Below are positions 1 through 64,000 of a DNA stretch of 64,000 nt, one piece after another (positions within the stretch are counted from its first letter, which is position 1; the number at the start of each line of letters is the position of its first letter). The notes beneath the pieces were generated by a model. That model made no database searches and was not told the origin of the DNA. It worked only from the letters and a program-made list of their open reading frames with translations. This DNA is from an uncultured Acidobacteriota bacterium (GTDB lineage Bacteria; Acidobacteriota; Thermoanaerobaculia; UBA5066; DATFVB01), in contig CAWEYG010000001.1 of assembly GCA_963813155.1 (NCBI GenBank), positions 79,058 to 143,057 on the forward strand, given 5' to 3'. The position numbers and the translations under genes were made by a program.

Positions 1-685
1 AATCTCGTGCGCGAGCCCCGCCGCGACCTCGCCGAGCTCGCGGAATTTCCGATCGTCCGCTCGCGCGAGCTCGAGCTTCCGATTCCGCTCGAGAAGCCTC
101 CAGAGAAACACGTCCGTCGCCGCCAGGGCCGCGAGGCGCGATGAGCCCGCAGAAAGCGGTCTTCCTCACGAGGTCGGATCGCAGGGACTTCAGCCGCGCT
201 TCGACGGCGTCCTTGGACACCCCGACGTGGACGAATCCGATGTTCTCGATCGGGACCGCGATGTCGTAGTCGCGCGAGGTCTCCGTCGATCGGCGGCCGG
301 TGCCGTCGGGCAGATCCAGCGAAGGGGTCGGACGCTCGTCGAAGAACTCCCGCCTTCCCTCCGCGCGCCCCTCGTAGAGGCGGCGGCCGTCGCGGTCCGT
401 GACGGCGATGTACTCCACCGTTCGCTTCTCCTGCAGCACCGAATGCAGGTAGAGCTCCGTTTCCTTCGTTCTTTCGCTCACCCGCAGCGCGGCGGACGGC
501 GACGCGAGCTTCCGGGCGATCGACTCGGCGTCCGCCCGCGACTCCTCGAGCGCCGACGCGACGAACCGGGACGAAAGCGAGCGAAAAATGAGAATGGAAA
601 AGGCGGCGAGAACGAGCAGGAAGAGCAGGCCCGACGCGATCGAGACGGCGAGAAGGCGACGTTCGAAACGGCGGGCCGCGTCCAC
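1..685 (-). CDS. sensor histidine kinase, 5' part (runs off window); apparent +1 frameshift near 136-139
   Basis: Reverse-strand translation gives TM helix, about 150-aa periplasmic region, second TM helix (AFCGLIA.LAALAATDVFLW), then an H-box ADDRKFRELGEVAAGLAHEI at the window edge. The two halves lie in different frames, joined at the run CGCGCC. The GTG start at about 685 lies 9 nt after the upstream FHA regulator stop. Confidence 0.6.
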   Translation of the reverse strand, partial: MDAARRFERRLLAVSIASGLLFLLVLAAFSILIFRSLSSRFVASALEESRADAESIARKLASPSAALRVSERTKETELYLHSVLQEKRTVEYIAVTDRDGRRLYEGRAEGRREFFDERPTPSLDLPDGTGRRSTETSRDYDIAVPIENIGFVHVGVSKDAVEARLKSLRSDLVRKTAFCGLIAPRGPGGDGRVSLEASRAESEARARASGRSEIPRARRGRGGARARD

Positions 686-694
686 GCGATTATT

Positions 695-2611
695 CTATTC
701 CGCCGCGCCCTTCTTCCTTTCGCGTCGCAGGTAACGATAGTCGCGAATCCCGAATTCCGACATCTTCGCGATCAGCGAGCCCCGGGAGATGTTGAGCAGC
801 TCCGCGCCTTTGCTCTGATTGCCTTCCACTTTCCTCATCACGCGATCGATGACCTGGCGCTCGACCGATTCCACGATTTTCTTCAAGTCGTCGACCTCGT
901 GCAGCACCAGCCCGGCTTCCGCCTCGCGAAACTTCGGATCCAGCCGGTCGAGACCGACGGGTTCGGAAGGCGTGCAGACGGCCGCGAGACGCACGACCTC
1001 GTTTTCCAGCTCCCGCGCGTTTCCGGGATAGCGATAGGTGAGAAGCGCGTTCAGAGCGTCCGGTTCGAGCGGACCGAGTCCGGAGGGGGCATGGCGGCGG
1101 ACGAAATGCTCGAACAGCGCCGGGATGTCCTCGCGCCGCTCGGCAAGCGAGGGCAGACGCACCGTGAGCACGGCGAGGCGAAAATAGAGGTCGCGGCGAA
1201 AGCTGCCAGTCTCGACCGCGGGCAGGAGGTTCGTCGAGGTCGTGGCGATCCATCGGATCCGGCTGCGGTCGCCTTCGCCCGAGAGTCCGCCCATCCACTC
1301 GAGCAGCCGGGCTTGCGACGCCTGCGGCAAATAGCCGACTTCGCTGAGGACGAGCGTTCCCCCGGTCGCTTCGTCCACCTTCCCGGAGCGGCGGCGATCG
1401 CCCCGGCCCGCCGGAGCGGGGCGCCCGAAGAGCTCTTCCTCAAGGCGGCTCATGGAAGAACAGTCCACGACGACGTAGGGTCCCGAGGCCAAGTCGCTCT
1501 GCCGGTGCAGCGCGATCGCGATCAGGTCCTTCCCGGTGCCGACCTCGCCCGAAACCAGAACCGGCGCGCGCGACCTCGCGATTCGCGGAAGATCCAGAAC
1601 GAGCCGGCGCATCCCGTCGGACGCGGCGACGATCTCCGTTTCCCGCAGCGGTTCGGGCACGGAAACGGCGTCCGGCGGCGTTCCCGGCTCGGCGTCGGGC
1701 GACGAGATCAACGTCCACGCGAGGTCCGCCATCTGGGCGGCCTCTTCCACGAAGGCGGCGGCCCGTGCCGGAAAACGCTGGCTCTCGCGAGCGGCGAGCA
1801 CGACCCTTCGCTCGCCGACGCGGGCGGGCGAGGAGAAAAGAACGAGGGGACGGTCGCCGTCGAGGTGAATGGGGCCCATGGCCCTTTTCAAGTCGTCCGC
1901 GATGCGAACGGGGAAATCGAAGGGCTCCCGGAACGTGCTCGCCAGCTCCCGGAAATTTCCGGCCGTGTCGAACAGGCCGACGGCCCACTCGTCCGGGCCG
2001 AGCTGTTCCGAGAGAAAGCGGCCGAGCTCGCGGGCCGAGGCCGAAGAGTCCGACTCGCGCTTCAGCCGCCGAAAGAGGTCCAGCCGCAGGCCGCGATATT
2101 CCGCCTCGGACAGCCCCGCGGCTGCCGCCGGCACGGGCGAGGGAGGCGGCGAAACGTGGCCGGGCGTCGCCGAGTCGTCCGCCGCATCGACGCCGGCCAC
2201 GGGCGTGACGCGGCCCGAGGGCCTGCCGTTGAGCAACGTGATCGCCGCCTCCCCGATCGTGATCCGGTCTCCGATTCCGAGCGGCCCTCCCAGGGTCTCC
2301 TTCCCGTTCACGAAGACCGGCTCGACGCCCCGAAAAACGTCCAGAAAATAGCCGCCGTCTTTTTCGACAATTCTCGCGTGCCGGCCCGACACTCCCCGGG
2401 CCCGGACCACCACCTGGTTCCCGGAAGATGCTCCAATTGTGACCAGAGGTCCCGTAACGCGACGGACTTCGGCATCGCCCGATTTCTTACGAACTTCCAA
2501 ACTCAGCATTCGCTCGACTCTCCAGTAGTTTCTCGTGCGGTTGATCTTGAGCCGCGCCCCGGTGCTCGTTTTTTGAGTCTCGAACATAGAACAAAGATCG
2601 CCCGAGATCAA
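695..2611 (-). CDS. FHA-domain sigma54-activator-like transcriptional regulator (FHA + central domain + AAA+ + Fis-type HTH) with degenerate GAFTGA and Walker B
   Basis: N-terminal FHA motifs (TIGASSGNQVVV..GVSGRHARI). Walker A GEVGTGKD. ELFG followed by RPAPAG where GAFTGA is expected. GGTLVLSEV where Walker B DE is expected. C-terminal HTH LLNISRGSLIAKMSEFGI. Start is uncertain (TTG at about 2611 or ATG at about 2587). Confidence 0.75.
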   Translation of the reverse strand: MISGDLCSMFETQKTSTGARLKINRTRNYWRVERMLSLEVRKKSGDAEVRRVTGPLVTIGASSGNQVVVRARGVSGRHARIVEKDGGYFLDVFRGVEPVFVNGKETLGGPLGIGDRITIGEAAITLLNGRPSGRVTPVAGVDAADDSATPGHVSPPPSPVPAAAAGLSEAEYRGLRLDLFRRLKRESDSSASARELGRFLSEQLGPDEWAVGLFDTAGNFRELASTFREPFDFPVRIADDLKRAMGPIHLDGDRPLVLFSSPARVGERRVVLAARESQRFPARAAAFVEEAAQMADLAWTLISSPDAEPGTPPDAVSVPEPLRETEIVAASDGMRRLVLDLPRIARSRAPVLVSGEVGTGKDLIAIALHRQSDLASGPYVVVDCSSMSRLEEELFGRPAPAGRGDRRRSGKVDEATGGTLVLSEVGYLPQASQARLLEWMGGLSGEGDRSRIRWIATTSTNLLPAVETGSFRRDLYFRLAVLTVRLPSLAERREDIPALFEHFVRRHAPSGLGPLEPDALNALLTYRYPGNARELENEVVRLAAVCTPSEPVGLDRLDPKFREAEAGLVLHEVDDLKKIVESVERQVIDRVMRKVEGNQSKGAELLNISRGSLIAKMSEFGIRDYRYLRRERKKGAAE

Positions 2612-2725
2612 CGGATCGGCGGCGAATTGGCGAGAATCCCAAAAAACACCGGAACTTGTGTGCGGCGCGGCCGGACCCCCAACATATCGTGGATTTCACC
2701 GAAACTGTCTGGTACTCTCCCGGGA

Positions 2726-5700
2726 ATGTTTCACCTCGAGAGCCTGAGCATTTCCGGCTTCAAGTCGTTCTCGGAATCTGCGCAACTCGCGTTTCCCGGG
2801 GCCATCACGGCGGTCATCGGGCCGAACGGTTGCGGCAAATCGAACATCTGCGACGCGGTCGCCTGGGCGCTGGGCGAGCAGAGCGCGCGCATCCTCCGGG
2901 GCGAAAAGATGGATGACGTCATCTTCAACGGATCGGGCAAGCGCCGGCCGCTGGGAATGGCGGAGGTCACCCTCACACTGCGCTCGAGCAACGGCGATTT
3001 TCCGGAAAACGAAGGCCGCGTCGCGATCGGCCGCCGCGTCTATCGCGAGGGCGAGGGCGAGTACTACCTGAACGGCAAGAAGGTGAGGCTCAAGGACGTC
3101 CAGGACGTGCTGTTCGGCACGGGGCTCGGCGTCCGCGCGTACTCGATCATCGAGCAGGGAAAGATCGACCAGGTGCTCTCCTCGAAGCCGCTCGATCGCC
3201 GCAAGCTCATCGAGGAGGCGGCGGGAATCACGAAGTACAAGATCAAGAAACGGTCGGCCGAGCTCAAGCTCGAAGAAACCCGGGCGAACCTGACCCGCCT
3301 CTCCGACATCCTCGCCGAAGTCGAGCGCTCCTGCGCCTCGCTGAAACGCCAGGCCTCCAAGGCGGAGCGGTACACGGAGAAGACGGCGGCCCTTCGAGCG
3401 AAGCGAACCCAGATCGCGCGGCTTCGCTACGACGCCCTCGAGCTCGCGCTCCGCCAGGCCGAGGCCGCGCTCGGCGCTTCGCGAGACGAGGAAGCCGGCC
3501 GATCGGCGGACCTCTCGGCCTGCGAAGCGGCCGAGGCCGAATCCCGGCGACTGGCCCTGGACGGGCGCGCGCGGAGAGACGCGGCTCGCGAGGAGCTTTC
3601 CGCCCGGACTTCGGCCGTCGAGCGCGACGACTCGGCGATCGAGGCCGCCCGCCGGGCGGAAGTGGAGATCGCCGCGAGGCAGCACGCGCTGACCCGCGAT
3701 TCGGACGAGCTCGCCCGGGAAACGGAGCTCCGCCGCGAGGCCCGAGCGGCGGTCGAAGGAACCTGCGCGCGGCGGAAGGCCGAGCTCGACGGCGCCCTGG
3801 CGACGAAGAGCCGGGCGACGGACACCAAGAGACTCACGGAAGAGCGGATCGGCCGGATCGAGGAAGGCCTGGAGGCCGTTCGCCTCGCGATCGCGTCGCT
3901 CGCGGGCGATCGAGCCCGGGCGCGCAACGAACGGCACGAGACCGACCTCGGGCTGGAGCGGATCGCGGCGGCGAGGTCCCGAATTGCGGAAGCGAACGGA
4001 CGGTTCGAGCTCTCGATCGCGGCGATCGAAATCGAGGTTGCGGAGTCGGAAGCGGAGAACGGGCGTCGCCGGGACCAGGCGGCCGAGTGCGCCGCCGCCG
4101 CCCAGGGGAACGAGACCCGGCTTCAGGACGCCGTCCGGGAAGTCTCCGACCTCGAGATCGAGCGCGGAGGCTTGCGAGAGGGCCTGGCCGCCGAAGAACA
4201 GCGGCGGCGCGCGCTCGAAGAGATGAAGGGTTCGCGCGAGAAGGGCGCCCAGCGCGTCCTCGACCACCTCCACGCGCGGGGCGAGAGCTCCGACGGCACG
4301 GTCGCGTCGAAGCTGGTGCCGAAAGCGGGATGGGAGGGCATTCTCGACCGGCTCGCCTCGGAAGAGCTGGATGCCGTCGTCGTCGAGGGCGAGGGGTTCG
4401 AAGCCGCTTCCCGCCTGCGGGAGGCGGGCGTGGGGGGAACGGTCCTGGGATCCGGATCGCAGACGCCGTCGGAACCGACCGCGTGGGAGGGCGTTCTGGA
4501 GAATTTCCGCGATCTCTCCCCCGCGCTCGTTTCGATCCTTCCGCCGGTTCTCTTCGTGGAAGACGCTTCCTCGGCCCGCGACGCGGCACGCGCGCACCCC
4601 GGCATGCTCGTCGCGAGCCGGTCGGGAGAGATCGTCCGCGGCGACCTGTGGCGCGTTCCGGGATCGCAGCCCGAAGCCGCGGGCCCTCTCTCGCTGCGGC
4701 GCGAGATCGAAGAACGCCGGGCGAGCATCGAAGGCCTCGGAAGCCGGCTCGCGGAATGCGAGACCCGCCTCGCGGCCGCCCGCGCGAGACGGGCCGAATA
4801 CGAAGCCCGGGCGGTCCCGCTCGCCAACGAGCGCCGCGAGGCCGAAACGGCCGCCGCCGCGCACGCGGCGCGTCTCGCCGAGCGCACCGCCGAACGCGAG
4901 CGCCAGCGCCGCGAGCACGAAACCCTTCGAGCGGAAGACGAAATGCTCGAGCAGGACGTCGAGCGCCTGTCCTCGACCCGGGCGGAAACGCTCGCCCGCG
5001 AAGCCGACCTCGAGCGCGCCGAGCTCGAACAGCGCGGCGCCTCCGAAACGCACCTGCGGGAGCTCGGAGAGCTGCGTCCCCGCCTCGCGACGGAGCTGGA
5101 GAGCGAAGCCGGTGCGCGCGAGACCCTGGAAGGAGCGCGGGAAAGGCTCGCCTCCGCCGAGCGCGAGCTCTTTGCGCTCTCTTCCCAGGACGAGGCGGCC
5201 ACGAAAAAAAAGGCCGAGTGGGAAAAGGAGACCGGCGCCCTGCGGGAACGCCTCGCCACGGCAACCCGCGAGGCGGAGGAGGCCCGGCGCCGCCGCGACG
5301 AGAACGTGATCGCCCGGGACACGGCGGCGCGAGCCTTCGAAGGCCTCTCGGCGGAATCGGAGAATCGCGCGCTCGAAGCGGCGGAAACCGAAGATGCCGT
5401 CAAGCGGGTCCGCGTCCTCTTCGACGCCGCTCGCCAGAAGCGGTTCGACGCCGAAATTCTCCATGCCCGTGTCGCGTCCGATCTCGCGCATGCCGAGGAA
5501 GACGCCCGGCGCGAGTTCGGCGTCCCGCCTTCCGAGCTTCCGGCGGCGGAGGCCCTGTCCGACGAGGAGCGCGAGCGGATCGAGCAGGAAGCGCGGGAGC
5601 TCGCCGACCAGATCGAGCGGATGGGGCCCGTCAACGTCCTCGCCTTCGAGGAGTACAAGGAGCAGAGCGAGCGCTTCGAATTCCTGACGGCGCAGCGCCT

Positions 5701-6214
5701 CGACATCGACACCGCGATCTCGTCGCTCCTCGACACGATCCGAAAGATCAACGCGACGTCCTCGGAACGCTTCGCGGAGGCGTTCGCTGCGATCAACAAG
5801 AATTTCTCGGAGCTCTTCCAGCGGCTGTTCCGGGGCGGGTCGGCGGAGATGAAGCTTCTCGACGAGAACGACCTTCTCGACTCCGGAATCGAGATCACCG
5901 CGCAGCCGCCCGGAAAGCGCAACCAGTCGATCCTCCTCCTGTCGGGCGGCGAAAAGGCGATGACCGCGATCGCCCTCCTGATGGGGATTTTCCGCTACAA
6001 GCCGTCGCCCTTCTGCATCCTCGATGAAGTCGACGCGCCGCTCGACGACGCGAACATCGACCGGTTCGCGCAGCTCATCCGCGAAATGAGCGAGGAGACG
6101 CAATTCATCGCGATCACGCACAACAAGCGAACGATGGAAGCGGCCGACGCGCTCTACGGCGTGACGATGGAAGAGCCGGGCTGCTCGAAGATCGTGTCCG
6201 TCAAGTTCGATTGA
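2726..6214 (+). CDS. smc: chromosome segregation protein SMC (1162 aa)
   Basis: N-terminus MFHLESLSISGFKSF with Walker A GPNGCGKSN. Long coiled coils and hinge. C-terminal LSGGEKAMTAIALLMGIF...ILDEVDAPLDDAN...ITHNKRTME...VSVKFD. The upstream part of the 1995-aa track ORF is antisense read-through. Confidence 0.95.
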   Translation: MFHLESLSISGFKSFSESAQLAFPGAITAVIGPNGCGKSNICDAVAWALGEQSARILRGEKMDDVIFNGSGKRRPLGMAEVTLTLRSSNGDFPENEGRVAIGRRVYREGEGEYYLNGKKVRLKDVQDVLFGTGLGVRAYSIIEQGKIDQVLSSKPLDRRKLIEEAAGITKYKIKKRSAELKLEETRANLTRLSDILAEVERSCASLKRQASKAERYTEKTAALRAKRTQIARLRYDALELALRQAEAALGASRDEEAGRSADLSACEAAEAESRRLALDGRARRDAAREELSARTSAVERDDSAIEAARRAEVEIAARQHALTRDSDELARETELRREARAAVEGTCARRKAELDGALATKSRATDTKRLTEERIGRIEEGLEAVRLAIASLAGDRARARNERHETDLGLERIAAARSRIAEANGRFELSIAAIEIEVAESEAENGRRRDQAAECAAAAQGNETRLQDAVREVSDLEIERGGLREGLAAEEQRRRALEEMKGSREKGAQRVLDHLHARGESSDGTVASKLVPKAGWEGILDRLASEELDAVVVEGEGFEAASRLREAGVGGTVLGSGSQTPSEPTAWEGVLENFRDLSPALVSILPPVLFVEDASSARDAARAHPGMLVASRSGEIVRGDLWRVPGSQPEAAGPLSLRREIEERRASIEGLGSRLAECETRLAAARARRAEYEARAVPLANERREAETAAAAHAARLAERTAERERQRREHETLRAEDEMLEQDVERLSSTRAETLAREADLERAELEQRGASETHLRELGELRPRLATELESEAGARETLEGARERLASAERELFALSSQDEAATKKKAEWEKETGALRERLATATREAEEARRRRDENVIARDTAARAFEGLSAESENRALEAAETEDAVKRVRVLFDAARQKRFDAEILHARVASDLAHAEEDARREFGVPPSELPAAEALSDEERERIEQEARELADQIERMGPVNVLAFEEYKEQSERFEFLTAQRLDIDTAISSLLDTIRKINATSSERFAEAFAAINKNFSELFQRLFRGGSAEMKLLDENDLLDSGIEITAQPPGKRNQSILLLSGGEKAMTAIALLMGIFRYKPSPFCILDEVDAPLDDANIDRFAQLIREMSEETQFIAITHNKRTMEAADALYGVTMEEPGCSKIVSVKFD

Positions 6215-6302
6215 GAGTTTCGCGGCATCCTGCCGCGTAGCAGCGCGACCTCTCCCGGCGGGAGAGGATGGCCGCCGAAGGCGGTCAGGTGAGGGGTCGA
6301 CC

Positions 6303-6331
6303 TTGCCGACATTTCGCAGCGCTGCTATGAT
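6303..6331 (+). promoter_or_regulatory. sigma70-type promoter for tRNA-Thr (TTGCCG-17nt-TATGAT)
   Basis: -35 TTGCCG (6303-6308), 17-nt spacer, -10 TATGAT (6326-6331). This lies 12 nt before the mature tRNA 5' end. Confidence 0.45.
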
Positions 6332-6343
6332 CGCCGCTCTTTT

Positions 6344-6420
6344 GGGCCGATGTAGCTCAGTTGGTAGAGCAGCGGTTTCGTAAACCGCAGGTCACCGGTT
6401 CAAGTCCGGTCATCGGCTCC
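6344..6420 (+). tRNA. tRNA-Thr (anticodon CGT)
   Basis: Cloverleaf: acceptor GGGCCGA/TCGGCTC, D-arm TGTAGCTCAGTTGGTAGAGCA, anticodon stem GCGGT/ACCGC with loop TTCGTAA, T-arm GGTTCAAGTCC. CCA is not encoded. Confidence 0.9.
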
Positions 6421-6497
6421 AACCTATTCCAGAGTCAGGCATCGCTCTTGCAATCTCCCCCGACGACTGCCTCGGAAGGGGCGAAAGGAGCGCTGCA

Positions 6498-6644
6498 ATG
6501 TTGTGGACCATCTTCGTGATCCTCCTGATCCTCTGGCTCCTCGGAATGATCACCTCGTACACCCTGGGCGGGTTCATCCACATCCTTCTCGTGATCGCGC
6601 TCGTGGTCCTCGTGATCCGGTTGATTCAGGGCCGCGGAGTCTGA
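6498..6644 (+). CDS. lmo0937-family small membrane protein (48 aa)
   Basis: MLWTIFVILLILWLLGMITSYTLGGFIHILLVIALVVLVIRLIQGRGV, two TM helices. RBS AAAGGAG sits 8 nt upstream. Below the ORF-track size cutoff. Confidence 0.7.
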   Translation: MLWTIFVILLILWLLGMITSYTLGGFIHILLVIALVVLVIRLIQGRGV

Positions 6645-6666
6645 AGGGATCGTAGCGCCGGAAGGC

Positions 6667-7934
<1,268 letters not shown>

Positions 7935-7938
<4 letters not shown>

Positions 7939-8651
7939 GACTCTTTCCTCCGGAACCGCAAGATGGCGCACACTTCTTCGCCCTCCTGCCGCAGTTCGAG
8001 CTCCGCGCCGCTGCCCTGCGCGGCGCGTCGCGCTCGAAGAAGACCGAACCCTCGTCCCGGGCTCGCCTCTCTCTTCGCGACGCCGAAGAGATGCTCGGGG
8101 TCGCCCGCCGGGATCCGGCCGGACGACCGGCATGTCAGAACGATTTCCGAAGACCGATCCTCGATGGACCAGCGGATCGACCCGGGAGCGGAAGAATGCT
8201 CGACCGCGTTTCGGGTGAGCTCGCCGACGGCGAGCCCGACATCTCGCGGCGACGCGAACCAGCGCGGGTCCGGCCCGGGAGCCGGGAGCTCGAGCAGAAG
8301 GCCGCGGGCCATCGCGTCGGCGCGAAGGGGCTCGGAGGCTTCCGCGATCGCCGCGGCCAGCGAAAACTCGGCCGGCTCCTCGATCTCCTCGTGCGAAGCT
8401 TCGGCGATCAAATCGAGCATTCCCGCCGCGCTCTCGAGCGATTGCTGGCACGTCCGGAGGTTCTCGACAACGGCGGCCAAATCGAATCCGCCGGGCCTCT
8501 GCATACGCCGGAGAGCGACCTCCAGGTGCAGGTTCGCCCCCGAGAGAGGGGTAGAAATCTCGTGCCGGAAGCGCCGCAGGAAGCTCTTCAAGGCTTCTCC
8601 CCGGTCTCGCTCGTACAGCGTTTCGCGCGGGATCCGCCCGGTCTCCTGCAT
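7935..8651 (-). CDS. cytoplasmic histidine kinase (HisKA + HATPase, no sensor domain)
   Basis: H-box FLRRFRHEISTPL. GxGxG ATP-lid motifs near the C-terminus. No TM segment. In an operon with the downstream NtrC-type regulator. Confidence 0.8.
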
Positions 8652-8698
8652 CGCGAAAACGAGTCTAACATAGGGTCGCTGCTAAGATCCCCGGAGCG

Positions 8699-9448
8699 AT
8701 GTCGCGCATTCTCCTGATCGACGATTCCACGGAAACGGATGCCGTGATCCGGGGGTTCCTTCCTCCCGACGGGCCGCAACTCGAGACCGCCCGGGAAGCC
8801 GGTGAGGGGCTGGACGTCGCGAGGTCGATCCAGCCCGAACTGATCTTCATCAACCTCGCCCTGCCCGGAATTCCCTCGTGGCGCGCGATACGGGAAATCA
8901 AGCGGGACCTCTTCCTCTCGGCGGTCCCGGTGGTCGCGCTCTCGAGCGCCACCCAGGGCGGCGAGCGCGAGCGGGCGCTCGCGGCGGGGTGCGACGATTT
9001 CCTCGCCAAGCCGATTTCCCGCGAAGCCGTCGAGCGCGTTCTCTCGACCCACCTCGCGCCCGCGGACCTGGAACGGACCCGGCCCCTCGCGATCTCGACG
9101 CCGGCGGTTCGCGGCGTCCTTCGCGCTCGAATCCTGCTCGCGTCGGCCGATGCCGACTTTCTCCACCTCTACTCGCCCGCGCTGCAATTCGCCCGCTACC
9201 GGATCGAAACGGTCGCCTCCGGGCACGAGCTGTTCGAGAAGGTCGAGTCGACGCGGCCGCACATCGTGATCCTCGACTCGCGGCTTTCCGACCGCACGGG
9301 CGCCGAGGCGGCGGCCCAGATCAAGGCTCGCCAGAGAGATCCCTTCCTGCCGATCCTCCTGCTGACCGACGGCCGGCCGGAATCCGACGCGGGCTGGAAC
9401 GCGCCGGCCGACGACTTCCTGGCCGGCCGTTTCCGGAGCCGGAACTGA
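8699..9448 (+). CDS. tandem-receiver protein (REC1 has Asn at the phosphoacceptor position, REC2 canonical); probably the N-terminal part of a hybrid kinase cut by a 1-nt deletion at about 9423-9427
   Basis: REC1 MSRILLIDD...IFINLALPG (N where D is expected). REC2 HIVILDSRLSD...PADDFLAGRFRSRN stop. The REC alpha5 motif continues in the adjacent frame as RPFPEPELRFRVRKLLLL. Confidence 0.7.
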   Translation: MSRILLIDDSTETDAVIRGFLPPDGPQLETAREAGEGLDVARSIQPELIFINLALPGIPSWRAIREIKRDLFLSAVPVVALSSATQGGERERALAAGCDDFLAKPISREAVERVLSTHLAPADLERTRPLAISTPAVRGVLRARILLASADADFLHLYSPALQFARYRIETVASGHELFEKVESTRPHIVILDSRLSDRTGAEAAAQIKARQRDPFLPILLLTDGRPESDAGWNAPADDFLAGRFRSRN

Positions 9449-9486
9449 GGTTTCGCGTCCGCAAGCTCCTTCTGCTCTCGAGCGCG

Positions 9487-11064
9487 ATGCAAAGCGAACG
9501 GGACCGATCGCGGCAGCTCGCGACGGTCGCCCGCCACATGACGCGGGGACTGCTGCTCGTCGACGGCGAAGGGCGAATCACCCTGATGAACCGCCCCTGC
9601 GCCGAAATCCTCGGGAGCAAGGCCGATCCGAGAGGCCGCGCCGCGCGCCATCTGCTTCGCTCGGCCGGACTTCGCGACTCGGAAGGCCGCGAGCTGGGCG
9701 CGGACTTCAACCCCGTCGCGAAACTCCGCAAACTTCGCGTTCCGTCCCTGCGCGAGATCTACACGGTGGAGACGGAACCCGGCCAGAGAACGAAGATCGA
9801 GATCGTCTCGACGGCGATCGCCGACAAGGGCAAGCGCGCGCGAGGCGCCGTCCTGCTCCTTCGACGAATCGGCGAGGACGCGGAAGCGCAACGCGAGCTC
9901 CACGAGGCGTACGAAAGGCTGATGGAAGTCGATCAGCTCAAGTCCCAATTCCTGTCGACCGTCTCGCACGAGCTCCGCACGCCGCTCAACACGATCATCC
10001 TGCTGTCGCACGTTCTCACCCGCGAGCCCGGCGAGCGACTCCCGACCGGGAAGAAGGAACACGATCTCCAGGTGATCCAGCAGAGCGCGACGACCTTGCT
10101 CCACATGATCAACAACCTGCTCGACCTCGCGAGAATCGAGGCCGGACAGGCCGAGGTCAGGCCGGAGAGCCTCGCGATCGAGCCGTTCCTGAAGGAGACC
10201 CTGGAAATCCTCTCCCCCCAGGCGGAAAGCCGGGGCCTGCGGTTGCGCCTCGCGGCCTCTCCCGCGCTTCCCGAGCGGGCCGCGTTCGACCGCGAAAAGG
10301 TCCGGCAGATCCTCCTGAACCTGATTTCCAACGCAATCAAGTTCACGCCCCGCGGCTCGGTCGAGCTCGCCGTGGCGCCGGCGGGAGCGGGCAACGTCCT
10401 GTCGTTTTCCGTCCGCGACGAGGGGCTCGGGATCCCGCCGGACAAGCTGTCTTTCATCTTCGAGCCGTTCCGCCGGATTTCGCCCGAAGAAGGAGCGACC
10501 GCCGGCTCGGGCCTGGGTCTCTCGATCGTGAAGGAGCTCGTCCGGCTTATGGGCGGAGAGATTTCGGTCGAAAGCCAGCCGGGCAGCGGCTCGACGTTTC
10601 GCGTCCTGCTGCCGATCCTGCCCGCCGCCGAAGACCCTCACGACTCGACCCGCCCGGCGCGCGCCCCCCGGTCGCGTACCCGGGTCCTGGTTGTGGAAGA
10701 CGACGAAAGCTCGCGTTACGCGCTGACCTCCGTGCTCGCGCTCGAGGGGTACGGGGCCGATTCCGCGCGGAACGGGAAAGAGGCCTTTTCGAAGGCGCAA
10801 TCCGGCGGTTACGACGCGATCTTCATGGACATCAGCCTTCCGGACGAGGACGGAACATCGGTCATCGAGAATCTCCGGCGGCGTCCGGAGACGCGGGCCG
10901 TTCCCATCATCGCCCTGACGGGGAAGACCTCCGACGCCGACCGGCGGAAGATCGAGGCCTCCGGCGCCTCCGCCTACCTTTCCAAACCGGTCAACGTCAA
11001 ACGCCTGCTGAAGACCCTTTCCCAGCTCCTGGACGCTCCCCGCGCAGCCGCGAAGCAGGGTTAA
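9487..11064 (+). CDS. PAS-sensor hybrid histidine kinase (PAS + HisKA + HATPase + C-terminal REC)
   Basis: PAS region LLLVDGEGRITLMNRPCAEILG. H-box STVSHELRTPLN. N-box LLNLISNAIKFT. G-boxes DEGLGIP and GSGLGLSIV. C-terminal receiver RVLVVEDDE...IFMDISLPDEDG...KP. Likely continuous with 8699..9448 once the frameshift is corrected. Confidence 0.85.
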   Translation: MQSERDRSRQLATVARHMTRGLLLVDGEGRITLMNRPCAEILGSKADPRGRAARHLLRSAGLRDSEGRELGADFNPVAKLRKLRVPSLREIYTVETEPGQRTKIEIVSTAIADKGKRARGAVLLLRRIGEDAEAQRELHEAYERLMEVDQLKSQFLSTVSHELRTPLNTIILLSHVLTREPGERLPTGKKEHDLQVIQQSATTLLHMINNLLDLARIEAGQAEVRPESLAIEPFLKETLEILSPQAESRGLRLRLAASPALPERAAFDREKVRQILLNLISNAIKFTPRGSVELAVAPAGAGNVLSFSVRDEGLGIPPDKLSFIFEPFRRISPEEGATAGSGLGLSIVKELVRLMGGEISVESQPGSGSTFRVLLPILPAAEDPHDSTRPARAPRSRTRVLVVEDDESSRYALTSVLALEGYGADSARNGKEAFSKAQSGGYDAIFMDISLPDEDGTSVIENLRRRPETRAVPIIALTGKTSDADRRKIEASGASAYLSKPVNVKRLLKTLSQLLDAPRAAAKQG

Positions 11065-11076
11065 AATGACCCCCCA

Positions 11077-11100
11077 GAACATTTTGACAGGGATTCCGTT
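11077..11100 (+). promoter_or_regulatory. ECF-type promoter (GAAC-16nt-CGTT) upstream of the ECF sigma gene
   Basis: aGAACattttgacagggattcCGTTtc ends 16 nt before the ATG. Typical autoregulatory ECF promoter architecture. Confidence 0.4.
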
Positions 11101-11115
11101 TCTGATTGCGAGGAC

Positions 11116-11742
11116 ATGATGAACGAGACGCCCGACCAGACACTCGCCGCCGCCTGCCGCGAAGGGGACGAAAAGGCGTGGGACGCGCTGCTCGATCGGT
11201 ACGGGCGCCGGGTGTACGGGATCGCGTACCATTTCACCCTTCGAAAAGAGGACGCCGAGGAGCTCTCCCAGGAGATCTTCCTGAAAGTCTTCGAGAATCT
11301 CCACCGGTTCGACGGCAACTTTTCCTTCGGGGCCTGGATCGTGTCCCTCGCGCGCAACCTCTGCATCGATCACTACCGCCGGCGAAAGAGGGAAAAATCG
11401 TTCGTGCACGTGTCGGACGAAGCCGTGTTTCCCCTTCTCACCGCGACGGACGACCCCGCGCGCAATGCGCTCCAGAAAGAGCGCACGAAACTGCTCTTCG
11501 AGGCGATCGCGGAGCTTCCGGAGGACCTGTCGGAAATCCTGATCCTCCGCGACCTCGACGGGCTCGCCTATGAGGAAATCGGCGCCGCGCTGGACCTGCC
11601 GGAAGGCACGGTCAAGTCGCGCCTCTTCCGCGCCCGGGCGGAGGCCGCCCGGATCATTCGGGTCAAGACCGAGCGCCGGCCGCGCAACGGCGGATGGAAA
11701 CCGGTCACTCTCGCGCTCGCGCTGACGGCGGTGGCGTCGTGA
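11116..11742 (+). CDS. ECF (sigma-70 family, group 4) RNA polymerase sigma factor
   Basis: Region 2 YGRRVYGIAYHFTLRKEDAEELSQEIFLKVF...FSFGAWIVSLARNLCIDHYRRR. Region 4 ILILRDLDGLAYEEIGAALDLPEGTVKSRLFRARAE. Confidence 0.9.
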   Translation: MMNETPDQTLAAACREGDEKAWDALLDRYGRRVYGIAYHFTLRKEDAEELSQEIFLKVFENLHRFDGNFSFGAWIVSLARNLCIDHYRRRKREKSFVHVSDEAVFPLLTATDDPARNALQKERTKLLFEAIAELPEDLSEILILRDLDGLAYEEIGAALDLPEGTVKSRLFRARAEAARIIRVKTERRPRNGGWKPVTLALALTAVAS

Positions 11743-12512
11743 GCTGCGAATTCTTCGAAAAGCATTTCGTCGCGTCCGGCGAGCCCCGGGACCTCGAGGC
11801 TCACGTCGGCGCCTGCGCCGAGTGCCGCTCGCGGTCGGCCGATTTCATCCGGCTCTCCGCGACGATCACGCGCCTCGGCCTGCCGCGCGTCCCGGAGGAG
11901 ACCCGGAATCTCTGGAAAGGCATCCCGTCGGAGACGACGAATTGCGAGCGCGCCTCCGAGCTGTCCGCCCGGCAAGTCGGGGAACCCCTGTCCGAGACGG
12001 ACCGGCGAAAGCTCGACTTCCATCTTTCCCGGTGCGAAGCGTGCCGCGAAACCGCGGCCGTGCTCGGAGTCGCTTCGGAGCTCCAGGCGCCCGCGCCGCC
12101 GGCGGGTTGGACGGTTCGTCCTCCCGCGCCGGTCGTCTCGCTGTCGGACGAGCGCCAGAAACGGGCTTCGCGGCGTTCGGGATGGTCGGACCCCCGGCTC
12201 TACGCGGCCGCCGCCTGTTTCCTCGCCGGTTTCTTCGCCTTCTTCGCGAACAGCCTGCAGGCCCCTCCGGCCGCGGGAGCCGCGCTGTCGGTGACCGGAG
12301 AGATCCGGAACAGCGTTCGCGTGCGGTGGGCCGAGGCCACCGACCGAATTCAGATTTGGCAGGAAGGGATCTCGCGCCACTGGGTGGCCACCCGCGAGAC
12401 CTTGACCGGCTATACCCGGGCCGCGGGAGCGATCGCCCTGTCGGCAGCGGGACGCGCCACGGAAGGATTCCTCCGCAACGAAACGAAAACAGAGAAAGGA
12501 AACAAGTCATGA
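11739..12512 (+). CDS. ZAS-type anti-sigma factor (zinc-binding HxxxCxxC) with TM segment
   Basis: GTG start overlaps the sigma stop (GTGA). Motif EAHVGACAECRSR. Second Cys pair HLSRCEACRE. Hydrophobic stretch LYAAAACFLAGFFAFFA. Confidence 0.7.
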   Translation: MSCEFFEKHFVASGEPRDLEAHVGACAECRSRSADFIRLSATITRLGLPRVPEETRNLWKGIPSETTNCERASELSARQVGEPLSETDRRKLDFHLSRCEACRETAAVLGVASELQAPAPPAGWTVRPPAPVVSLSDERQKRASRRSGWSDPRLYAAAACFLAGFFAFFANSLQAPPAAGAALSVTGEIRNSVRVRWAEATDRIQIWQEGISRHWVATRETLTGYTRAAGAIALSAAGRATEGFLRNETKTEKGNKS

Positions 12513-13213
12513 AATGCCATCTCCATCCGGACCGGGACGCGGTCGGGTATTGCACCACCTGCGGGACGGGGGTCTGCGCGGAATGCCGGCGGGAAGTGCT
12601 CGGAACGATTCGCTGCCCCGCCCACGCGACGGCGACGGTGCCGGTCGCTCCGCGCCCCACGAAATCGGGGTTCCTCAGCGGATTCTTCTCGCTCATGTTC
12701 CCGGGGCTGGGACATCTCTATCTCGGCGTCTACCAGCGAGGGCTCAAATTCGGCGGCATCGCGGTCGCGCTCATCGTCGTGCTCTCCATGGAGCCGGGCC
12801 GCATGTCCGTCCTCTTCGGCGTCTCGCTCTTCTTCCTGTACGCCTTCGCGTTCTTCGACGCGCTCCATGTCTGCCATCAAATCAACGAGGGAACCTGGAG
12901 CGGAAGCTCTTTGATGCCGATGGAGAGCCGGCAGGTCGCCCGGCCAAAGTCCGGCTCCGCGACGCTCACGTGGGGCGTGATCCTCTTTGGAATCGGGTGT
13001 CTGTTCGTGGCCGACCGCTACCTCGACCTCGATCGGTTCTTCGACTGGACGCGGGACAACATCGGATTCGTCTTCCTCGCCCTCGGCGCCGTGCTGCTCG
13101 TCGCGTACGCCCGCCGGCGGAGCCGCGAGAAAGACCGCGAGCTCGAGAATTCCGCGTCATCTCTTTCCCCGGTCCCCTCCGACTCCCCCGACCGCAACTC
13201 CTTCGTCAAGTGA
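12509..13213 (+). CDS. zinc-ribbon (B-box-like) membrane protein, function unknown
   Basis: MKCHLHPDRDAVGYCTTCGTGVCAECR...IRCPAHA followed by 3-4 TM helices. ATG overlaps the anti-sigma stop (ATGA). Confidence 0.65.
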   Translation: MKCHLHPDRDAVGYCTTCGTGVCAECRREVLGTIRCPAHATATVPVAPRPTKSGFLSGFFSLMFPGLGHLYLGVYQRGLKFGGIAVALIVVLSMEPGRMSVLFGVSLFFLYAFAFFDALHVCHQINEGTWSGSSLMPMESRQVARPKSGSATLTWGVILFGIGCLFVADRYLDLDRFFDWTRDNIGFVFLALGAVLLVAYARRRSREKDRELENSASSLSPVPSDSPDRNSFVK

Positions 13214-13300
13214 CCGCCCGGCGGGCCCGAAAGGGTCCGCCCGGGCCGGCCCTTCCCCCAGCCCCAGCGACTCGCAGCCCGCCATCCGAATGGCGAATCG

Positions 13301-15022
13301 CTATCGGCGCTTGAAAAAAGTCAGCAGGTCGGAATCGGAGAGCGAGAGCACGACCGGACGGCCGTGGGGACAGGTGAAGCGATCCTCACACTTGATCCAG
13401 TCCCCGAGCAACCGCTCGATCTCCGCGTGCGCGAGGCGGTGGCGGATCGTGATCGCGGACCGGCACGCCACCGTCGCGGCGACGCGGTCCCGGCGCCCCT
13501 CGATCTCTTTCGAGCCCTTGAGGAGCTCCGCGAGAACGTCGCGCAGAAACGGCGCGGGGTCCCGGCCCGAGGCTTCCGACGGCACTCCGGCGATCGCGTA
13601 CGCGCGGCCCGACATGGGCTCGATCTCGAATCCCGCGGCCGCGAGCAGATCGCGGCCCTCCTCGAGAATGAGAGCCTCCTCGGGCGAGGCCTCGAACACC
13701 GCGCCGGTCAGGAGCGCCTGAGAGAAGGCACGTCCCTGGCGAATCCGGTCGCGGAATTTCTCGTACAGGATCCGCTCGTGCGCGGCGTGCTGGTCCAGGA
13801 CGAGGAGTCCGGCGGCCCCTTCCGCGACGAGAAACGATTCGTCGTACTGGCCGATTGCGCGAATCGGCTCGGGCTTCTCGATCTCGACCTGAACGCTCGC
13901 CGGCGCCGGTCCGGGCTTCTCGATCCGGAGCTTGCGCTCCGAAGACGGCTGCTCGGGGGCTGCCGCGTAGACTTCCGCCGCTTCCGCCACCGAAAAGTCC
14001 GTCGACGGCACGGGCACGAGACGCCGCTCCTGCTTGCCGGCGGTCAGGGCGGAGAGGACGCCGTGAAAGACGAGACGATAGACCTCCGAGGGCTGCGCGA
14101 ACCGCACCTCCGTCTTCGCGGGCGAGACGTTAACGTCGACGGTTCCCTCCGGGGCCGTCAGGAAGAGGAACACTCCCGGGTGGCGATCCGTTCGAATCGC
14201 CTCCTTGGCCGCCTGCTGGATCGCGCGCGACACGCCCCGGTCCTCGACGGCCCGCGAGTTGACGAAAAGAAACTGGAGACGGCGCGATGCGAATGTGATC
14301 GATCCTCTCGTCGCGAGCCCCGAAAGCCGCAGCTGCCCGGCGCGGGCCTCGAACGGGAGAAGGTCCCCGAGCGCGTCACGGCCGAAGAGCTGCAGGCCGC
14401 GCTCCGCGCAGTCCGCCGCACGCGCAACGTCGAACAGCTCCCGGCCGTTCGACCGGAGCGCGAACCGCACGCCGGGGTGGGCCAGCGCGAGCCGGGTCGC
14501 GACTTTCGAGATCTCCCTCGCCTCGGCTTCGGGGGTTTTCAGAAACTTCCGGCGCGCGGGGGTCTTCCGAAAGAGGTCTTCGACGAGAACGTCGGTGCCC
14601 CTCGGCCGGGCGGCCGGCTCCTCGCGGCGCGGGCCGCCAAAGTCGATCCGAATCCGCGTTCCGCCCGGGCCCGTTCCATCGGAGGTCGTCAGCGTGAATT
14701 TCGAGACCGACGCGATCGAGGGAAGGGCCTCGCCGCGAAACCCGTACGACATCACGCGGACGAGGTCTTCCTCCGTTCGAATCTTCGAGGTGGCGTGCCG
14801 TTCGACGGAGAGGAGCGCGTCTTCGCGGGACATCCCGCTGCCGTCGTCGCGAACCCGGAGAGATCCGATCCCGCCCTCCCCGACGTCGATCTCGATCCAG
14901 CTCGCGCCCGCGTCGAGAGAATTCTCGATCAGCTCCTTGGCGAGCGACGCGGGCCTCTCGACGACCTCGCCGGCCGCGATCCGATCGATCGTCCGGGAGT
15001 CCAGCGCGCGGATCTTCGGCAT
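13301..15022 (-). CDS. mutL: DNA mismatch repair protein MutL
   Basis: N-terminal GHKL ATPase motifs RIAAGEVVERPASLAKELIENSLDAGA and VRDDGSGM. FRGEALPSIASVS. C-terminal dimerisation region with CPHGRP. Confidence 0.95.
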   Translation of the reverse strand: MPKIRALDSRTIDRIAAGEVVERPASLAKELIENSLDAGASWIEIDVGEGGIGSLRVRDDGSGMSREDALLSVERHATSKIRTEEDLVRVMSYGFRGEALPSIASVSKFTLTTSDGTGPGGTRIRIDFGGPRREEPAARPRGTDVLVEDLFRKTPARRKFLKTPEAEAREISKVATRLALAHPGVRFALRSNGRELFDVARAADCAERGLQLFGRDALGDLLPFEARAGQLRLSGLATRGSITFASRRLQFLFVNSRAVEDRGVSRAIQQAAKEAIRTDRHPGVFLFLTAPEGTVDVNVSPAKTEVRFAQPSEVYRLVFHGVLSALTAGKQERRLVPVPSTDFSVAEAAEVYAAAPEQPSSERKLRIEKPGPAPASVQVEIEKPEPIRAIGQYDESFLVAEGAAGLLVLDQHAAHERILYEKFRDRIRQGRAFSQALLTGAVFEASPEEALILEEGRDLLAAAGFEIEPMSGRAYAIAGVPSEASGRDPAPFLRDVLAELLKGSKEIEGRRDRVAATVACRSAITIRHRLAHAEIERLLGDWIKCEDRFTCPHGRPVVLSLSDSDLLTFFKRR

Positions 15023-15032
15023 CTCGGTCGGC

Positions 15033-17777
15033 TCAGGCGGTCGACGAAATCGCGCCCGCCGAAAGCGCGGCGCGGGCCGCCGCGAGCCGCGCGATCGGAA
15101 CGCGATACGGAGAGCAGGAGACGTAGTCGAGTCCCGTCTGGTGGAAGAACGTGATCGAGGCGGGATCGCCGCCGTGTTCGCCGCAGACTCCGACCTTGAG
15201 CTTCGCGCGCGCCGAACGGCCGCGCGCGGTCCCGAGCGAGACGAGCTGCCCGACCCCGGCCGCGTCGATCGAGGCGAACGGGTCGCTCGGAAGAATTCCC
15301 GCCTCCAGGTAATGGGGCAGGAACGACCCGATGTCGTCCCGCGAGTATCCGAAAGTCATCTGCGTGAGGTCGTTCGTGCCGAAGGAGAAGAATTCCGCCT
15401 CCGCCGCGATCTCCGCCGCCAGCAGCGCGGCACGCGGGATTTCGATCATCGTCCCGACGAGGTAGGGCACGCGGCGGCCCTTCTCACGGAAGACGTCGCG
15501 CGCGATCCGGTCCGTCATGTCGCGCAGGACCGTGAATTCCGCGACCGTTCCGACGAGGGGAATCATGATTTCGGGAATGGGCCGAATGCCGCTTCGCGCG
15601 ACGTCGACCGCCGCTTCCAGAATCGCCCTCACCTGGATCTCATAGATCTCGGGGTGCGTCAGCCCCAGCCGGCAGCCCCGGTGACCGAGCATCGGATTCG
15701 CCTCCGAAAGGCCTTCGACCTTTCCCTTGAGCACTTCGACCGAGACGCCCATCTCCTTCGCGGTTGCGGCGAGCGCCTTCGGTTCGCGCGGAAGGAATTC
15801 GTGGAGCGGCGGATCGAGCAATCGGATCGTCACCGGGAGATCGCGCATCTCGCGGAAGATCCCGGCGAAATCGCCCCTCTGCATGGGAAGGATTTTCGTG
15901 AGGGCCTTTTTTCTCTCCTCCGGCGTTTCCGAGAGGATCATCTCGCGCACTGCCGTGATTCGCTCTTCCTCGAAGAACATGTGCTCCGTGCGGCAGAGCC
16001 CGATCCCCTCCGCGCCGAAGGCTCGCGCCACGTGCGCGTCGCGAGGAGTGTCGGCATTGGCGCGGACGCCGAGCGTTCTCACCTCGTCGGCCCAGCCGAG
16101 AAGGCGCGCGAACTGGCGATAGATCTTCGAATCGGAGGGCTTGATCTTTCCCTCGACGGCCACCTGGATGACCTCCGACGGCCGCGTCGAGAGCTTTCCC
16201 GAGAGCACTTCGCCCGTCGTCCCGTCGACGGAGAGAAAATCGCCCTCGGAGACCGTCTGGCCCCGCGACATGAGGCGCGCGTAGCGGGAGTCGATCGTGA
16301 GCTCCCCGCAGCCGACGACGCAGCACTTTCCCATTCCCCGCGCGACGACGGCGGCATGGGAGGTCATTCCGCCCCGCGAGGTCAGGATCCCTTTCGACGC
16401 CGCCATGCCGAGGATGTCCTCGGGCGACGTCTCCGCCCGGACCAGAATCACCGGATCGCCGCGTTGCGCCATCTCGACGGCGCGTTCGGCCGAAAACGCC
16501 GCTCGCCCGCACGCGGCGCCCGGCCCCGCCGGAAGGCCACGGGCGAGAAGCCGGCCCTCGGCGACCGCCTCCTCCTTCTCCGCGAGGGGAAAAACGGGCG
16601 CCAGCAGCTGCGAGAGCTGCTCCGGGTCGACCCGCGTCAGCGCCTCTTTCTTCGAGATCCGCTTCTCGTCGACCAGGTCGCAGGCGATCTTCACGGCCGC
16701 AAAGCCGGTTCGTTTTCCGTTTCGCGTCTGCAGGATGTAGAGCCTGCCGCTCTCGATCGTGAACTCGATGTCCTGCATGTCGCGGAAGTTCTTCTCGAGA
16801 GCCTGCCGCACGCGCAGGAGCCTTCCGTAGACCGAGGGCATCGTCTCCTCGAGGGAGTCGCCCCGGCCCGTCGCCGAGATCGGGTGGGGCGTGCGGATTC
16901 CGGCGACGACGTCCTCGCCCTGGGCGTTCGGGAGGAACTCGCCGTAAAGGCTCCTTTCCCCCGTCGCGGGATTGCGGGTGAACGCGACGCCGGTCGCGCA
17001 GTCGTCTCCGAGATTGCCGAAGACCATCGCCTGCACCGTCACGGCCGTTCCCCAGGACTCGGGAATGTGGTTGAGCTTGCGGTACGCCCTCGCCCGCTCG
17101 TTGTCCCACGACTGAAAAACGGCTCCGATCGCGCCCCAGAGCTGCTTGCGCGGATCCTCCGGAAACCGCTTGCCCTGCTTGCGGATGATTTCGAGGTACT
17201 TCGTCGAGAGAGCCCGAAGGTCCTGCGCCGAGAGCTCCGCGTCGGTCGCGACGCCGGCGCGCTTGCGCGCAGCCGCGATCGCGTCCTCGAACTTGTTCTT
17301 CGGCACTTTCAGCACGACGTCCCCGTACATCGAGATCAGCCGCCGGCGGCAATCGCGCGCGAAGCGCTCCCCCGCCGCGTGTCCGAAGCCGGCCTTCGCC
17401 TCGTGCGTGAGCCCGAGGTTCAGGATCGTGTCCATCATTCCGGGCATCGAAGCCGGAGCGCCCGAACGCACCGACACGAGAAGAGGGTTGTCGCCGTCCC
17501 CGAAGACTTTGCCGGTCACCTTCTCGAGGCGCGAGAGATGCGCTTCGACCTCGGCTTCGAGCCCGGCCGGATATTTCCCCGTCTTCGAGTACTTCGCGCA
17601 GACCGCGGTCGAAATGACGAAGCCCGGAGGCACCGGCACCCCCATGGAAGTCATCTGGACGAGGCCGTATCCCTTTCCGCCGAGAGTCTCGCGGCCGAGC
17701 TTGCGGCCTTCGGTCCCGCCGTCGCCGAAAAAGAAGACCCGCTTTTCCTTCCTCTCCCGCGCCGCCTTTTTCTTCAT
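15033..17777 (-). CDS. ppdK: pyruvate, phosphate dikinase
   Basis: 914 aa. ATP-grasp N-domain (GGKGYGL, MPGMMDTILNLGL). Phospho-His region GGMTSHAAVVARGMG. PEP-utilizing TIM barrel (GLCRTEHMF, NDLTQ). Confidence 0.95.
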   Translation of the reverse strand: MKKKAARERKEKRVFFFGDGGTEGRKLGRETLGGKGYGLVQMTSMGVPVPPGFVISTAVCAKYSKTGKYPAGLEAEVEAHLSRLEKVTGKVFGDGDNPLLVSVRSGAPASMPGMMDTILNLGLTHEAKAGFGHAAGERFARDCRRRLISMYGDVVLKVPKNKFEDAIAAARKRAGVATDAELSAQDLRALSTKYLEIIRKQGKRFPEDPRKQLWGAIGAVFQSWDNERARAYRKLNHIPESWGTAVTVQAMVFGNLGDDCATGVAFTRNPATGERSLYGEFLPNAQGEDVVAGIRTPHPISATGRGDSLEETMPSVYGRLLRVRQALEKNFRDMQDIEFTIESGRLYILQTRNGKRTGFAAVKIACDLVDEKRISKKEALTRVDPEQLSQLLAPVFPLAEKEEAVAEGRLLARGLPAGPGAACGRAAFSAERAVEMAQRGDPVILVRAETSPEDILGMAASKGILTSRGGMTSHAAVVARGMGKCCVVGCGELTIDSRYARLMSRGQTVSEGDFLSVDGTTGEVLSGKLSTRPSEVIQVAVEGKIKPSDSKIYRQFARLLGWADEVRTLGVRANADTPRDAHVARAFGAEGIGLCRTEHMFFEEERITAVREMILSETPEERKKALTKILPMQRGDFAGIFREMRDLPVTIRLLDPPLHEFLPREPKALAATAKEMGVSVEVLKGKVEGLSEANPMLGHRGCRLGLTHPEIYEIQVRAILEAAVDVARSGIRPIPEIMIPLVGTVAEFTVLRDMTDRIARDVFREKGRRVPYLVGTMIEIPRAALLAAEIAAEAEFFSFGTNDLTQMTFGYSRDDIGSFLPHYLEAGILPSDPFASIDAAGVGQLVSLGTARGRSARAKLKVGVCGEHGGDPASITFFHQTGLDYVSCSPYRVPIARLAAARAALSAGAISSTA

Positions 17778-17823
17778 CTGTCGTTCCCGTTTCCCGGCCG
17801 AATCGGCCGTCGCCGTGCCCGTT

Positions 17824-19908
17824 CTATTTCTCGACCACGATCTCCGAGATGTCCGCGAAGTTCCGGAATTCCGTCTGGACCGCGGACAGCAGCGCGTGGC
17901 GATTGTTCCTCAGCTCCGCTTCCGGCGCGTTGACGAGTACGTCGGTGAAAAAACGGTCGAGCGCCGGAGCGAGAGAGGTCATGGCGGCGAGCACTTCCAC
18001 GTAGCGGCAGGATGCCATCAGGCCGCGAACGGACGCCGAGAGCTGAGCGAAGTCGGCCGCGAGGTTCCGTTCCGCGGGCTCGCGATAGAGAGCCGCATCG
18101 GGGTCGCCGAGCGATCCCTTCTCGAGGATCTTGCGAATCCGCTTGACGGAAAGGGAGAGCGACCGGAAGTCTTCCCGCCGCCGGGCGTCCGCCAGGGCCC
18201 GGGCCCGGTCGGAGAGATCTGCGAAATCCCAGGAGCCCCCCGCGAGCACGGCCGTGACGACGTCGGCGGAAAGGCCGCGCTTCTCGAACAGGAAATGTAC
18301 GCGGTCGGCCAGGAACTCGAAGAGCTGCCGGAGCGCCTCGTCGGATTGCGACGTCATCGCGGCCCCGTAAAGCCCGAGGGCCTTCCGAAAGATCAGCTTC
18401 CAGTCGGCGCGCCACCCGCGCGAGATCGCGATCGACACGAGACCCTGCGCCGCCCGCCGGAGGCCATACGGATCCTTGCTGCCGGTCGGGATCAGGCCGA
18501 TCCCGAAGAAACCCGCGAGCGTGTCCACCCGGTCGGCGAGCGAAAGGATCGCCCCGGTCTCGGTGCGCGGGGGCTCGTCGTCGGCGGAAACGGGCTTGTA
18601 CTGGTCGTAGATCCCCTTCCAGACTTCTTCGGCAGCGCCCTCCCGCCGGGCATACAGTCCGCCGACGATCCCCTGCAGGTCGGTGAACTCTCGCACCATC
18701 GCGGTCGTGAGATCGACCTTGGAGAGTCTCGTGGCTTCGAGCGCCGTTCGAACCCGTTCCGGCCGGGTCACGAGCGCGCCGATCGCCTCGGAAAGCTCCT
18801 GCAGCCGGCCGGTCTTCTGGAGGTAGTCCCCAAGCCGGTCGTGAAACGAGAGACGCGCGAGCTTTCCGACCTTCGAAGCGAACGGCTCGCGCGTGTCCTC
18901 CTGGAAGAAAAATCGAGCGTCGGAAAGGCGCGCGTTCACGACCCACTCGTTTCCCTTCGCGATCAGGCCCTTCCGGTCCTCCGCCTGGTCCATGACGGCG
19001 AGGAAATGCGGCGTCAATCCTTCCCGCCCCCGCACCGGAAGGTACTTCTGGTGGACCCGCATCGTCGTGACGAGGACTTCTTCGGGGAGCTCGAGGAACT
19101 TCGGATCGAACGTCCCGGAAACCAGGCCCGGCGACTCCACGAGATCGGAAAGCGTCGCAATGAGATCCGCGTCCGCCTCGATCGATCCGCCGAGGCCGGT
19201 CGCGAGAGCGCGCGCCCGCTCGAGAAGAACCGCGGCCCGCTCGCCGCCGTCCGGCTCGACACCGGCCGCGCGCAACTTCGCGAGATAGTCGGAAAACGAC
19301 CCGACCTCGATTTCCCCTTCCGAGAACGCCCGATGGCCGAGCGTTCGCGATCCCGAGCGAACGCCGAAAATCTCGAACGGCACGACGTCTCCGCCGAAGA
19401 GGGCCACGATCCGATGGAGAGGCCGGACGAAAGAATAGGCTCCCGCGCCCCATCGCATCATTTTCGGAAAGGCGAGAGACGCGACGATCCGGGGAACGAG
19501 CTCGCCGAGAATCTCCGGCGTCGATCGGCCGGCGACGGTCTTGCGCGCGAGGAGCACGTCTCCCTTCGGGCCGCGAACGCGGCGCAGTTCCGACAGGGCG
19601 ACGCCCTGCGCGCGCGCGAACCCTTCCGCCATCTTCGTGGGCTTTCCGTCCGGATCGACGGCTTTTTCGGCCGGAGGCCCCATGACTTCGACCGTCCTGT
19701 CCTCCTGCCGCCTCGGGAGATTCTCGACGACGACGATGAGACGGCGCGGCGTCGCGATCGCCTCGATCGAGGACGACGACAGGTTCGCTTCGGCCAGCTC
19801 GTCGGAGAACTTCCGGGCCAGGTCCGCGCGAGCGCCGGGAATCGCGCCCGCCGGCATCTCTTCGACGAGCAGCTCGAGAAAAAAGTCCGAGTGGGAGTCG
19901 CGGCTCAT
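17824..19908 (-). CDS. glyS: glycine--tRNA ligase beta subunit
   Basis: Starts [21 protein letters not shown]. 695 aa. Collinear with GlyS. Upstream residues in the 821-aa track ORF are read-through. Confidence 0.9.
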
Positions 19909-20795
19909 GCCGCGCCGACGGGCTCGGGTTGGGCGAGGGGAAATCCCTGCTCCTCCCTCGACGCGAGATGAGCCCTCGCGACGGCACACGCGAGATCCCG
20001 GACCCTGCGGATCGCGGTGACGCGTTCGGTTGCCGAGATCGCGCCGCGCGCGTCGAGAAGGTTGAACTGGTGCGAGCAGAGGAGCGCGGCCTCGTACGCG
20101 GGAATCACGAGCCCGGCCGCGAGAGCGAGCTTCGCCTCGCGCTCCGAGCGGTCGAACATCGTCTGAGCCCACTCCGTGTCGGCGATCTCGAAGGCGTACT
20201 TCGAAAGCTCGACTTCTTCGTGCCGCCGGATCTGCCCGTACGTGAGGCGGTCGTTCCAGAGGACGTCGAAGATGGAGCTCGCCTTGCACAGGAACATCGC
20301 GATCCGCTCGACGCCGTAGGTGATCTCGGCGGAAACCGGCGCGAGATCGATCCCGCCGGCCTGCTGGAAATACGTGAACTGGGAAATCTCCATTCCGTCC
20401 ATGAGGACCTGCCAGCCGACGCCCCAGGCGCCGAGCGTGGGAGATTCCCAGTTGTCCTCCTCGAATCGAATGTCATGGTCGGCGAGGTCGACGCCGAGCC
20501 GCTGCAGGCTCCTGAGGTAGACGTCCTGCACGTCCTCCGGCGAGGGCTTGAGAACCACCTGATACTGGAAGTACTTGCCGAGGCGAAAAGGGTTCTCGCC
20601 GTAGCGGCCGTCGGCCGGACGGCGCGAGGGCTGGGCATACGCGCAACGCCACGGTTCGGGCCCGAGAACCCGGAGAAACGTGTCGGGGTGCATCGTCCCC
20701 GCGCCCATCGGAAGATCAAACGGCTGCTGGATCAGGCACCCTTCGGCCTCCCAGAAAGTCTGGAGACCGGAGAGAACTTTTTGAAGCGTGATCAC
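19905..20795 (-). CDS. glyQ: glycine--tRNA ligase alpha subunit
   Basis: [27 protein letters not shown]...[22 protein letters not shown], highly conserved GlyQ. Overlaps glyS by 4 nt. Confidence 0.95.
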
Positions 20796-20846
20796 GCTTC
20801 AAAATATAGCATGTCGCCCCCGCGCGCCGGCGTCGCCGCGGGTTCC

Positions 20847-21581
20847 TCACCACAACTGCGAGAGCACGCGCTGCGACTTGAGCTCGTGGCCGAGAAAGTG
20901 GCGCCGCACCCGCCCGAGAATGTCGCCGATCTCGGGAAGGGACGGCCCGCCGATCGCGAGCGCGTCGAGCGGCCGCGAGAGAATCGCCGAAATTCCTTCC
21001 GAGGCGGCGCGAGTGAGCTTCCGCGACCCGGGCCGCGCGCATTCGCCGCCGAGAAATCCGGGGAGCGACTCGTCGAAGTAAAACGGCGCCGCGAGATCGG
21101 GCCTCCCGCACTGGGCGCACGCCGAGGGCGGAGGAAGCACTCCCGAAAGGCGCAGCACCCACGCGTCGAAATACACCGCGACGACGCGGGGCGGCAGGCC
21201 GCCGAACAGCGCGTCCATCGCGTGGCGGGCGAGGCGAAAGAACTTCTCCGACGGATCCGAATCCGAAACGAACGTGATCAGCGATTCCGCGAGGGCCGAG
21301 AGGAGGAGTCCCGTGCGCAGGTCCGAGGCGAGCGGAAACGACGAGCGCACGAGCTCGAGCGAATCGAGTCGGTGGAGGTCGCGGCCCTCCTTCTCGAAGG
21401 AAATCACCTCCGCCTCGCTCATGGGCTCGAGAGCGCCGGAGAACGCGCTCTGCAGCCGGCGCGCGCCCCGCGCGACGACGCGCTTCTTTCCGGCTTCTTC
21501 CGTCAGCAGCGTCACGATGCGGTCCTTCTCGCGCAGCGGGACCGCGCTCAGGACGAAGGCTTTGTGGCGGACGAGGGGCAC
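20847..21581 (-). CDS. recO: DNA repair protein RecO
   Basis: 244 aa. N-terminal OB fold (KAFVLSAVPLREKDRIVTLLT). C-terminal zinc motif CAQCGRP...GGECARPG. Confidence 0.85.
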   Translation of the reverse strand: MPLVRHKAFVLSAVPLREKDRIVTLLTEEAGKKRVVARGARRLQSAFSGALEPMSEAEVISFEKEGRDLHRLDSLELVRSSFPLASDLRTGLLLSALAESLITFVSDSDPSEKFFRLARHAMDALFGGLPPRVVAVYFDAWVLRLSGVLPPPSACAQCGRPDLAAPFYFDESLPGFLGGECARPGSRKLTRAASEGISAILSRPLDALAIGGPSLPEIGDILGRVRRHFLGHELKSQRVLSQLW

Positions 21582-21617
21582 GAGCTCATGCTATCTCGCG
21601 GTGATAGCCTGCCCGTC

Positions 21618-22811
21618 ATGGCCGCGACGCGCCGGCGCTTCCTCGATCTCGACGCGATCGTCATTTCGCTCGGGTTCGTTTCGCTCTTCAACGACATCGC
21701 CTCCGAGATGATCTATCCCCTCCTGCCGTCGTTTCTCGCGGTGACGCTCGGGGCCGGCCCCGCCGCGATCGGAATCGTCGAGGGCGTCGCCGAATCCACC
21801 GCGTCCCTGGGAAAGGGGCTCTTCGGGTGGCTCTCCGACCGCAGGGGCCGCCGCAAGCCGTTCGTCGCGGCGGGGTACGCGGCGTCGGTCTTCGCGCGTC
21901 CCCTCCTTTCCGCCGCCCCCGGCTGGGGAGCGGTTCTCGGAATCCGTTTCCTGGATCGCGTCGGAAAGGGCGTCCGGACCGCGCCGCGGGACTCGATGAT
22001 CGCCGCGGCGGTCGAACCGGGACGGCGCGGCCTCGCTTACGGATTCGACCGCGCGATGGACAACGCCGGGGCCATGATCGGACCGCTCGTCGCGGCCCTG
22101 CTGCTGCGATTCGCGTTCAAGAGCGTCCGGCCGGTCTTCGCGCTTTCGATCGTCCCCGGGCTGATCGCCCTCGGATTTCTCCAGTTCGGCGCGAAGGAGA
22201 AACATTCGCCTCCGCCGGCCGTGAACGCTCCACGGCCGCCCGGGGACGGGGCTCTGTCGAGACGCTTTCTCTTCCTGATCGCGATCTTCGCCTTCTTCGG
22301 GCTCGCGAGCTCCACCGACGCGTTCCTGCTTCTCCGGGCGCAGCAGTGCGGAGTTCCCCTCTGGGCGGTGCCCCTGCTGTGGGCCGCTTTCAACGGAGTG
22401 AAGGCCGCGGCGAGCACGCCGCTCGGCTCCCTGGCGGATCGAATCGGGAGGACTCCCTCGATTCTGCTCGGCTGGGGAGTCTACGCGGGGAGCTATTTCG
22501 GCTTCGCCCTCGCGCGCTCGCCGCAGGCGGCCTGGGCGCTTTTTTTGACTTATGCACTTTTTTACGCCCTGACGGAAGGCCCCGAACGGGCGCTCGTCGC
22601 CGGGATGGCCGGGGAGAGCTCCCGAGGGCGGGCATTCGGCCTGTTCCACATGACGCAGGGAATCGTGGCCCTTCCGGCCTCGGTAGTATTCGGGCTCCTC
22701 TGGCGAAAGTTCGGCCCGGCGGTCGCGTTCGAGACGGGCGCGGCGGTCGCGGCCGCGGCGGCCCTGCTTCTGGCTGTCTTCGCAATCGGACAGTCCCGGG
22801 GCAAGAAATGA
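21618..22811 (+). CDS. MFS transporter (12 TM helices)
   Basis: 398 aa. MFS signature regions GWLSDRRGRRKP and GLASSTDAFLLLRAQQ. The N-terminal part of the 960-aa track ORF is antisense read-through of glyQ/recO. Confidence 0.85.
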   Translation: MAATRRRFLDLDAIVISLGFVSLFNDIASEMIYPLLPSFLAVTLGAGPAAIGIVEGVAESTASLGKGLFGWLSDRRGRRKPFVAAGYAASVFARPLLSAAPGWGAVLGIRFLDRVGKGVRTAPRDSMIAAAVEPGRRGLAYGFDRAMDNAGAMIGPLVAALLLRFAFKSVRPVFALSIVPGLIALGFLQFGAKEKHSPPPAVNAPRPPGDGALSRRFLFLIAIFAFFGLASSTDAFLLLRAQQCGVPLWAVPLLWAAFNGVKAAASTPLGSLADRIGRTPSILLGWGVYAGSYFGFALARSPQAAWALFLTYALFYALTEGPERALVAGMAGESSRGRAFGLFHMTQGIVALPASVVFGLLWRKFGPAVAFETGAAVAAAAALLLAVFAIGQSRGKK

Positions 22812-22837
22812 GGAACCTTTTGCGTCCCTCCTCCGTA
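22812..22837 (+). promoter_or_regulatory. candidate ECF-type promoter (GGAAC-17nt-CGTA) plus hairpin that can sequester the RBS
   Basis: aGGAACcttttgcgtccctcctcCGTAtc lies about 20 nt upstream of ATG 22857. CCCTCCT...AGGAGGG can pair across the Shine-Dalgarno. Confidence 0.3.
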
Positions 22838-22856
22838 TCAAGGAGGGGGCAAGGAT

Positions 22857-23372
22857 ATGAAACGTCGCGAGCTCGAAAAAGCGCTGCTAGTCCTGGAAAC
22901 GACGCCTCTTCTCCTGAAGCAGGTCGAGGGGTTTTCGACCGCTCGGGCGGCCCGCGACCGCGGGGACGGGGTATCGGCGCGCGACCGGATCTGGGCCCTG
23001 GCGCTCCTCGAAAAGGACCTCTGGAACCGGAGCATCCGCCTTCTCCTCTCGGAGGATTCGCCGCGCCTCCTCGAGGTCTGCGAGCCCGAGATCTTCTTGA
23101 GGGCGGCCCGAATGCCGGGAGACCACCGGGAAGCACTGCGCGCTTTCGGGGTCTTCCGGGGACAAAACGTCCGCCTTCTGAGACAGGTCTCGGGACGCGA
23201 ATGGGATCGCCGCGGTTTCTTTGAAACGGACCGTCCCTTGATCCTCCGGGACGTGCCGGCCTCGATGGTGAAAACGGACGAACGACATCAATCGAAGCTC
23301 CTCCAGGCCCTCCCGGACGCCGAAAGCCGGCGGGAATCCCGTTCGACGGCCCTGGCCGGCTTCTGCGCCTGA
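22857..23372 (+). CDS. hypothetical protein (171 aa), possibly DinB/YfiT-like helical bundle
   Basis: Strong RBS AGGAGGGGG 8 nt upstream of the ATG. No recognisable catalytic motifs. The overlapping minus-strand ORFs 22887..23555 and 23288..26434 (5' part) are read-through artefacts. Confidence 0.55.
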   Translation: MKRRELEKALLVLETTPLLLKQVEGFSTARAARDRGDGVSARDRIWALALLEKDLWNRSIRLLLSEDSPRLLEVCEPEIFLRAARMPGDHREALRAFGVFRGQNVRLLRQVSGREWDRRGFFETDRPLILRDVPASMVKTDERHQSKLLQALPDAESRRESRSTALAGFCA

Positions 23373-23426
23373 AAAGAGATCGATTCCGCGGTCCGTTCCC
23401 CCCACCCCTTCACCCTTTCTTCGAAT

Positions 23427-23441
23427 AGGCATAAGCTTTGC
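23427..23441 (+). promoter_or_regulatory. possible sigma54 -24/-12 element (AGGCAT-N5-TTGC)
   Basis: aGGCATaagctTTGCT with GG/GC at the canonical 12-nt register, 57 nt upstream of ATG 23498. Confidence 0.3.
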
Positions 23442-23497
23442 TCGGGACTGGCCGTAGGATTTCGTGATTGGATGATGAGAGTACGAAAGGACGCTGC

Positions 23498-24502
23498 ATG
23501 AAAAAGACGATTCTTGCCGGAGTCTGTGCCCTGGCCTCGCTTCCCCTGCTCGCAACGGAGCTCAATCCTTCCCCCAAGACCGTGCGCCCCGCCCAACTGA
23601 TCGGCGTGCACCGCACGGACGCCGGGCGAGTCCGGCACGCGCTGGACCCCTCGCAGAACGAGGGAGTCAACGTCGACGTCATCGGCCGCCTGGCGGGCGG
23701 CGGAGGCATCCTGTTCAAGACTTCGCTCGACGTCTCGAACAACACGACCGATGCGACGCGAGTGGACTTTTTTGCCGAGCTGAAAGATTCGGCGAACGGA
23801 AATTTCTTCGAGGTCACGGGAAGCATCGCGAATTCCGGAGTCACCTCTCCGGGCGGCGGCCAGCTCCTGGACCTCTCGGTTGCGCATTTCGACGACTTCA
23901 TCGACGCGCTTCGGGTATCCGGCGGGGTGAGCGCGCAGGAGGAGGCGGACGGCCTGCTCGGGTCGCTCGTCCTGGAGTTTTTCGGGTTCTCTCCGGCTCT
24001 GGGCAAGGCCTCGGCGGAGGCTCGCTTCTACAGCACGGTCCCCGCGGGCAATGGATCCTTCTCGGGAGGAACGATCGGCGTCTCGGCGAACGGCCACGAG
24101 TTCACCGACTCGGAGCCCACTAGCCTCGTCGGCATCGTCCGCAACTCGCTTGGAGAGGCGAACACGCCGCAGATCTACACGAACTTCTTCATCTGCAACG
24201 AGGGGTTCGTCGATCCTGTCAACGGCCTCACGGGAAACACGGTCACGCTCCGACTGACGGGATATTCGAACAAGGACGGCAGCGTCACGGGAACGCTCAC
24301 GCTTCCCCCGGTCGCGTGGGGCCAGACGACGGTCGTCTCCGACGTCTTCACGGCGCTCGGCGGGAATCACGCGAAGGACGACACGCTGCTCGTCTTCGTC
24401 GACATCACGAGCGGAAACTCGGCAATCTCCGGTCTCGCTTCGAAGAACGATAACCTGACGAAGGACCCCTCGGCCGCGCAACTGCGCCCCGCGAATTTCT
24501 AG
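23498..24502 (+). CDS. secreted hypothetical protein (334 aa), Gly/Ser/Thr/Asn-rich, no recognisable homology
   Basis: Signal peptide MKKTILAGVCALASLPLLA. RBS GAAAGGA. Followed by an intrinsic terminator. Confidence 0.6.
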   Translation: MKKTILAGVCALASLPLLATELNPSPKTVRPAQLIGVHRTDAGRVRHALDPSQNEGVNVDVIGRLAGGGGILFKTSLDVSNNTTDATRVDFFAELKDSANGNFFEVTGSIANSGVTSPGGGQLLDLSVAHFDDFIDALRVSGGVSAQEEADGLLGSLVLEFFGFSPALGKASAEARFYSTVPAGNGSFSGGTIGVSANGHEFTDSEPTSLVGIVRNSLGEANTPQIYTNFFICNEGFVDPVNGLTGNTVTLRLTGYSNKDGSVTGTLTLPPVAWGQTTVVSDVFTALGGNHAKDDTLLVFVDITSGNSAISGLASKNDNLTKDPSAAQLRPANF

Positions 24503-24525
24503 AAGCTCGGCCTCCGAGATTCTCA

Positions 24526-24553
24526 GGGCCCGCGAGAGCGGGCCCTTTTTCTT
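24526..24553. terminator. bidirectional intrinsic terminator (GGGCCCGC-GAGA-GCGGGCCC + TTTTTCTT) between convergent genes
   Basis: Perfect 8-bp GC stem with GAGA tetraloop and a U-tract on the + strand. Serves the 23498 gene (+) and probably cstA (-). Confidence 0.6.
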
Positions 24554-24555
24554 CG

Positions 24556-26424
24556 CTAGCAGCAGCCGTCCGGCATTTGCGGCGTCCCGACCGCCCCGGA
24601 AGACGAGGCCGCTTCTTCCAGAGGCGGCGGCCCGGTCGCCGCGCCGGGATTCCGCAACAGGCGGCGCCAGACGCGCGCGGACGAGACGAGGATCGAGACG
24701 ACGCAGACAATCAGCACGGCGGTCAGGGTCGAGTCGAGCCATCCCGTGAACGCCTTGCCGGGGATCGCCGCCATCGGGAGAAAATTGTCGCGAATCGACA
24801 GGATTCCGGCATCGATCGTCGTGAACGAAACGAAAGCGAGGGGAACGAGAGTCACGAGGGCAGCGCGAGTCCGGCCGCTCTTCAGGATCACGGTCGTTCC
24901 GATCGAGAGCGCGATTGCGGCGAGGAGCTGGTTCGCGATCCCGAACATCGGCCAGATCTGCGAGATCGATCCCGTCAGAATGAAGTAGGTCCAACCTCCC
25001 ACGACGAGAAGGGTCGCGACGAGAGTCCCGGGAAGCCAGTCGGTCTTCTCGAATTTCGGAAACGCAAGTCCGAGGAATTCCTGGACCAGGAAGCGTCCCA
25101 CGCGGGTCCCCGTGTCGATCGTCGTGAGGATGAACAGCGCCTCGAACATGATCGCGAAGTGGTACCAGTACGACATCAGGCCCTTCAGGAAGGGAAGCCC
25201 CGAAAAGATCCGGGCGAACCCGATCGCGAGCGAAACGGCCCCTCCCGCGCGCCCGGCGACGGATTCCCCGACCTGCCGGGAGAGCTCCGGCAGGTCGACC
25301 GGCGTCATCCCGAGCGTCGCGAATTTCGCGGGCGCCACGTTGATCGCGAAATAGTCCGCCGGGTGCAGGGAGCACACGGCGACGAGCGCGACGACGCCGA
25401 CGAGGCCTTCCATCAGCATCGCGCCGTAGCCGATCATCCGCGCGTCGGATTCGCGGTCGAGCATCTTCGGCGTCGTGCCGGAAGCGACGAGGGCGTGGAA
25501 CCCCGAGATCGCTCCGCACGCGATCGTGATGAAGACGAACGGAAAGACCTTTCCGGGGATGATCGGCCCGCCTCCGTGAACGAAAGCCGAGATCGCGGGC
25601 GCCTGAATCTTCGGCGCGACGACGAACGCGCCGGCAACGAGGACCGCGATCGTCCCGAGCTTCATGTAGCTCGACAGGTAATCGCGCGGACATAGCAGCA
25701 TCCAGACGGGAAGGACCGACGCGATGAAACCGTACGCGGCCATGCCGAAGGTGATCTGCGTGCGCGTCAGGGTGAACGCGGCTTCCATCGGCGAACCGGG
25801 GATGAAGCGGCCGAGCACGACGGCCGCGAGCGTGAGGACCACGCCGATCGCCGAGCCGGAGCGAAGCGCGCCTTTTCTCCAGCGGTACATGTAGAAGCCC
25901 ACGAAGATCGCGATCGGAATCGTCGCGGCAATCGTGAAGGTCCCCCAGGGAGACTCCGCGAGCGCGTTGACGACCGCGACGCCGAGGCCTGCGAGCGCGA
26001 TGACGATGATCGCGAGGATCGCGATCGCCGCCGTCACTCCGGCCGCTGGCCCGATTTCGCTCCGCGTGATCTCCGCCAGGGACTTTCCCTTCCGGCGAAC
26101 CGACGCGACGAGAATCACGAAGTCCTGGGTGGCGCCGGCGAAAACGACGCCGAACAGGAGCCACAGAAACCCGGGAAGGTAGCCGAACTGCGCCGCGAGG
26201 ACGGGGCCGATCAAGGGGCCCGCGCCGGCGATTGCGGCGAAATGGTGGCCGAAGAGCACGTACTTGTTCGTCGCGACGTAGTTCTTGCCGTCCGCCATCG
26301 CGTGCGCCGGGGTCGGCCGCGCGTCCGAAAGTGCGAGAACGCGCGCCGCCAGGAACGCCGAGTAGTAGCGATACGCGATCGCGAGGACGGCGAGCGCCGC
26401 GAGCATCAGCCAGAGCGCGTTCAT
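24556..26424 (-). CDS. cstA: carbon starvation protein A (CstA family peptide/pyruvate transporter)
   Basis: 622 aa polytopic membrane protein. [29 protein letters not shown]...[27 protein letters not shown], characteristic CstA N-terminus. Confidence 0.9.
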
Positions 26425-26465
26425 GGCGCGGCATTATGGCGCAGAAGGAGCGCTAAGATTCCCTC

Positions 26466-26840
26466 ATGGTTCAGCCTCGCGAATTCCGGTATTCCGACAT
26501 CCCCTCTGACCCGCGCGAACTTGCGAAGGACTGCGAGATCTCGTTCTTTCGCGCGTCCGGGCCGGGCGGGCAGCATCGAAACAAGACGGAAACGGCTGTC
26601 CGGGTCGTGCACCTGCCCACCGGCGTCATCGCGGCCGCGGTCGAGGAACGCAGCCAGTCTCGCAACCGCGAGCGGGCATTCGAGCGCCTTCGGGAGAAGC
26701 TCATCCGAAAATTGAAGCCGCGAAAGCCGCGCCGGGAAACGAAAGTCCCGCGGTCGGCGAAGGAAAAACGGCTCGAAGCGAAGATCCGGCGGAGCCGGAC
26801 GAAAGAATTGAGGTCTATTCCCCGAGCTTCTCTCGATTGA
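26466..26840 (+). CDS. arfB: alternative ribosome-rescue factor ArfB (peptidyl-tRNA hydrolase, GGQ motif)
   Basis: GPGGQHRNKTETAVRVVHLPTG followed by a basic C-terminal tail (KLKPRKPRRETKVPRSAKEKRLEAKIRRSR). Confidence 0.85.
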   Translation: MVQPREFRYSDIPSDPRELAKDCEISFFRASGPGGQHRNKTETAVRVVHLPTGVIAAAVEERSQSRNRERAFERLREKLIRKLKPRKPRRETKVPRSAKEKRLEAKIRRSRTKELRSIPRASLD

Positions 26841-28176
26841 GCCCGTAGTGCTCGAGCTTCTTGTAGAGGTTCGACCGCGGCGTTTGAATCGTCTCGGCCG
26901 TCCGGGAAACGTTCCAGTTGTTCTCGCGGAGTTTTGCGAGAAGAAATTCGCGCTCCGTGTATTCCTTGAAGTCCGCGAGCGTCGACATGCGCGACGCCTG
27001 CCCGGCGAGCTCCCTCGGCGAAAACTGGGATTCGGAAGGAATTTCCGCGGCCGTGACGGGATCGGCCTCCGTCATGATCAGAACGCGCTCCACGAGATTC
27101 CGGAGCTCGCGCACATTTCCCGGCCAGGATCGCCCGGCCAGGGCGTCGAGCGCGCTCTTGTGGAACGTACGCCGGCGAACGCCGTTGCGCTCCGCGTACA
27201 CGGCGGCGAAATGCTCGACGAGCGGCACCGCGTCCTCCGGCCGTTCGCGCAGGGGGGCGATGTGCAGCGGCACGACGTTCAGGCGAAAATAGAGATCTTC
27301 CCGAAACGATCCCTTTCGGATCTCGTCAACGAGGTTCTTGTTCGTGGCCGCGATCACGCGGACCTTCACTTTCTGAGTCTTCGATTGGCCGACGGGCTCG
27401 ACCTCGCCCTCCTGCAGCACCCTCAGGACTTTCGCCTGGGCGCGAGCCGACATGTCGCCGACCTCGTCCAGAAAGATCGTCCCTCCGTCGGCCTCGACGA
27501 ACTTCCCGATCTGCTTGCGGACCGCTCCCGTGAACGACCCCTTCTCGTGGCCGAACAACTCGGATTCGATGAGCTCCTCGGGAATCGCCGCGCAGTTCAC
27601 CGTCACGAACGGCCCCTGGGACAGCCGCGAGAGCCGCTGGACCTGGCGCGCGAGGAGCTCCTTGCCGGTTCCCGACTCCCCCGTGACGAGAACGGTCGCG
27701 TCGGACGGGGCCGCCCGCGCGACCTGCTCGTTGAGCCTGCGCACGGAGTCGCTCGCCCCGACGAAAGAATCTTCGATCTCGACTCGGCGCTTGAGCCGGA
27801 CGTTCTCGCGGGCCAGATGGTCGCGCGACACCGCGTTCCGAAGAGAGACGAGCAGGCGCTCGCGCTGAAGGGGCTTCTCGAGGAAATCCACCGCGCCTCG
27901 CTTCGTGCACTCGACAGCCGTCGCGATATCTCCGTGCCCGGAGATCATCAGAACCGGTGGAGGATTCTCGAGCCGCTGGATCTCGTCGAGGGCCTCCATC
28001 CCGTCCTTTCCGGGCATCTTGATGTCGAGCAGCACCGCGTCGGGCCGCCGGGCGTCGATTTCCGAAAGCCCGGAGACGGCGTCCGGAGCGGACGCCGTCT
28101 CGTAGCCGTCGTATTCCAGGATCATCTTGATCGCCTGACGCACCGACGCGTCGTCGTCGACGATGAGAACCCGCAT
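26815..28176 (-). CDS. sigma54-dependent response regulator, NtrC/ZraR family (REC + AAA+ + Fis HTH)
   Basis: MRVLIVDDD...LLDIKMPGKDG. GESGTGKE. ESELFGHEKGSFTGA. GGTIFLDEV. C-terminal HTH TAETIQTPRSNLYKKL. The 3' end overlaps arfB convergently by 26 nt. Confidence 0.9.
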   Translation of the reverse strand: MRVLIVDDDASVRQAIKMILEYDGYETASAPDAVSGLSEIDARRPDAVLLDIKMPGKDGMEALDEIQRLENPPPVLMISGHGDIATAVECTKRGAVDFLEKPLQRERLLVSLRNAVSRDHLARENVRLKRRVEIEDSFVGASDSVRRLNEQVARAAPSDATVLVTGESGTGKELLARQVQRLSRLSQGPFVTVNCAAIPEELIESELFGHEKGSFTGAVRKQIGKFVEADGGTIFLDEVGDMSARAQAKVLRVLQEGEVEPVGQSKTQKVKVRVIAATNKNLVDEIRKGSFREDLYFRLNVVPLHIAPLRERPEDAVPLVEHFAAVYAERNGVRRRTFHKSALDALAGRSWPGNVRELRNLVERVLIMTEADPVTAAEIPSESQFSPRELAGQASRMSTLADFKEYTEREFLLAKLRENNWNVSRTAETIQTPRSNLYKKLEHYGLNREKLGE

Positions 28177-28196
28177 CGGCCGGCTGATCCCGGGCC

Positions 28197-29744
28197 CTAC
28201 TCGCCGACTTTGACGATCGCGAAGAACGAGAACGGACGCTGGCCGAAGCGCCGCACGTAAAAACGCAGGTAATCGCCCTTCTTCGCGTCGCGGACGACCC
28301 GCGAGAGCTCTTCGGCGGAAGCGACCTTGTGGCCGTTGACTTCGGTGATCACGTCGCCTTCCGCCAGCCCGGCATCGTTCGCCGCCGACACTTCGGAGAC
28401 TCCCGTGACGAGGACGCCCGCGACGCTCGGCTCGATCCGGTAGTACTGGCGCCCCTGCGGCGTCAGGTCCTGGACGGAGAGGCCGATTTTTTCCTTCGCG
28501 CCGCCCTCGTTCTCGGGAGCAGCCGTGTCGTTGGATGCCTGGTCGCCCCGGCGCTCCCCGAGCTCGACGGTGAGGTCCTGCATCCTCCCTCCGCGGTTGA
28601 CGGCGAGGCGCACCCGGGCGCCCGGAGGCCTGCCCGACACGTACGAGATGAGGTCCTGCGTCGTGACGACCTCGCGGTCGTCGACCTTCAGGATGACGTC
28701 GCCGTGCTGAACGCCCGCCTTGTCGGCCGGCTGGCCCGGCTCGACCGACTCCACGAGAGCGCCGTTCATGTCCTTGAGGCCGAACGCTTTCATGTTGTCT
28801 TCGTCGAGGTTGCGGATGTTCACTCCCAGGAAGCCGCGCGTGACCTTGCCCTTCGTCTTGAGCTGGTCGAGGATCGACCGGGCCGTGTTGATCGGCACCG
28901 CGAACCCGATGTTCTGGGCCGGACGGTAAATCGCGGTGTTGATGCCGATGACTTCGCCCTCGAGATCGATGAGCGGCCCGCCCGAGTTGCCGAAGTTGAT
29001 CGCGGCGTCGGTCTGGATGAAATTTTCGAACGAGTTCGTGTTCGGATCCAGCGTCAGGTTGTGCCGGCCTTTGGCCGAGACGACGCCGACGGTCACCGTC
29101 TTGTCGAATGCCCAGGGATCGCCGATCGCCATCACCCAGTCGCCGACGCGAATCTTGTCGGAATCCCCGAGCGAAATCGGCGTGAGGCGCTCCTTCGCGT
29201 CGATCTTGATGAGCGCGATGTCGGTCGCGGGATCGGTGCCCACGACCTTCGCCCGATAGGTGTGCTGGTCGCCGACTTTGACCTCGATTTTCTGACCGCT
29301 CTCGACGACGTGGTTGTTCGTCAGGATGTACCCGTCCTGCGAAATGATGAAGCCGGACCCTCCGGCCTCTTCCTTGTGCTCCTGTTGCTGGTCCTGGCCC
29401 TGCCCCGGACCGCCCTGGCCCGGATGCGGAAATCCGAAGAAGAATTCGAACGGATCCTGTCCGTCTCCTCCTCCAAACGGGTTCTGGCCCCCGGAACGGC
29501 GGCGAGGCCCCTTCACGATGTCGGTCGAAGTGATCGAAACGACCGACGGCAGGGCTTCGGCGGCCACGTCGGAAAAAGATGGCAGGTTCCCGGCCGAGGT
29601 CGCCCGTGTCGGCGCGCTGTGCGGCGACTTCTGAGCCAGCGTCTCCGGGGTCCAGTTCGTCGAACTGGCCAGCACGACTCCGAAAATGATCGCCCCCGCG
29701 ATGAGGGCAAAAAAGGAGAGTTGTCTTTTCGCACTCGCGTTCAT
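28197..29744 (-). CDS. degP: Do/DegP/HtrA-family periplasmic serine endoprotease (trypsin domain + 2 PDZ)
   Basis: Catalytic triad context TNNHVV, DIALIK, GNSGGPL. Two PDZ domains. Signal/TM at the N-terminus. ATG 29744 with GGGGG RBS. The track TTG at 29768 is probably not the start. Confidence 0.9.
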   Translation of the reverse strand: MNASAKRQLSFFALIAGAIIFGVVLASSTNWTPETLAQKSPHSAPTRATSAGNLPSFSDVAAEALPSVVSITSTDIVKGPRRRSGGQNPFGGGDGQDPFEFFFGFPHPGQGGPGQGQDQQQEHKEEAGGSGFIISQDGYILTNNHVVESGQKIEVKVGDQHTYRAKVVGTDPATDIALIKIDAKERLTPISLGDSDKIRVGDWVMAIGDPWAFDKTVTVGVVSAKGRHNLTLDPNTNSFENFIQTDAAINFGNSGGPLIDLEGEVIGINTAIYRPAQNIGFAVPINTARSILDQLKTKGKVTRGFLGVNIRNLDEDNMKAFGLKDMNGALVESVEPGQPADKAGVQHGDVILKVDDREVVTTQDLISYVSGRPPGARVRLAVNRGGRMQDLTVELGERRGDQASNDTAAPENEGGAKEKIGLSVQDLTPQGRQYYRIEPSVAGVLVTGVSEVSAANDAGLAEGDVITEVNGHKVASAEELSRVVRDAKKGDYLRFYVRRFGQRPFSFFAIVKVGE

Positions 29745-29816
29745 CAAGTTTTTCCCCCTACCTTTCAACGGCGCTCAATTCTAGCCCAGCGACTCCGCCG
29801 GCTCGCGCTCTGGAGT

Positions 29817-29832
29817 AGCAACGCCGATGCCA
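29817..29832 (-). promoter_or_regulatory. sigma54 promoter (TGGCAT-N5-TTGCT) upstream of degP and the NtrC-like regulator
   Basis: On the minus strand ggaTGGCATcggcgTTGCTact, about 72 nt upstream of the degP ATG. GG and GC lie at the canonical 12-nt spacing. Confidence 0.55.
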
Positions 29833-29890
29833 TCCTAAATCATTCCAGGAAATGGAAGTTGTCGAGCGGGCACGTCAAATCGGCGTACTT

Positions 29891-30301
29891 TCAGCGGATT
29901 TGACGGACTCGATCTTTCATGATGCACCGGTCCATGGCGACGCCGACGCCGGCGGCCTCCAGCCGGCGAGCCGCCTCCGGATCGACGACGCCTTCCTGCA
30001 TCCAGAAGAATCGAGCCTTCCGCTCGATCGCCGGCTCGACGAGAGCGGCGACCGCCGCGGAATTGCGAAAGACGTCCACGATGTCGATGCCGACGCCGGC
30101 TGGAATCTCCAGCAGGGACCCGTAGCAGCGGCGGCCGAGGACCTCCGGATGATTCGGGTTGACGGGGATCACGTCGTAACCGCTTTCGATCAGGAACTGC
30201 ATGATCGAGTGGGAAGCTCGAAACGGGTTCGTCGACGCGCCCACGACGGCGATCGTGCGGGCGCTCGCGAGGATCTCGTGAATCTTGCCCGGCTCGTTCA
30301 C
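29891..30301 (-). CDS. CoA-binding domain protein (YccU-like)
   Basis: TIAVVGASTNPFRASHSIMQFLIESGYDVIPVNP...EIPAGVGIDIVDVFR. GTG start overlaps the tonB stop by 4 nt. Confidence 0.75.
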   Translation of the reverse strand: MNEPGKIHEILASARTIAVVGASTNPFRASHSIMQFLIESGYDVIPVNPNHPEVLGRRCYGSLLEIPAGVGIDIVDVFRNSAAVAALVEPAIERKARFFWMQEGVVDPEAARRLEAAGVGVAMDRCIMKDRVRQIR

Positions 30302-31384
30302 TTGAATTTCCCTTCTTCCCCCGGCCGGATGTTGTAGAAGAACGTGATCGTCACTCCCTCGCGATCCTCGTGCAGGTCCTTCGGCAACGGGCGAAACGGG
30401 CTCGAGGTCGCGATCGCCTGGAACGCGGCGTGGTCGTACGGCGGGATCGTCGAATCGCGCAGGATCTTCTCCGCCTCGACGCTGCCGTCCGCCCGAATGT
30501 AGAAGCGGATCGACAGCTTCCCCTTGACCCCCATTCTCGCCAGGTCCGGCACTTCCCAGTGCAGCTTGATCCGGCGAATCATCTCCTCCGCGTAGTCGCC
30601 CCAGTCGTACCATTGGGTGTCGAAGGAAATCGGCCCCGAGTCGACGAAGCCGCCCGACTCGTTCGGGTTCGGCGACCCGCCCTCTCCGGAGAACGGATTG
30701 CCCGCCGCGGCCTTGATCGCCCGGTTCAGGTTCGGCAGCCGCTGCGCAGCGCCCGGCGTGACCGAGACCCCGGACGGTGCCGTTCCCGCCGGTGACGGCG
30801 TCGTCGAAGACGAGGCCGCCGCGGACTGGGGCGAGGCCTGCGCCGGCGTCGGAGCCGAAGTCGCGGCCGAAGCGCGGCTGCCTTCCTTCCCGCGGGGTCC
30901 CGGGCGAAGGCCCTCGATGCCCGATTTCTGCGCGACGAACGGCGTCTCGGAGGGAGGCTTCGATTTGTCGCCCCCCCCGGCGCGGCGGGTCTTGTCCGAG
31001 GGCGCCGCGTTCCGGTTCGCGTTCTGGCGCGAGGGGCCGGGCGACTCGGCGAAGAACTTCACCGGAACGCGAAATTCCGCCTCGCGGGCTTCCCGGGCGG
31101 CGCGCATTTCCGCCGTCTCCCTGGGCGGCAGCGCGCCCATCGGGTGGAGGACCATGAAAATGACGAGAAGAAGGTGCAGGATGATCGAGATCAGGATCGC
31201 CCGCTCGACCGGGAATCGACGCTGGGGGTGCTCGATCCGTCTCGACGATTTCGTCGATCCGGGGCGCGGGAACGTCCTCGGGCCCCGGACGGCGCGAAAC
31301 GCCCGGCCTCGCCGCGGCCGCCCGCAGCCCGGGCAGGAGCCGGCCCACCTCGGCCTGTTCTTCTTCCTCTTCGACGCCGAACAC
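30298..31384 (-). CDS. tonB: TonB family energy transducer; 1-nt frameshift at a G5/C5 run (31224-31228) separates the N-terminal/TM part from the rest
   Basis: C-terminal TonB domain KLSIRFYIRADGSVEAEKILRDSTIPPYDHAAFQAIATSSPFRPLP. Pro/Ala/Ser-rich spacer. TM helix AILISIILHLLLVIFMVLHP preceded by PQRRFPVER lies in-frame upstream of the track ATG (31155) but has no in-frame start. Removing one C restores a continuous ORF from GTG 31384 (VFGVEEEEEQAEV...). Confidence 0.7.
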
Positions 31385-31441
31385 TTCTTCTTCTAACTCC
31401 AGCAGATCCTATTTTGTTTCCGGATGCCCCCGACTCGCGCC

Positions 31442-31471
31442 TTGCAAGCCCCGCAACACTTCTGATATAAA
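31442..31471 (+). promoter_or_regulatory. sigma70-type promoter (TTGCAA-17/18nt-ATATAA/TATAAA) at the head of the rimP-nusA-infB cluster
   Basis: cTTGCAAgccccgcaacacttctgATATAAAtg. The -10 element abuts or overlaps the first in-frame ATG (31471). Confidence 0.45.
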
Positions 31472-32034
31472 TGCCCAGCGCTTTGGAAAAGCGGGCTTTT
31501 CGCCCGCTTTTTTGTTCGGCGCTTTCGGAGGCGGAGACGAACGGTCTCAGCGAAAAAATTCGGGAAGAGATCCGGAAAATCGCCGCAGAGAGCGGGTGTG
31601 AGCTCGTCGCGATCGAATCGACCGGAACCGGCCGGTTCCAATCGCTGCGCCTGGTCCTGGACAAGCCCGAGGGCGGCGTGACCCTCGAGGACTGCGAACG
31701 GGTTTCGCGGGATGTTTCTCCCCTGCTCGACGCGGAATCGGGAATCCCGCACGCATACACCCTCGAGGTGAGCTCCCCCGGCCTGGACCGCAAGCTCTAT
31801 TCGATCGAAGACGCGAAGAAATTCGTCGGCCGGAGGGTCCGGGTGAAAACGGCGCTTCCCGTCGAAGGCTCCCGGAATTTCCGGGGAAAACTGGACTCCG
31901 TGGAGGGGGACGGACGGCTTCGGATCGTGGACGAAGAGAGCGGAAGAATCTATAATTTCAGTTTTCGTGAGGTTCAGGTCGCCCGCCTCGAGGTGGATTG
32001 GCCGGACTCGGGCGAGAGGCGAAAGAAGAAATGA
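31471..32034 (+). CDS. rimP: ribosome maturation factor RimP (start uncertain)
   Basis: LSEKIREEIRKIAAESGCELVAIES...LEDCERVSRDVSPLLD...YTLEVSSPGLDR matches RimP. The only in-frame starts upstream of the conserved N-terminus are ATG 31471 and TTG 31483. Both overlap the promoter/hairpin. Confidence 0.75.
   Translation: MPSALEKRAFRPLFCSALSEAETNGLSEKIREEIRKIAAESGCELVAIESTGTGRFQSLRLVLDKPEGGVTLEDCERVSRDVSPLLDAESGIPHAYTLEVSSPGLDRKLYSIEDAKKFVGRRVRVKTALPVEGSRNFRGKLDSVEGDGRLRIVDEESGRIYNFSFREVQVARLEVDWPDSGERRKKK
31487..31516 (+). terminator. terminator-like hairpin with U-tract in the rimP 5' region (candidate leader attenuator)
   Basis: aaaaGCGGGCttttcGCCCGCtttttTGTT lies 15-20 nt after the promoter -10 and before the conserved RimP N-terminus. 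Confidence 0.4.
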
Positions 32035-33530
32035 CAATGATCAACGATCTGGGTTCGGTGATCCGACAGGTATCCCGCGAGAAGGACATCGACGCGGAGA
32101 AGATGTTTTCCGCGCTGGAAGAAGCGATGGCCGCGGCAGCGCGACGTTTCTACAAGGTCAAGGAGATCGTCGCCCGGATCGACCGCGAAACGGGCGAAAT
32201 CACCGCCTACACGCCTCGGCGGGTCGTCGACACGATGCCGGAGCCGCTTCCCGAACCGGTCGAGCCGGCGGAGCCTCTCCCCGAGGGAGTCGAACCGCCG
32301 CCGGACCCGGCGACGCTCGTCCTGCTCGACGACGCGAAATCCATCGTGCGCGAGGCCGGCGCCGGCGGCACGGTGCGAGTCCTTCGCCCGGGTCAGGATG
32401 GCGGCGAAGCGTACGAGGTCGAGGAGCCGGAGCTCGGAGACGAGCTGCGGATCTACCGCTCGACGGAAGGTCTCGGCCGAATCGCGGCGCAGAACGCGAA
32501 GCAGGTCCTTTACCAGAAGGTCCGCGAGGCCGAGCGCGAGCGCATCTACAACGAGTACATGCCGAAAGTCGGCGAGCTCATCAACGGCACCGTCAAGCGG
32601 TTCGAGCGCGGCGACATCGTCGTCGACCTCGGCCGGCTCGAAGCCGCGATCCCGCGCGACCAGCAGTCCCGCGCGGAGCGATACGGCCAGGGAGAGCGCG
32701 TCCGCGCCGTCATCGCCGACGTGCACAAGAACCCGAAGGGCCCGCAGATCGTCCTGTCGCGGACCGACCCCCGCCTGCTCATCCGGCTCTTCGAGATGGA
32801 AGTTCCGGAAATCTACGACGGTACGGTCGTCATCAAGGGCGCCGTCCGGCAGCCGGGAGAGCGCGCGAAAGTGGCCGTGCTCTCGCGGGAGCGCGACGTC
32901 GACCCGGTCGGCGCGTGCGTCGGAATGCGCGGCAGCCGCGTTCAGGCGATCATGCGCGAGCTCCACGGGGAGAAAATCGACGTCATCCAGTACAGCGACG
33001 ACCTCATCACGTTCGCGCAGAACGCCCTGTCTCCGGCGAAGATCACGCGGGTTTCCCCGATTCACCACGAGGACGCCCCCCTGACGCTGGATTGCGTGGT
33101 CGAGGACGAGCAGCTCTCGCTCGCGATCGGCAAGAAGGGTCAGAACGTCCGCCTTGCTTCCGCCCTCATCGGCGCGAAGATCGAAATCAAGAGCGAGGCC
33201 GAGGTCAAGGGCGAAGTCGCGGAAGCCCTCGGCCGAATGATTCGGGCGTCGCAGCGGCAGCAGACCCCGGTCGCCGACGTCCCGGGAATCGACGAAGAAA
33301 CCGCCGCGAGTCTCCGGGAAGCGGGGATCGAGAACCTCGACCAGCTGCTTTCGCAATCGACCGAGTCGCTCGCTCCCGTCGGCGACATGGGCGCGGAGAG
33401 GGCGCAGGAAATTTTGAACGCGGCTCAGGAGCTCGACAACCCGACTCCGGAGGAGGAGCCGGCGGACGAAGAGCAGGGCTCCGCCGAAGGCGAGCCCTTC
33501 GAAGAGCCCGCCGGCAAAGAAAAGGCGTAA
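32031..33530 (+). CDS. nusA: transcription termination/antitermination factor NusA
   Basis: N-terminal domain, S1, two KH domains, and one C-terminal acidic HhH repeat (GIENLDQLL). ATG overlaps the rimP stop (ATGA). Confidence 0.95.
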   Translation: MTMINDLGSVIRQVSREKDIDAEKMFSALEEAMAAAARRFYKVKEIVARIDRETGEITAYTPRRVVDTMPEPLPEPVEPAEPLPEGVEPPPDPATLVLLDDAKSIVREAGAGGTVRVLRPGQDGGEAYEVEEPELGDELRIYRSTEGLGRIAAQNAKQVLYQKVREAERERIYNEYMPKVGELINGTVKRFERGDIVVDLGRLEAAIPRDQQSRAERYGQGERVRAVIADVHKNPKGPQIVLSRTDPRLLIRLFEMEVPEIYDGTVVIKGAVRQPGERAKVAVLSRERDVDPVGACVGMRGSRVQAIMRELHGEKIDVIQYSDDLITFAQNALSPAKITRVSPIHHEDAPLTLDCVVEDEQLSLAIGKKGQNVRLASALIGAKIEIKSEAEVKGEVAEALGRMIRASQRQQTPVADVPGIDEETAASLREAGIENLDQLLSQSTESLAPVGDMGAERAQEILNAAQELDNPTPEEEPADEEQGSAEGEPFEEPAGKEKA

Positions 33531-36286
33531 ATGGCGAAGATTCAGGTACACGAACTGGCCCGGCAGATGGGCGTCGGCGACCGCGAGCTGATGTTCCTTC
33601 TGCAATCGATCGGCGTTCAAGTCAGCTCCGCTCAGGCGGACCTGGACGAATCGACGGTGCTCGCGATTCTCCAGGGCAAGACCCACGCCCCGAAATCGTT
33701 GATCGTCCGCGAGGAGAGCAACCGCCCCAAGACGGCGCAGATTCCGAAGAGTGCGCTCTCGCGAATCAAGATCGTCGACAAGCCCGCGGCCCCGGCCAAG
33801 AAGACCGACGCGCCTCCGCCGAGAAGCGGCGAAGCCCGTCCGCGTCCGCCGGCCGAACCGGCGAGGACGGCCGTCGTCACGTCCGAGCCCGAGGAACCTC
33901 AAAAGCCGGAAGCTCCGGTTCCTCCGGTGCCCCGCAGGATCGTTCTCCCCCCGAAGAGGCCCATCGTTCGCCCCCCCGTGCGAACCCAGGGAGCGCCGCC
34001 GCCCCGGCCCGCGGGGCCGCCGGGAGCTCCGCTCCGCCCGCCGCTTCCCCCGGGCCGCCCCGGAGTCTCGGCTCAAAGCGGCCGGCCGGCCCCCTCGGTC
34101 TATCGACCCGCGCCCGGAGCGCCCGGAGCGCGCATCCCGGGGGCCCGCGTGCCGGTTGGAGCGCCTCCCCGCCCGGGCGGCCGCCCGCTGCGGCCGGGAG
34201 AGGTCCCGACGCCGGTGCCCGAGGACGTCAAGTCGGCCCGGCGTAAGAAGGAAGAAGAGTCGAAAAAGGCCGCGGCGAAGAAAACCGGCGCGCGCCCGAA
34301 GATCAACGCGGCGGACGAGGTGGATCTGCGCGACTACGTCGGCGAGTACCGGGAAGACACCTACTCCGACATCACGCTGCCCCTGATCGACAAGAACGCG
34401 ACGCTCGAAGAGCCCGCCGGACCGAAGACTCTCTCGAAGTCCGCCCTGCGGCGGGCCGGAAAAGAGACCCGGCACGACGACACGGGCAAGATCGTGGAAT
34501 TCAAGAAAGCCGCTTCCGACCGGGCCGGTCTTCCTGTCCGAAGGCGTCACCGTCAAAGAGCTCTCCGAAAAGCTCGGGGTCCTCGGGCGCGACCTCGTTC
34601 AGAAGCTCCTTCGCCGGGGAATGATGGTCACGATCAATCAGACGCTGCCGGCGCAGATCGCCGTCGAGATCGCCCGAGGAGATCGGCGTCGAAGCCGCCG
34701 TCGTCTCGTTCGAAGAAGAGATGGAGCTCGCCCGGGAAGAGAAGTCCGACGCGAACTCGCCCGAAAGCATGAAACCGCGCGCTCCCGTGGTGACCGTCAT
34801 GGGCCACGTCGACCACGGCAAGACGTCTCTCCTCGACGCGATCCGCGAGACCAAGGTCGCGGCGAGCGAGGCGGGAGGGATCACCCAGCACATCGGCGCC
34901 TACCGCGTCGAGTCGAAGGGAAGCCCGATCGTCTTTCTCGACACTCCCGGCCACGAAGCGTTCACGCTCATGCGCGCGCGCGGCGCCGCCGCGACGGACA
35001 TCGTCGTGCTCGTCGTCGCCGCCGACGACGGAGTCATGCCGCAGACCGTGGAGGCGATCGACCACGCCCGGGCGGCGAAGGTGCCGCTCGTCGTCGCGAT
35101 CAACAAGATCGACAAGGCCAACGCCAACGTCGAGCGCGTCAAGAAGGAGCTCGCCGACCGCGGCGTTCTTCTCGAATCCTGGGGTGGAGACGTGCCTTCG
35201 GTGGAGGTCTCCGCGCTCAAGAAGGTCGGCATCGACCAGCTCCTCGAGATCATCCGGCTCGTCGCCGAGCTGCTGGAGTTGAAAGCCAACCCCGAAGGCT
35301 ACGCCCGCGGCGTCGTCATCGAGGCGCGCCGGGAAGCCGGACGCGGCAACGTCGCGACGATCCTCGTGCAGAGCGGAACGCTGAAGGTCGGCGACGTCTT
35401 TTACGCCGGCTCCGCATCCGGCCGGCTGAGAGCGATGACCGACGAGACGGGCAAGCGCCTCCAGACGGCAGGGCCGTCGACCCCCGCCGAAATCATGGGG
35501 TTCGAAGAGCTCCCGGCCGCCGGCGATCTCTTCCAGGCCGTCGAGAGCGAGATTCGCGCGCGGCAGATCGTCTCCTTCCGGAAGGAGAAGACCCGCGAGA
35601 AGTCGATGGTTTCGTCTTCGAAGACCTCGCTCGAAGCGCTCTTTTCCCGGATCCAGGAGGGCGCCGTCAAGGACCTCCCGCTCGTCGTGAAGACCGACGT
35701 CGCCGGTTCGGCGGAAGTCGTCACGGGAGCGCTCCGAAAGATGTCGAGCGACCAGGTAAAGGTCTCCGTGCTGCATTCCGGCGTGGGAGCGATCAACATC
35801 AACGACGTTCTCCTCGCCTCCGCTTCCGGCGCGACGATCATCGGATTCAACGTGAGGCCGGAAAAGAAAGCGGAAACCGAGGCGGAGAAGGCGGGCGTCG
35901 ACATCCGCCTCTACACCGTGATCTACAACATCACCGACGACATCCGAAAAGCGATGGAGGGCCTCCTCGAGCCGACGCTCAGGGAAGTGGCGCGCGGCCG
36001 GGCGGAGGTTCGGAACACGTTCAACGTCCCGAAGGTCGGCGTCGTCGCGGGCTGCTACGTCACCGAGGGCACGATCCCGCGATCGGCCCAGGTTCGGCTG
36101 CTTCGCGACAATCGCGTCATCTACGAGGGAAAGATCGGCTCGCTGCGGCGCTTCAAGGACGACGTCTCGGAAGTGAAGACCGGCTTCGAGTGCGGAATCG
36201 GCCTGGATCGCTACCAGGACGTCAAGGTCGGCGACATCATCGAAGCGTTCGCGACCGAGAAGGTCGCCGGCGTCCTGTCGGCGTAG
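33531..36286 (+). CDS. infB: translation initiation factor IF-2; two apparent +1 frameshifts (about 34522-34528 and 34676-34682)
   Basis: IF2 N-domain [15 protein letters not shown]. Pro-rich linker. Then in shifted frames [18 protein letters not shown]...[20 protein letters not shown] and [21 protein letters not shown]...[25 protein letters not shown]-domain through C2 domain to VAGVLSA. Both shifts lie at short G runs. Confidence 0.9.
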
Positions 36287-36296
36287 CGGTTCTTCT

Positions 36297-36584
36297 TTGG
36301 TCCTCGCGTACTCGGTCTTCGACCTGAACCTTCCGGGGTGCCGGGGGCTGAAGGAAAAGCGAATGGTCATTCGAAGCCTGAAGAGCCGCATCCGGAACAA
36401 GTTCGAGGTCTCGGTCGCCGAAACGAACCACCAGGACCGTCACCAGCGCGCGCAGCTCTCGGTCGCGGTGATCGGGCCGGACCAGCCGCCCCTCGACGCG
36501 CTGCTGCAGGAGATCCTTTCGTTCGTCGAGTCGAACTTCGACGGGCCGATCCTCGACTACAAGAACGAGTTCATCCATGTGTAG
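36297..36584 (+). CDS. DUF503 family protein (YlxP-like)
   Basis: TTG start. SVFDLNLPGCRGLKEKRMVIRSLKSRIRNKFEVSVAE aligns with the YlxP/DUF503 core. Sits between infB and rbfA as in Firmicutes. Confidence 0.7.
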   Translation: MVLAYSVFDLNLPGCRGLKEKRMVIRSLKSRIRNKFEVSVAETNHQDRHQRAQLSVAVIGPDQPPLDALLQEILSFVESNFDGPILDYKNEFIHV

Positions 36585-36590
36585 CGAGCG

Positions 36591-36968
36591 ATGAGACGTT
36601 GCATGACCACCGCCCGTCCGCAGCGCGTCGGCGAGCTCATCCGCGCCGAGATCGCGAACATGGTGCGAACCGATCTGCACGATCCCGCGATCGGGTTCGT
36701 CACGATCACGCAGGTCAACATGTCGCACGACCTGCGCACGGCGCGCGTCTACTTCTCCTGCCTCGGCGGCGAAGAGGAGTTCGAGCGCATCCGCGAAGGC
36801 TTCGACCGGGCTGCGGGATTTCTGCGCCGGGAGATCGGGCGCCGCTGCAAGCTGCGGTACGCGCCGGAGCTGCATTTCTTTCCCGACCATTCCGCCGAAA
36901 CCGGGGCGCGCATCGAGAGGATCCTCCGGGATAACCTGAGCGACGAGCCGCCGGACTCCGGCTCGTGA
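36591..36968 (+). CDS. rbfA: ribosome-binding factor A
   Basis: RVGELIRAEIANMVRTDLHDPAIGFVTITQVNMSHDLRTARVYFS, KH-like RbfA fold motifs. Confidence 0.9.
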   Translation: MRRCMTTARPQRVGELIRAEIANMVRTDLHDPAIGFVTITQVNMSHDLRTARVYFSCLGGEEEFERIREGFDRAAGFLRREIGRRCKLRYAPELHFFPDHSAETGARIERILRDNLSDEPPDSGS

Positions 36969-37894
36969 GCGGGGCGCTCTTCTCCAACGGAGCCCTCCTT
37001 CTCCTCGACAAGCCGGAAGGAATCACCTCGCACGACGCCGTCGAACGGGCGCGGCGCGCGACGGGCGTCAAGAAGATCGGCCACACGGGAACGCTCGACC
37101 CGATGGCGACCGGCCTGCTCGTGCTCTGCTGCGGCCGCGCCGCGCGGCTCCAGGGCTTCTTCACCGGCCTGCCGAAGACCTACGAGGGAACGATCACGCT
37201 GGGCCGCGCGACGACGACCTACGACGCGGCGGGCGAGACGACGGCCGAGCTCGCGTCGCCGCCGGCATTCTCGAAGGAACAGATCGAACGCGCCGCGTCG
37301 GAATTCCGCGGGGAGTTCGAACAATCGCCGCCGCCGTACTCGGCCAAGAAGGTCGGCGGCCGAAAGTTCTACGAGATGGCGCGGAAGGGCGAGGCCGTTC
37401 CGTCGGCGCCGAAGCGGGTCGTCGTCACCCGCTTCGACCTCGAGGACGGCGGCGGCAACGACCGGAAGTTCGTTCTCTCGTGCTCTTCGGGCACCTACGT
37501 CCGCTCGATCGCGCACGAGCTCGGGGCCCGGCTCGGCTGCGGGGGCCACCTGTCGGCGCTTCGCCGGTCGAGGGTCGGGGACTTCGCGATCGAGGACGCC
37601 GTCCGGCTCGACGCGTTCGAGGAAATGGACGAGACGGCGCGAATCGCGGCGCCCCACGCGATTCCGCTCGCGGGCATCCCGTTCCCGTTCCCCCGGATGA
37701 CCGTCGCCTCGCTCGAGGCCTGGAAAATCCGGCGCGGACAGTCGGTCCCCGCCCGTGTCGAGGGACCCGACGGCGGCTGGGTCAGCCTCCTCTCGGCGGA
37801 CGGCGAACTGCTGGCCCTGGGGCAGATAGCCCCGATCGGGACGGGTCGGATCGCCATGATCCGGCCCCGGATCGTGCTGGCGGAAGAGGGCTGA
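36965..37894 (+). CDS. truB: tRNA pseudouridine(55) synthase TruB
   Basis: LLLDKPEGITSHDAVERARR...KIGHTGTLDPMATGLLVLCCG, catalytic Asp in the HTGTLDP context. PUA-like C-terminus. GTG overlaps the rbfA stop. Confidence 0.9.
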   Translation: MSGALFSNGALLLLDKPEGITSHDAVERARRATGVKKIGHTGTLDPMATGLLVLCCGRAARLQGFFTGLPKTYEGTITLGRATTTYDAAGETTAELASPPAFSKEQIERAASEFRGEFEQSPPPYSAKKVGGRKFYEMARKGEAVPSAPKRVVVTRFDLEDGGGNDRKFVLSCSSGTYVRSIAHELGARLGCGGHLSALRRSRVGDFAIEDAVRLDAFEEMDETARIAAPHAIPLAGIPFPFPRMTVASLEAWKIRRGQSVPARVEGPDGGWVSLLSADGELLALGQIAPIGTGRIAMIRPRIVLAEEG

Positions 37895-37971
37895 ATCTGA
37901 TACGCTTTCTGGCTGTTGAAAAGTGAGAGTTTGAGTATAGAGAGGCTCCTGAAAGAGCCACGGAGGAACCG

Positions 37972-38247
37972 TTGAGCGTCACGGCATATCGGGAAACGAA
38001 ACCCGAGATCATTCACGATTATCGAACCCACGAACAGGACACCGGATCGCCCGAAGTTCAGATCGCCCTGCTCTCGAATCGAATCGCCTACCTGACCGAC
38101 CATTTCAAGTCCCACGCCAAGGATCACCATTCGCGGCGCGGGTTGCTGATGCTGGTCGGGCGGAGGCGGCGCCTTCTCGAGTACCTGAAGAAGAAGGACG
38201 GCGAGCGGTACCACCGTCTGATCGATCGTCTCGGTCTCCGAAAGTAA
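37972..38247 (+). CDS. rpsO: 30S ribosomal protein S15
   Basis: [78 protein letters not shown] start. Confidence 0.9.
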
Positions 38248-38327
38248 GAACGTTCCGGCCAGCACTCCCCGCGCCGTTTCGGCGGAGGGCGCACGTGTCT
38301 GCCGACAGAGAGATGAAGGAATGAACA

Positions 38328-40517
<2,190 letters not shown>

Positions 40518-40547
40518 TCGAACCACCGCGTCTTCTTCAATTTACAC

Positions 40548-40578
40548 GCCGGGCGAGAGCCCGGCGTTTTTCTTTGGA
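40548..40578 (+). terminator. intrinsic terminator after pnp (GCCGGGC-GAGA-GCCCGGC + TTTTTCTTT)
   Basis: 7-bp GC stem with GAGA tetraloop and U-tract 30 nt after the pnp stop. Confidence 0.6.
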
Positions 40579-40588
40579 TGCCGCGACT

Positions 40589-40603
40589 TGGCACGCGCCG
40601 TGC
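40589..40603 (+). promoter_or_regulatory. sigma54 promoter (TGGCAC-N5-gTGCT) upstream of the DUF4398 lipoprotein/OmpA gene pair
   Basis: cTTGGCACgcgccGTGCTc. Perfect -24 element and conserved -12 GC. Lies 37 nt upstream of ATG 40641. Confidence 0.5.
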
Positions 40604-40640
40604 TCATCCCATGGATTGGATTCGAAAGAAGGAGATCTCC

Positions 40641-41018
40641 ATGAAACTCATCCCGACTTCGCTCGTCGGCTCGCTCGCGATCTTCGCATGCGCCTGCGCC
40701 TCCAGCGGCCCTCCGGTCAGCAATACCGAGATTGCGCAGGCGGAAACGGACATCCGGTCCGCCGAAAACGCGACCGCCACCCAGCACGCGAGAGACCTTC
40801 TGGACCGCGCCCGCGGCGATCTCGCGGCCGCGCAGCGCGAATGGCAGGATCGCCACTGGAACGAGGCCCGGCTGCGCATCGCCGAGGCCCGAGCCGCGGC
40901 GGGCGCCGCGGAATCCAAAGCGCGCGCGACTGCCCTTGAACAACAGGCCAACGACGTCCGCCGCGAATGCGACGACATCGAGCGGCGCACCCGCGAGCTG
41001 GCGCAACAGCCCCGGTAA
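40641..41018 (+). CDS. DUF4398-like lipoprotein (125 aa)
   Basis: Lipobox LAIFAC. Ala/Arg/Glu-rich helical repeats typical of DUF4398 proteins found next to OmpA-family genes. RBS AAGGAGA. Confidence 0.65.
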   Translation: MKLIPTSLVGSLAIFACACASSGPPVSNTEIAQAETDIRSAENATATQHARDLLDRARGDLAAAQREWQDRHWNEARLRIAEARAAAGAAESKARATALEQQANDVRRECDDIERRTRELAQQPR

Positions 41019-41042
41019 AAGACGAAAGCAAAAGAGGAAATC

Positions 41043-42203
41043 ATGACGATCAAGAACATCGGTCTCGCAGGGCTCTTCGCCGCGACGCTCTTCTATGCGG
41101 CCGGCTGCGCGAGCACCCGGGGGGAATCGCCGGTTCTCCGCGACGCGAGGTTGGCGCTTCAGGACGCGCGCGACGCGGGCGCAGCCCAGGCCTCCCCCGA
41201 CCTGTTCAATCGGGCGTCGAGCGATCTCGCCTCCGCCCAGAGGGAATGGAACTCGGGCCACGAAGATCTGGCGATGCACTACGCTCAGCTTGCCGACAGC
41301 GAAGCGCGCAACGCCGAATTCCGAGCGAAGGGACTTCGCGCGCAGGCGGCCCTGGACGAACAGAGGAGCCGCCGCGCCCAGCTCGAGGCGTCCCTGCACG
41401 AGACCGAACAGCGCCTGATCGCGCAGCGCGCGCGGTCCGAAGAGGAGCGTCACCGGCTGGAAGCCGAGCTGCAGGCGCGCGAAGACCAGGCGCGACTGCA
41501 ATCGGAGGCGCAGGCCCGCGAGGCAGCCCAGAGGGCGGCCGAAGAGCGCCAGAAGGTCCTTCAGGCCCAGCTCGAAGCCGAACGGGCCCGGTCGGCGGAG
41601 CAGCAGCGACAGGCCGAGATTGACTCGCTGAAGGCGCAGCTCGACGAGCAGACGCAGGCCGCGGAAGCGGCGCGAAAAGCGGCCGCGGACCAGAATGCGA
41701 GACTCGAAGACGCCCGGCGGCAGGAGGAAGAACGGCGAAAGACGGCCGAAGAAGCGACCCGGAGACAGGCCTCGACCCAGAAAGGCCTTCTTGCCCGGCT
41801 TCAGGAGCTCGAGAAATCCACCCGCGTTGAGGCGCGAGGAATCGTCGTCACGCTCCCGGGCAGCATCTACTTCGCGACGAATCGAGCCGACTTGCAGCCG
41901 GCCGTCCGGGAGCGGCTGGCCGACATTGGAAGGGCGCTTGCGGCCGCGTCCGACCGTCACATCCTGATCGAAGGACACACCGACTCGACCGGCCGTGCCG
42001 CCTACAACCTCCAGCTCTCCGCGCTGCGCGCCGAATCCGTCAAGGCGGTCCTCGTCGGCAACGGGGTAACTCCCGAGCGCATCGAAACCCACGGGTACGG
42101 TTCGACGAAGCCCGTGACGGACAACGCGACGGCCTCCGGCCGGAGCCAGAACCGGCGCGTCGAAATCGTCGTCCAGGGGGAATCGGCAGCCGCGCGTCCG
42201 TAA
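41043..42203 (+). CDS. OmpA-family lipoprotein with DUF4398-like N-terminal region and long coiled coil
   Basis: Lipobox FYAAGC. About 200-aa Q/E/R/A-rich coiled coil. C-terminal OmpA/MotB peptidoglycan-binding domain (ILIEGHTDSTGRAAYNLQLSALRAESVKAVL..NRRVEIVV). Confidence 0.85.
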   Translation: MTIKNIGLAGLFAATLFYAAGCASTRGESPVLRDARLALQDARDAGAAQASPDLFNRASSDLASAQREWNSGHEDLAMHYAQLADSEARNAEFRAKGLRAQAALDEQRSRRAQLEASLHETEQRLIAQRARSEEERHRLEAELQAREDQARLQSEAQAREAAQRAAEERQKVLQAQLEAERARSAEQQRQAEIDSLKAQLDEQTQAAEAARKAAADQNARLEDARRQEEERRKTAEEATRRQASTQKGLLARLQELEKSTRVEARGIVVTLPGSIYFATNRADLQPAVRERLADIGRALAAASDRHILIEGHTDSTGRAAYNLQLSALRAESVKAVLVGNGVTPERIETHGYGSTKPVTDNATASGRSQNRRVEIVVQGESAAARP

Positions 42204-42233
42204 ACGGCCCTCGTTCTCCCGCGCGCCCGAGAA

Positions 42234-43265
42234 ATGCGACAATCGAGCGTGTTCTCAGCCCCGCTCGCCGAGACGGCCCGCTCGAACCTGAAATCCGTGA
42301 TTCGGGACGCCGTACGGCATCCCCCCGATTGCCCGGCGCTCCTCGTCTTCGATCGCGATTCGCCGCTGGCAAGGCTCCTGGCGACGGCCTACGAGACCGC
42401 CCTGCCGGAAGCGCGGGCCATCGAGTTCTCCGAAACGAAGAGCGACGAGGTTCTCGGAGCGGCGGCCGCGCTCTCCCCCGGCGACCTCGTCGTTCTCGTG
42501 GAGTCTTCCCGATTCCCGCTCGCCGCCCACCGCTTTCGGGTGGAACTGTTCGAGAAGGGCCTGAAAGTCATCGAGCATCCGCACCTGGGCCGAATCCAGG
42601 ACTCCGAGCTCGCCGCTTACGTCGATTCGCTGGCCTACGACGCGACATACTATCGGGCTGTCGGGCCCGAATTGAAAAGGCGCATCGACCGCGCGACGGG
42701 CGCGAAGCTCGTGGGGGCCTCGGGTCCGCTCGTCTACGACGGCCCGCTGGAAGCCGCGAAGCTCAACATCGGCGACTACACCGGCCAGGTCAATATCGGC
42801 GGCCAGTTCCCGATCGGAGAGGTTTTCACGGAGTCCCGGGACCTCGCGAGCGTCTCCGGAACGGTCGAGCTCTTCGCGTTCGGCGCGGCCGACTTCTCGG
42901 TTGTCGCGCCCGAATCGCCCATCCGGCTGCGGATCGAGGCCGGAAGAATCGCGGCCGCGGAAAGTGCTCCTCGGGATTTCGATTCGATTCTAGCCGAGAT
43001 CCGTGACAGTGAAGGCGAGGTCTGGCTGCGCGAGCTCGGCTTCGGGATGAACCGGGCGTTCACGCGGGAGCGGCGCGTCTCGGACGTCGGCTCGTACGAG
43101 AGGATGTGCGGCATCCACCTCTCGCTCGGGGCCAAGCATGCGATCTACGCGAAACCCGGCTTCTCGAAACGTCGCGTGAAGTACCACGTCGACGTCTTCG
43201 CGGCCGTGGAGCGCGCGGAGATCGATGGCGAGACTGTATACGCGGACGGGAAGTACGTGGTCTGA
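42234..43265 (+). CDS. hypothetical protein (343 aa); weak resemblance to M29-family aminopeptidase C-terminal region
   Basis: Complete ORF with no TM or signal peptide. C-terminal IHLSLGAKH...YHVDVF is reminiscent of the metal-binding motifs of thermophilic aminopeptidases. Low certainty. Confidence 0.45.
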   Translation: MRQSSVFSAPLAETARSNLKSVIRDAVRHPPDCPALLVFDRDSPLARLLATAYETALPEARAIEFSETKSDEVLGAAAALSPGDLVVLVESSRFPLAAHRFRVELFEKGLKVIEHPHLGRIQDSELAAYVDSLAYDATYYRAVGPELKRRIDRATGAKLVGASGPLVYDGPLEAAKLNIGDYTGQVNIGGQFPIGEVFTESRDLASVSGTVELFAFGAADFSVVAPESPIRLRIEAGRIAAAESAPRDFDSILAEIRDSEGEVWLRELGFGMNRAFTRERRVSDVGSYERMCGIHLSLGAKHAIYAKPGFSKRRVKYHVDVFAAVERAEIDGETVYADGKYVV

Positions 43266-43277
43266 AGCTCTCGCTCG

Positions 43278-43410
43278 GTCCGCGAGAGCGCGGGTGGCCC
43301 GGGGCGAGACTCCCTTTTGCCGCTCGCGACGCGGGTATAGCAAAGTCTTCAGGCTCGCGGCGAGCGGAAAAGAGGAGCGAGTCCCGCGACAGGACCCGCG
43401 CTCGAGCGGA
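43278..43410 (+). repeat. palindromic intergenic repeat, copy 1 of 3 (about 130 bp, REP/MITE-like)
   Basis: Shares about 85-90% identity over about 125 nt with 44681..44812 (same orientation) and 63702..63828 (inverted). Conserved core GGGTGGCCCGGG..GGAGA.CCCTTTTGCCGCTCGCG.CGCGG...TAGCAAAGTC...CGC.GCGAGCGGAAAAG.GG.CGAGTCCCG.GACAGGACCCGC. Arms are mutually complementary (long imperfect hairpin). Confidence 0.8.
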
Positions 43411-43425
43411 TATGATTTCGGTCGT

Positions 43426-44136
43426 ATGCGCCTCTTCGTCGGCACGAGCGGGTACAGTTACAAACCGTGGAAGGGCAAGTTCTACCCGGAAGACCTTCCG
43501 GCCAGCGAGTGGCTCTCCTATTACGCCGCGCGTTTCTCGACGGTCGAGATCAACAACACGTTCTATCGCGTTCCCAAACCCGAGGTCTTCGAGGGATGGG
43601 CCAAGCAGGTGCCCGAGGATTTCCGATTCGCGGTGAAGGCGACTCGCCGGATCACCCACATCAAGCGGCTCAAGAACGTGGAGGAAGAGACCGCCTTCTT
43701 CCTTCGCGCCGCCGCCTCGCTCGGCGACCGGCTCGGCATCGTCCTGTTTCAGCTTCCCCCGAACCTGAAGAAGGACATGGACCGTCTTCGCGCCTTCCTC
43801 GCGCTGCTGCCTCCCACGGGCCGGTTCGCGCTCGAATTCCGGGAGCCATCCTGGTTCGACGAGGAGGTCTATTCGGAGCTTCGCGATCGCCGGTGCGCGC
43901 TCTGCGCGGCGGACACCGACGAGCTTCCGCTCGAAGAAATCGTCTCGACCGCGCCGTTCGGATACCTGCGCCTTCGCCGCGCCGAATACGGCGACGCCGA
44001 TTTGAAGAAGTGGGCCGACCGGATCCGCGCCCAGAACTGGGACCCGGCGTGGCTCTTCTTCAAGCACGAGGACGAGGGCCTGGGACCGAAATTCGCGCTG
44101 CGCCTGCTGGAGCTGTCCGGGGCGAAACCCGCCTGA
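43426..44136 (+). CDS. DUF72 family protein (YecE-like)
   Basis: [21 protein letters not shown]...[17 protein letters not shown]...VLFQLPPN, canonical DUF72 motifs. The track start at 43225 lies inside the repeat. ATG 43426 is more likely. Confidence 0.8.
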
Positions 44137-44203
44137 CGCGCGCGGCATCGAATCCCGCGTCGCGGTGTGGCATCATCGCGGAGGATTCGGAGGAGGACGA
44201 GCC

Positions 44204-44674
44204 ATGGAAAAAGCGACTTTTGCGGCCGGGTGCTTCTGGGGCGTCGAAGCCGCGTTTCGGCAGGTCGAAGGCGTCGCGGCGACGGCGGTCGGATATTCGG
44301 GCGGCCACGTTCCGAACGCGACGTACAAACAGGTGTGTTCCGGAGACACCGGCCACGCCGAGGTCGTGCAGGTCGAATTCGACCCGGCGAAGGTCTCCTA
44401 CGACCAGCTCCTGAACGTCTTCTGGGAGAACCACGATCCCACGACGCTGAACCGCCAGGGACCGGACGTCGGCGAGCAATACCGTTCTGCAATCTTCTTC
44501 CACACTCCGGAGCAGCAGGCGGCCGCGATCGCGTCGAAAGAGAAGCTGCAGGCGAGCGGGAAGCTCAAACGCCCGATCGTCACGGAGATCACGCCGGCGT
44601 CGGACTTCTTCAAGGCCGAGGACTACCACCAGCAATACCTGGAGAAGCGCGGCCTCGCGCACTGCAGGATCTAG
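44204..44674 (+). CDS. msrA: peptide-methionine (S)-S-oxide reductase MsrA
   Basis: [15 protein letters not shown] active site. GYSGG. RSAIFFH. DYHQQYL. RBS AGGAGGA. Confidence 0.95.
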
Positions 44675-44680
44675 GGCTGA

Positions 44681-44812
44681 CCCGGCGAAGCGGGCGGGTG
44701 GCCCGGGAGGAGACCCCTTTTGCCGCTCGCGGCGCGGAGTCGTAGCAAAGTCCTCAATCGCAGCGAGCGGAAAAGTGGGTCGAGTCCCGTGACAGGACCC
44801 GCCCGCTCGACC
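44681..44812 (+). repeat. palindromic intergenic repeat, copy 2 of 3
   Basis: Between the convergent msrA and cysK 3' ends. See copy 1. Confidence 0.8.
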
Positions 44813-44816
44813 TCGA

Positions 44817-45767
44817 CTACCCCAGCGCTTCGTTCTCTTCCTTGAAAAGGTCCGTCGAGATGTAGCGCTCCGAGGTCGACGCGAGGATGCAGACGATCAG
44901 CTTGCCCTTGTTTTCCGGCTTCTTCGCGAGCTCGACCGCCGCGTGCGCCGCCGCGCCGGAGGAGATTCCTCCGAGGATTCCCTCCTCGCGCGCGAGGCGC
45001 CTCGCCATCACCATCGCCTGGTCGGAGGACACCGCGAAAGTCCCATCGACGTATTTCATGTCGAGGTTCTTCGGAATCATGCCCGTCCCGATGCCCTGAA
45101 TCTTGTGTTTGGTGTGCGTTCCGCCCGCGATGACGGGAGATTCGGCGGGCTCCACGGCGATCATTTTCACCGTCGGGCGCCATTCCTTCCAGACGCGGCC
45201 AACGCCGGTGAACGTCCCGCCCGTGCCCACGCCGGCCACGAAGATGTCCATCTGGCCGTCCGTATCGTTCCAGAGCTCCATCGCGGTCGTCCGCTCGTGA
45301 ATCTCCGGATTGGCCGGGTTCTCGAACTGCTGGGGAATGACGCCGCCGCGCTCCTTCGCGATCTCTTCCGCCTTCGCGATCGCGGCCTTGATGCCCTCGG
45401 CGCCCGGAGTCAGGACGACCTCCGCCCCGAGGAATTTCAGGACCTTGATTCGCTCTTTCGACATCGTGTCCGGCATGATCAGAACGCAGCTGTACCCGCG
45501 CTGCGCCGCGACCATCGCGAGCGAGATTCCCGTGTTCCCGCTCGTCGGCTCGACGATCGTGCTCCTGGAGGCGTTGCGGGGATCGAGTTTCCCCTGCCGC
45601 TCGAGAGCGCGGACCATCGCGACCCCGATCCGGTCCTTCACCGAGTTGGCCGGGTTGAAGAACTCGAGCTTCGCGGCCACTGTCGCTTCCGCGCCCGCGG
45701 TAACCCGGTTGAGCCGGACGAGCGGGGTGTTCCCGATCAACTTCGTGATGTCGCTGGCGATTCTCAT
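44817..45767 (-). CDS. cysK: cysteine synthase A (O-acetylserine sulfhydrylase)
   Basis: PLP lysine motif [30 protein letters not shown]. 316 aa. Confidence 0.9.
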
Positions 45768-45839
45768 TCTGCTTCTCCCATGAAACCGAGCATAAGGGAC
45801 GCTCGACGATTGTCAAGCCGCGTATACTCGGCCCCGAAG

Positions 45840-47495
45840 ATGGCGAGAAAACTCGATCGGCGATCGCTTCTTCGGTATGGCGCTCTGGGAGGCGCGCTCG
45901 CCGCCGTGGCTCCGGCGCTGTCGCGCGCCGAACGCCCGGGAACGGCCGCGGAGAGTCCGGCTCCCCCGTTCGAGCTCGAAGAGGCGACGATCGACGAGCT
46001 TCAGAGACGGATGCAGGCCGGCCAGTCCTCGGCTCGATCGATCGCCCAGGATTACCTGACGCGCATCGATTCCCTCGACCGGCGGGGCCCTTCCCTTCGC
46101 TCCGTTCTGGAGATGAACCCGGAAGCCGTCTCGATCGCCGAATCTCTCGACGCGGAGCGAAAGGCGGGGAACGTTCGCGGCCCCCTGCACGGAATCCCGA
46201 TTCTCCTGAAAGACAACGTCGCGACGGCCGATCAGATGTCGAGCGCGGCCGGTTCGCTCGCGCTCGACGGCGTTCGCGCCCCGCGCGACTCCTTCGTCGC
46301 GAGACGCCTCCGCGAGGCCGGCGCCGTCCTCCTGGGAAAGACGAACCTGTCGGAATGGGCGAACTTCCGTTCGACGCACTCCTCGAGCGGTTGGAGCGGC
46401 CGGGGAGGCCAGTGCCTCAACCCGTACGCGCTCGACCGGACGCCCTCGGGCTCCAGCTCCGGTTCGGGAGCGGCCATCGCGGCGAACCTCGCGGCCGCCG
46501 CGGTCGGCACCGAAACGGACGGCTCGATCGTTTCTCCCTCGAACAACAACGCTCTCGTCGGCGTGAAACCGACGGTCGGTCTTCTCTCCCGAGCGGGGAT
46601 CGTCCCGATCTCCCACAGCCAGGACACTCCGGGGCCCATGTGCCGAACCGTCCGGGATGCCGCAATTCTCCTGACGGCCCTTGCCGGCATCGATCCCGAC
46701 GATTCCGCCACGGCTCAAAGCGCCGGAAAATCCATTCCGGACTATGCGGCCGGCCTCGACGAGAACGGGCTGAAGGGCGCGCGAATCGGGATCGCCCGGA
46801 AATCGCTGTACGGCTACAGCCCCGCGGCGGACCGGCTCGCGGAAGCGGCGATCGACGTCCTCAAGGGCCTCGGCGCAGTCGTCGTGGACCCCGCGGACAT
46901 CGAGACGGTCGACGACTTCGGGAAGAGCGAGTTCGAGGTCCTCCTCTACGAGTTCAAGGCGGACCTGAACGCCTACCTCGCCGCCCTCGGATCCGGCGCG
47001 CCGGTCCATTCGTTGAAGGAGGTCATCGCGTTCAACGAGAAGAATCGGGCCCGGGAGATGCCGTTCTTCGGCCAGGAAATCTTCGAGAAGGCGGAGGCGA
47101 AAGGGCCCCTGACCGACAAGGCCTATCGAAAGGCGCTCGAAAGCGACACGAAGGGCGCGCGGCAGAAAGGCATCGACGCGGTGATGGACAAGCATCGCCT
47201 CGACGCGCTCGTCGCGCCCACGGGCGCCCCCGCTTCCCTCATCGACCTCGTGAACGGAGACTACGGCTCCGGGGGGAGCTCGACGGTCCCGGCCGTCGCG
47301 GGGTACCCGCACGTGACCGTTCCGATGGGCTTCGCGTACGGCCTGCCGGTCGGGCTCTCGTTCTTCGGAAGAGCGTGGAGCGAAGCGAAGCTCCTGAAAT
47401 TCGCCTACGCCTTCGAGCAGGCCACGAAACACCGGAAGCCTCCGAAGTTCTTGACGACAGCGGACCTGACACTGGTCTCGAAAGGAGTCTCATGA
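45840..47495 (+). CDS. amidase-signature family amidase with Tat signal peptide
   Basis: RRSLLRYGALGGALAAVAPALS twin-arginine leader. AS signature GGSSSGSGAAIAANLAAAAVGTETDGSIVSPS with the Ser-cisSer-Lys context (LLKDN). Confidence 0.85.
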   Translation: MARKLDRRSLLRYGALGGALAAVAPALSRAERPGTAAESPAPPFELEEATIDELQRRMQAGQSSARSIAQDYLTRIDSLDRRGPSLRSVLEMNPEAVSIAESLDAERKAGNVRGPLHGIPILLKDNVATADQMSSAAGSLALDGVRAPRDSFVARRLREAGAVLLGKTNLSEWANFRSTHSSSGWSGRGGQCLNPYALDRTPSGSSSGSGAAIAANLAAAAVGTETDGSIVSPSNNNALVGVKPTVGLLSRAGIVPISHSQDTPGPMCRTVRDAAILLTALAGIDPDDSATAQSAGKSIPDYAAGLDENGLKGARIGIARKSLYGYSPAADRLAEAAIDVLKGLGAVVVDPADIETVDDFGKSEFEVLLYEFKADLNAYLAALGSGAPVHSLKEVIAFNEKNRAREMPFFGQEIFEKAEAKGPLTDKAYRKALESDTKGARQKGIDAVMDKHRLDALVAPTGAPASLIDLVNGDYGSGGSSTVPAVAGYPHVTVPMGFAYGLPVGLSFFGRAWSEAKLLKFAYAFEQATKHRKPPKFLTTADLTLVSKGVS

Positions 47496-47977
47496 ACACC
47501 CGCGAGTACTACGCCCAATGCTTCAAGGCGGAGAAGCCGAAATTCCTCCGCGTTCTCCAGGCCATTCCGCCGGACAAAGCCTCCTACCGCCCCCATCCGA
47601 AGAACAACGGCGCCGGCGACATCGCGTGGCTGCTCGCGAGCGAGCTCGCGGACGCCTGCGAGGTCGTCGACCATGGCCAGGTCGACTTCGTCCTGAAGCC
47701 GACTCCCGCGACGGTCGCCGAATCGGTCGCGGCCTTCGAGAAAAACGCGAACGAGCTCGAACGCCGCCTCCCGAAACTCGACGACGCCGCCTGGGAAAAG
47801 AAGGCGAAATTCCTCGTGGACGGAAACGTCGCGTGGGAAACGACGCTCGGAGACATGCTGTTCGGATTTCTCTTCGACGCGATCCACCACCGCGGCCAGC
47901 TCTCGGCGTACCTGAGGCCGATGGGCGCGAAGGTGCCCTCGATCTACGGGCCGTCCGCCGACGACCCGGGGGCGTGA
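47492..47977 (+). CDS. DinB-family (DinB_2/DUF664-like) protein
   Basis: 161 aa. His-containing four-helix bundle motifs (AWLLASELAD...DAIHHRGQLSAYLR). ATG overlaps the amidase stop. Confidence 0.6.
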   Translation: MNTREYYAQCFKAEKPKFLRVLQAIPPDKASYRPHPKNNGAGDIAWLLASELADACEVVDHGQVDFVLKPTPATVAESVAAFEKNANELERRLPKLDDAAWEKKAKFLVDGNVAWETTLGDMLFGFLFDAIHHRGQLSAYLRPMGAKVPSIYGPSADDPGA

Positions 47978-47984
47978 TCGCGCC

Positions 47985-48422
47985 CTAGTTGTTCGAGATA
48001 TTCGACTTCGACTTGACGATCGCCACGCTGACCGGCTGCGCGCCGTCGGAGTCGAATGAGATGTTCTCCGACGTCCGGCCGCTCCACTCCCGCGTGATCC
48101 GTCCTCCTGCCGTGCCGGTCACGGTGACGGTACACGCCTCGCCGGCTTTGGCGTCGCGAGGCGTGAGCGTAATCGTGTACGAGCCCTTTTCGATTTTGCC
48201 GAAATCGGCCTTTCCCTTGTCGTCGGTGGTGCGCGTGTCGGCAGTCGTGCGCGCGGCGGCCCCTCCGCCGGAGCCTTTTCCGAGCTTCACGTCCACTCCC
48301 TTGAGCGGCGCGCCGGCAAAGGCAACGGAAGCAGCCAGTGCCGTGACGCCGACGGCGAACCTCGCCAGATTTCCGAACGAATTCTTCCCCGGGAGACTCG
48401 TCATCCTCATCGCGTTCCTCAT
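47985..48422 (-). CDS. secreted protein with transthyretin/carboxypeptidase-regulatory-like beta-sandwich domain
   Basis: Signal peptide MRNAMRMTSLPGKNSFGNLARFAVGVTALAASVAFA. VDVKLGKG...TTDDKGKADFGKIEKGSYTITLTP. RBS GGAG 5 nt upstream of ATG 48422. Confidence 0.6.
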   Translation of the reverse strand: MRNAMRMTSLPGKNSFGNLARFAVGVTALAASVAFAGAPLKGVDVKLGKGSGGGAAARTTADTRTTDDKGKADFGKIEKGSYTITLTPRDAKAGEACTVTVTGTAGGRITREWSGRTSENISFDSDGAQPVSVAIVKSKSNISNN

Positions 48423-48604
48423 GTCACTCCTCTCTGGAATCGCATGAACAATAACTCCCGCTAGCGCGCGGATCAACAACGCGCGGGAGAAACCGCGACG
48501 TCTACGAGCTGTGGCCGTCAGCATTTGCGGCGAGTCGCTCAACTCTGGATTTTACCCGAGCGGTCTCGCGTCGCGCCCCGATCTGGCCGAGCTTTTGCTG
48601 TAAG

Positions 48605-51600
48605 GTGAACAGGGAAAACATGCCTTTTTCGAGACGCGCGAAACTCTGGAGCCACCTGGGGAAGGAACAGCCGATCCGGGCGGAGCTGTACGGACGCGAG
48701 CGTCTGGACGCCGAAGCGGCTCGACTGGCGTCCGCCCACCTCGGCAGCCTTCGGGCGGGGGGGAGAGGCCCGATGCGGGGCCGCCTCGAGGAGAACGACC
48801 GCCAGCTCCGGATGATTCACGCGTCGATCGTCGCGGGGGCCAAGCGCGGCGAGACCATCTCTCCGGCTGCCGAATGGTTCCTCGACAATTTCCATCTCGT
48901 CCTCGACCAGGTCCGCGAAGTCCGTCAGGACTTTCCCGCGCACTACGAGCGGGAGCTTCCGCACCTTACCCGGGGAGAGCTCGGCGGTTACCCGCGCGTC
49001 TACTCGATCGCCACAACGCTCGTCGCCCACACCGACAGCAGCCCCGACATGGAGACGCTCAAGAATTTCCTCGACGCGTACCAGGCGGTCTCTCCGCTGT
49101 CGATCGGCGAGCTGTGGGCGATTGCCGTCGCGCTCCGCGTCGCGCTGATCGAGAACCTCAGGCGCCTCGCCGGCCGCATGGAAGTCGCGCGGCGCGAGCG
49201 CGCAAAGGCCGACGCCCTCACCGAACGGGTGCTGTCGGCGCTCGAAACGGCGACCGGCCTTCCGGAGCGGGAGGCGATCGCCGAAGCCGTGTTGAAGGCT
49301 CCCGAACGGCGAGAGTTGAGAATCAATCAAACGTTTGCCGTGCGCCTCATTCAGCGCCTCCGAGACGTCGATCCGTCGCTCTCGACGGTACACCGGTGGA
49401 TCGAAGAAGGCCTCGCGGCCCAGGGACTCACGGTCGAAAGCGCGGTGCTGGCCGAGCACCAGAGGCAGACGACCGCGCAGGCGACGATCGCGAACATCAT
49501 TTCGAGCATGCGGCTCTTCTCGCAGGCCGCATGGCCGGATTTCGTGGAGTCTGTCAGCGCCGCCGAGCGGGTGCTCGAGGAGGACCCGGCGGGAGCCTAT
49601 CCGCACCAGGATTTCGAGACCCGGGACCGCTACCGGCACGTCCTCGAAGCGCTCGGGAACAGGGATGGCGCGCGCGAGCTGGCCGCCGCGCGCCGCGCCG
49701 TGGAGCTGGCGAGCGAGGGAGCCGCGCCCCGCGAACGCCACGTCGGCCACTACCTCGTGGACGCCGGCCGTCCGATCCTCGAGCGCGAGCTGGGCGTGCG
49801 CCCCGGGCTCGCGGCTGCCACCCGCCGTCTCGTCCTTCGCTCCCCTGCGGCGTTCTACATCGGGTCGATTCTCCTGATCACCGCGGCGATGGAGGCGATT
49901 GCAGGCGCCTACGTCCGGGCCCACGGAGCGGGCTGGACGATGCTCGCCGTGTCTCTCCTCCTGTCCCTGATCCCGGGAACGGAGCTCGCGCTCTCGATCG
50001 TGAATTTTTCCGTCAACTTCCTGATTCCTCCCCGCCGGCTTCCGAAGCTCAAATGGCGCGACGGCATCCCGGAGGACTTCCAGACGCTCGTCGCGGTCCC
50101 GTCTTTTCTCGGCGACGAGGAGGAAATCCGCGAGCTTCTGTCTTCACTCGAAATCCGCTCCTACGCCAACCCCGACCCGAACCTCCGCTTTGCTCTCCTG
50201 ACCGACTTCGGGGACGCGGACACGGAGACACTGCCGGACGAAGACCGGCGTCTTCAGCTGGCCGAGGACGGAATCCGGGATCTCAACTCCCGGGCCTCAT
50301 CGCCCGGGCGATTCTGGCTTCTCCACCGAAAGCGGCTGTGGAACGCGGCGGAGGGGAAGTGGATGGGGTGGGAGCGAAAACGCGGAAAACTGACGGAGCT
50401 CAACCGCCTCCTTCGCGGCCGCGGACCCACGAGTTTCGAGGTCGTGACCGCCGAACCGGCTGCCCTGGCGAAAATCCGGTTCGTTCTCACGCTCGACGCC
50501 GACACGCGGCTTCCCCGGGAGTCCGCGAGCGCGCTCGTGGGGACCCTCGCGCACCCGCTGAACCTTCCGCGGTCGGATGCGAAGACCGGGCGCGTCGTCG
50601 CGGGCTGCTCGATCGTCCAACCGCGCGTCTCCATCACTCCGGAAAGCGCGAATCGCTCTCCGTTCGCCCAGATCTCCTCCGGCCACGCGGGGATCGACCC
50701 CTACACGACCGCCGTCTCCAACGTCTACCAGGACCTCTTCGGCGAGGGCAGCTTCACCGGAAAAGCAATTTACGACGTGGACGCGTTCGAGTCCGCGCTC
50801 GCCGGGCGAATCCCGGAAAACGCGATCCTCTCGCACGACCTGCTCGAGGGCTGTCTCGCCGGCTCGGCTCTCGCAACCGACATCGAGATCTTCGAAGACC
50901 ATCCCTCGTCCTACGACGTCTACACGCGCCGGCAGCACCGCTGGATCCGCGGAGACTGGCAGATCGCCCGGTGGCTCGGCCGCAGTGTGCCGATGGAAAG
51001 AGGAATCGAGGCGAACCCGCTTTCGGCAATTTCCCGATGGAAGATCCTCGACAACTTGAGGCGGAGCCTCCTCGCACCGGCCCTTTTCCTCTGGCTCGCC
51101 GCCGCCTGGCTCTTCCTCCCGGGCTCTCCCTTTTTCTGGACGACTCTCGCGATGTCCGCGATCGCTTTCCCGATCATCTTTCATCTCGCCGAAGGCCTCA
51201 CCATCCACGCCCGGGGCGTTCCCTGGACGAGCCAGTTCTGGAGCGTCTGGGGAGATCTGCTGGACAATTGCGCGCAGTTCGCGCTTCGCGTCGCCTTCCT
51301 TCCCCACCTTGCGGAGGTTTCGATCGACGCCGCCAGCCGGGCCCTTTTCCGGCAGCTGATCTCCCACCGGCGACTCCTGGAGTGGACGACGGCGGCCGCC
51401 GCCGAAAAGGACCGCGTCTCCTCGGTCGCCGGCTACGCAAGGCGAATGGGGAGAAGCTGGGTGGTGTCCGCAGCGCTCGCCGGGGCGATCGTGGCGATCG
51501 CCCCGCGCCACCTGCCGGCCGCCGCCGGGTTCCTCCTCCTCTGGCTGATCTCGCCGGCGCTCGCCGCGGGCGTGAGCCGGCCGATTCGCCGGGAGCGACG

Positions 51601-54600
51601 CGAGCTGTCCGCCGAGGACGTGCTCGAGCTTCGCGAAACCGCTCGCCTGACGTGGAGATTCTTCGAGAAGTTCGCGAACGCGGAAGAGCACGATCTCCCC
51701 CCCGATAACTATCAGGAGGACCCCGAGCCGCGTGTCGCGCACCGGACCTCTCCGACGAACATCGGGTTCTCTCTTTTGTCGGCCGTCGCGGCCTTCGATT
51801 TCGGGTACGTGGGGATACGCGACCTCGTCGAACGCCTCGAACGGACGCTCGGCGTCGTGGAATCGCTCCCGCGGCTTCGCGGGCATCTCTACAACTGGTA
51901 CGACACGACGACCCTCGCACCCCTTCCGCCTCGCTACGTCTCGTCGGTCGACAGCGGAAACCTCGCGGCAAGTCTCATCGCGCTCAAGCAGAGCTGCCTC
52001 GAGCTGGCCGAGAGCTCGCCCCGACCTCCCTGGAGGGACGGGCTCGCCGATCTGATCCGTCTCGTTCAGAAGGAGGTCGATGCGATCCCCGCCTCGGGCG
52101 TTCGGACGGAGGCGATCCCGCTGCGCCAGCTCCGAAATCAGGTGCTCGCGCTCGGAGCGCTGCCCGCCTCGCCGAATGCGCTCGAAAGCGAAGTTCTCGC
52201 CGAAATCGAACAGAGCGGCTCGGCCCTCGAAGACGCCGTGCGGGCGCTCGCCCAGGAGCACGCGGAGATCCCGCTCGCCCAGCTGCTCGGCCTCCTCGGC
52301 GACGTGGCGCGGCAGGCCCGGTCTCTCGCGCGCGATTCCGAAGGCCCCGCCGACGCGCCGGCGATCGAACAGCGGCTCCGGGGGATCGCGAATCGCGCGC
52401 AAAAATTCGTGGACGAGACAGACTTCTCGTTTCTCTTCGACGGGGAAAGAAAGGTCTTTTCGATCGGCTGGAACGCGCAGATGGAGCGTCTGGACAAGTC
52501 GTACTACGACCTCCTGATCTCCGAGGCTCGGCTGACGAGCTTCTGCGCGATCGCCAAGGGCGACGTGCCGACGGAGCACTGGTTTCGCCTGCAGAGGCCG
52601 TTCGCCGTTTCTTTCAAGCGTCCGGTCCTTCTGTCCTGGTCGGGAAGCATGTTCGAGTACCTGATGCCCCTGATCCTCCTCCGGTCGTATCCCGACACGC
52701 TGCTGCACGAGACGTGCACAGCGGCGGTCGAGGCGCAGGTGCAGTACGTCCGGGGAAAGAAGATTCCCTGGGGCGCGTCGGAATCCGCCTACAACGCCCG
52801 GGACCTGCACCTCAACTACCAGTACGGCCCGTTCGGCGTGCCGGAGCTCGGCCTTCGCCGCGTTGCGCCGGACGAGCTCGTGATCTCTCCCTACTCGACA
52901 TTCCTCGCGCTGCTCGCGGACCCTTCGGGAGCGCCGGAAAACCTTCGTCGGCTCGCGGCCGAGGGAGCGCGCGGAGACTTCGGCTTCTACGAGTCGATCG
53001 ACTACACGCCGAGGCGCCTGCCCCCCGGCTCGACACGCTCCGTCGTCAAAGCGTTCATGGCCCACCACCAGGGGATGATCCTTCTCTCGATCCACAACGC
53101 CGTCCTCGCGGATCGCATGCGAAACCGGTTTCACTCGGACCCGGCAGTCCAGGCCACCGAGCTGCTGCTGCAGGAGCGGATCCCGCGCAACACGTCCGCG
53201 CTCGCCGGTTCGATCGTCGCCCAGGTGGCGGCTGGCCGGGTCGTCCGCGAGGAAATCGCGATCCCGACCCGGCGGTTCGATTCGCCCGATTCCTCGACGC
53301 CGCGCAGCCAGATTCTCTCGAACGGTTCCTACTCCGTGCTCGTGACGGTGGCCGGTTCCGGATTTTCCCAACGGGGCGGCCTGGCGGTTACCCGGTGGCG
53401 TGACGACCCCACGTCCGATTCCTGGGGCTCCTGGATCTACCTGCGCGACGTGAGAAGCGGCCAGCGATGGTCGGCAGGGCATCAGCCGACGCTCCGGCGC
53501 GCGAAGAGATACGAGGCGAAGTTCTCCGAGCACAAGGCTGAATTCCTGCGCATCGACGAGGGCATCGAAACGCGCATGGAGGTGATCGTCTCCGCGCAGG
53601 CGGACGTGGAGATCCGGCGAGTCACGCTGACGAACACCTCGACGAGGGCGCGCGACGAGCGGGACATCGAAGTGACGAGCTACGCCGAAATCGTCCTCGC
53701 GCCGCAGGCTGCCGACATCGCCCATCCCGCCTTTTCGAAGATGTTCCTCGAGACGGAGTGGACTGGCGGGAGGCTGCTCTGCAGCCGCCGGCCGCGCTCG
53801 CCGGAGGACAAGCCGGCGTTCGCCGCGCACGCGATGGCGGTGTCGGGCACGAGCCTCGGGGGCGTGCAGCACGAGACCGACCGCGCCCGCTTCCTCGGCC
53901 GCGGGCGGTCTCCCCGCGCCCCGGCCGTGCTCGTCGAGGATCGCCCGCTCTCCGACACGACGGGCGCAGTTCTCGACCCGATCTTCTCCCTGCGCCATCG
54001 CGTTCGCGTGCCGGCGGGCCACAGCGTCCAGATCGCGTTCGTGACCTCGGCGGCCGACACGAGGGAAGATGCGCTCGCCCTCGTCGACCGATTCAAGGAC
54101 CCCGCGCTGTTTGACCGCGAATCCTCTCTCGCGTGGATGCGGTCGCAGGTGCTGTTGAGGCACCTGAACATCACGAGCGACGAGGCCCAGCTGTTCCAGC
54201 GCCTCGCGACCCGCGCCTTCTACAACGACCCGAGCCTGCGGCCCGCCTCGGAGCTCCTGGCCCGCAACACGGGCTCGGCCCGAGCGCTCTGGGCCCACGG
54301 CATCTCCGGGGACCTTCCGATCGTGCTCGTCCGAATCGCCGACATGGAGGAGATCGATCTCGCGCGGCAGCTCCTGCGGGCGCACGAATACTGGAGCCTC
54401 AAGGGGATCACGGTCGATCTCGCGATCGTCAACGAGAGCGGGTCCGCGTATCTTCAGCCGCTCCAGGACCAGCTCAATGCGATCCTGGCGGCGTCTCCTT
54501 CGCGCCTCTTCGCGGGCAAGGCCGGGAGGAATCTTTCTTCGCAGCGCGGACCAGATTCCCGAGCAGGAGCGAATCGTGCTGGAGACGGCCGCCCGGGCGG

Positions 54601-57149
54601 TCCTCGTCGGGTCGAAGGGAACTCTCTCCGATCAGGTCCAGCGGATTCCTTCGAGCGAGATCCTGCCGGCCGCATTCGCGTCGACCGCACCGATCACGCC
54701 GCCGGCCGGCAACCCTCCCCTCGAGACCGGCAAGCTCTCGTTCTTCAATGGAATCGGCGGCTTCTCCGCGGACAGGCGCGAATACGTGATCGTTCTCCTC
54801 GAGAATCAGTACACCCCTTCGCCGTGGTCCAACGTGGTGTCGAACCCGTCTTTCGGCTTTCTCGTCACCGAATCCGGCTCGGGCTGCACCTGGGCGGAAA
54901 ACAGCCACGAAAACCGCCTCACGCCCTGGTCCAACGACCCCGTGACGGATCCGTCCGGCGAGGCAATCTACCTGCGCGACGAAGAGAGCGGCGAAGTGTG
55001 GACGCCGACGCCCCTTCCGATTCGGGACGCCGATCCGTATGTCTGCCGCCACGGCCAGGGCTATTCTCGATTCCTCCACCGGAGAAGCGACATCGAAAGC
55101 GACCTCACGATGTTCGTCCCGGTCGCCGACCCCGTGAAGGTCCTCCGTCTTCGCCTGACGAACCGGTCGGCGTCGCCCCGCAAGATTTCGGCGACGTTCT
55201 ACGCCGAGTGGGTTCTCGGGTCGGAACGGTCCGCGAGCGCGAGATTCGTCGTGACGGAGCCCGACGCGGACCTGCAGGCGATCTTCGCCCGAAACTCCTT
55301 CAACGCCGATTTCGCCTCGCGCACGGCATTCGCGCGAGCGAGCGGAGCGCTGATGTCCTGGACCGCCGATCGCCGCGAGTTTCTGGGGCGAAACGGCCAC
55401 CTGTCGGACCCCGCCGGGCTCCGGCGCGCAAGCCTGTCCGGCCGGAGCGGAGCGGCGCTCGATCCGTGCGCGGCCCTCCAGACCGCCGTCGATCTCGCTC
55501 CGGGAGAGTCGCGCGACGTCGTTTTCCTGCTCGGGGAAACGGACGGCCGCCCGGCCGCGGCCGGGCTGATCCGCCGCTACGGCGAGCCGGGCGGAGCGGA
55601 GACGGCGCTGCGCGAGAGCACCGCGGCGTGGGACAGGCTGCTCGGCGCGGTCCAGGTGCGGACCCCCGACCTCGCCCTCGACCTGATGGTCAATCGCTGG
55701 CTCCTCTATCAAACGCTGTCGAGCCGGGTCTGGGGACGGACCGGCTTCTACCAGTCGAGCGGCGGGTTCGGCTTCCGGGACCAGCTCCAGGACGTCACGG
55801 CGCTGCTGGCGTGTGCGCCGGAGCAGGCGCGCGAGCAGATCGAACGGGCGGCGTCCCGCCAGTTCCCGGAGGGGGACGTGCAGCACTGGTGGCACCCGCC
55901 GTCCGGGCGCGGCATCCGCTCCCGATGTTCCGACGATCTTCTCTGGCTCCCGTTCGTCGCGGCGCATTTCGCCGAGGTCACCGGCGATTCGACGATCTGG
56001 GATGCGGACGCGCCGTTTCTGGACGCGGCGAAGCTCGGCTCGGACGAGGTCGAGGCCTATCAGGAGCCGCGCGTGTCCGCCGAGCACGCGACGATCTTCG
56101 AGCACTGCGCGCGCGCGATCGACCGCAGCCTCGTCGTCGGAGAGCACGGCCTCCCGCTGATCGGCAGCGGGGACTGGAATGACGGCTACAACCATGTCGG
56201 GATCGGCGGCAAGGGCGAGAGCGTCTGGCTCGGATGGTTCCTCCTCGCCGTCCTCCAGAGCTTCCAGCCTCTCTGCGAGGCTCGGGGCGACAAAGGCCGA
56301 GCCGACCGGTATCGCAAGCACGCCGCCCGGCTCAAGTCCGCGATCGAAGCCCACGGATGGGACGGCGACTGGTATCGCCGGGCCTATTTCGACGACGGCG
56401 CGACGCTCGGCTCCGCCGCCGACGCCGAGTGCCGCATCGATTCGTTGTCGCAGACGTGGGCCGTCCTCTCCGGAGCGGGAGACAAGACGCGCACGGCGCG
56501 CGCGATGGTGGCCGTCCACGAATACCTCGTGCGCCGGGAGGACGGGCTCGTGCTGCTGCTGGCGCCGCCGTTCGACCGTTCGCCCCGCTATCCCGGATAC
56601 ATCCAGGGCTATCCCCCCGGAGTCCGGGAGAACGGGGGCCAGTACACCCACGCCGCGGCCTGGGCGGTGATGGCGTTCGCCCAGCTCGGCGACGGCGACC
56701 TCGCCTCCGAGCTCTTCTCGTACCTGAACCCGATCTCTCCGACGAGCACCCGGGCGGGCCTTCACAAATACAAGGTCGAGCCCTATGTGACCGCGGGCGA
56801 CGTCTACTCCGTACCGCCGCTGACGGGCCGCGGGGGATGGACCTGGTACACCGGATCGTCCGGATGGCTGTACCGGGCCGGCGTCGAATCGATCCTCGGC
56901 TTCCGGATCGAGGGAAAGCACTTCACGATCGACCCCTGCATCCCGCGGAGATGGCCCGGCTTCGAGATGGAATACCGCGACGGCGACACGCTGTACAAGA
57001 TCCGCGTCGAGAACCCGAAGGGCGTCTGCCGCGGCGTCGAGAGCGTCGAGGTGGACGGAGTCGCCGTTCCCGCGAAGCGGGTCTGCCGCGAGCACGACGC
57101 GAAGACCCACGAAGTCGTCGTGAGGCTGGGGTCCGGGTCCGCCTCTTGA
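48605..57149 (+). CDS. cyclic beta-1,2-glucan synthase-like giant glycosyltransferase/glycoside phosphorylase (about 2,850 aa; NdvB/ChvB/Cgs architecture); +1 frameshift at about 54524-54529
   Basis: N-terminal cytoplasmic region. GT domain with DxD-like TLDADTRLPRES and QHRWIRGDWQ. Multiple TM segments. Two GH94-like (cellobiose phosphorylase-like) alpha/alpha-toroid regions (GWDGDWYRRAYFDDG, GGWTWYTGSSGWLYR). The frames 48605..56182 and 54477..57149 join at LFAGKAG/GIFLRSADQ. Start is GTG 48605 or ATG 48620. Confidence 0.8.
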
Positions 57150-57152
57150 TCT

Positions 57153-57174
57153 AACGTACGTTATAGCGTACGCT
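57153..57174 (+). promoter_or_regulatory. twin palindromic operator sites (AACGTACGTT and AGCGTACGCT) immediately upstream of yefM
   Basis: Two 10-bp perfect palindromes sharing the CGTACG core, centres 12 bp apart, ending at the yefM ATG. This resembles the long/short palindrome operator bound by YefM-YoeB. Confidence 0.5.
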
Positions 57175-57423
57175 ATGGAAATGACGACGATCAGCGCGAC
57201 GAAGGCGAGGGCCGAGCTCTATCGGCTGCTCGACGAAGCCGCGGAAAGCCACGAACCAATAGAGATCACCGGCAAGCGCCACAACGGGGTCCTCGTCTCG
57301 GAGGAAGACTGGCGCGCGATCCAGGAGACGCTCTATCTCGTCTCGATTCCCGGGATGCGCGCGTCGATCCGCAGGGGCTTGAAAGCTCCGCTCTCGAAGA
57401 CCTCCGAGAAGCCCGGTTGGTAG
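57175..57423 (+). CDS. yefM: type II antitoxin, Phd/YefM family
   Basis: MEMTTISATKARAELYRLLDEAAESHEPIEITGKRHNGVLVSEEDWRAIQETLYL, canonical YefM N-domain. Confidence 0.9.
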   Translation: MEMTTISATKARAELYRLLDEAAESHEPIEITGKRHNGVLVSEEDWRAIQETLYLVSIPGMRASIRRGLKAPLSKTSEKPGW

Positions 57424-57689
57424 AGGGGCCCTGGCGGGTCGTCTTCACGAGTCAGGCTCAGAAGGACGCCCGAAAAATCGCCCAATCGGGACTTCGCTCG
57501 AAAGCCGAAGGACTGATCGAGATTCTCCGGAAGAATCCCCGACAGACCCCTCCCCCGTTCGAGAAGCTCGTTGGAGACCTCGCCGGCGCCTGCTCGCGCC
57601 GAATCAACCTCCAGCACCGGCTCGTCTACCAAATCCTCGACAAACAGAGGACCGTGAAGGTGATCCGCATGTGGACGCACTACGAGTAG
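57417..57689 (+). CDS. yoeB: type II toxin YoeB/Txe (RelE/ParE superfamily mRNA interferase)
   Basis: RINLQHRLVYQILDKQRTVKVIRMWTHYE C-terminus typical of YoeB. TTG start overlaps the yefM stop. Confidence 0.85.
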   Translation: MVEGPWRVVFTSQAQKDARKIAQSGLRSKAEGLIEILRKNPRQTPPPFEKLVGDLAGACSRRINLQHRLVYQILDKQRTVKVIRMWTHYE

Positions 57690-57782
57690 GTCGGCGGACG
57701 CATGCTATCCTCCCGCCCGATGCAGCCCACAGCGCGCGGTGGCAACCGCGCCGCCACATTCCCCTCGCCCTCTGGGAGAGGG

Positions 57783-58863
57783 ATGAGCGCCGAAGGCGCG
57801 AAGGGTGAGGGTGCCCTGCGAATCGCGGTCGTTCCGGGCGACGGCATCGGCGTCGACGTCACGAAAGAGGCGCTGAAAGTCCTGAACGCCGCCGCGAAAG
57901 CCGGGAAGCTCGACGTCGCGACGACCGAGTTCCCGTGGAGCGCCGATCACTACCTGAAGACCGGCGAATCGCTGCCGAAAGGCGCGTTCGACGACCTGCG
58001 CGCGAACTACGACGCGATCTTCATGGGCGCCTTCGGAGACCCGCGGGTCCCCGACATGGCCCACGCGCGCGACATCCTGCTCGGCGCCCGGTTCGTTCTC
58101 GACCTGTACGTCAACGCGCGTCCGATCCGGTGCCTCGACGATCGCCTCAACCCGCTGAAGGGCTTTCGGGCCGCCGACATCGACTTCGTGATCTTCCGCG
58201 AGAACACGGAGGGCTCCTACGCGGGGACGGGCGGCAACTTCAAGAAGGGGACGCCCGACGAGGTCGCGCTCCAGGAGGACATCTCCACGCGCAAAGGCGT
58301 CGAGCGGATCGTCCGCCACGCCTTCGAGTTCGCGAAGACCCGCGGCAAGAAGAAAGTCTGCATGTCGGACAAGAGCAACGCGATGCGCTTCGTCGGAGAC
58401 CTCTGGCAGCGGACGTTCTGGGAAATCGCGAAGGAGTACCCCACGATCGAGGCGTCGCACCTCTACGTCGACGCGCTCGTCATGCAGATGGTCAAGGACC
58501 CGACGCAGTTCGAGGTCGTCGTCACGAACAACATGTTCGGAGACATCACGACGGACCTCGGCGCCGCTCTCCAGGGCGGCCTCGGAATGGCGGCCTCCGG
58601 AAATCTCCATCCGGGGCAAGATCTCCATGTTCGAACCCGTCCACGGCTCCGCGCCGAAATACGCGGGCACGGGAAAGGCGAACCCGTTCGGAGCGATCCT
58701 GACCGTGGCAATGATGCTCGAGCACCTCGGAGCCGCGGAGTCCGCGCGAGCGATCGAATCGGCCGTCCAGACGTGCGTCGAACAGAAACGGTGCACGGCG
58801 GACATCGGAGGCTCCCGAACGACTTCCCAGGCCGGCGACGCCGTCGTTTCGCTGCTCGGTTGA
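57783..58863 (+). CDS. isocitrate/isopropylmalate dehydrogenase family protein (LeuB/tartrate dehydrogenase-like); +1 frameshift at G4 run 58613-58616
   Basis: LRIAVVPGDGIG. NLFGDITTDLGAALQGGLGMAASGNL, then in the next frame ISMFEPVHGSAPKYAGTGKANPFGAILTVAMMLEHLG. The frame-0 tail after 58616 is Arg-rich nonsense. Confidence 0.8.
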
Positions 58864-58905
58864 ATGCCGCGCCCCTTCCTTAACGGTTCTTAAGCAAGTA
58901 CCAAT

Positions 58906-58922
58906 CCGGCACCTCCCTTGCA
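58906..58922 (+). promoter_or_regulatory. sigma54 promoter (cGGCAC-N5-TTGCA)
   Basis: ccGGCACctcccTTGCAcc, near-consensus -24/-12, 53 nt upstream of ATG 58976. Confidence 0.5.
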
Positions 58923-58975
58923 CCGCCCCCGGGACTTTCAACCCCGGGTCCGCCCCGGAGAAAGGGAGCAGAAAG

Positions 58976-60100
58976 ATGAACCGGACATTAACGAGAACGC
59001 GCCATCGAGGAGCGGGGATCGCTTTCGCCGCGCTGCTGACGCTCGCGGCCGGGACGGCGTCCGCGCAGCGTTACATCCAGCACAACCTCGTCTCGGACGT
59101 GCCGTCGCTCGCGCCTCGCACGGATCCGAATCTCGTCAACGCGTGGGGAATCGCGCACAGCCCCACCGGCCCGATCTGGATCGCGAACAACGGCAGCGGG
59201 ACTTCGACCGTCTACGACGAGAACGGACTCCCCGTTCCGAACAAGACCGCGCCGCTCGTCGTCGCGATTCCCGAAGGGACGGCCAACACGGAGGGCGGCG
59301 TCCCGACCGGAACGGTTTTCAACGGGACCGGGCAGTTCGTCGTTTCGGCGAATGGAAAGAGCGGCTCGGCCGTTTTCCTCTTCGCCGGCGAGGACGGGAC
59401 GATCTCCGGCTGGAACCCGGGGGTGAACCCGACGCAGGCGATTCTCGGGGTCGACAACTCGACGAGCGGAGCGGTGCACAAGGGAATTGCCCTCGGAGCG
59501 ATGGGCTCGAACAATCTCGTGTACGTGACGAACTTCAATTCCGGTAATGTCGATGCGTACGATTCGAGCTTCGCGTTCGCGTTCTCTTTCACGGATTCGT
59601 CCCTCACGGCCCTGGGTTACGCGCCATTCGGCATCGCGAACATCAACGGAAACCTGTTCGTGAGCTTTGCCCAGCAGGACGCCGACAAACACGACGATGT
59701 GGCCGGCCCGGGTCACGGCTATGTCGACGAGTTCGACACGAGCGGAACACTGATCAAGCAGTTCGCCGCGCAGGGAACTCTCAATTCGCCGTGGGGAATG
59801 ACGCTCGCGCCGGACAACTTCGGCCATTTCTCCGGGGCGTTGCTCGTCGGAAACTTCGGGGACGGCCGGATCAACTCTTTCGACCCGTCGACCGGGGCAT
59901 TCCTCGGGCAGATGGCAAATCCGAACGGCTCGCCGCTCGCGATCGACGGGCTCTGGGGCCTCGCGTTCGGGAACGGTACGCAAGGAGGAGGCGCGGCCAA
60001 CCAGCTCTACTTCACGGCCGGGCCCGAGGGCGAAAGCCACGGCCTCTTCGGAAGAATTCAGGCGATTCCGGGACTCGCGCAGATGAACGGACGCAACTGA
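58976..60100 (+). CDS. secreted repeat-containing hypothetical protein (possibly TIGR03118-like beta-propeller family)
   Basis: Signal peptide MNRTLTRTRHRGAGIAFAALLTLAAGTASA. Repeated Gly/Asn-rich beta-strand motifs (NAWGIA, GSGTSTVYDENG, NSPWGMTLAP, GLWGLAFGNG). RBS GGAGAAAGGGAG. Confidence 0.6.
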   Translation: MNRTLTRTRHRGAGIAFAALLTLAAGTASAQRYIQHNLVSDVPSLAPRTDPNLVNAWGIAHSPTGPIWIANNGSGTSTVYDENGLPVPNKTAPLVVAIPEGTANTEGGVPTGTVFNGTGQFVVSANGKSGSAVFLFAGEDGTISGWNPGVNPTQAILGVDNSTSGAVHKGIALGAMGSNNLVYVTNFNSGNVDAYDSSFAFAFSFTDSSLTALGYAPFGIANINGNLFVSFAQQDADKHDDVAGPGHGYVDEFDTSGTLIKQFAAQGTLNSPWGMTLAPDNFGHFSGALLVGNFGDGRINSFDPSTGAFLGQMANPNGSPLAIDGLWGLAFGNGTQGGGAANQLYFTAGPEGESHGLFGRIQAIPGLAQMNGRN

Positions 60101-60169
60101 AGATCCTCACCCCGTCCTCACGGACACCCCTCTCCACAAGTTGTGGAGAGGGGCCGGGGGTGAGGAAAA

Positions 60170-62233
60170 TCAGTTCACGTCTTCCGGGGCTTCCTGGTTC
60201 TCGTCTTCCGGCTGAAACGCCCGGGCCGGACTCGGCTTTTCTTCCGGCTCGAGCTCGACGACCCATTTCTCGTAGGTCTCCCCCGGCAGCTCGGAGACGA
60301 ACCTCGACGATTCCAGGAGAACGTCCATCGAATAGCGGTCGCGCGCCAGCATCGGGTACGTGAGCGCGAGCTCGTTTTTCGCGCGAGTGCAGGCGACGTA
60401 GAACAGCCGCCGTTCCTCCTCGAGCCCCTCGGCGGTCGCGGCCGCGCGGAAATTCGGGAACCGGCCGTCGGACAGGCCGATCACGGCGACCCGGCTCCAT
60501 TCGAGGCCCTTCGCCTGGTGGATCGAGGAGAGGACGACTTTCTCGTCCTCCGGCAGTCCCGCGACCGTGTCCTCGCCCGAGAGCTCGTTGTAGAGGGAAA
60601 CCTCGTCGAGGAACTTCGGGAGCGAGTCGTACCCGCCCGCGAACTGGGCGAGCTGCTCCAGGTCGTCCAGCCGCGCGTCGCCGTTTGGAAATTTCGCCCG
60701 CGCGAAATCGCGGTAGACCTGCTCGACGATCAGGCGAATCGATTCTGCCGGCGAATTGCGAACCGACGGCGTGTCCAGCTTCGCGAAGAGGGAGCGGCAT
60801 GGCTCGAGCGCCGCTTCCACGCCGCGCCCGTTGATGGATCGCCCGCCGCGCTGGAAGGCTTCGAGCGGATGCGCCGTGCCGCCGATCGCTTCCCAGATCT
60901 GCGTCGCGGTCCGCTCGCCGATCCGGGGAAACACCTTCAAGGCCCGTTTCCAGGAGATCTCGTCTTTCGGGTTCGCGAGGACGCGGAGGAACGCGAGGAC
61001 GTCCTTGACGTGGCGCTGCTCGAAGAACCGCATGCCCGAGCGGATCTCGTACGGGATTCCCCGCCGCGTGAGCTCCAGCTGGAGCTCCATCGCCTGGTAG
61101 TGGGAGCGGTACAGCACCGCGCAGTCGGAAAGGCGGTCTCCTTCGTCCCGCCATTCCAGCAGGCGCTGAGCAACGAACCGGGCCTGGTCGAACGCGTCGG
61201 GCAGCGGGACGACGGCCGGGAGCACGCCGCTGTCCCGGACGGCCGAGAGCTCTTTCGGAAACTGCCTTTCGTTCTTCGCGATGGACGCGTTCGCGAGGCG
61301 GAGGATCTCGGGGGTCGAGCGGTAGTTCGTCGTCAGGCGAAACACCCGGGCCTCGGGATGGCGCTCCGGAAAGCCGATGATGTTGTCGAACGAAGCTCCC
61401 CGAAACGCGTAGATCGATTGCGCGTCGTCTCCGACGACCGAGATGTTCCCGTGGCCCCTCGCCATTCCGTCGACGATCTCCCCCTGGAGCCGGTTCGTGT
61501 CCTGGTATTCGTCCACGAGGACGTGGGCAAACCGCTTCGAGAGGGCCTCGCCCGAGGGGGTCGAGAGCAGCACCTTCCAGTGCAGGAGAAGATCGTCGTA
61601 GTCGCACGCCCTCGCCGCCTTTTTGCGCTCGAGGTACCGCTGAAAAACCGAAACGATCTCCTCCTGGAGCGGAAGGAAGTGGGGGGCGCGCTCGGCGAGG
61701 ACCTCCGACAGCTTGCGCTCCGTGTTGATCGTGAAGGAGTACAGGTCGAGGAGCACGTCCCCTTTCGGAAAGCGCTTTTCGAGCGTCGGGATCTTCAGGT
61801 CGGAGGTCGCCGTCTCCAGCATCTCTCGGGCGTCCTCCGCGTCGAGGATCGAGAAATTCGGAGGGAGCCCGATCTGCTCGCCGTACTGGCGCAGCAGCCG
61901 GTTTCCGACCGAATGGAACGTGCCGCCCGCCATCTTGCGCGTGTCGATCGTCAGCAGCGCTTCGACGCGGCGCATCATTTCCCGCGCGGCCTTGTTCGTA
62001 AATGTCAGGAGGAGGATTTTCGCCGGGTCGACTCCCGATTCGATGAGCCTCGACACCCGGTACACGAGAGTCCGGGTCTTTCCCGATCCCGCCCCCGCGA
62101 TCACGAGGACCGGGCCGTTTCCCGCGAAGACGACCTCCTTCTGCTCCGCGTTGAGCTCCCGGTCGTAATCGATCCGGTAGTTCACGGAGGGGACCGGAGT
62201 CCGAAGGACGTACTTCTTCATGCGACCGGCCAT
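60170..62233 (-). CDS. UvrD/PcrA/Rep-family ATP-dependent DNA helicase with acidic C-terminal tail
   Basis: Motif I GAGSGKTRTLVYRV. Motif II VLVDEYQDTN. Motif IV TNYRS. Motif VI VACTRAKNELALTYP. Start is ATG 62233 or 62221. Confidence 0.9.
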   Translation of the reverse strand: MAGRMKKYVLRTPVPSVNYRIDYDRELNAEQKEVVFAGNGPVLVIAGAGSGKTRTLVYRVSRLIESGVDPAKILLLTFTNKAAREMMRRVEALLTIDTRKMAGGTFHSVGNRLLRQYGEQIGLPPNFSILDAEDAREMLETATSDLKIPTLEKRFPKGDVLLDLYSFTINTERKLSEVLAERAPHFLPLQEEIVSVFQRYLERKKAARACDYDDLLLHWKVLLSTPSGEALSKRFAHVLVDEYQDTNRLQGEIVDGMARGHGNISVVGDDAQSIYAFRGASFDNIIGFPERHPEARVFRLTTNYRSTPEILRLANASIAKNERQFPKELSAVRDSGVLPAVVPLPDAFDQARFVAQRLLEWRDEGDRLSDCAVLYRSHYQAMELQLELTRRGIPYEIRSGMRFFEQRHVKDVLAFLRVLANPKDEISWKRALKVFPRIGERTATQIWEAIGGTAHPLEAFQRGGRSINGRGVEAALEPCRSLFAKLDTPSVRNSPAESIRLIVEQVYRDFARAKFPNGDARLDDLEQLAQFAGGYDSLPKFLDEVSLYNELSGEDTVAGLPEDEKVVLSSIHQAKGLEWSRVAVIGLSDGRFPNFRAAATAEGLEEERRLFYVACTRAKNELALTYPMLARDRYSMDVLLESSRFVSELPGETYEKWVVELEPEEKPSPARAFQPEDENQEAPEDVN

Positions 62234-62287
62234 TATCGCAGATGAGGTCGACGCCCCGATTCCGACAGGAACATCACCGGTCCGGCT

Positions 62288-63700
62288 ATGCTCTATCCGT
62301 CGAAAGGAGATCTCGTGACGATCGGCCCCGACGCCTCACGCAAGCGCTGGATCCTCGCGGCGACGATCCTCGGCTCGACGATGGCGTTCCTGGACGGGAC
62401 CGTCGTCAACGTCGCGCTCCCCGTCATTCAGCGAAAACTCCACGCACCCCTGTCCCGCGTTCAGTGGGTCGTCGAGGCGTATCTGCTCTTCATTTCCGCG
62501 CTGCTGCTCCTGGGGGGCTCGCTCGGCGACCGGTTCGGGCGAAAGCGCGTCTTCGTCGCGGGCACCGCGATCTTCGCTTTTGCCTCCGCCGCCTGCGGCG
62601 CAGCGCCCTCGACCGGAGCGCTGATCGCTGCAAGGGCGATTCAGGGGATCGGCGGGGCGCTCCTCGTTCCAGGCAGCCTCGCGCTCATCACGGCAAACTT
62701 TCCCCCGGGAGAGCGCGGGCGCGCGATCGGGACCTGGTCGGGAGCGACGGCGCTCACGACCGCGCTCGGGCCGCTCGCGGGAGGATTTCTTGTCGACGCG
62801 GTCTCGTGGCGCGCGATTTTCTACCTGAACGTTCCCATCGCCGCCGGGGTGATCGGGATCACGCTCCTTCGCGTTCCCGAGAGCCGGGACCCGGATTGCA
62901 AGCCGCTCGACCTCGCGGGCGCGGCCCTCGCGGCCGGCTCGCTGGCGGGAATCACCTTCGGCCTGACCGAGGCGTCGCGCGGCCCGTTCGGCTCGCCGGC
63001 CGTGCTCGTTCCCCTTCTCGCCGGCCTTCTCCTGGGCGCCCTGTTCGTCGTCCATGAATCGAGGAGCCGCCATCCCATGCTCCCCCTTGCGCTTTTTCGG
63101 TCGCGAGCGTTCACCGCGACGAATGCCGTCACCCTCTTCCTCTACGGATCGGTCGGCGCGATGTTCTTCTTCCTTCCCTTCGAGCTGATCCAGGCCCGTC
63201 GGTACACCCCCACTCAGGCCGGAGCAGCGCTGCTGCCGTTGATCGCCGTGATCTCGACCCTGTCCCGCTGGACGGGAAAGCTCGGCGAGCGCGTCGGCCC
63301 CCGCCTGCCCCTGACTGCCGGACCGCTGCTCTCCGCCGCGGGCCTCCTTCTGTTTCTGATTCTCCCGCCGGGCTCCTACTGGACATCCGTGTTCCTGCCG
63401 ATTCTCGTCGTCGGCTTCGGGATGGCGCTCGCCGTACCCCCGCTGACGACGACGGTCATGAGCTCCGAGAAGGAAAAATACGCGGGCATCGTGTCCGCCT
63501 TCAACAACACGGTCTCGAGGATCGGGAGCCTCTTCGCGATCGCGGGGCTCGCGATCGCGGTCGCCGCAACGAGCGGCGCGTTCGCCTCGCCCGTCTCGGC
63601 GGCATTCCGAATCGCGATGGGAGGCTCGGTCACGCTCGCGATCGCGGCGGCGGTCATCGCGGCACTGTTCCTGCGACCCACGGGCTCCATCAGCCGGTAA
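62288..63700 (+). CDS. MFS transporter, DHA2 (EmrB/QacA-like, 14 TM) family
   Basis: 470 aa. Motif A GGSLGDRFGRKRVF. 14 predicted TM helices. Confidence 0.85.
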   Translation: MLYPSKGDLVTIGPDASRKRWILAATILGSTMAFLDGTVVNVALPVIQRKLHAPLSRVQWVVEAYLLFISALLLLGGSLGDRFGRKRVFVAGTAIFAFASAACGAAPSTGALIAARAIQGIGGALLVPGSLALITANFPPGERGRAIGTWSGATALTTALGPLAGGFLVDAVSWRAIFYLNVPIAAGVIGITLLRVPESRDPDCKPLDLAGAALAAGSLAGITFGLTEASRGPFGSPAVLVPLLAGLLLGALFVVHESRSRHPMLPLALFRSRAFTATNAVTLFLYGSVGAMFFFLPFELIQARRYTPTQAGAALLPLIAVISTLSRWTGKLGERVGPRLPLTAGPLLSAAGLLLFLILPPGSYWTSVFLPILVVGFGMALAVPPLTTTVMSSEKEKYAGIVSAFNNTVSRIGSLFAIAGLAIAVAATSGAFASPVSAAFRIAMGGSVTLAIAAAVIAALFLRPTGSISR

Positions 63701-63701
63701 C

Positions 63702-63828
63702 CGCGCCCGAGCGGGTCCTGTCACGGGACTCGATCCACTTTTCCGCTCGCTGCGATTTTTGGACTTTGCTACGTCTCCGCGCCGCGAGCGGCAAAAGGGA
63801 TCTCCTCCCGGGCCACCCGCTCGGGCGA
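63702..63828 (-). repeat. palindromic intergenic repeat, copy 3 of 3 (inverted orientation)
   Basis: Reverse complement matches copies 1 and 2, including the GCGAGCGGCAAAAGGGATCTCCTCCCGGGCCACCCGCTCGGGCG arm. Confidence 0.8.
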
Positions 63829-63861
63829 ACTCCACCGACTCACGTTTGGTAGGATTGAGGC

Positions 63862-64000
63862 ATGATGGTCATTCGGAAACGCCACGAAACCGTCGGGGTG
63901 AAGGTTGGCCGCGTGCTGGTCGGCGGTGGCGCGCCAGTCGTCGTTCAGTCGATGACGAACACCGACACGGCCGACGCGCCCGGGACGGCGCGGCAGTGCG
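63862..64000 (+). CDS. ispG: 4-hydroxy-3-methylbut-2-en-1-yl diphosphate synthase IspG, 5' part (runs off window)
   Basis: [38 protein letters not shown], conserved IspG N-terminus. RBS AGGATTGAGG. Confidence 0.8.

Follow-up and report, generated by a model that had tools for sequence, protein, structure and literature searches.

The locus at 48,605 to 57,149 (plus strand) of the analysed stretch, a 64-kb piece of DNA that we call the window, raises two questions: whether it encodes a genuine synthase of cyclic beta-1,2-glucan (Cgs), and why its coding sequence does not run through in one reading frame. The sequence-only reading had placed there a protein of about 2,850 aa. Comparison with Pfam and PDB identifies a Cgs-type gene with a glycosyltransferase, membrane and tandem GH94 layout, and both the gene and its architecture stand, but not as a single ORF: the interval spans 8545 nt, not a multiple of 3, and occupies two frames owing to one surplus base near 54521. 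Translation is likely to begin at ATG 48620, opening the sequence MPFSRR that is common to the homologues P0001 and P0002, and not at GTG 48605. The gene is laid out as follows, the domains of its first part being placed by hydropathy and by alignment with Agrobacterium tumefaciens Cgs (AtCgs):

48620..54520, plus strand: cgs part 1, residues 1–1967, frame A
~48620–49834, plus strand: N-terminal domain
~49847–50014, plus strand: transmembrane segments 1–2
~50027–51064, plus strand: GT84 domain
~51068–51574, plus strand: transmembrane segments 3–6
~51575–53230, plus strand: cyclase domain (GH189)
53231–54520, plus strand: GH94 GP1 and most of the Rossmann-like subdomain
54518..54529, plus strand: frameshift site AAG G CCG GGA GGA, the extra base being G 54521 or one G of the run 54524–54526
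54522..57149, plus strand: cgs part 2, residues 1968–2842 and the stop codon, frame B
within 54522..57149, plus strand: end of the Rossmann-like subdomain and GH94 GP2–GP3, catalytic Asp included, frame B

The structures of AtCgs (8RF0/8RF9) are collinear with the window protein across the frame break (E=0), residues 24–1960 of the N-terminal query pairing with chain residues 25–1951 and residues 9–831 of the C-terminal query with 1974–2806. The Pfam matches comprise Glyco_trans_2_3, Glycoamylase, two copies of the GH94 supersandwich domain PF06165 and the catalytic domain PF17167 (E=1e-116). As no NCBIfam model matches either half of the protein, the family naming rests on PDB and Pfam. A fusion of phosphorylases lacking GT84, which had been named as the outcome that would speak against a Cgs, was not what we found: the GT84 domain aligns to AtCgs 469–808 with E=2e-97, and AtCgs D527, R586, D624/D626, Y694, D739 and R773/R776 are identical in the window (D529, R586, D626/D628, Y695, D740, R774 and R777, numbered from the ATG). 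These include the UDP-coordinating Asp residues (D529, D626/D628), the catalytic base (D740) and the Arg of the RW motif (R774), while Y695 lies in a kept GIDPY motif within the IF1-homology loop and is, judged by sequence, the putative equivalent of the autoglucosylation primer site Y694. The cyclase region (GH189, with a GH144-like fold) matches 8WY1 with E=1e-101 and 8RF0 with E=3e-98 and retains E1302, E1346, E1388, H1482/H1483, S1108 and D1111; the GH94 catalytic module retains D2387 and D2521, equivalent to AtCgs D2393 and D2528. In total, 16/16 mapped key residues of the GT84, cyclase and GH94 domains are kept, as is every functionally tested residue that PMC10901819 and PMC10834661 name. 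Six transmembrane segments are arranged 2+4 around the GT domain, with hydropathy peaks at residues 410–465 and 817–985. By these features the locus is an ordinary textbook Cgs orthologue, a real but unremarkable member of a known enzyme family.

The closest homologues are intact proteins of 2840–2848 aa with 86% and 81% identity, and the corrected Cgs aligns with P0001 and P0002 at 100% coverage. Among the matches listed, full-length homologues come from MAGs or genomes labelled with more than 10 phyla, and the 600 rows listed from the scan of genome contigs held relatives at 39–48% identity. The window Cgs forms its own clade in a neighbor-joining tree, with 47–48% identity to the Rhizobiales orthologues in that tree (Aquabacter, Devosia). 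The gene order cgs, Iso_dh, TIGR03118-family gene, UvrD and MFS is kept in the related loci L001, L083 and L084, and in L002 as far as its shorter contig reaches. Our data suggest that cgs has been vertically inherited within Acidobacteriota. The description of the background as non-rhizobial was correct, the host being an uncultured Thermoanaerobaculia (Acidobacteriota) bacterium; the window PNPase is 100% identical to a protein encoded on a 924-kb contig, and 84% and 72–73% identical to proteins from named Thermoanaerobaculia MAGs. This setting is unremarkable, however, because full-length homologues span many phyla and a Cgs from Firmicutes has already been characterised (PMC10834661). The locus is a further example of the wide occurrence of cyclic beta-1,2-glucan synthases among bacteria that live freely, and not only in host-associated Alphaproteobacteria.

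The neighbouring features are:

~47503–47977, plus strand: DinB, the real gene in place of an off-frame ORF
47985..48431, minus strand: small secreted ORF with a signal-peptide-like N-terminus and a prealbumin- or CarboxypepD_reg-like beta-sandwich (Pfam matches below gathering thresholds)
57175..57423, plus strand: Phd/YefM-family antitoxin, 82 aa (PF02604, 68.7 bits, cut-off 29.8)
57417..57689, plus strand: YoeB/ParE-superfamily toxin, 90 aa (PF06769, 33.6 bits, cut-off 27; PF05016, 30 bits, cut-off 23)

The toxin–antitoxin module previously noted beside cgs is thereby confirmed as a Phd/YefM–YoeB pair (57175–57689, PF02604 and PF06769 above their cut-offs), the toxin gene overlapping the antitoxin gene by 7 nt. 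In L001 and L002, cgs is followed directly by Iso_dh and no gene occupies the antitoxin position. The small secreted ORF runs divergently from cgs and is missing in L001, in which DinB is the gene immediately before cgs; this ORF is probably the secreted beta-sandwich protein of the sequence-only reading, which holds up at the level of sub-threshold Pfam matches, and it is not part of the Cgs system. The ORFs 47518–47988 and 47989–48447 (plus strand) were rejected as Arg-rich off-frame artefacts, the real genes being DinB and the minus-strand secreted ORF. Pfam searches and an LSGGQ/Walker A scan found neither an ABC exporter (Cgt/NdvA/ChvA) nor a modifier gene in the 64 kb, in agreement with the earlier statement that no ndvA/cgt-type exporter or cgm modifier lies in the window; the sole ABC signature motif belongs to SMC. 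Since five alphaproteobacterial cgs loci, two of them from Rhizobiales, also have no ABC exporter within 10 kb, exporter linkage is not diagnostic.

Frame A extends over 48605..56182 (2525 codons) and contains genuine Cgs sequence only to ~54520; the remainder is carried by frame B (54477..57149, 890 codons), which shows no further stops or shifts in the 875 codons downstream of the break. The frame indicated by GC3 periodicity also changes there. In a comparison with the two closest homologous genes, the window reads AAG[G]CCGGGAGGAATC where L001 reads AAGCCCGGAGGGATC, a difference of one extra base; with this base taken out, the sequence again reads ...SRLFAGKPGGIFLRS..., or KAGG if the extra base is placed at the alternative position. 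The sequence-only reading had hinted at this by speaking of a corrected ORF: a correction is indeed needed, although the frameshift itself was not evaluated there. The site corresponds to about AtCgs 1963–1965, inside the Rossmann-fold-like subdomain (residues 1847–2012 in AtCgs; PMC10901819). Just before the break the window has AG where 11/11 aligned homologues have (V/L/A/Q)D, and the Asp of the DKPGG motif, invariant in the 11-homologue alignment, is lost; this substitution could be either local sequence noise or a real change. An exact-pattern scan of metagenome contigs across the site gave no match to either corrected version.

Similar breaks occur elsewhere. The infB gene requires two one-base frame corrections (region 34480–34690) and, when stitched over three frames, is uninterrupted against E. 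coli IF-2 299–664, and Iso_dh at 57702 switches frame at 58615–58619, where the window has CCGGGGC and its relatives CCGGGC or CCCGGGA. All four breaks (cgs, infB twice and Iso_dh) are +1, as from one inserted base, at G/C-rich sites, and each of the three whose position is precisely known falls within or next to a short run of G or C. Compared with P0001, dN/dS has a value of 0.100 for the part upstream of the cgs break and 0.107 for the part downstream, a result that would also fit a real mutation of very recent origin, given a dS of 0.83 to the nearest relative. Given the breaks of the same type in the essential infB and in Iso_dh, and the equal dN/dS, we read the cgs break as an assembly error: the gene most likely carries a one-base insertion error and no biological truncation. 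Homopolymer indels of the long-read style best explain the apparent truncation. This makes the finding mainly one of clean-up, and every gene call on the contig should be treated as frameshift-prone, as the indels also break infB and the dehydrogenase gene.

If the frameshift were real instead, cgs would be a recent pseudogene encoding residues 1–1967 followed by ~553 out-of-frame residues, without GP2–GP3 and making no cyclic glucan. The break is present in the sequence as given, the neighbouring invariant Asp is altered as well, and a genuine break at this place would probably abolish enzyme function, since the A. tumefaciens truncations Cgs1-1846 and Cgs1-1540 lose function (PMC10901819). 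We nevertheless consider a pseudogene unlikely: the two breaks in infB and the one in Iso_dh argue for technical indels throughout the contig, the downstream part has hardly departed from the upstream dN/dS (0.107 versus 0.100), and its 875 codons contain 0 stops and keep the catalytic D2387 and D2521. Least plausible of all, and by our estimate barely credible, is that the cell makes use of the break, either through a split enzyme whose second half starts at ATG 54477 in frame B and assembles with the first, or through +1 ribosomal frameshifting that restores the full length. This ATG does open frame B 44 nt before the break, and the active site of AtCgs GH94 is dispensable, though the domain itself is required as a scaffold (PMC10901819). 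Against that, no homologue among those listed (2621–2993 aa) or examined is split, those aligned or fetched are continuous across the site, no slippery or stop-codon context that would allow programmed frameshifting is present, and breaks of this type in infB and Iso_dh again point to error.

By analogy with A. tumefaciens Cgs, the intact membrane-anchored enzyme would autoglucosylate a tyrosine, here Y695, and its GT84 domain would use UDP-glucose to lengthen a beta-1,2-glucan chain; the GH94 phosphorylase at the C-terminus would then cut this chain to size, the GH189 cyclase in the centre would release the ring by transglycosylation, and a transporter encoded elsewhere would export the product to the periplasm. 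From homology, we infer cyclic beta-1,2-glucan, made from UDP-glucose, as the product. An intact gene could also encode a functional variant that makes linear beta-1,2-glucan or rings of another size, or that serves a role beyond osmoadaptation or host interaction; an identity of only 47–48% to the included Rhizobiales orthologues, a free-living acidobacterium from soil or sediment for which no host is known, and the lack of an exporter linked to cgs all leave room for this. However, every residue known to be necessary for priming, elongation, cyclisation and phosphorolysis is kept, and the isolated cyclase domain of the comparably distant Thermoanaerobacter italicus homologue makes cyclic beta-1,2-glucans (PMC10834661), so that we regard a variant product as very unlikely.

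The region upstream of the preferred ATG contains one further element:

48584..48599, plus strand: sigma54-type −24/−12 promoter-like element TGGCCGAGCTTTTGCT, with GG at 48585–86 and GC at 48597–98

Within it, TGGCCGAGCTTTTGC (48584–48598) has the canonical TGGC-N7-TTGC spacing and lies 21 nt upstream of the cgs ATG, with a predicted transcription start at ~48610, 10 nt before the ATG. L001 and L002, the two closest relatives, carry the same element equally far from the ATG, which gives substance to the possible sigma54 site of the sequence-only reading. In the alignment, 16/19 motif columns are invariant in comparison with roughly a quarter of upstream columns, and the remaining intergenic DNA has diverged. 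The element was not found upstream of cgs in L083–L085, relatives at 59–66% identity. The pattern TGGC-N7-TTGC occurs 3 times in the window against 1.06 matches expected by chance; in the −24 box, agreement with the sigma54 consensus is limited to TGGC. Between 47400 and 60200, the search gave no sigma70-like site. A second sigma54 candidate, TGGCCGTCAGCATTTGC at ~48511, was rejected as its spacing is two bases too long. Three genes for sigma54 activators (EBPs) in the window agree with the sigma54-rich background described earlier; none is linked to cgs, and the 64-kb window contains no rpoN gene.

Conservation of this kind suggests that, in this narrow clade, a sigma54-dependent promoter immediately before the ATG probably drives cgs transcription. 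That cgs of this Thermoanaerobaculia clade is sigma54-transcribed and glucan synthesis switched on by a signal-sensing enhancer-binding protein is a more tentative proposal, which we hold to be possible but somewhat doubtful. Expression of the cgs-type genes of rhizobia, Agrobacterium and Brucella is reported to be largely constitutive. Sigma54 control, if true, would differ from this and would point to a regulated, host-independent role of cyclic beta-1,2-glucan in soil-dwelling, free-living Acidobacteriota, such as a part in the response to osmotic conditions or to desiccation. The element is the one mildly new point of the locus and leads to a small testable hypothesis, sigma54 control of cgs in Thermoanaerobaculia. 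Overall, we favor the joint reading of a genuine Cgs, a frame break due to assembly error and a probable sigma54 promoter in a narrow clade, with a probability of about 0.85.

Among known systems, the toxin–antitoxin pair resembles Phd/YefM–YoeB type II modules in its Pfam models above gathering thresholds, its order of genes, the antitoxin preceding and slightly overlapping the toxin, and its toxin ending in ...WTHYE as in YoeB, but it is a lineage-specific insertion between cgs and Iso_dh, with nothing that ties it functionally to cgs. The C-terminal 800 aa of the window Cgs match GH94 phosphorylases acting on cellobiose, chitobiose and 1,2-beta-oligoglucan (E=1e-77 to 1e-91) and share their catalytic Asp (GDWNDG), whereas the phosphorylases are soluble enzymes that stand alone and have neither a GT84 nor a cyclase domain. 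The match to the T. italicus CGS cyclisation domain (GH189; 8WY1; E=1e-101; PMC10834661) is domain-only, with a poorly alignable 4-helix insert region, and equates the acid/base E1356, the nucleophile E1442, E1400 and H1536/H1537 with window E1302, E1388, E1346 and H1482/H1483. The closest known systems are A. tumefaciens Cgs (ChvB; 8RF0, 8RF9; PMC10901819) together with the orthologues Cgs and NdvB from Brucella and Sinorhizobium. The identity of ~47–48% to Rhizobiales was measured to Aquabacter and Devosia orthologues and not to AtCgs itself. The window gene differs from AtCgs in its free-living Thermoanaerobaculia host, the lack of an adjacent chvA/ndvA-type exporter, the predicted sigma54-type promoter and, as deposited, the one-base frame break. 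It resembles AtCgs in length (2842 aa versus 2818 in the PDB chain), in the order of N-terminal domain, 2 TM, GT84, 4 TM, cyclase and GH94 with a Rossmann-like insert, and in keeping all residues mutated or named in PMC10901819, the Tyr glucosylation site included.

The gene for Cgs, a synthase of cyclic beta-1,2-glucan, lies on the forward strand at 48605-57149, as the sequence-only reading proposed, but not as the single ORF of ~2,850 aa: the 8545-nt interval is not divisible by three and is covered by two overlapping ORFs in different frames.

48605..56182, forward strand: cgs frame A ORF, 2525 codons
54477..57149, forward strand: cgs frame B ORF, 890 codons

Frame A gives normal protein as far as ...AILAASPSRLFAGK and Arg/Pro-rich nonsense beyond, and frame B is meaningful from ...PGGIFLRSADQIPEQ onward; at ~54500, frame 0 replaces frame 2 in the GC3 periodicity. 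At the break site, the loci of the two closest relatives read AAG CCC GGA GGG ATC (L001) and AAG CCC GGC GGC ATC (L002), and the window reads AAG G CCG GGA GGA ATC. With one G deleted (54521, or one of the run 54524-26), we obtained a continuous Cgs of 2842 aa from ATG 48620, without other stop or shift and aligned over 100% of its length to intact homologues of 2840-2848 aa. This start (MPFSRR...) is common to P0002 and conserved in P0001, the closest homologous proteins (81% and 86% identity). GTG 48605 is just the first possible start codon and is unlikely to be used, because it precedes the predicted sigma54 transcription start near 48610.

If the frame break were real, the gene would be dead and GP2-GP3 removed, as the break maps to approximately residues 1963-1965 of Agrobacterium tumefaciens Cgs (AtCgs), within the Rossmann-like subdomain, and AtCgs truncated at 1846 or 1540 is inactive (PMC10901819). 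In favor of a real change, the two codons ahead of the break (54512-54517) are also altered, with AG (Ala-Gly) in the window vs. xD in 11/11 aligned homologues, and the Asp lost is invariant in this alignment (DKPGG motif); the Ala-Gly could be a real substitution or more local sequence noise. However, three lines of evidence indicate that the frameshift is probably not biological, and two other genes carry one-base breaks of the same type.

33531-36286, forward strand: infB (IF-2), split over three frames, breaks near 34490-34500 and 34670-34675
57702-58883, forward strand: Iso_dh-family gene (3-isopropylmalate / tartrate dehydrogenase-like), break at 58615-58619

The infB gene is readable only after two one-base corrections ~180 nt apart, passing from frame 0 to frame 1 (...IAVEIA) and to frame 2 (...GHVDHGKT), and the second insertion falls within the run of C in ATCGCCCGAGGAG; spliced from the three frames, the protein can be aligned unbroken with residues 299-664 of E. 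coli IF-2 (E=1e-113). As infB is essential yet broken twice, the breaks point to indel errors in the assembly. In Iso_dh, two genes 3' of cgs, the window has CCGGGGC at the frame change vs. CCGGGC or CCCGGGA in relatives, and the last ~80 residues, up to an end near 58860, are read in the following frame. All four breaks are +1 shifts, as from a single inserted base, at G/C-rich sites, and each of the three precisely placed ones falls within or next to a brief run of G or C, a pattern that residual indel errors of long reads leave. Scanning the window coarsely for periodicity gave no further frame breaks, the total being ~4 events per 64 kb. Compared with the P0001 gene (86% identical; Nei-Gojobori), dN/dS is nearly equal upstream (0.100) and downstream (0.107) of the cgs break, though at dS ~0.8 this test would miss a mutation of very recent date; the same two parts give 0.137 and 0.155 in the intact pair L001/L002. 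The catalytic Asp residues downstream are intact. An exact-pattern scan of metagenome contigs found no independent assembly of the break site.

The order cgs, a variable slot, Iso_dh, TIGR03118-family secreted protein, UvrD and MFS is kept in L001 and in two relatives with Cgs at 59-66% identity (L083, L084), the TIGR03118-family gene holding its place between Iso_dh and UvrD in all three, and in L002 as far as its shorter contig extends.

~47503-47977, forward strand: DinB, upstream of cgs, syntenic with L001
47985-48431, reverse strand: small secreted ORF
57175-57423, forward strand: Phd/YefM antitoxin of a toxin–antitoxin (TA) pair
57417-57689, forward strand: YoeB-type toxin of the pair
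58976-60100, forward strand: TIGR03118-family secreted protein, 380 bits vs. cut-off 80
21591-22811: MFS gene
62288-63700: MFS gene, DHA2/EmrB-type

The TA module claimed beside cgs is real; it fills the variable slot, which is empty in L001 and L002 and holds other small genes in L083-L085. L001 and L084 have a different TA pair (Phd antitoxin and PIN toxin) adjoining UvrD; near UvrD in the window (60170-62233) there is no TA pair, and the MFS gene at 62288 follows directly. TA modules thus appear to move around within the syntenic block. The flanking secreted beta-sandwich protein probably corresponds to the reverse-strand ORF, extra in the window between DinB and cgs, with a signal-peptide-like start and sub-threshold Pfam matches (prealbumin, CarboxypepD_reg-like). 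The forward-strand ORFs 47518-47988 and 47989-48447 are Arg-rich off-frame artefacts of high GC; DinB and the reverse-strand ORF are the real genes. As also claimed, the 64-kb window holds no ABC exporter, LSGGQ and Walker A occurring together only in the SMC ORF, and no link between the two MFS genes and cyclic glucans is known. Elsewhere, ORFs 23468-24502 (forward strand, 344 aa, signal-peptide-like N-terminus) and 42234-43265 (forward strand, 343 aa) are well supported by GC3 and match nothing in Pfam or NCBIfam.

The possible sigma54 site was borne out as a predicted element with canonical GG/GC spacing.

48584-48599, forward strand: sigma54-type element TGGCCGAGCTTTTGCT, 21 nt ahead of the cgs ATG
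695-2611, reverse strand: sigma54 enhancer-binding protein
6667 to ~7950, reverse strand: sigma54 enhancer-binding protein
26815-28176, reverse strand: sigma54 enhancer-binding protein

TGGC-N7-TTGC has three matches in the window vs. 1.06 expected, and the L001 and L002 loci have a single match each, at the corresponding position. Aligning the three sequences shows no change in 16 of the 19 motif columns and essentially no conservation in the 84 columns upstream. A search of 47400-60200 detected no sigma70-like promoter, and the relatives at 59-66% identity lack the sigma54-type motif upstream of cgs. The pattern supports, but does not prove, sigma54-dependent cgs transcription in a narrow clade, and this conserved promoter is the only mildly novel element at the locus. 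Of the enhancer-binding proteins, two are of response-regulator type and one is of FHA-domain type; a histidine kinase (7935-8651) and another two-component cluster (8699-11064) adjoin one of their genes. A tRNA gene (6346-6418, forward strand; RF00005, 74.6 bits) lies between SMC and an enhancer-binding protein gene; nothing else in the window reaches an Rfam gathering threshold.

The window is chromosomal core DNA of 64-70% GC (SMC, MutL, PPDK, GlyQS, RecO, CstA, DegP, RimP-NusA-InfB-RbfA-TruB, PNPase, OmpA, MsrA, amidase, DinB), and the non-rhizobial background stands: PNPase has 84% and 72-73% identity to proteins labelled Thermoanaerobaculia bacterium. As the P0004 Cgs (66% match) is encoded on the same contig as an 84% PNPase match, the Cgs clade is Thermoanaerobaculia-related. 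In a neighbor-joining (NJ) tree, the window Cgs groups with P0001, P0002, P0004, P0005, P0009, P0010 and P0013, apart from Rhizobiales representatives (47-48% identity). More than 2000 of 8000 candidate proteins evaluated matched at E<=1e-50. In a separate scan of genome contigs, the matches listed include full-length homologues (39-48% identity) from MAGs/genomes labelled Acidobacteriota, Myxococcota, Gemmatimonadota, Bdellovibrionota-type groups, Alpha-, Beta- and Gammaproteobacteria, Verrucomicrobiota, Planctomycetota, Nitrospirota, Bacteroidota, Chloroflexota, Actinomycetota and Clostridia. Given this spread and the conserved gene order, a non-rhizobial Cgs is expected rather than surprising; Cgs is common in the host's phylum, and the interest is low.

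The Cgs-type identity (GT, membrane, tandem GH94) is upheld by Pfam matches to Glyco_trans_2_3 (626-855), Glycoamylase (1300-1511), two GH94 supersandwich domains and the GH94 catalytic domain. Both halves are collinear with the AtCgs cryo-EM structures 8RF0 and 8RF9 in a PDB search (N-terminal E=0, C-terminal E=2.6e-241): residues 24-1960 align to 8RF0 chain 25-1951 and the following segment restarts at 1974, a poorly conserved stretch of ~22 residues covering the break. The chain index equals the numbering of PMC10901819 (verified on the TLDADT motif, D624/D626), and all AtCgs residues defined there are conserved; GH189 residues are as defined for the Thermoanaerobacter italicus (Ti) cyclisation domain (PMC10834661).

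Functional residues and their equivalents in the window Cgs
GT84: AtCgs D527, window D529
GT84: AtCgs R586, window R586
GT84: AtCgs D624 / D626, window D626 / D628
Primer tyrosine: AtCgs Y694, window Y695
GT84 catalytic base: AtCgs D739, window D740
GT84 RW motif: AtCgs R773 / R776, window R774 / R777
Cyclase: AtCgs S1101 / D1104, window S1108 / D1111
Cyclase: AtCgs E1300, window E1302
GH189 acid/base: Ti E1356, window E1302
GH189: Ti E1400, window E1346
GH189 nucleophile: Ti E1442, window E1388
GH189: Ti H1536 / H1537, window H1482 / H1483
GH94: AtCgs D2393, window D2387
GH94 catalytic acid: AtCgs D2528, window D2521

With GT84 present and all its mapped residues in place, a GH94 phosphorylase fusion lacking GT84 is excluded. 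The window cgs is an ordinary, correctly identified member of a well-characterised enzyme family, with an assembly-type frameshift. Hydropathy gives six membrane segments, two ahead of the GT domain and four behind, the same layout as in AtCgs.

Follow-up and report, generated by a model that had tools for sequence, protein, structure and literature searches.

Results

The locus and its neighbourhood

Within the window (the whole stretch of DNA that was analysed, 64 kb in length), the gene for a 374-aa protein of the TIGR03118 family is preceded by non-coding DNA that extends from the stop codon of an Iso_dh gene (58863) to the ATG at 58976, and this interval holds a sigma54-type motif on the same (+) strand as the gene. 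The features of the locus are, in order of position:

58879..58897, + strand: conserved AT-rich dyad or direct-repeat block, CTTAACGGTTCTTAAGCAA (from a profile of 12 distinct orthologous sequences)
58907..58922, + strand: sigma54 (-24/-12) promoter (direct reading and comparative conservation)
58933..58975, + strand: putative 5' leader of ~43 nt (start site placed by the usual -12 spacing)
58976..60100, + strand: TIGR03118-family gene, 374 aa (NCBIfam profile match)
58976-59065, + strand: predicted Sec signal peptide, residues 1-30 (sequence reading, cleavage between ASA and Q)
60095..60175, no strand assigned: nested inverted repeat between the convergent stops of the TIGR03118 gene (60100) and uvrD (60170)

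The convergent gene downstream encodes a helicase of the UvrD/PcrA type, as an earlier sequence-only reading of this DNA had surmised (UvrD-like). That reading had also judged the context to be accessory-looking, a view contradicted by the orthologous loci (numbered L001 onwards; see below), in which the synteny recurs for L001 and L166 and partly for L002, L004 and L167. L001 repeats the order GH94 glucan synthase, Iso_dh, TIGR03118, UvrD (-); L166 repeats Iso_dh, TIGR03118, UvrD (-); the downstream neighbour in L002 is likewise UvrD; and in L004 (whose protein, P0009, is named by its source as coming from a Thermoanaerobaculia MAG, the ground for our taxonomic placement of the bacterium) and L167 an Iso_dh gene is found nearby, in L004 accompanied by GH94, with CitMHS directly upstream of the TIGR03118 gene and no UvrD downstream. 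Judged by gene order, the locus is a stretch of conserved chromosomal synteny with only small toxin-antitoxin insertions. Clustering of 2,396 flanking ORFs from ~164 loci revealed neither a conserved partner gene nor an adjacent regulator, no neighbour being present in more than 11 loci.

In the window, a Phd/YefM antitoxin and YoeB/Txe toxin pair (57175-57689, + strand) is inserted between GH94 and Iso_dh; L001 has no genes between these two and carries instead a PIN-Phd pair between uvrD and an MFS transporter gene. Toxin-antitoxin modules of this kind account for the variation in a region that is conserved in other respects.

The upstream IMDH-family (Iso_dh) gene had been described as frameshifted, and comparison with the intact L001 orthologue indeed places one extra base beside a G-run near 58621-58625. 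A second frameshift, at ~54480, splits a GH94/cyclic-glucan-synthase-like gene into overlapping ORFs (48605-56182 and 54477-57149), the L001 homologue of which is called as one 2840-aa product. With two frameshifts within ~5 kb of each other, assembly error at homopolymers is as plausible a cause as (recent) pseudogenisation. Near the start of the window, an ORF of 1995 aa (227-6214, + strand) has an SMC_N match that begins only at residue 837, and its long N-terminal part, for which there is no domain match, may be an open-frame artefact of GC-rich DNA.

The gene encodes a predicted secreted propeller of a large family

The 374-aa protein matches the NCBIfam model TIGR03118, the family that had been guessed from the letters, with a score of 380.6 bits (cutoff 79.95; E = 5.7e-114) and over profile positions 1-335 of 336, and this is its sole NCBIfam match. 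The model itself is of the type 'hypoth_equivalog_domain', a conserved hypothetical with the short name PEPCTERM_chp_1. In Pfam no family was found for the protein at E <= 0.01, the gathering thresholds of NHL (PF01436) and SGL (PF08450) not being reached, and a profile match to the TRIM71 NHL domain in the PDB was marginal (E = 8e-4). At the level of fold, the structural model of residues ~31-365 and its fold matches reveal a six-bladed NHL/SMP30-like beta-propeller, with six four-stranded blades arranged round a central axis and strong similarity to solved NHL/SGL propellers, in keeping with the beta-propeller-like character proposed for the protein beforehand. Its fold neighbours are six-bladed propellers of the NHL, SMP30-gluconolactonase-LRE and DFPase types, among them the NHL domain of TRIM2 (7qrv), Cj1041c (22gu), two lactonases (2p4o and 8djf) and PAL (3fw0), although in sequence the 374-aa protein is only 13-19% identical to the solved NHL/SGL propellers.

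The N-terminus (MNRTLTRTRHRGAGIAFAALLTLAAGTASA, followed after the predicted cleavage point by QRY) comprises a basic n-region, a hydrophobic core and a c-region, with neither a lipobox cysteine nor a twin-arginine. We infer from this signal-peptide-like sequence that the protein is exported by the Sec route, as the sequence-only reading had held in calling it secreted.

The same reading had called the protein an orphan, which it is not: at least 7,982 relatives from many phyla (7,982 of 8,000 scored candidates) reach E <= 1e-10. The window protein is 44-57% identical to members from many phyla, and one relative, encoded on an 883-kb contig, is 90% identical. Among 166 family proteins, 52 positions are at least 95% identical, including D50, N55, N72, N116, E139, K169, D207, D240 and E353, and 15 of the conserved residues are polar or aromatic, a pattern that would suit a metal or active site. 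On the grounds of fold neighbours and conservation, we consider the protein a putative secreted metal-dependent hydrolase or lyase-like enzyme. Structurally the clade to which it belongs is no different from the rest of the TIGR03118 family; what sets this clade apart is the module of sigma54 site and dyad described below, and the conserved position beside Iso_dh and uvrD. In the literature searched, TIGR03118 is mentioned only in passing, and we found nothing on sigma54 regulation of the family.

A sigma54-type site of modest significance when taken alone

The published -24/-12 consensus for sigma54 (RpoN) is TGGCACG-N4-TTGCW. In the focal site, a -24 element CGGCAC (58907-58912) is followed by the spacer CTCCC (58913-58917) and a -12 element TTGCA (58918-58922), and this sequence matches 10 of the 11 scored positions of the consensus, with exactly 10 nt between GG (58908-9) and GC (58920-1), the spacing typical of sigma54 promoters. 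Direct reading confirms that the ATG of the 374-aa ORF begins 53 nt past the last base of the motif, the distance that had been given earlier; the interval given with it, 58906-58922, contains the motif and one surplus base at its 5' end. The exact core GGCAC-N5-TTGCW occurs once in the 64 kb of the window, both strands considered, where 0.06 occurrences are expected, and at least one such core was present in 6 of 100 shuffled windows. When up to two mismatches to TGGCACG-N4-TTGCW are allowed, the window holds four matches against 4.4 expected, and since these matches are at chance level, the focal site taken alone is only mildly significant. Nor is it the best match in the window, as had been claimed, for it is tied by a site on the opposite strand (TGGCATCGGCGTTGCT, 29832-29817) with an equal number of mismatches. 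The decisive support for the motif is comparative.

The -24/-12 motif is conserved in orthologous loci

Orthologous loci were retrieved by exact-protein look-up (L001-L004 and L165-L167) and by a scan of reference genomes and metagenomes (L005-L164). Thirteen loci with at least 63% protein identity (the window, L001-L004, L085-L090, L166 and L167) provided 12 distinct upstream sequences. All 13 (63-100% protein identity) carry GGCA[CT]-N5-TTGCA at 49-56 nt ahead of the start codon, with no antisense-strand match and none in coding sequence. A GG-anchored profile shows that GGCA and TTGCA never vary across the 13 loci while the 5-nt spacer and the flanks do, and that constraint near the promoter is limited to these two strings and a single further block upstream; the position before the GG is C, G or A in this clade (clade A), not the consensus T. 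Absence of the motif from orthologous loci had been named beforehand as the observation that would speak against a sigma54-type promoter, and the opposite is found. That the motif is a functionless chance match, to which the frequency of exact cores in the shuffled windows might lend some credit, is refuted by its retention in every one of these loci at a fixed distance from the gene while the flanks have diverged, and we give this explanation practically no weight.

A less trivial alternative is that the likeness to sigma54 promoters is coincidental, the GGCA-N6-TTGCA string and the AT-rich block upstream of it being ordinary transcription factor operators or an RNA leader element, and the gene depending for its transcription on a housekeeping or ECF sigma factor, or on read-through from Iso_dh. 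It is true that no terminator separates Iso_dh from the TIGR03118 gene in the window or in L001, that no EBP gene or remote UAS is nearby, and that sigma54-like strings are at chance frequency when two mismatches are allowed. However, the invariant positions coincide exactly with those specific to sigma54 (the GG, the GC, their 10-nt separation and the TTGCA) in 12 distinct sequences with the spacer left free, whereas a constraint on a palindrome or on RNA structure would give a different signature; the footprint corresponds to what would be expected for sigma54 recognition rather than for a palindromic operator or an RNA structure. Moreover, a consensus scan of 58600-60300 found no sigma70-like promoter hexamers, no Rfam family matches the region, and in several of the loci another gene, or a divergent one, lies upstream. 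In L004 and L167 the gene directly upstream (CitMHS) is divergent, and therefore read-through cannot supply transcription of the TIGR03118 gene there. Thus, with no sigma70-like promoter and with a divergent upstream gene in some relatives, the gene needs a promoter of its own. We regard a coincidental likeness as distinctly improbable, and the sigma54 promoter as the preferred reading.

Outside this clade the motif is rare. For 156 family members of less than 60% identity, good -24/-12 matches are near background (14 sense versus 6 antisense in 22 kb); the module is absent from L165 (59% identity), and ~150 more distant TIGR03118 members from many phyla, including Actinomycetota, are without such a sigma54 motif. 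To our knowledge, Actinomycetota have no sigma54. Beyond clade A, sites resembling -24/-12 promoters are found only in clade B (L124, L144, L149 and L150) and possibly in clade C (L133, L142 and L158). Since the ~150 distant members lack the motif, family-wide sigma54 control is ruled out, and sigma54 control of TIGR03118 genes is a trait of lineages rather than of the family.

The three clade C loci share a conserved TGG-N9-CTTGCA some 92-93 nt upstream of their TIGR03118 start codons and have no CTTAAG block. This motif suggests that several soil lineages acquired or retained sigma54 control of their TIGR03118 genes, with differing upstream elements.

A conserved AT-rich dyad lies upstream of the -24 element

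The block upstream of the -24 element, on which the sequence-only reading is silent, is the most distinctive feature of the focal promoter. In the anchored profile of the 12 distinct orthologous sequences it has the consensus aTtAa-N5-cTT.ag.AA between variable flanks, and the element (A/C)TTAA-N5-CTTNAGNAA is as conserved as the -24/-12 site itself. In the window the block admits two readings, a pair of TTAA-type half-sites spaced by one helical turn or a dyad, CTTAA-N6-TTAAG, and counted from the putative start site it covers about -54 to -36. Its register is fixed: 12 of the 13 loci have the first TTAA 28 nt upstream of the -24 GG and the other has it at 29 nt, and the block lies ~12 nt upstream of the -24 element. 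The window contains a single match to MTTAA-N5-YTTNAR, where 0.02 are expected.

The same block precedes the -24/-12 site in three clade B loci (L144, L149 and L150), and in L124 as well with a longer gap, the arrangement being CTAAG/CTTAAG-N4/5-CTTAA(G), then ~12 nt, then GGCA-N6-TTGCW; the clade B proteins are ~45% identical to the window protein. When a regular expression for the composite of dyad and -24/-12 site was run on both strands over all fetched loci and the whole window, 2.40 Mb altogether, it found 14 distinct sites, every one upstream of a TIGR03118 gene (14/14) at 50-124 nt from the start codon, and no off-target site. As the expression had been derived from clade A, its 11 clade A sites are circular; the three clade B sites are independent, and with the lack of off-target sites they therefore provide independent support for the composite module. 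In the DNA scanned, the module is thus specific to TIGR03118 genes. The block is absent from the other sigma54-type site of the window (29832-29817), which argues against the block being a general component of this genome's sigma54 promoters.

The AT-rich dyad is a candidate site at which a regulator or an architectural protein might bind. An architectural role, by an IHF/HU-type bend or an UP-like contact of the alpha-CTD, might aid the sigma54-holoenzyme at a -24 element that lacks the consensus T, and would accord with an AT-rich block in a GC-rich genome, with its two A/T clusters 10 bp apart, and with its rigid register to the core promoter at about -54 to -36, which is where UP elements lie. 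For sigma54 promoters such as Pu, the literature considers both UP-like elements and IHF (PMC3900584, PMC2709558). However, specific bases are conserved beyond AT content (C at -44, T at -43/-42), CTTAAG is repeated in both clade A and clade B, the second sigma54-type site has no such block, and the exclusive association of the composite with TIGR03118 genes points to a gene-specific factor; an architectural role strikes us as the less likely of the two. Inspected by eye on both strands, the block is a poor match to the IHF consensus WATCAA-N4-TTR, and an IHF site was rejected.

The conserved G/C positions, the exclusivity of the element and its absence from the other sigma54 site lead us to favour, with some reserve, a site for a sequence-specific regulator over an architectural or UP-like element. 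A more definite proposal, which we offer as a conjecture, is that the CTTAAG-N4-CTTAAG-type dyad could be the site of a regulator dedicated to TIGR03118 genes in Acidobacteriota, either a promoter-proximal EBP or a repressor or co-activator that gates a sigma54 promoter served by an EBP acting independently of DNA binding.

Sigma54 machinery in the window

The window encodes two NtrC-family EBPs with Sigma54_activat domains and GSFTGA loops, and their presence suggests that the organism uses sigma54; no match to the RpoN box, and hence no rpoN, was found within the 64 kb. An EBP gene does not adjoin the TIGR03118 gene in any locus examined, and a conserved, conventional remote UAS was not found upstream of the TIGR03118 promoters. 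Ahead of the promoter, most loci have too little intergenic DNA to accommodate a classical UAS, and the promoter-proximal dyad is the sole conserved upstream element.

The two EBP genes lie elsewhere in the window. The second sigma54-type site (TGGCATCGGCGTTGCT) is intergenic and lies ~70 nt upstream of a gene for an HtrA-like Trypsin_2/PDZ protease (28197-29768, - strand), which is followed by one of the EBP genes (26815-28176, - strand); these two genes may form an autoregulated operon of the envelope-stress type. The other EBP (6667-8451, - strand) consists of REC, Sigma54_activat and AAA lid domains, with no HTH_8 at E <= 1e-4, and is adjoined by a divergent gene for a hybrid histidine kinase (8878-11064, + strand). 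Speculatively, the lack of a DNA-binding domain might enable such an EBP to act at promoters that have no UAS, of which the focal one is an example. A further string, TGGCACGCGCCGTGCT (40589-40604, + strand), has one mismatch to the extended sigma54 consensus, located in the TTGC of the -12 element, and falls where long ORFs cover both strands.

The leader and the end of the transcript

The usual spacing from the -12 element would put the transcription start near 58933 and give the leader of ~43 nt listed above. A Shine-Dalgarno sequence, AAGGGAG, is present at 58962-58968, 7 nt before the ATG, and is abutted by a GC hairpin with arms at 58944-58948 and 58954-58958 that is extended by pairing of 58935-58939 with 58960-58964. 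The leader fold, at -14.4 kcal/mol (z = -0.41), is not thermodynamically exceptional. All 11 orthologous leaders that were folded have a hairpin near the Shine-Dalgarno sequence, formed by differing arms (CCGGG/CCCGG, CCCGC/GCGGG, GCCCGCG/CGCGGGC, TTCGGA/TCCGAA), and RNAalifold retained only 4 pairs, with essentially no covariation term. The hairpin is a suggestive feature, seen in folds of the individual sequences. An Rfam scan of 58700-60300 returned no meaningful RNA family, the hits being a weak match to P17 and a match to mir-3099 well below the gathering score, the latter caused by the hairpin at 60095..60175.

This hairpin is the nested inverted repeat between the convergent stop codons, with perfect inner arms of 13 nt (CCCCTCTCCACAA at 60127-60139 and TTGTGGAGAGGGG at 60141-60153), outer arms of 19 nt and no T-run. 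A consensus scan found no canonical intrinsic terminator there, and the repeat is probably a bidirectional transcript-end hairpin or a REP-like element.

Discussion

Comparison with known sigma54 systems

Akin to canonical sigma54 promoters, the focal site has its GG and GC 10 nt apart, matches GGCAC and TTGCA, is followed by a leader of ~40-50 nt and resides in a genome that encodes EBPs. As opposed to them, it has no consensus T before the GG, no recognisable remote UAS and no adjacent activator gene, and in the focal clade a conserved element keeps a constant distance of 12 nt from the -24 element, on its upstream side.

A second comparison is invited by the name of the family model. PEP-CTERM genes of Proteobacteria are single-gene, sigma54-driven operons for exported proteins, associated with PrsK, PrsR and PrsT, and are preceded by the PEP-CTERM box, whose motif 1, known from Proteobacteria only, comprises 17 nt ending in TTTACA and lies ~63 nt (32-92 nt) upstream of the sigma54 site, which is itself 71 +/- 38 nt from the start codon (Haft et al., 2006; PMC1569441). 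More broadly, a comparative study calls sigma54 a central controller of the bacterial exterior (PMC3162934). The focal unit resembles the proteobacterial arrangement in being a single-gene operon for an exported protein, with a family model named after PEP-CTERM, and in its bipartite layout of a sigma54 site and an upstream motif specific to a class of genes; the distance of 49-56 nt from sigma54 site to start codon in the focal clade is also similar. It differs in phylum, in the upstream motif (CTTAAG-type, not TTTACA), in the spacing of this motif from the sigma54 site (12 nt versus ~63 nt), in a protein without a PEP-CTERM tail and in having no PrsR-grade regulator in the window.

These differences bear on whether the gene could belong to a PEP-CTERM/exosortase system and be controlled by PrsK/PrsR through a PEP-CTERM box, for which the short name of the model, the single-gene sigma54 operons of Proteobacteria and the full-length similarity of both window EBPs to PrsR might be invoked. 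However, the protein has no PEP-CTERM sorting domain (TIGR02595), its sole NCBIfam match being TIGR03118 and its C-terminus reading ...AIPGLAQMNGRN; none of the window's frames contains a [VIL]PEP[SAGT] string; TTTACA (motif 1) is absent from 58800-58906; and both EBPs score below the PrsR cutoff (TIGR02915; 380.5 and 348.9 versus 502.6 bits). Control by PrsR and the PEP-CTERM box is largely refuted by the missing tail, the missing TTTACA and the sub-cutoff EBPs, and we hold it to be very improbable. The focal module is lineage-restricted and distinct from the proteobacterial PEP-CTERM box.

A model for the focal promoter

In light of the conservation of the site, we are confident, short of certainty, that it is a functional sigma54 promoter, from which a Thermoanaerobaculia-related bacterium (Acidobacteriota) would produce a tightly gated, activator-dependent monocistronic mRNA for an exported six-bladed propeller of the TIGR03118 family. 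Sigma54-RNA polymerase would bind the GG (-24) and GC (-12) at 58907-58922 as a closed complex, and transcription would start near 58933 only once an AAA+ EBP, encoded elsewhere in the genome, remodels this complex; if transcription depends on such remodelling, the TIGR03118 gene would therefore be silent unless a specific signal is present. The dyad 12 nt upstream of the -24 element would act as a dedicated cis-regulatory site, most likely for a sequence-specific regulator, which may be the activator itself working at unusually close range, or a co-regulator or repressor; an architectural or UP-like function is less likely. The leader hairpin beside the Shine-Dalgarno sequence may stabilise the mRNA.

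The focal promoter belongs to a well-known class and is of standard type, a solid but fairly ordinary regulatory feature, and general concepts are unchanged by our result. We know of few characterised sigma54 promoters from Acidobacteriota, and the present one adds a well-footprinted example. The dyad module is of modest novelty and of practical value toward the function of TIGR03118, a very large and highly conserved family of secreted propellers of soil and sediment bacteria on which there is almost no literature. If the dyad does serve a dedicated regulator, it would constitute a new bipartite module that parallels the proteobacterial PEP-CTERM box in function but is unrelated to it, and phylogenetic profiling of the module could reveal that regulator and hint at what TIGR03118 proteins do. 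Sigma54 control in one acidobacterial lineage, with a gene-specific element common to two distant clades, offers an experimental handle on the family: by phylogenetic profiling or DNA-affinity capture, the cis-module could lead to the regulator, to the signal and to the conditions under which the protein is needed.
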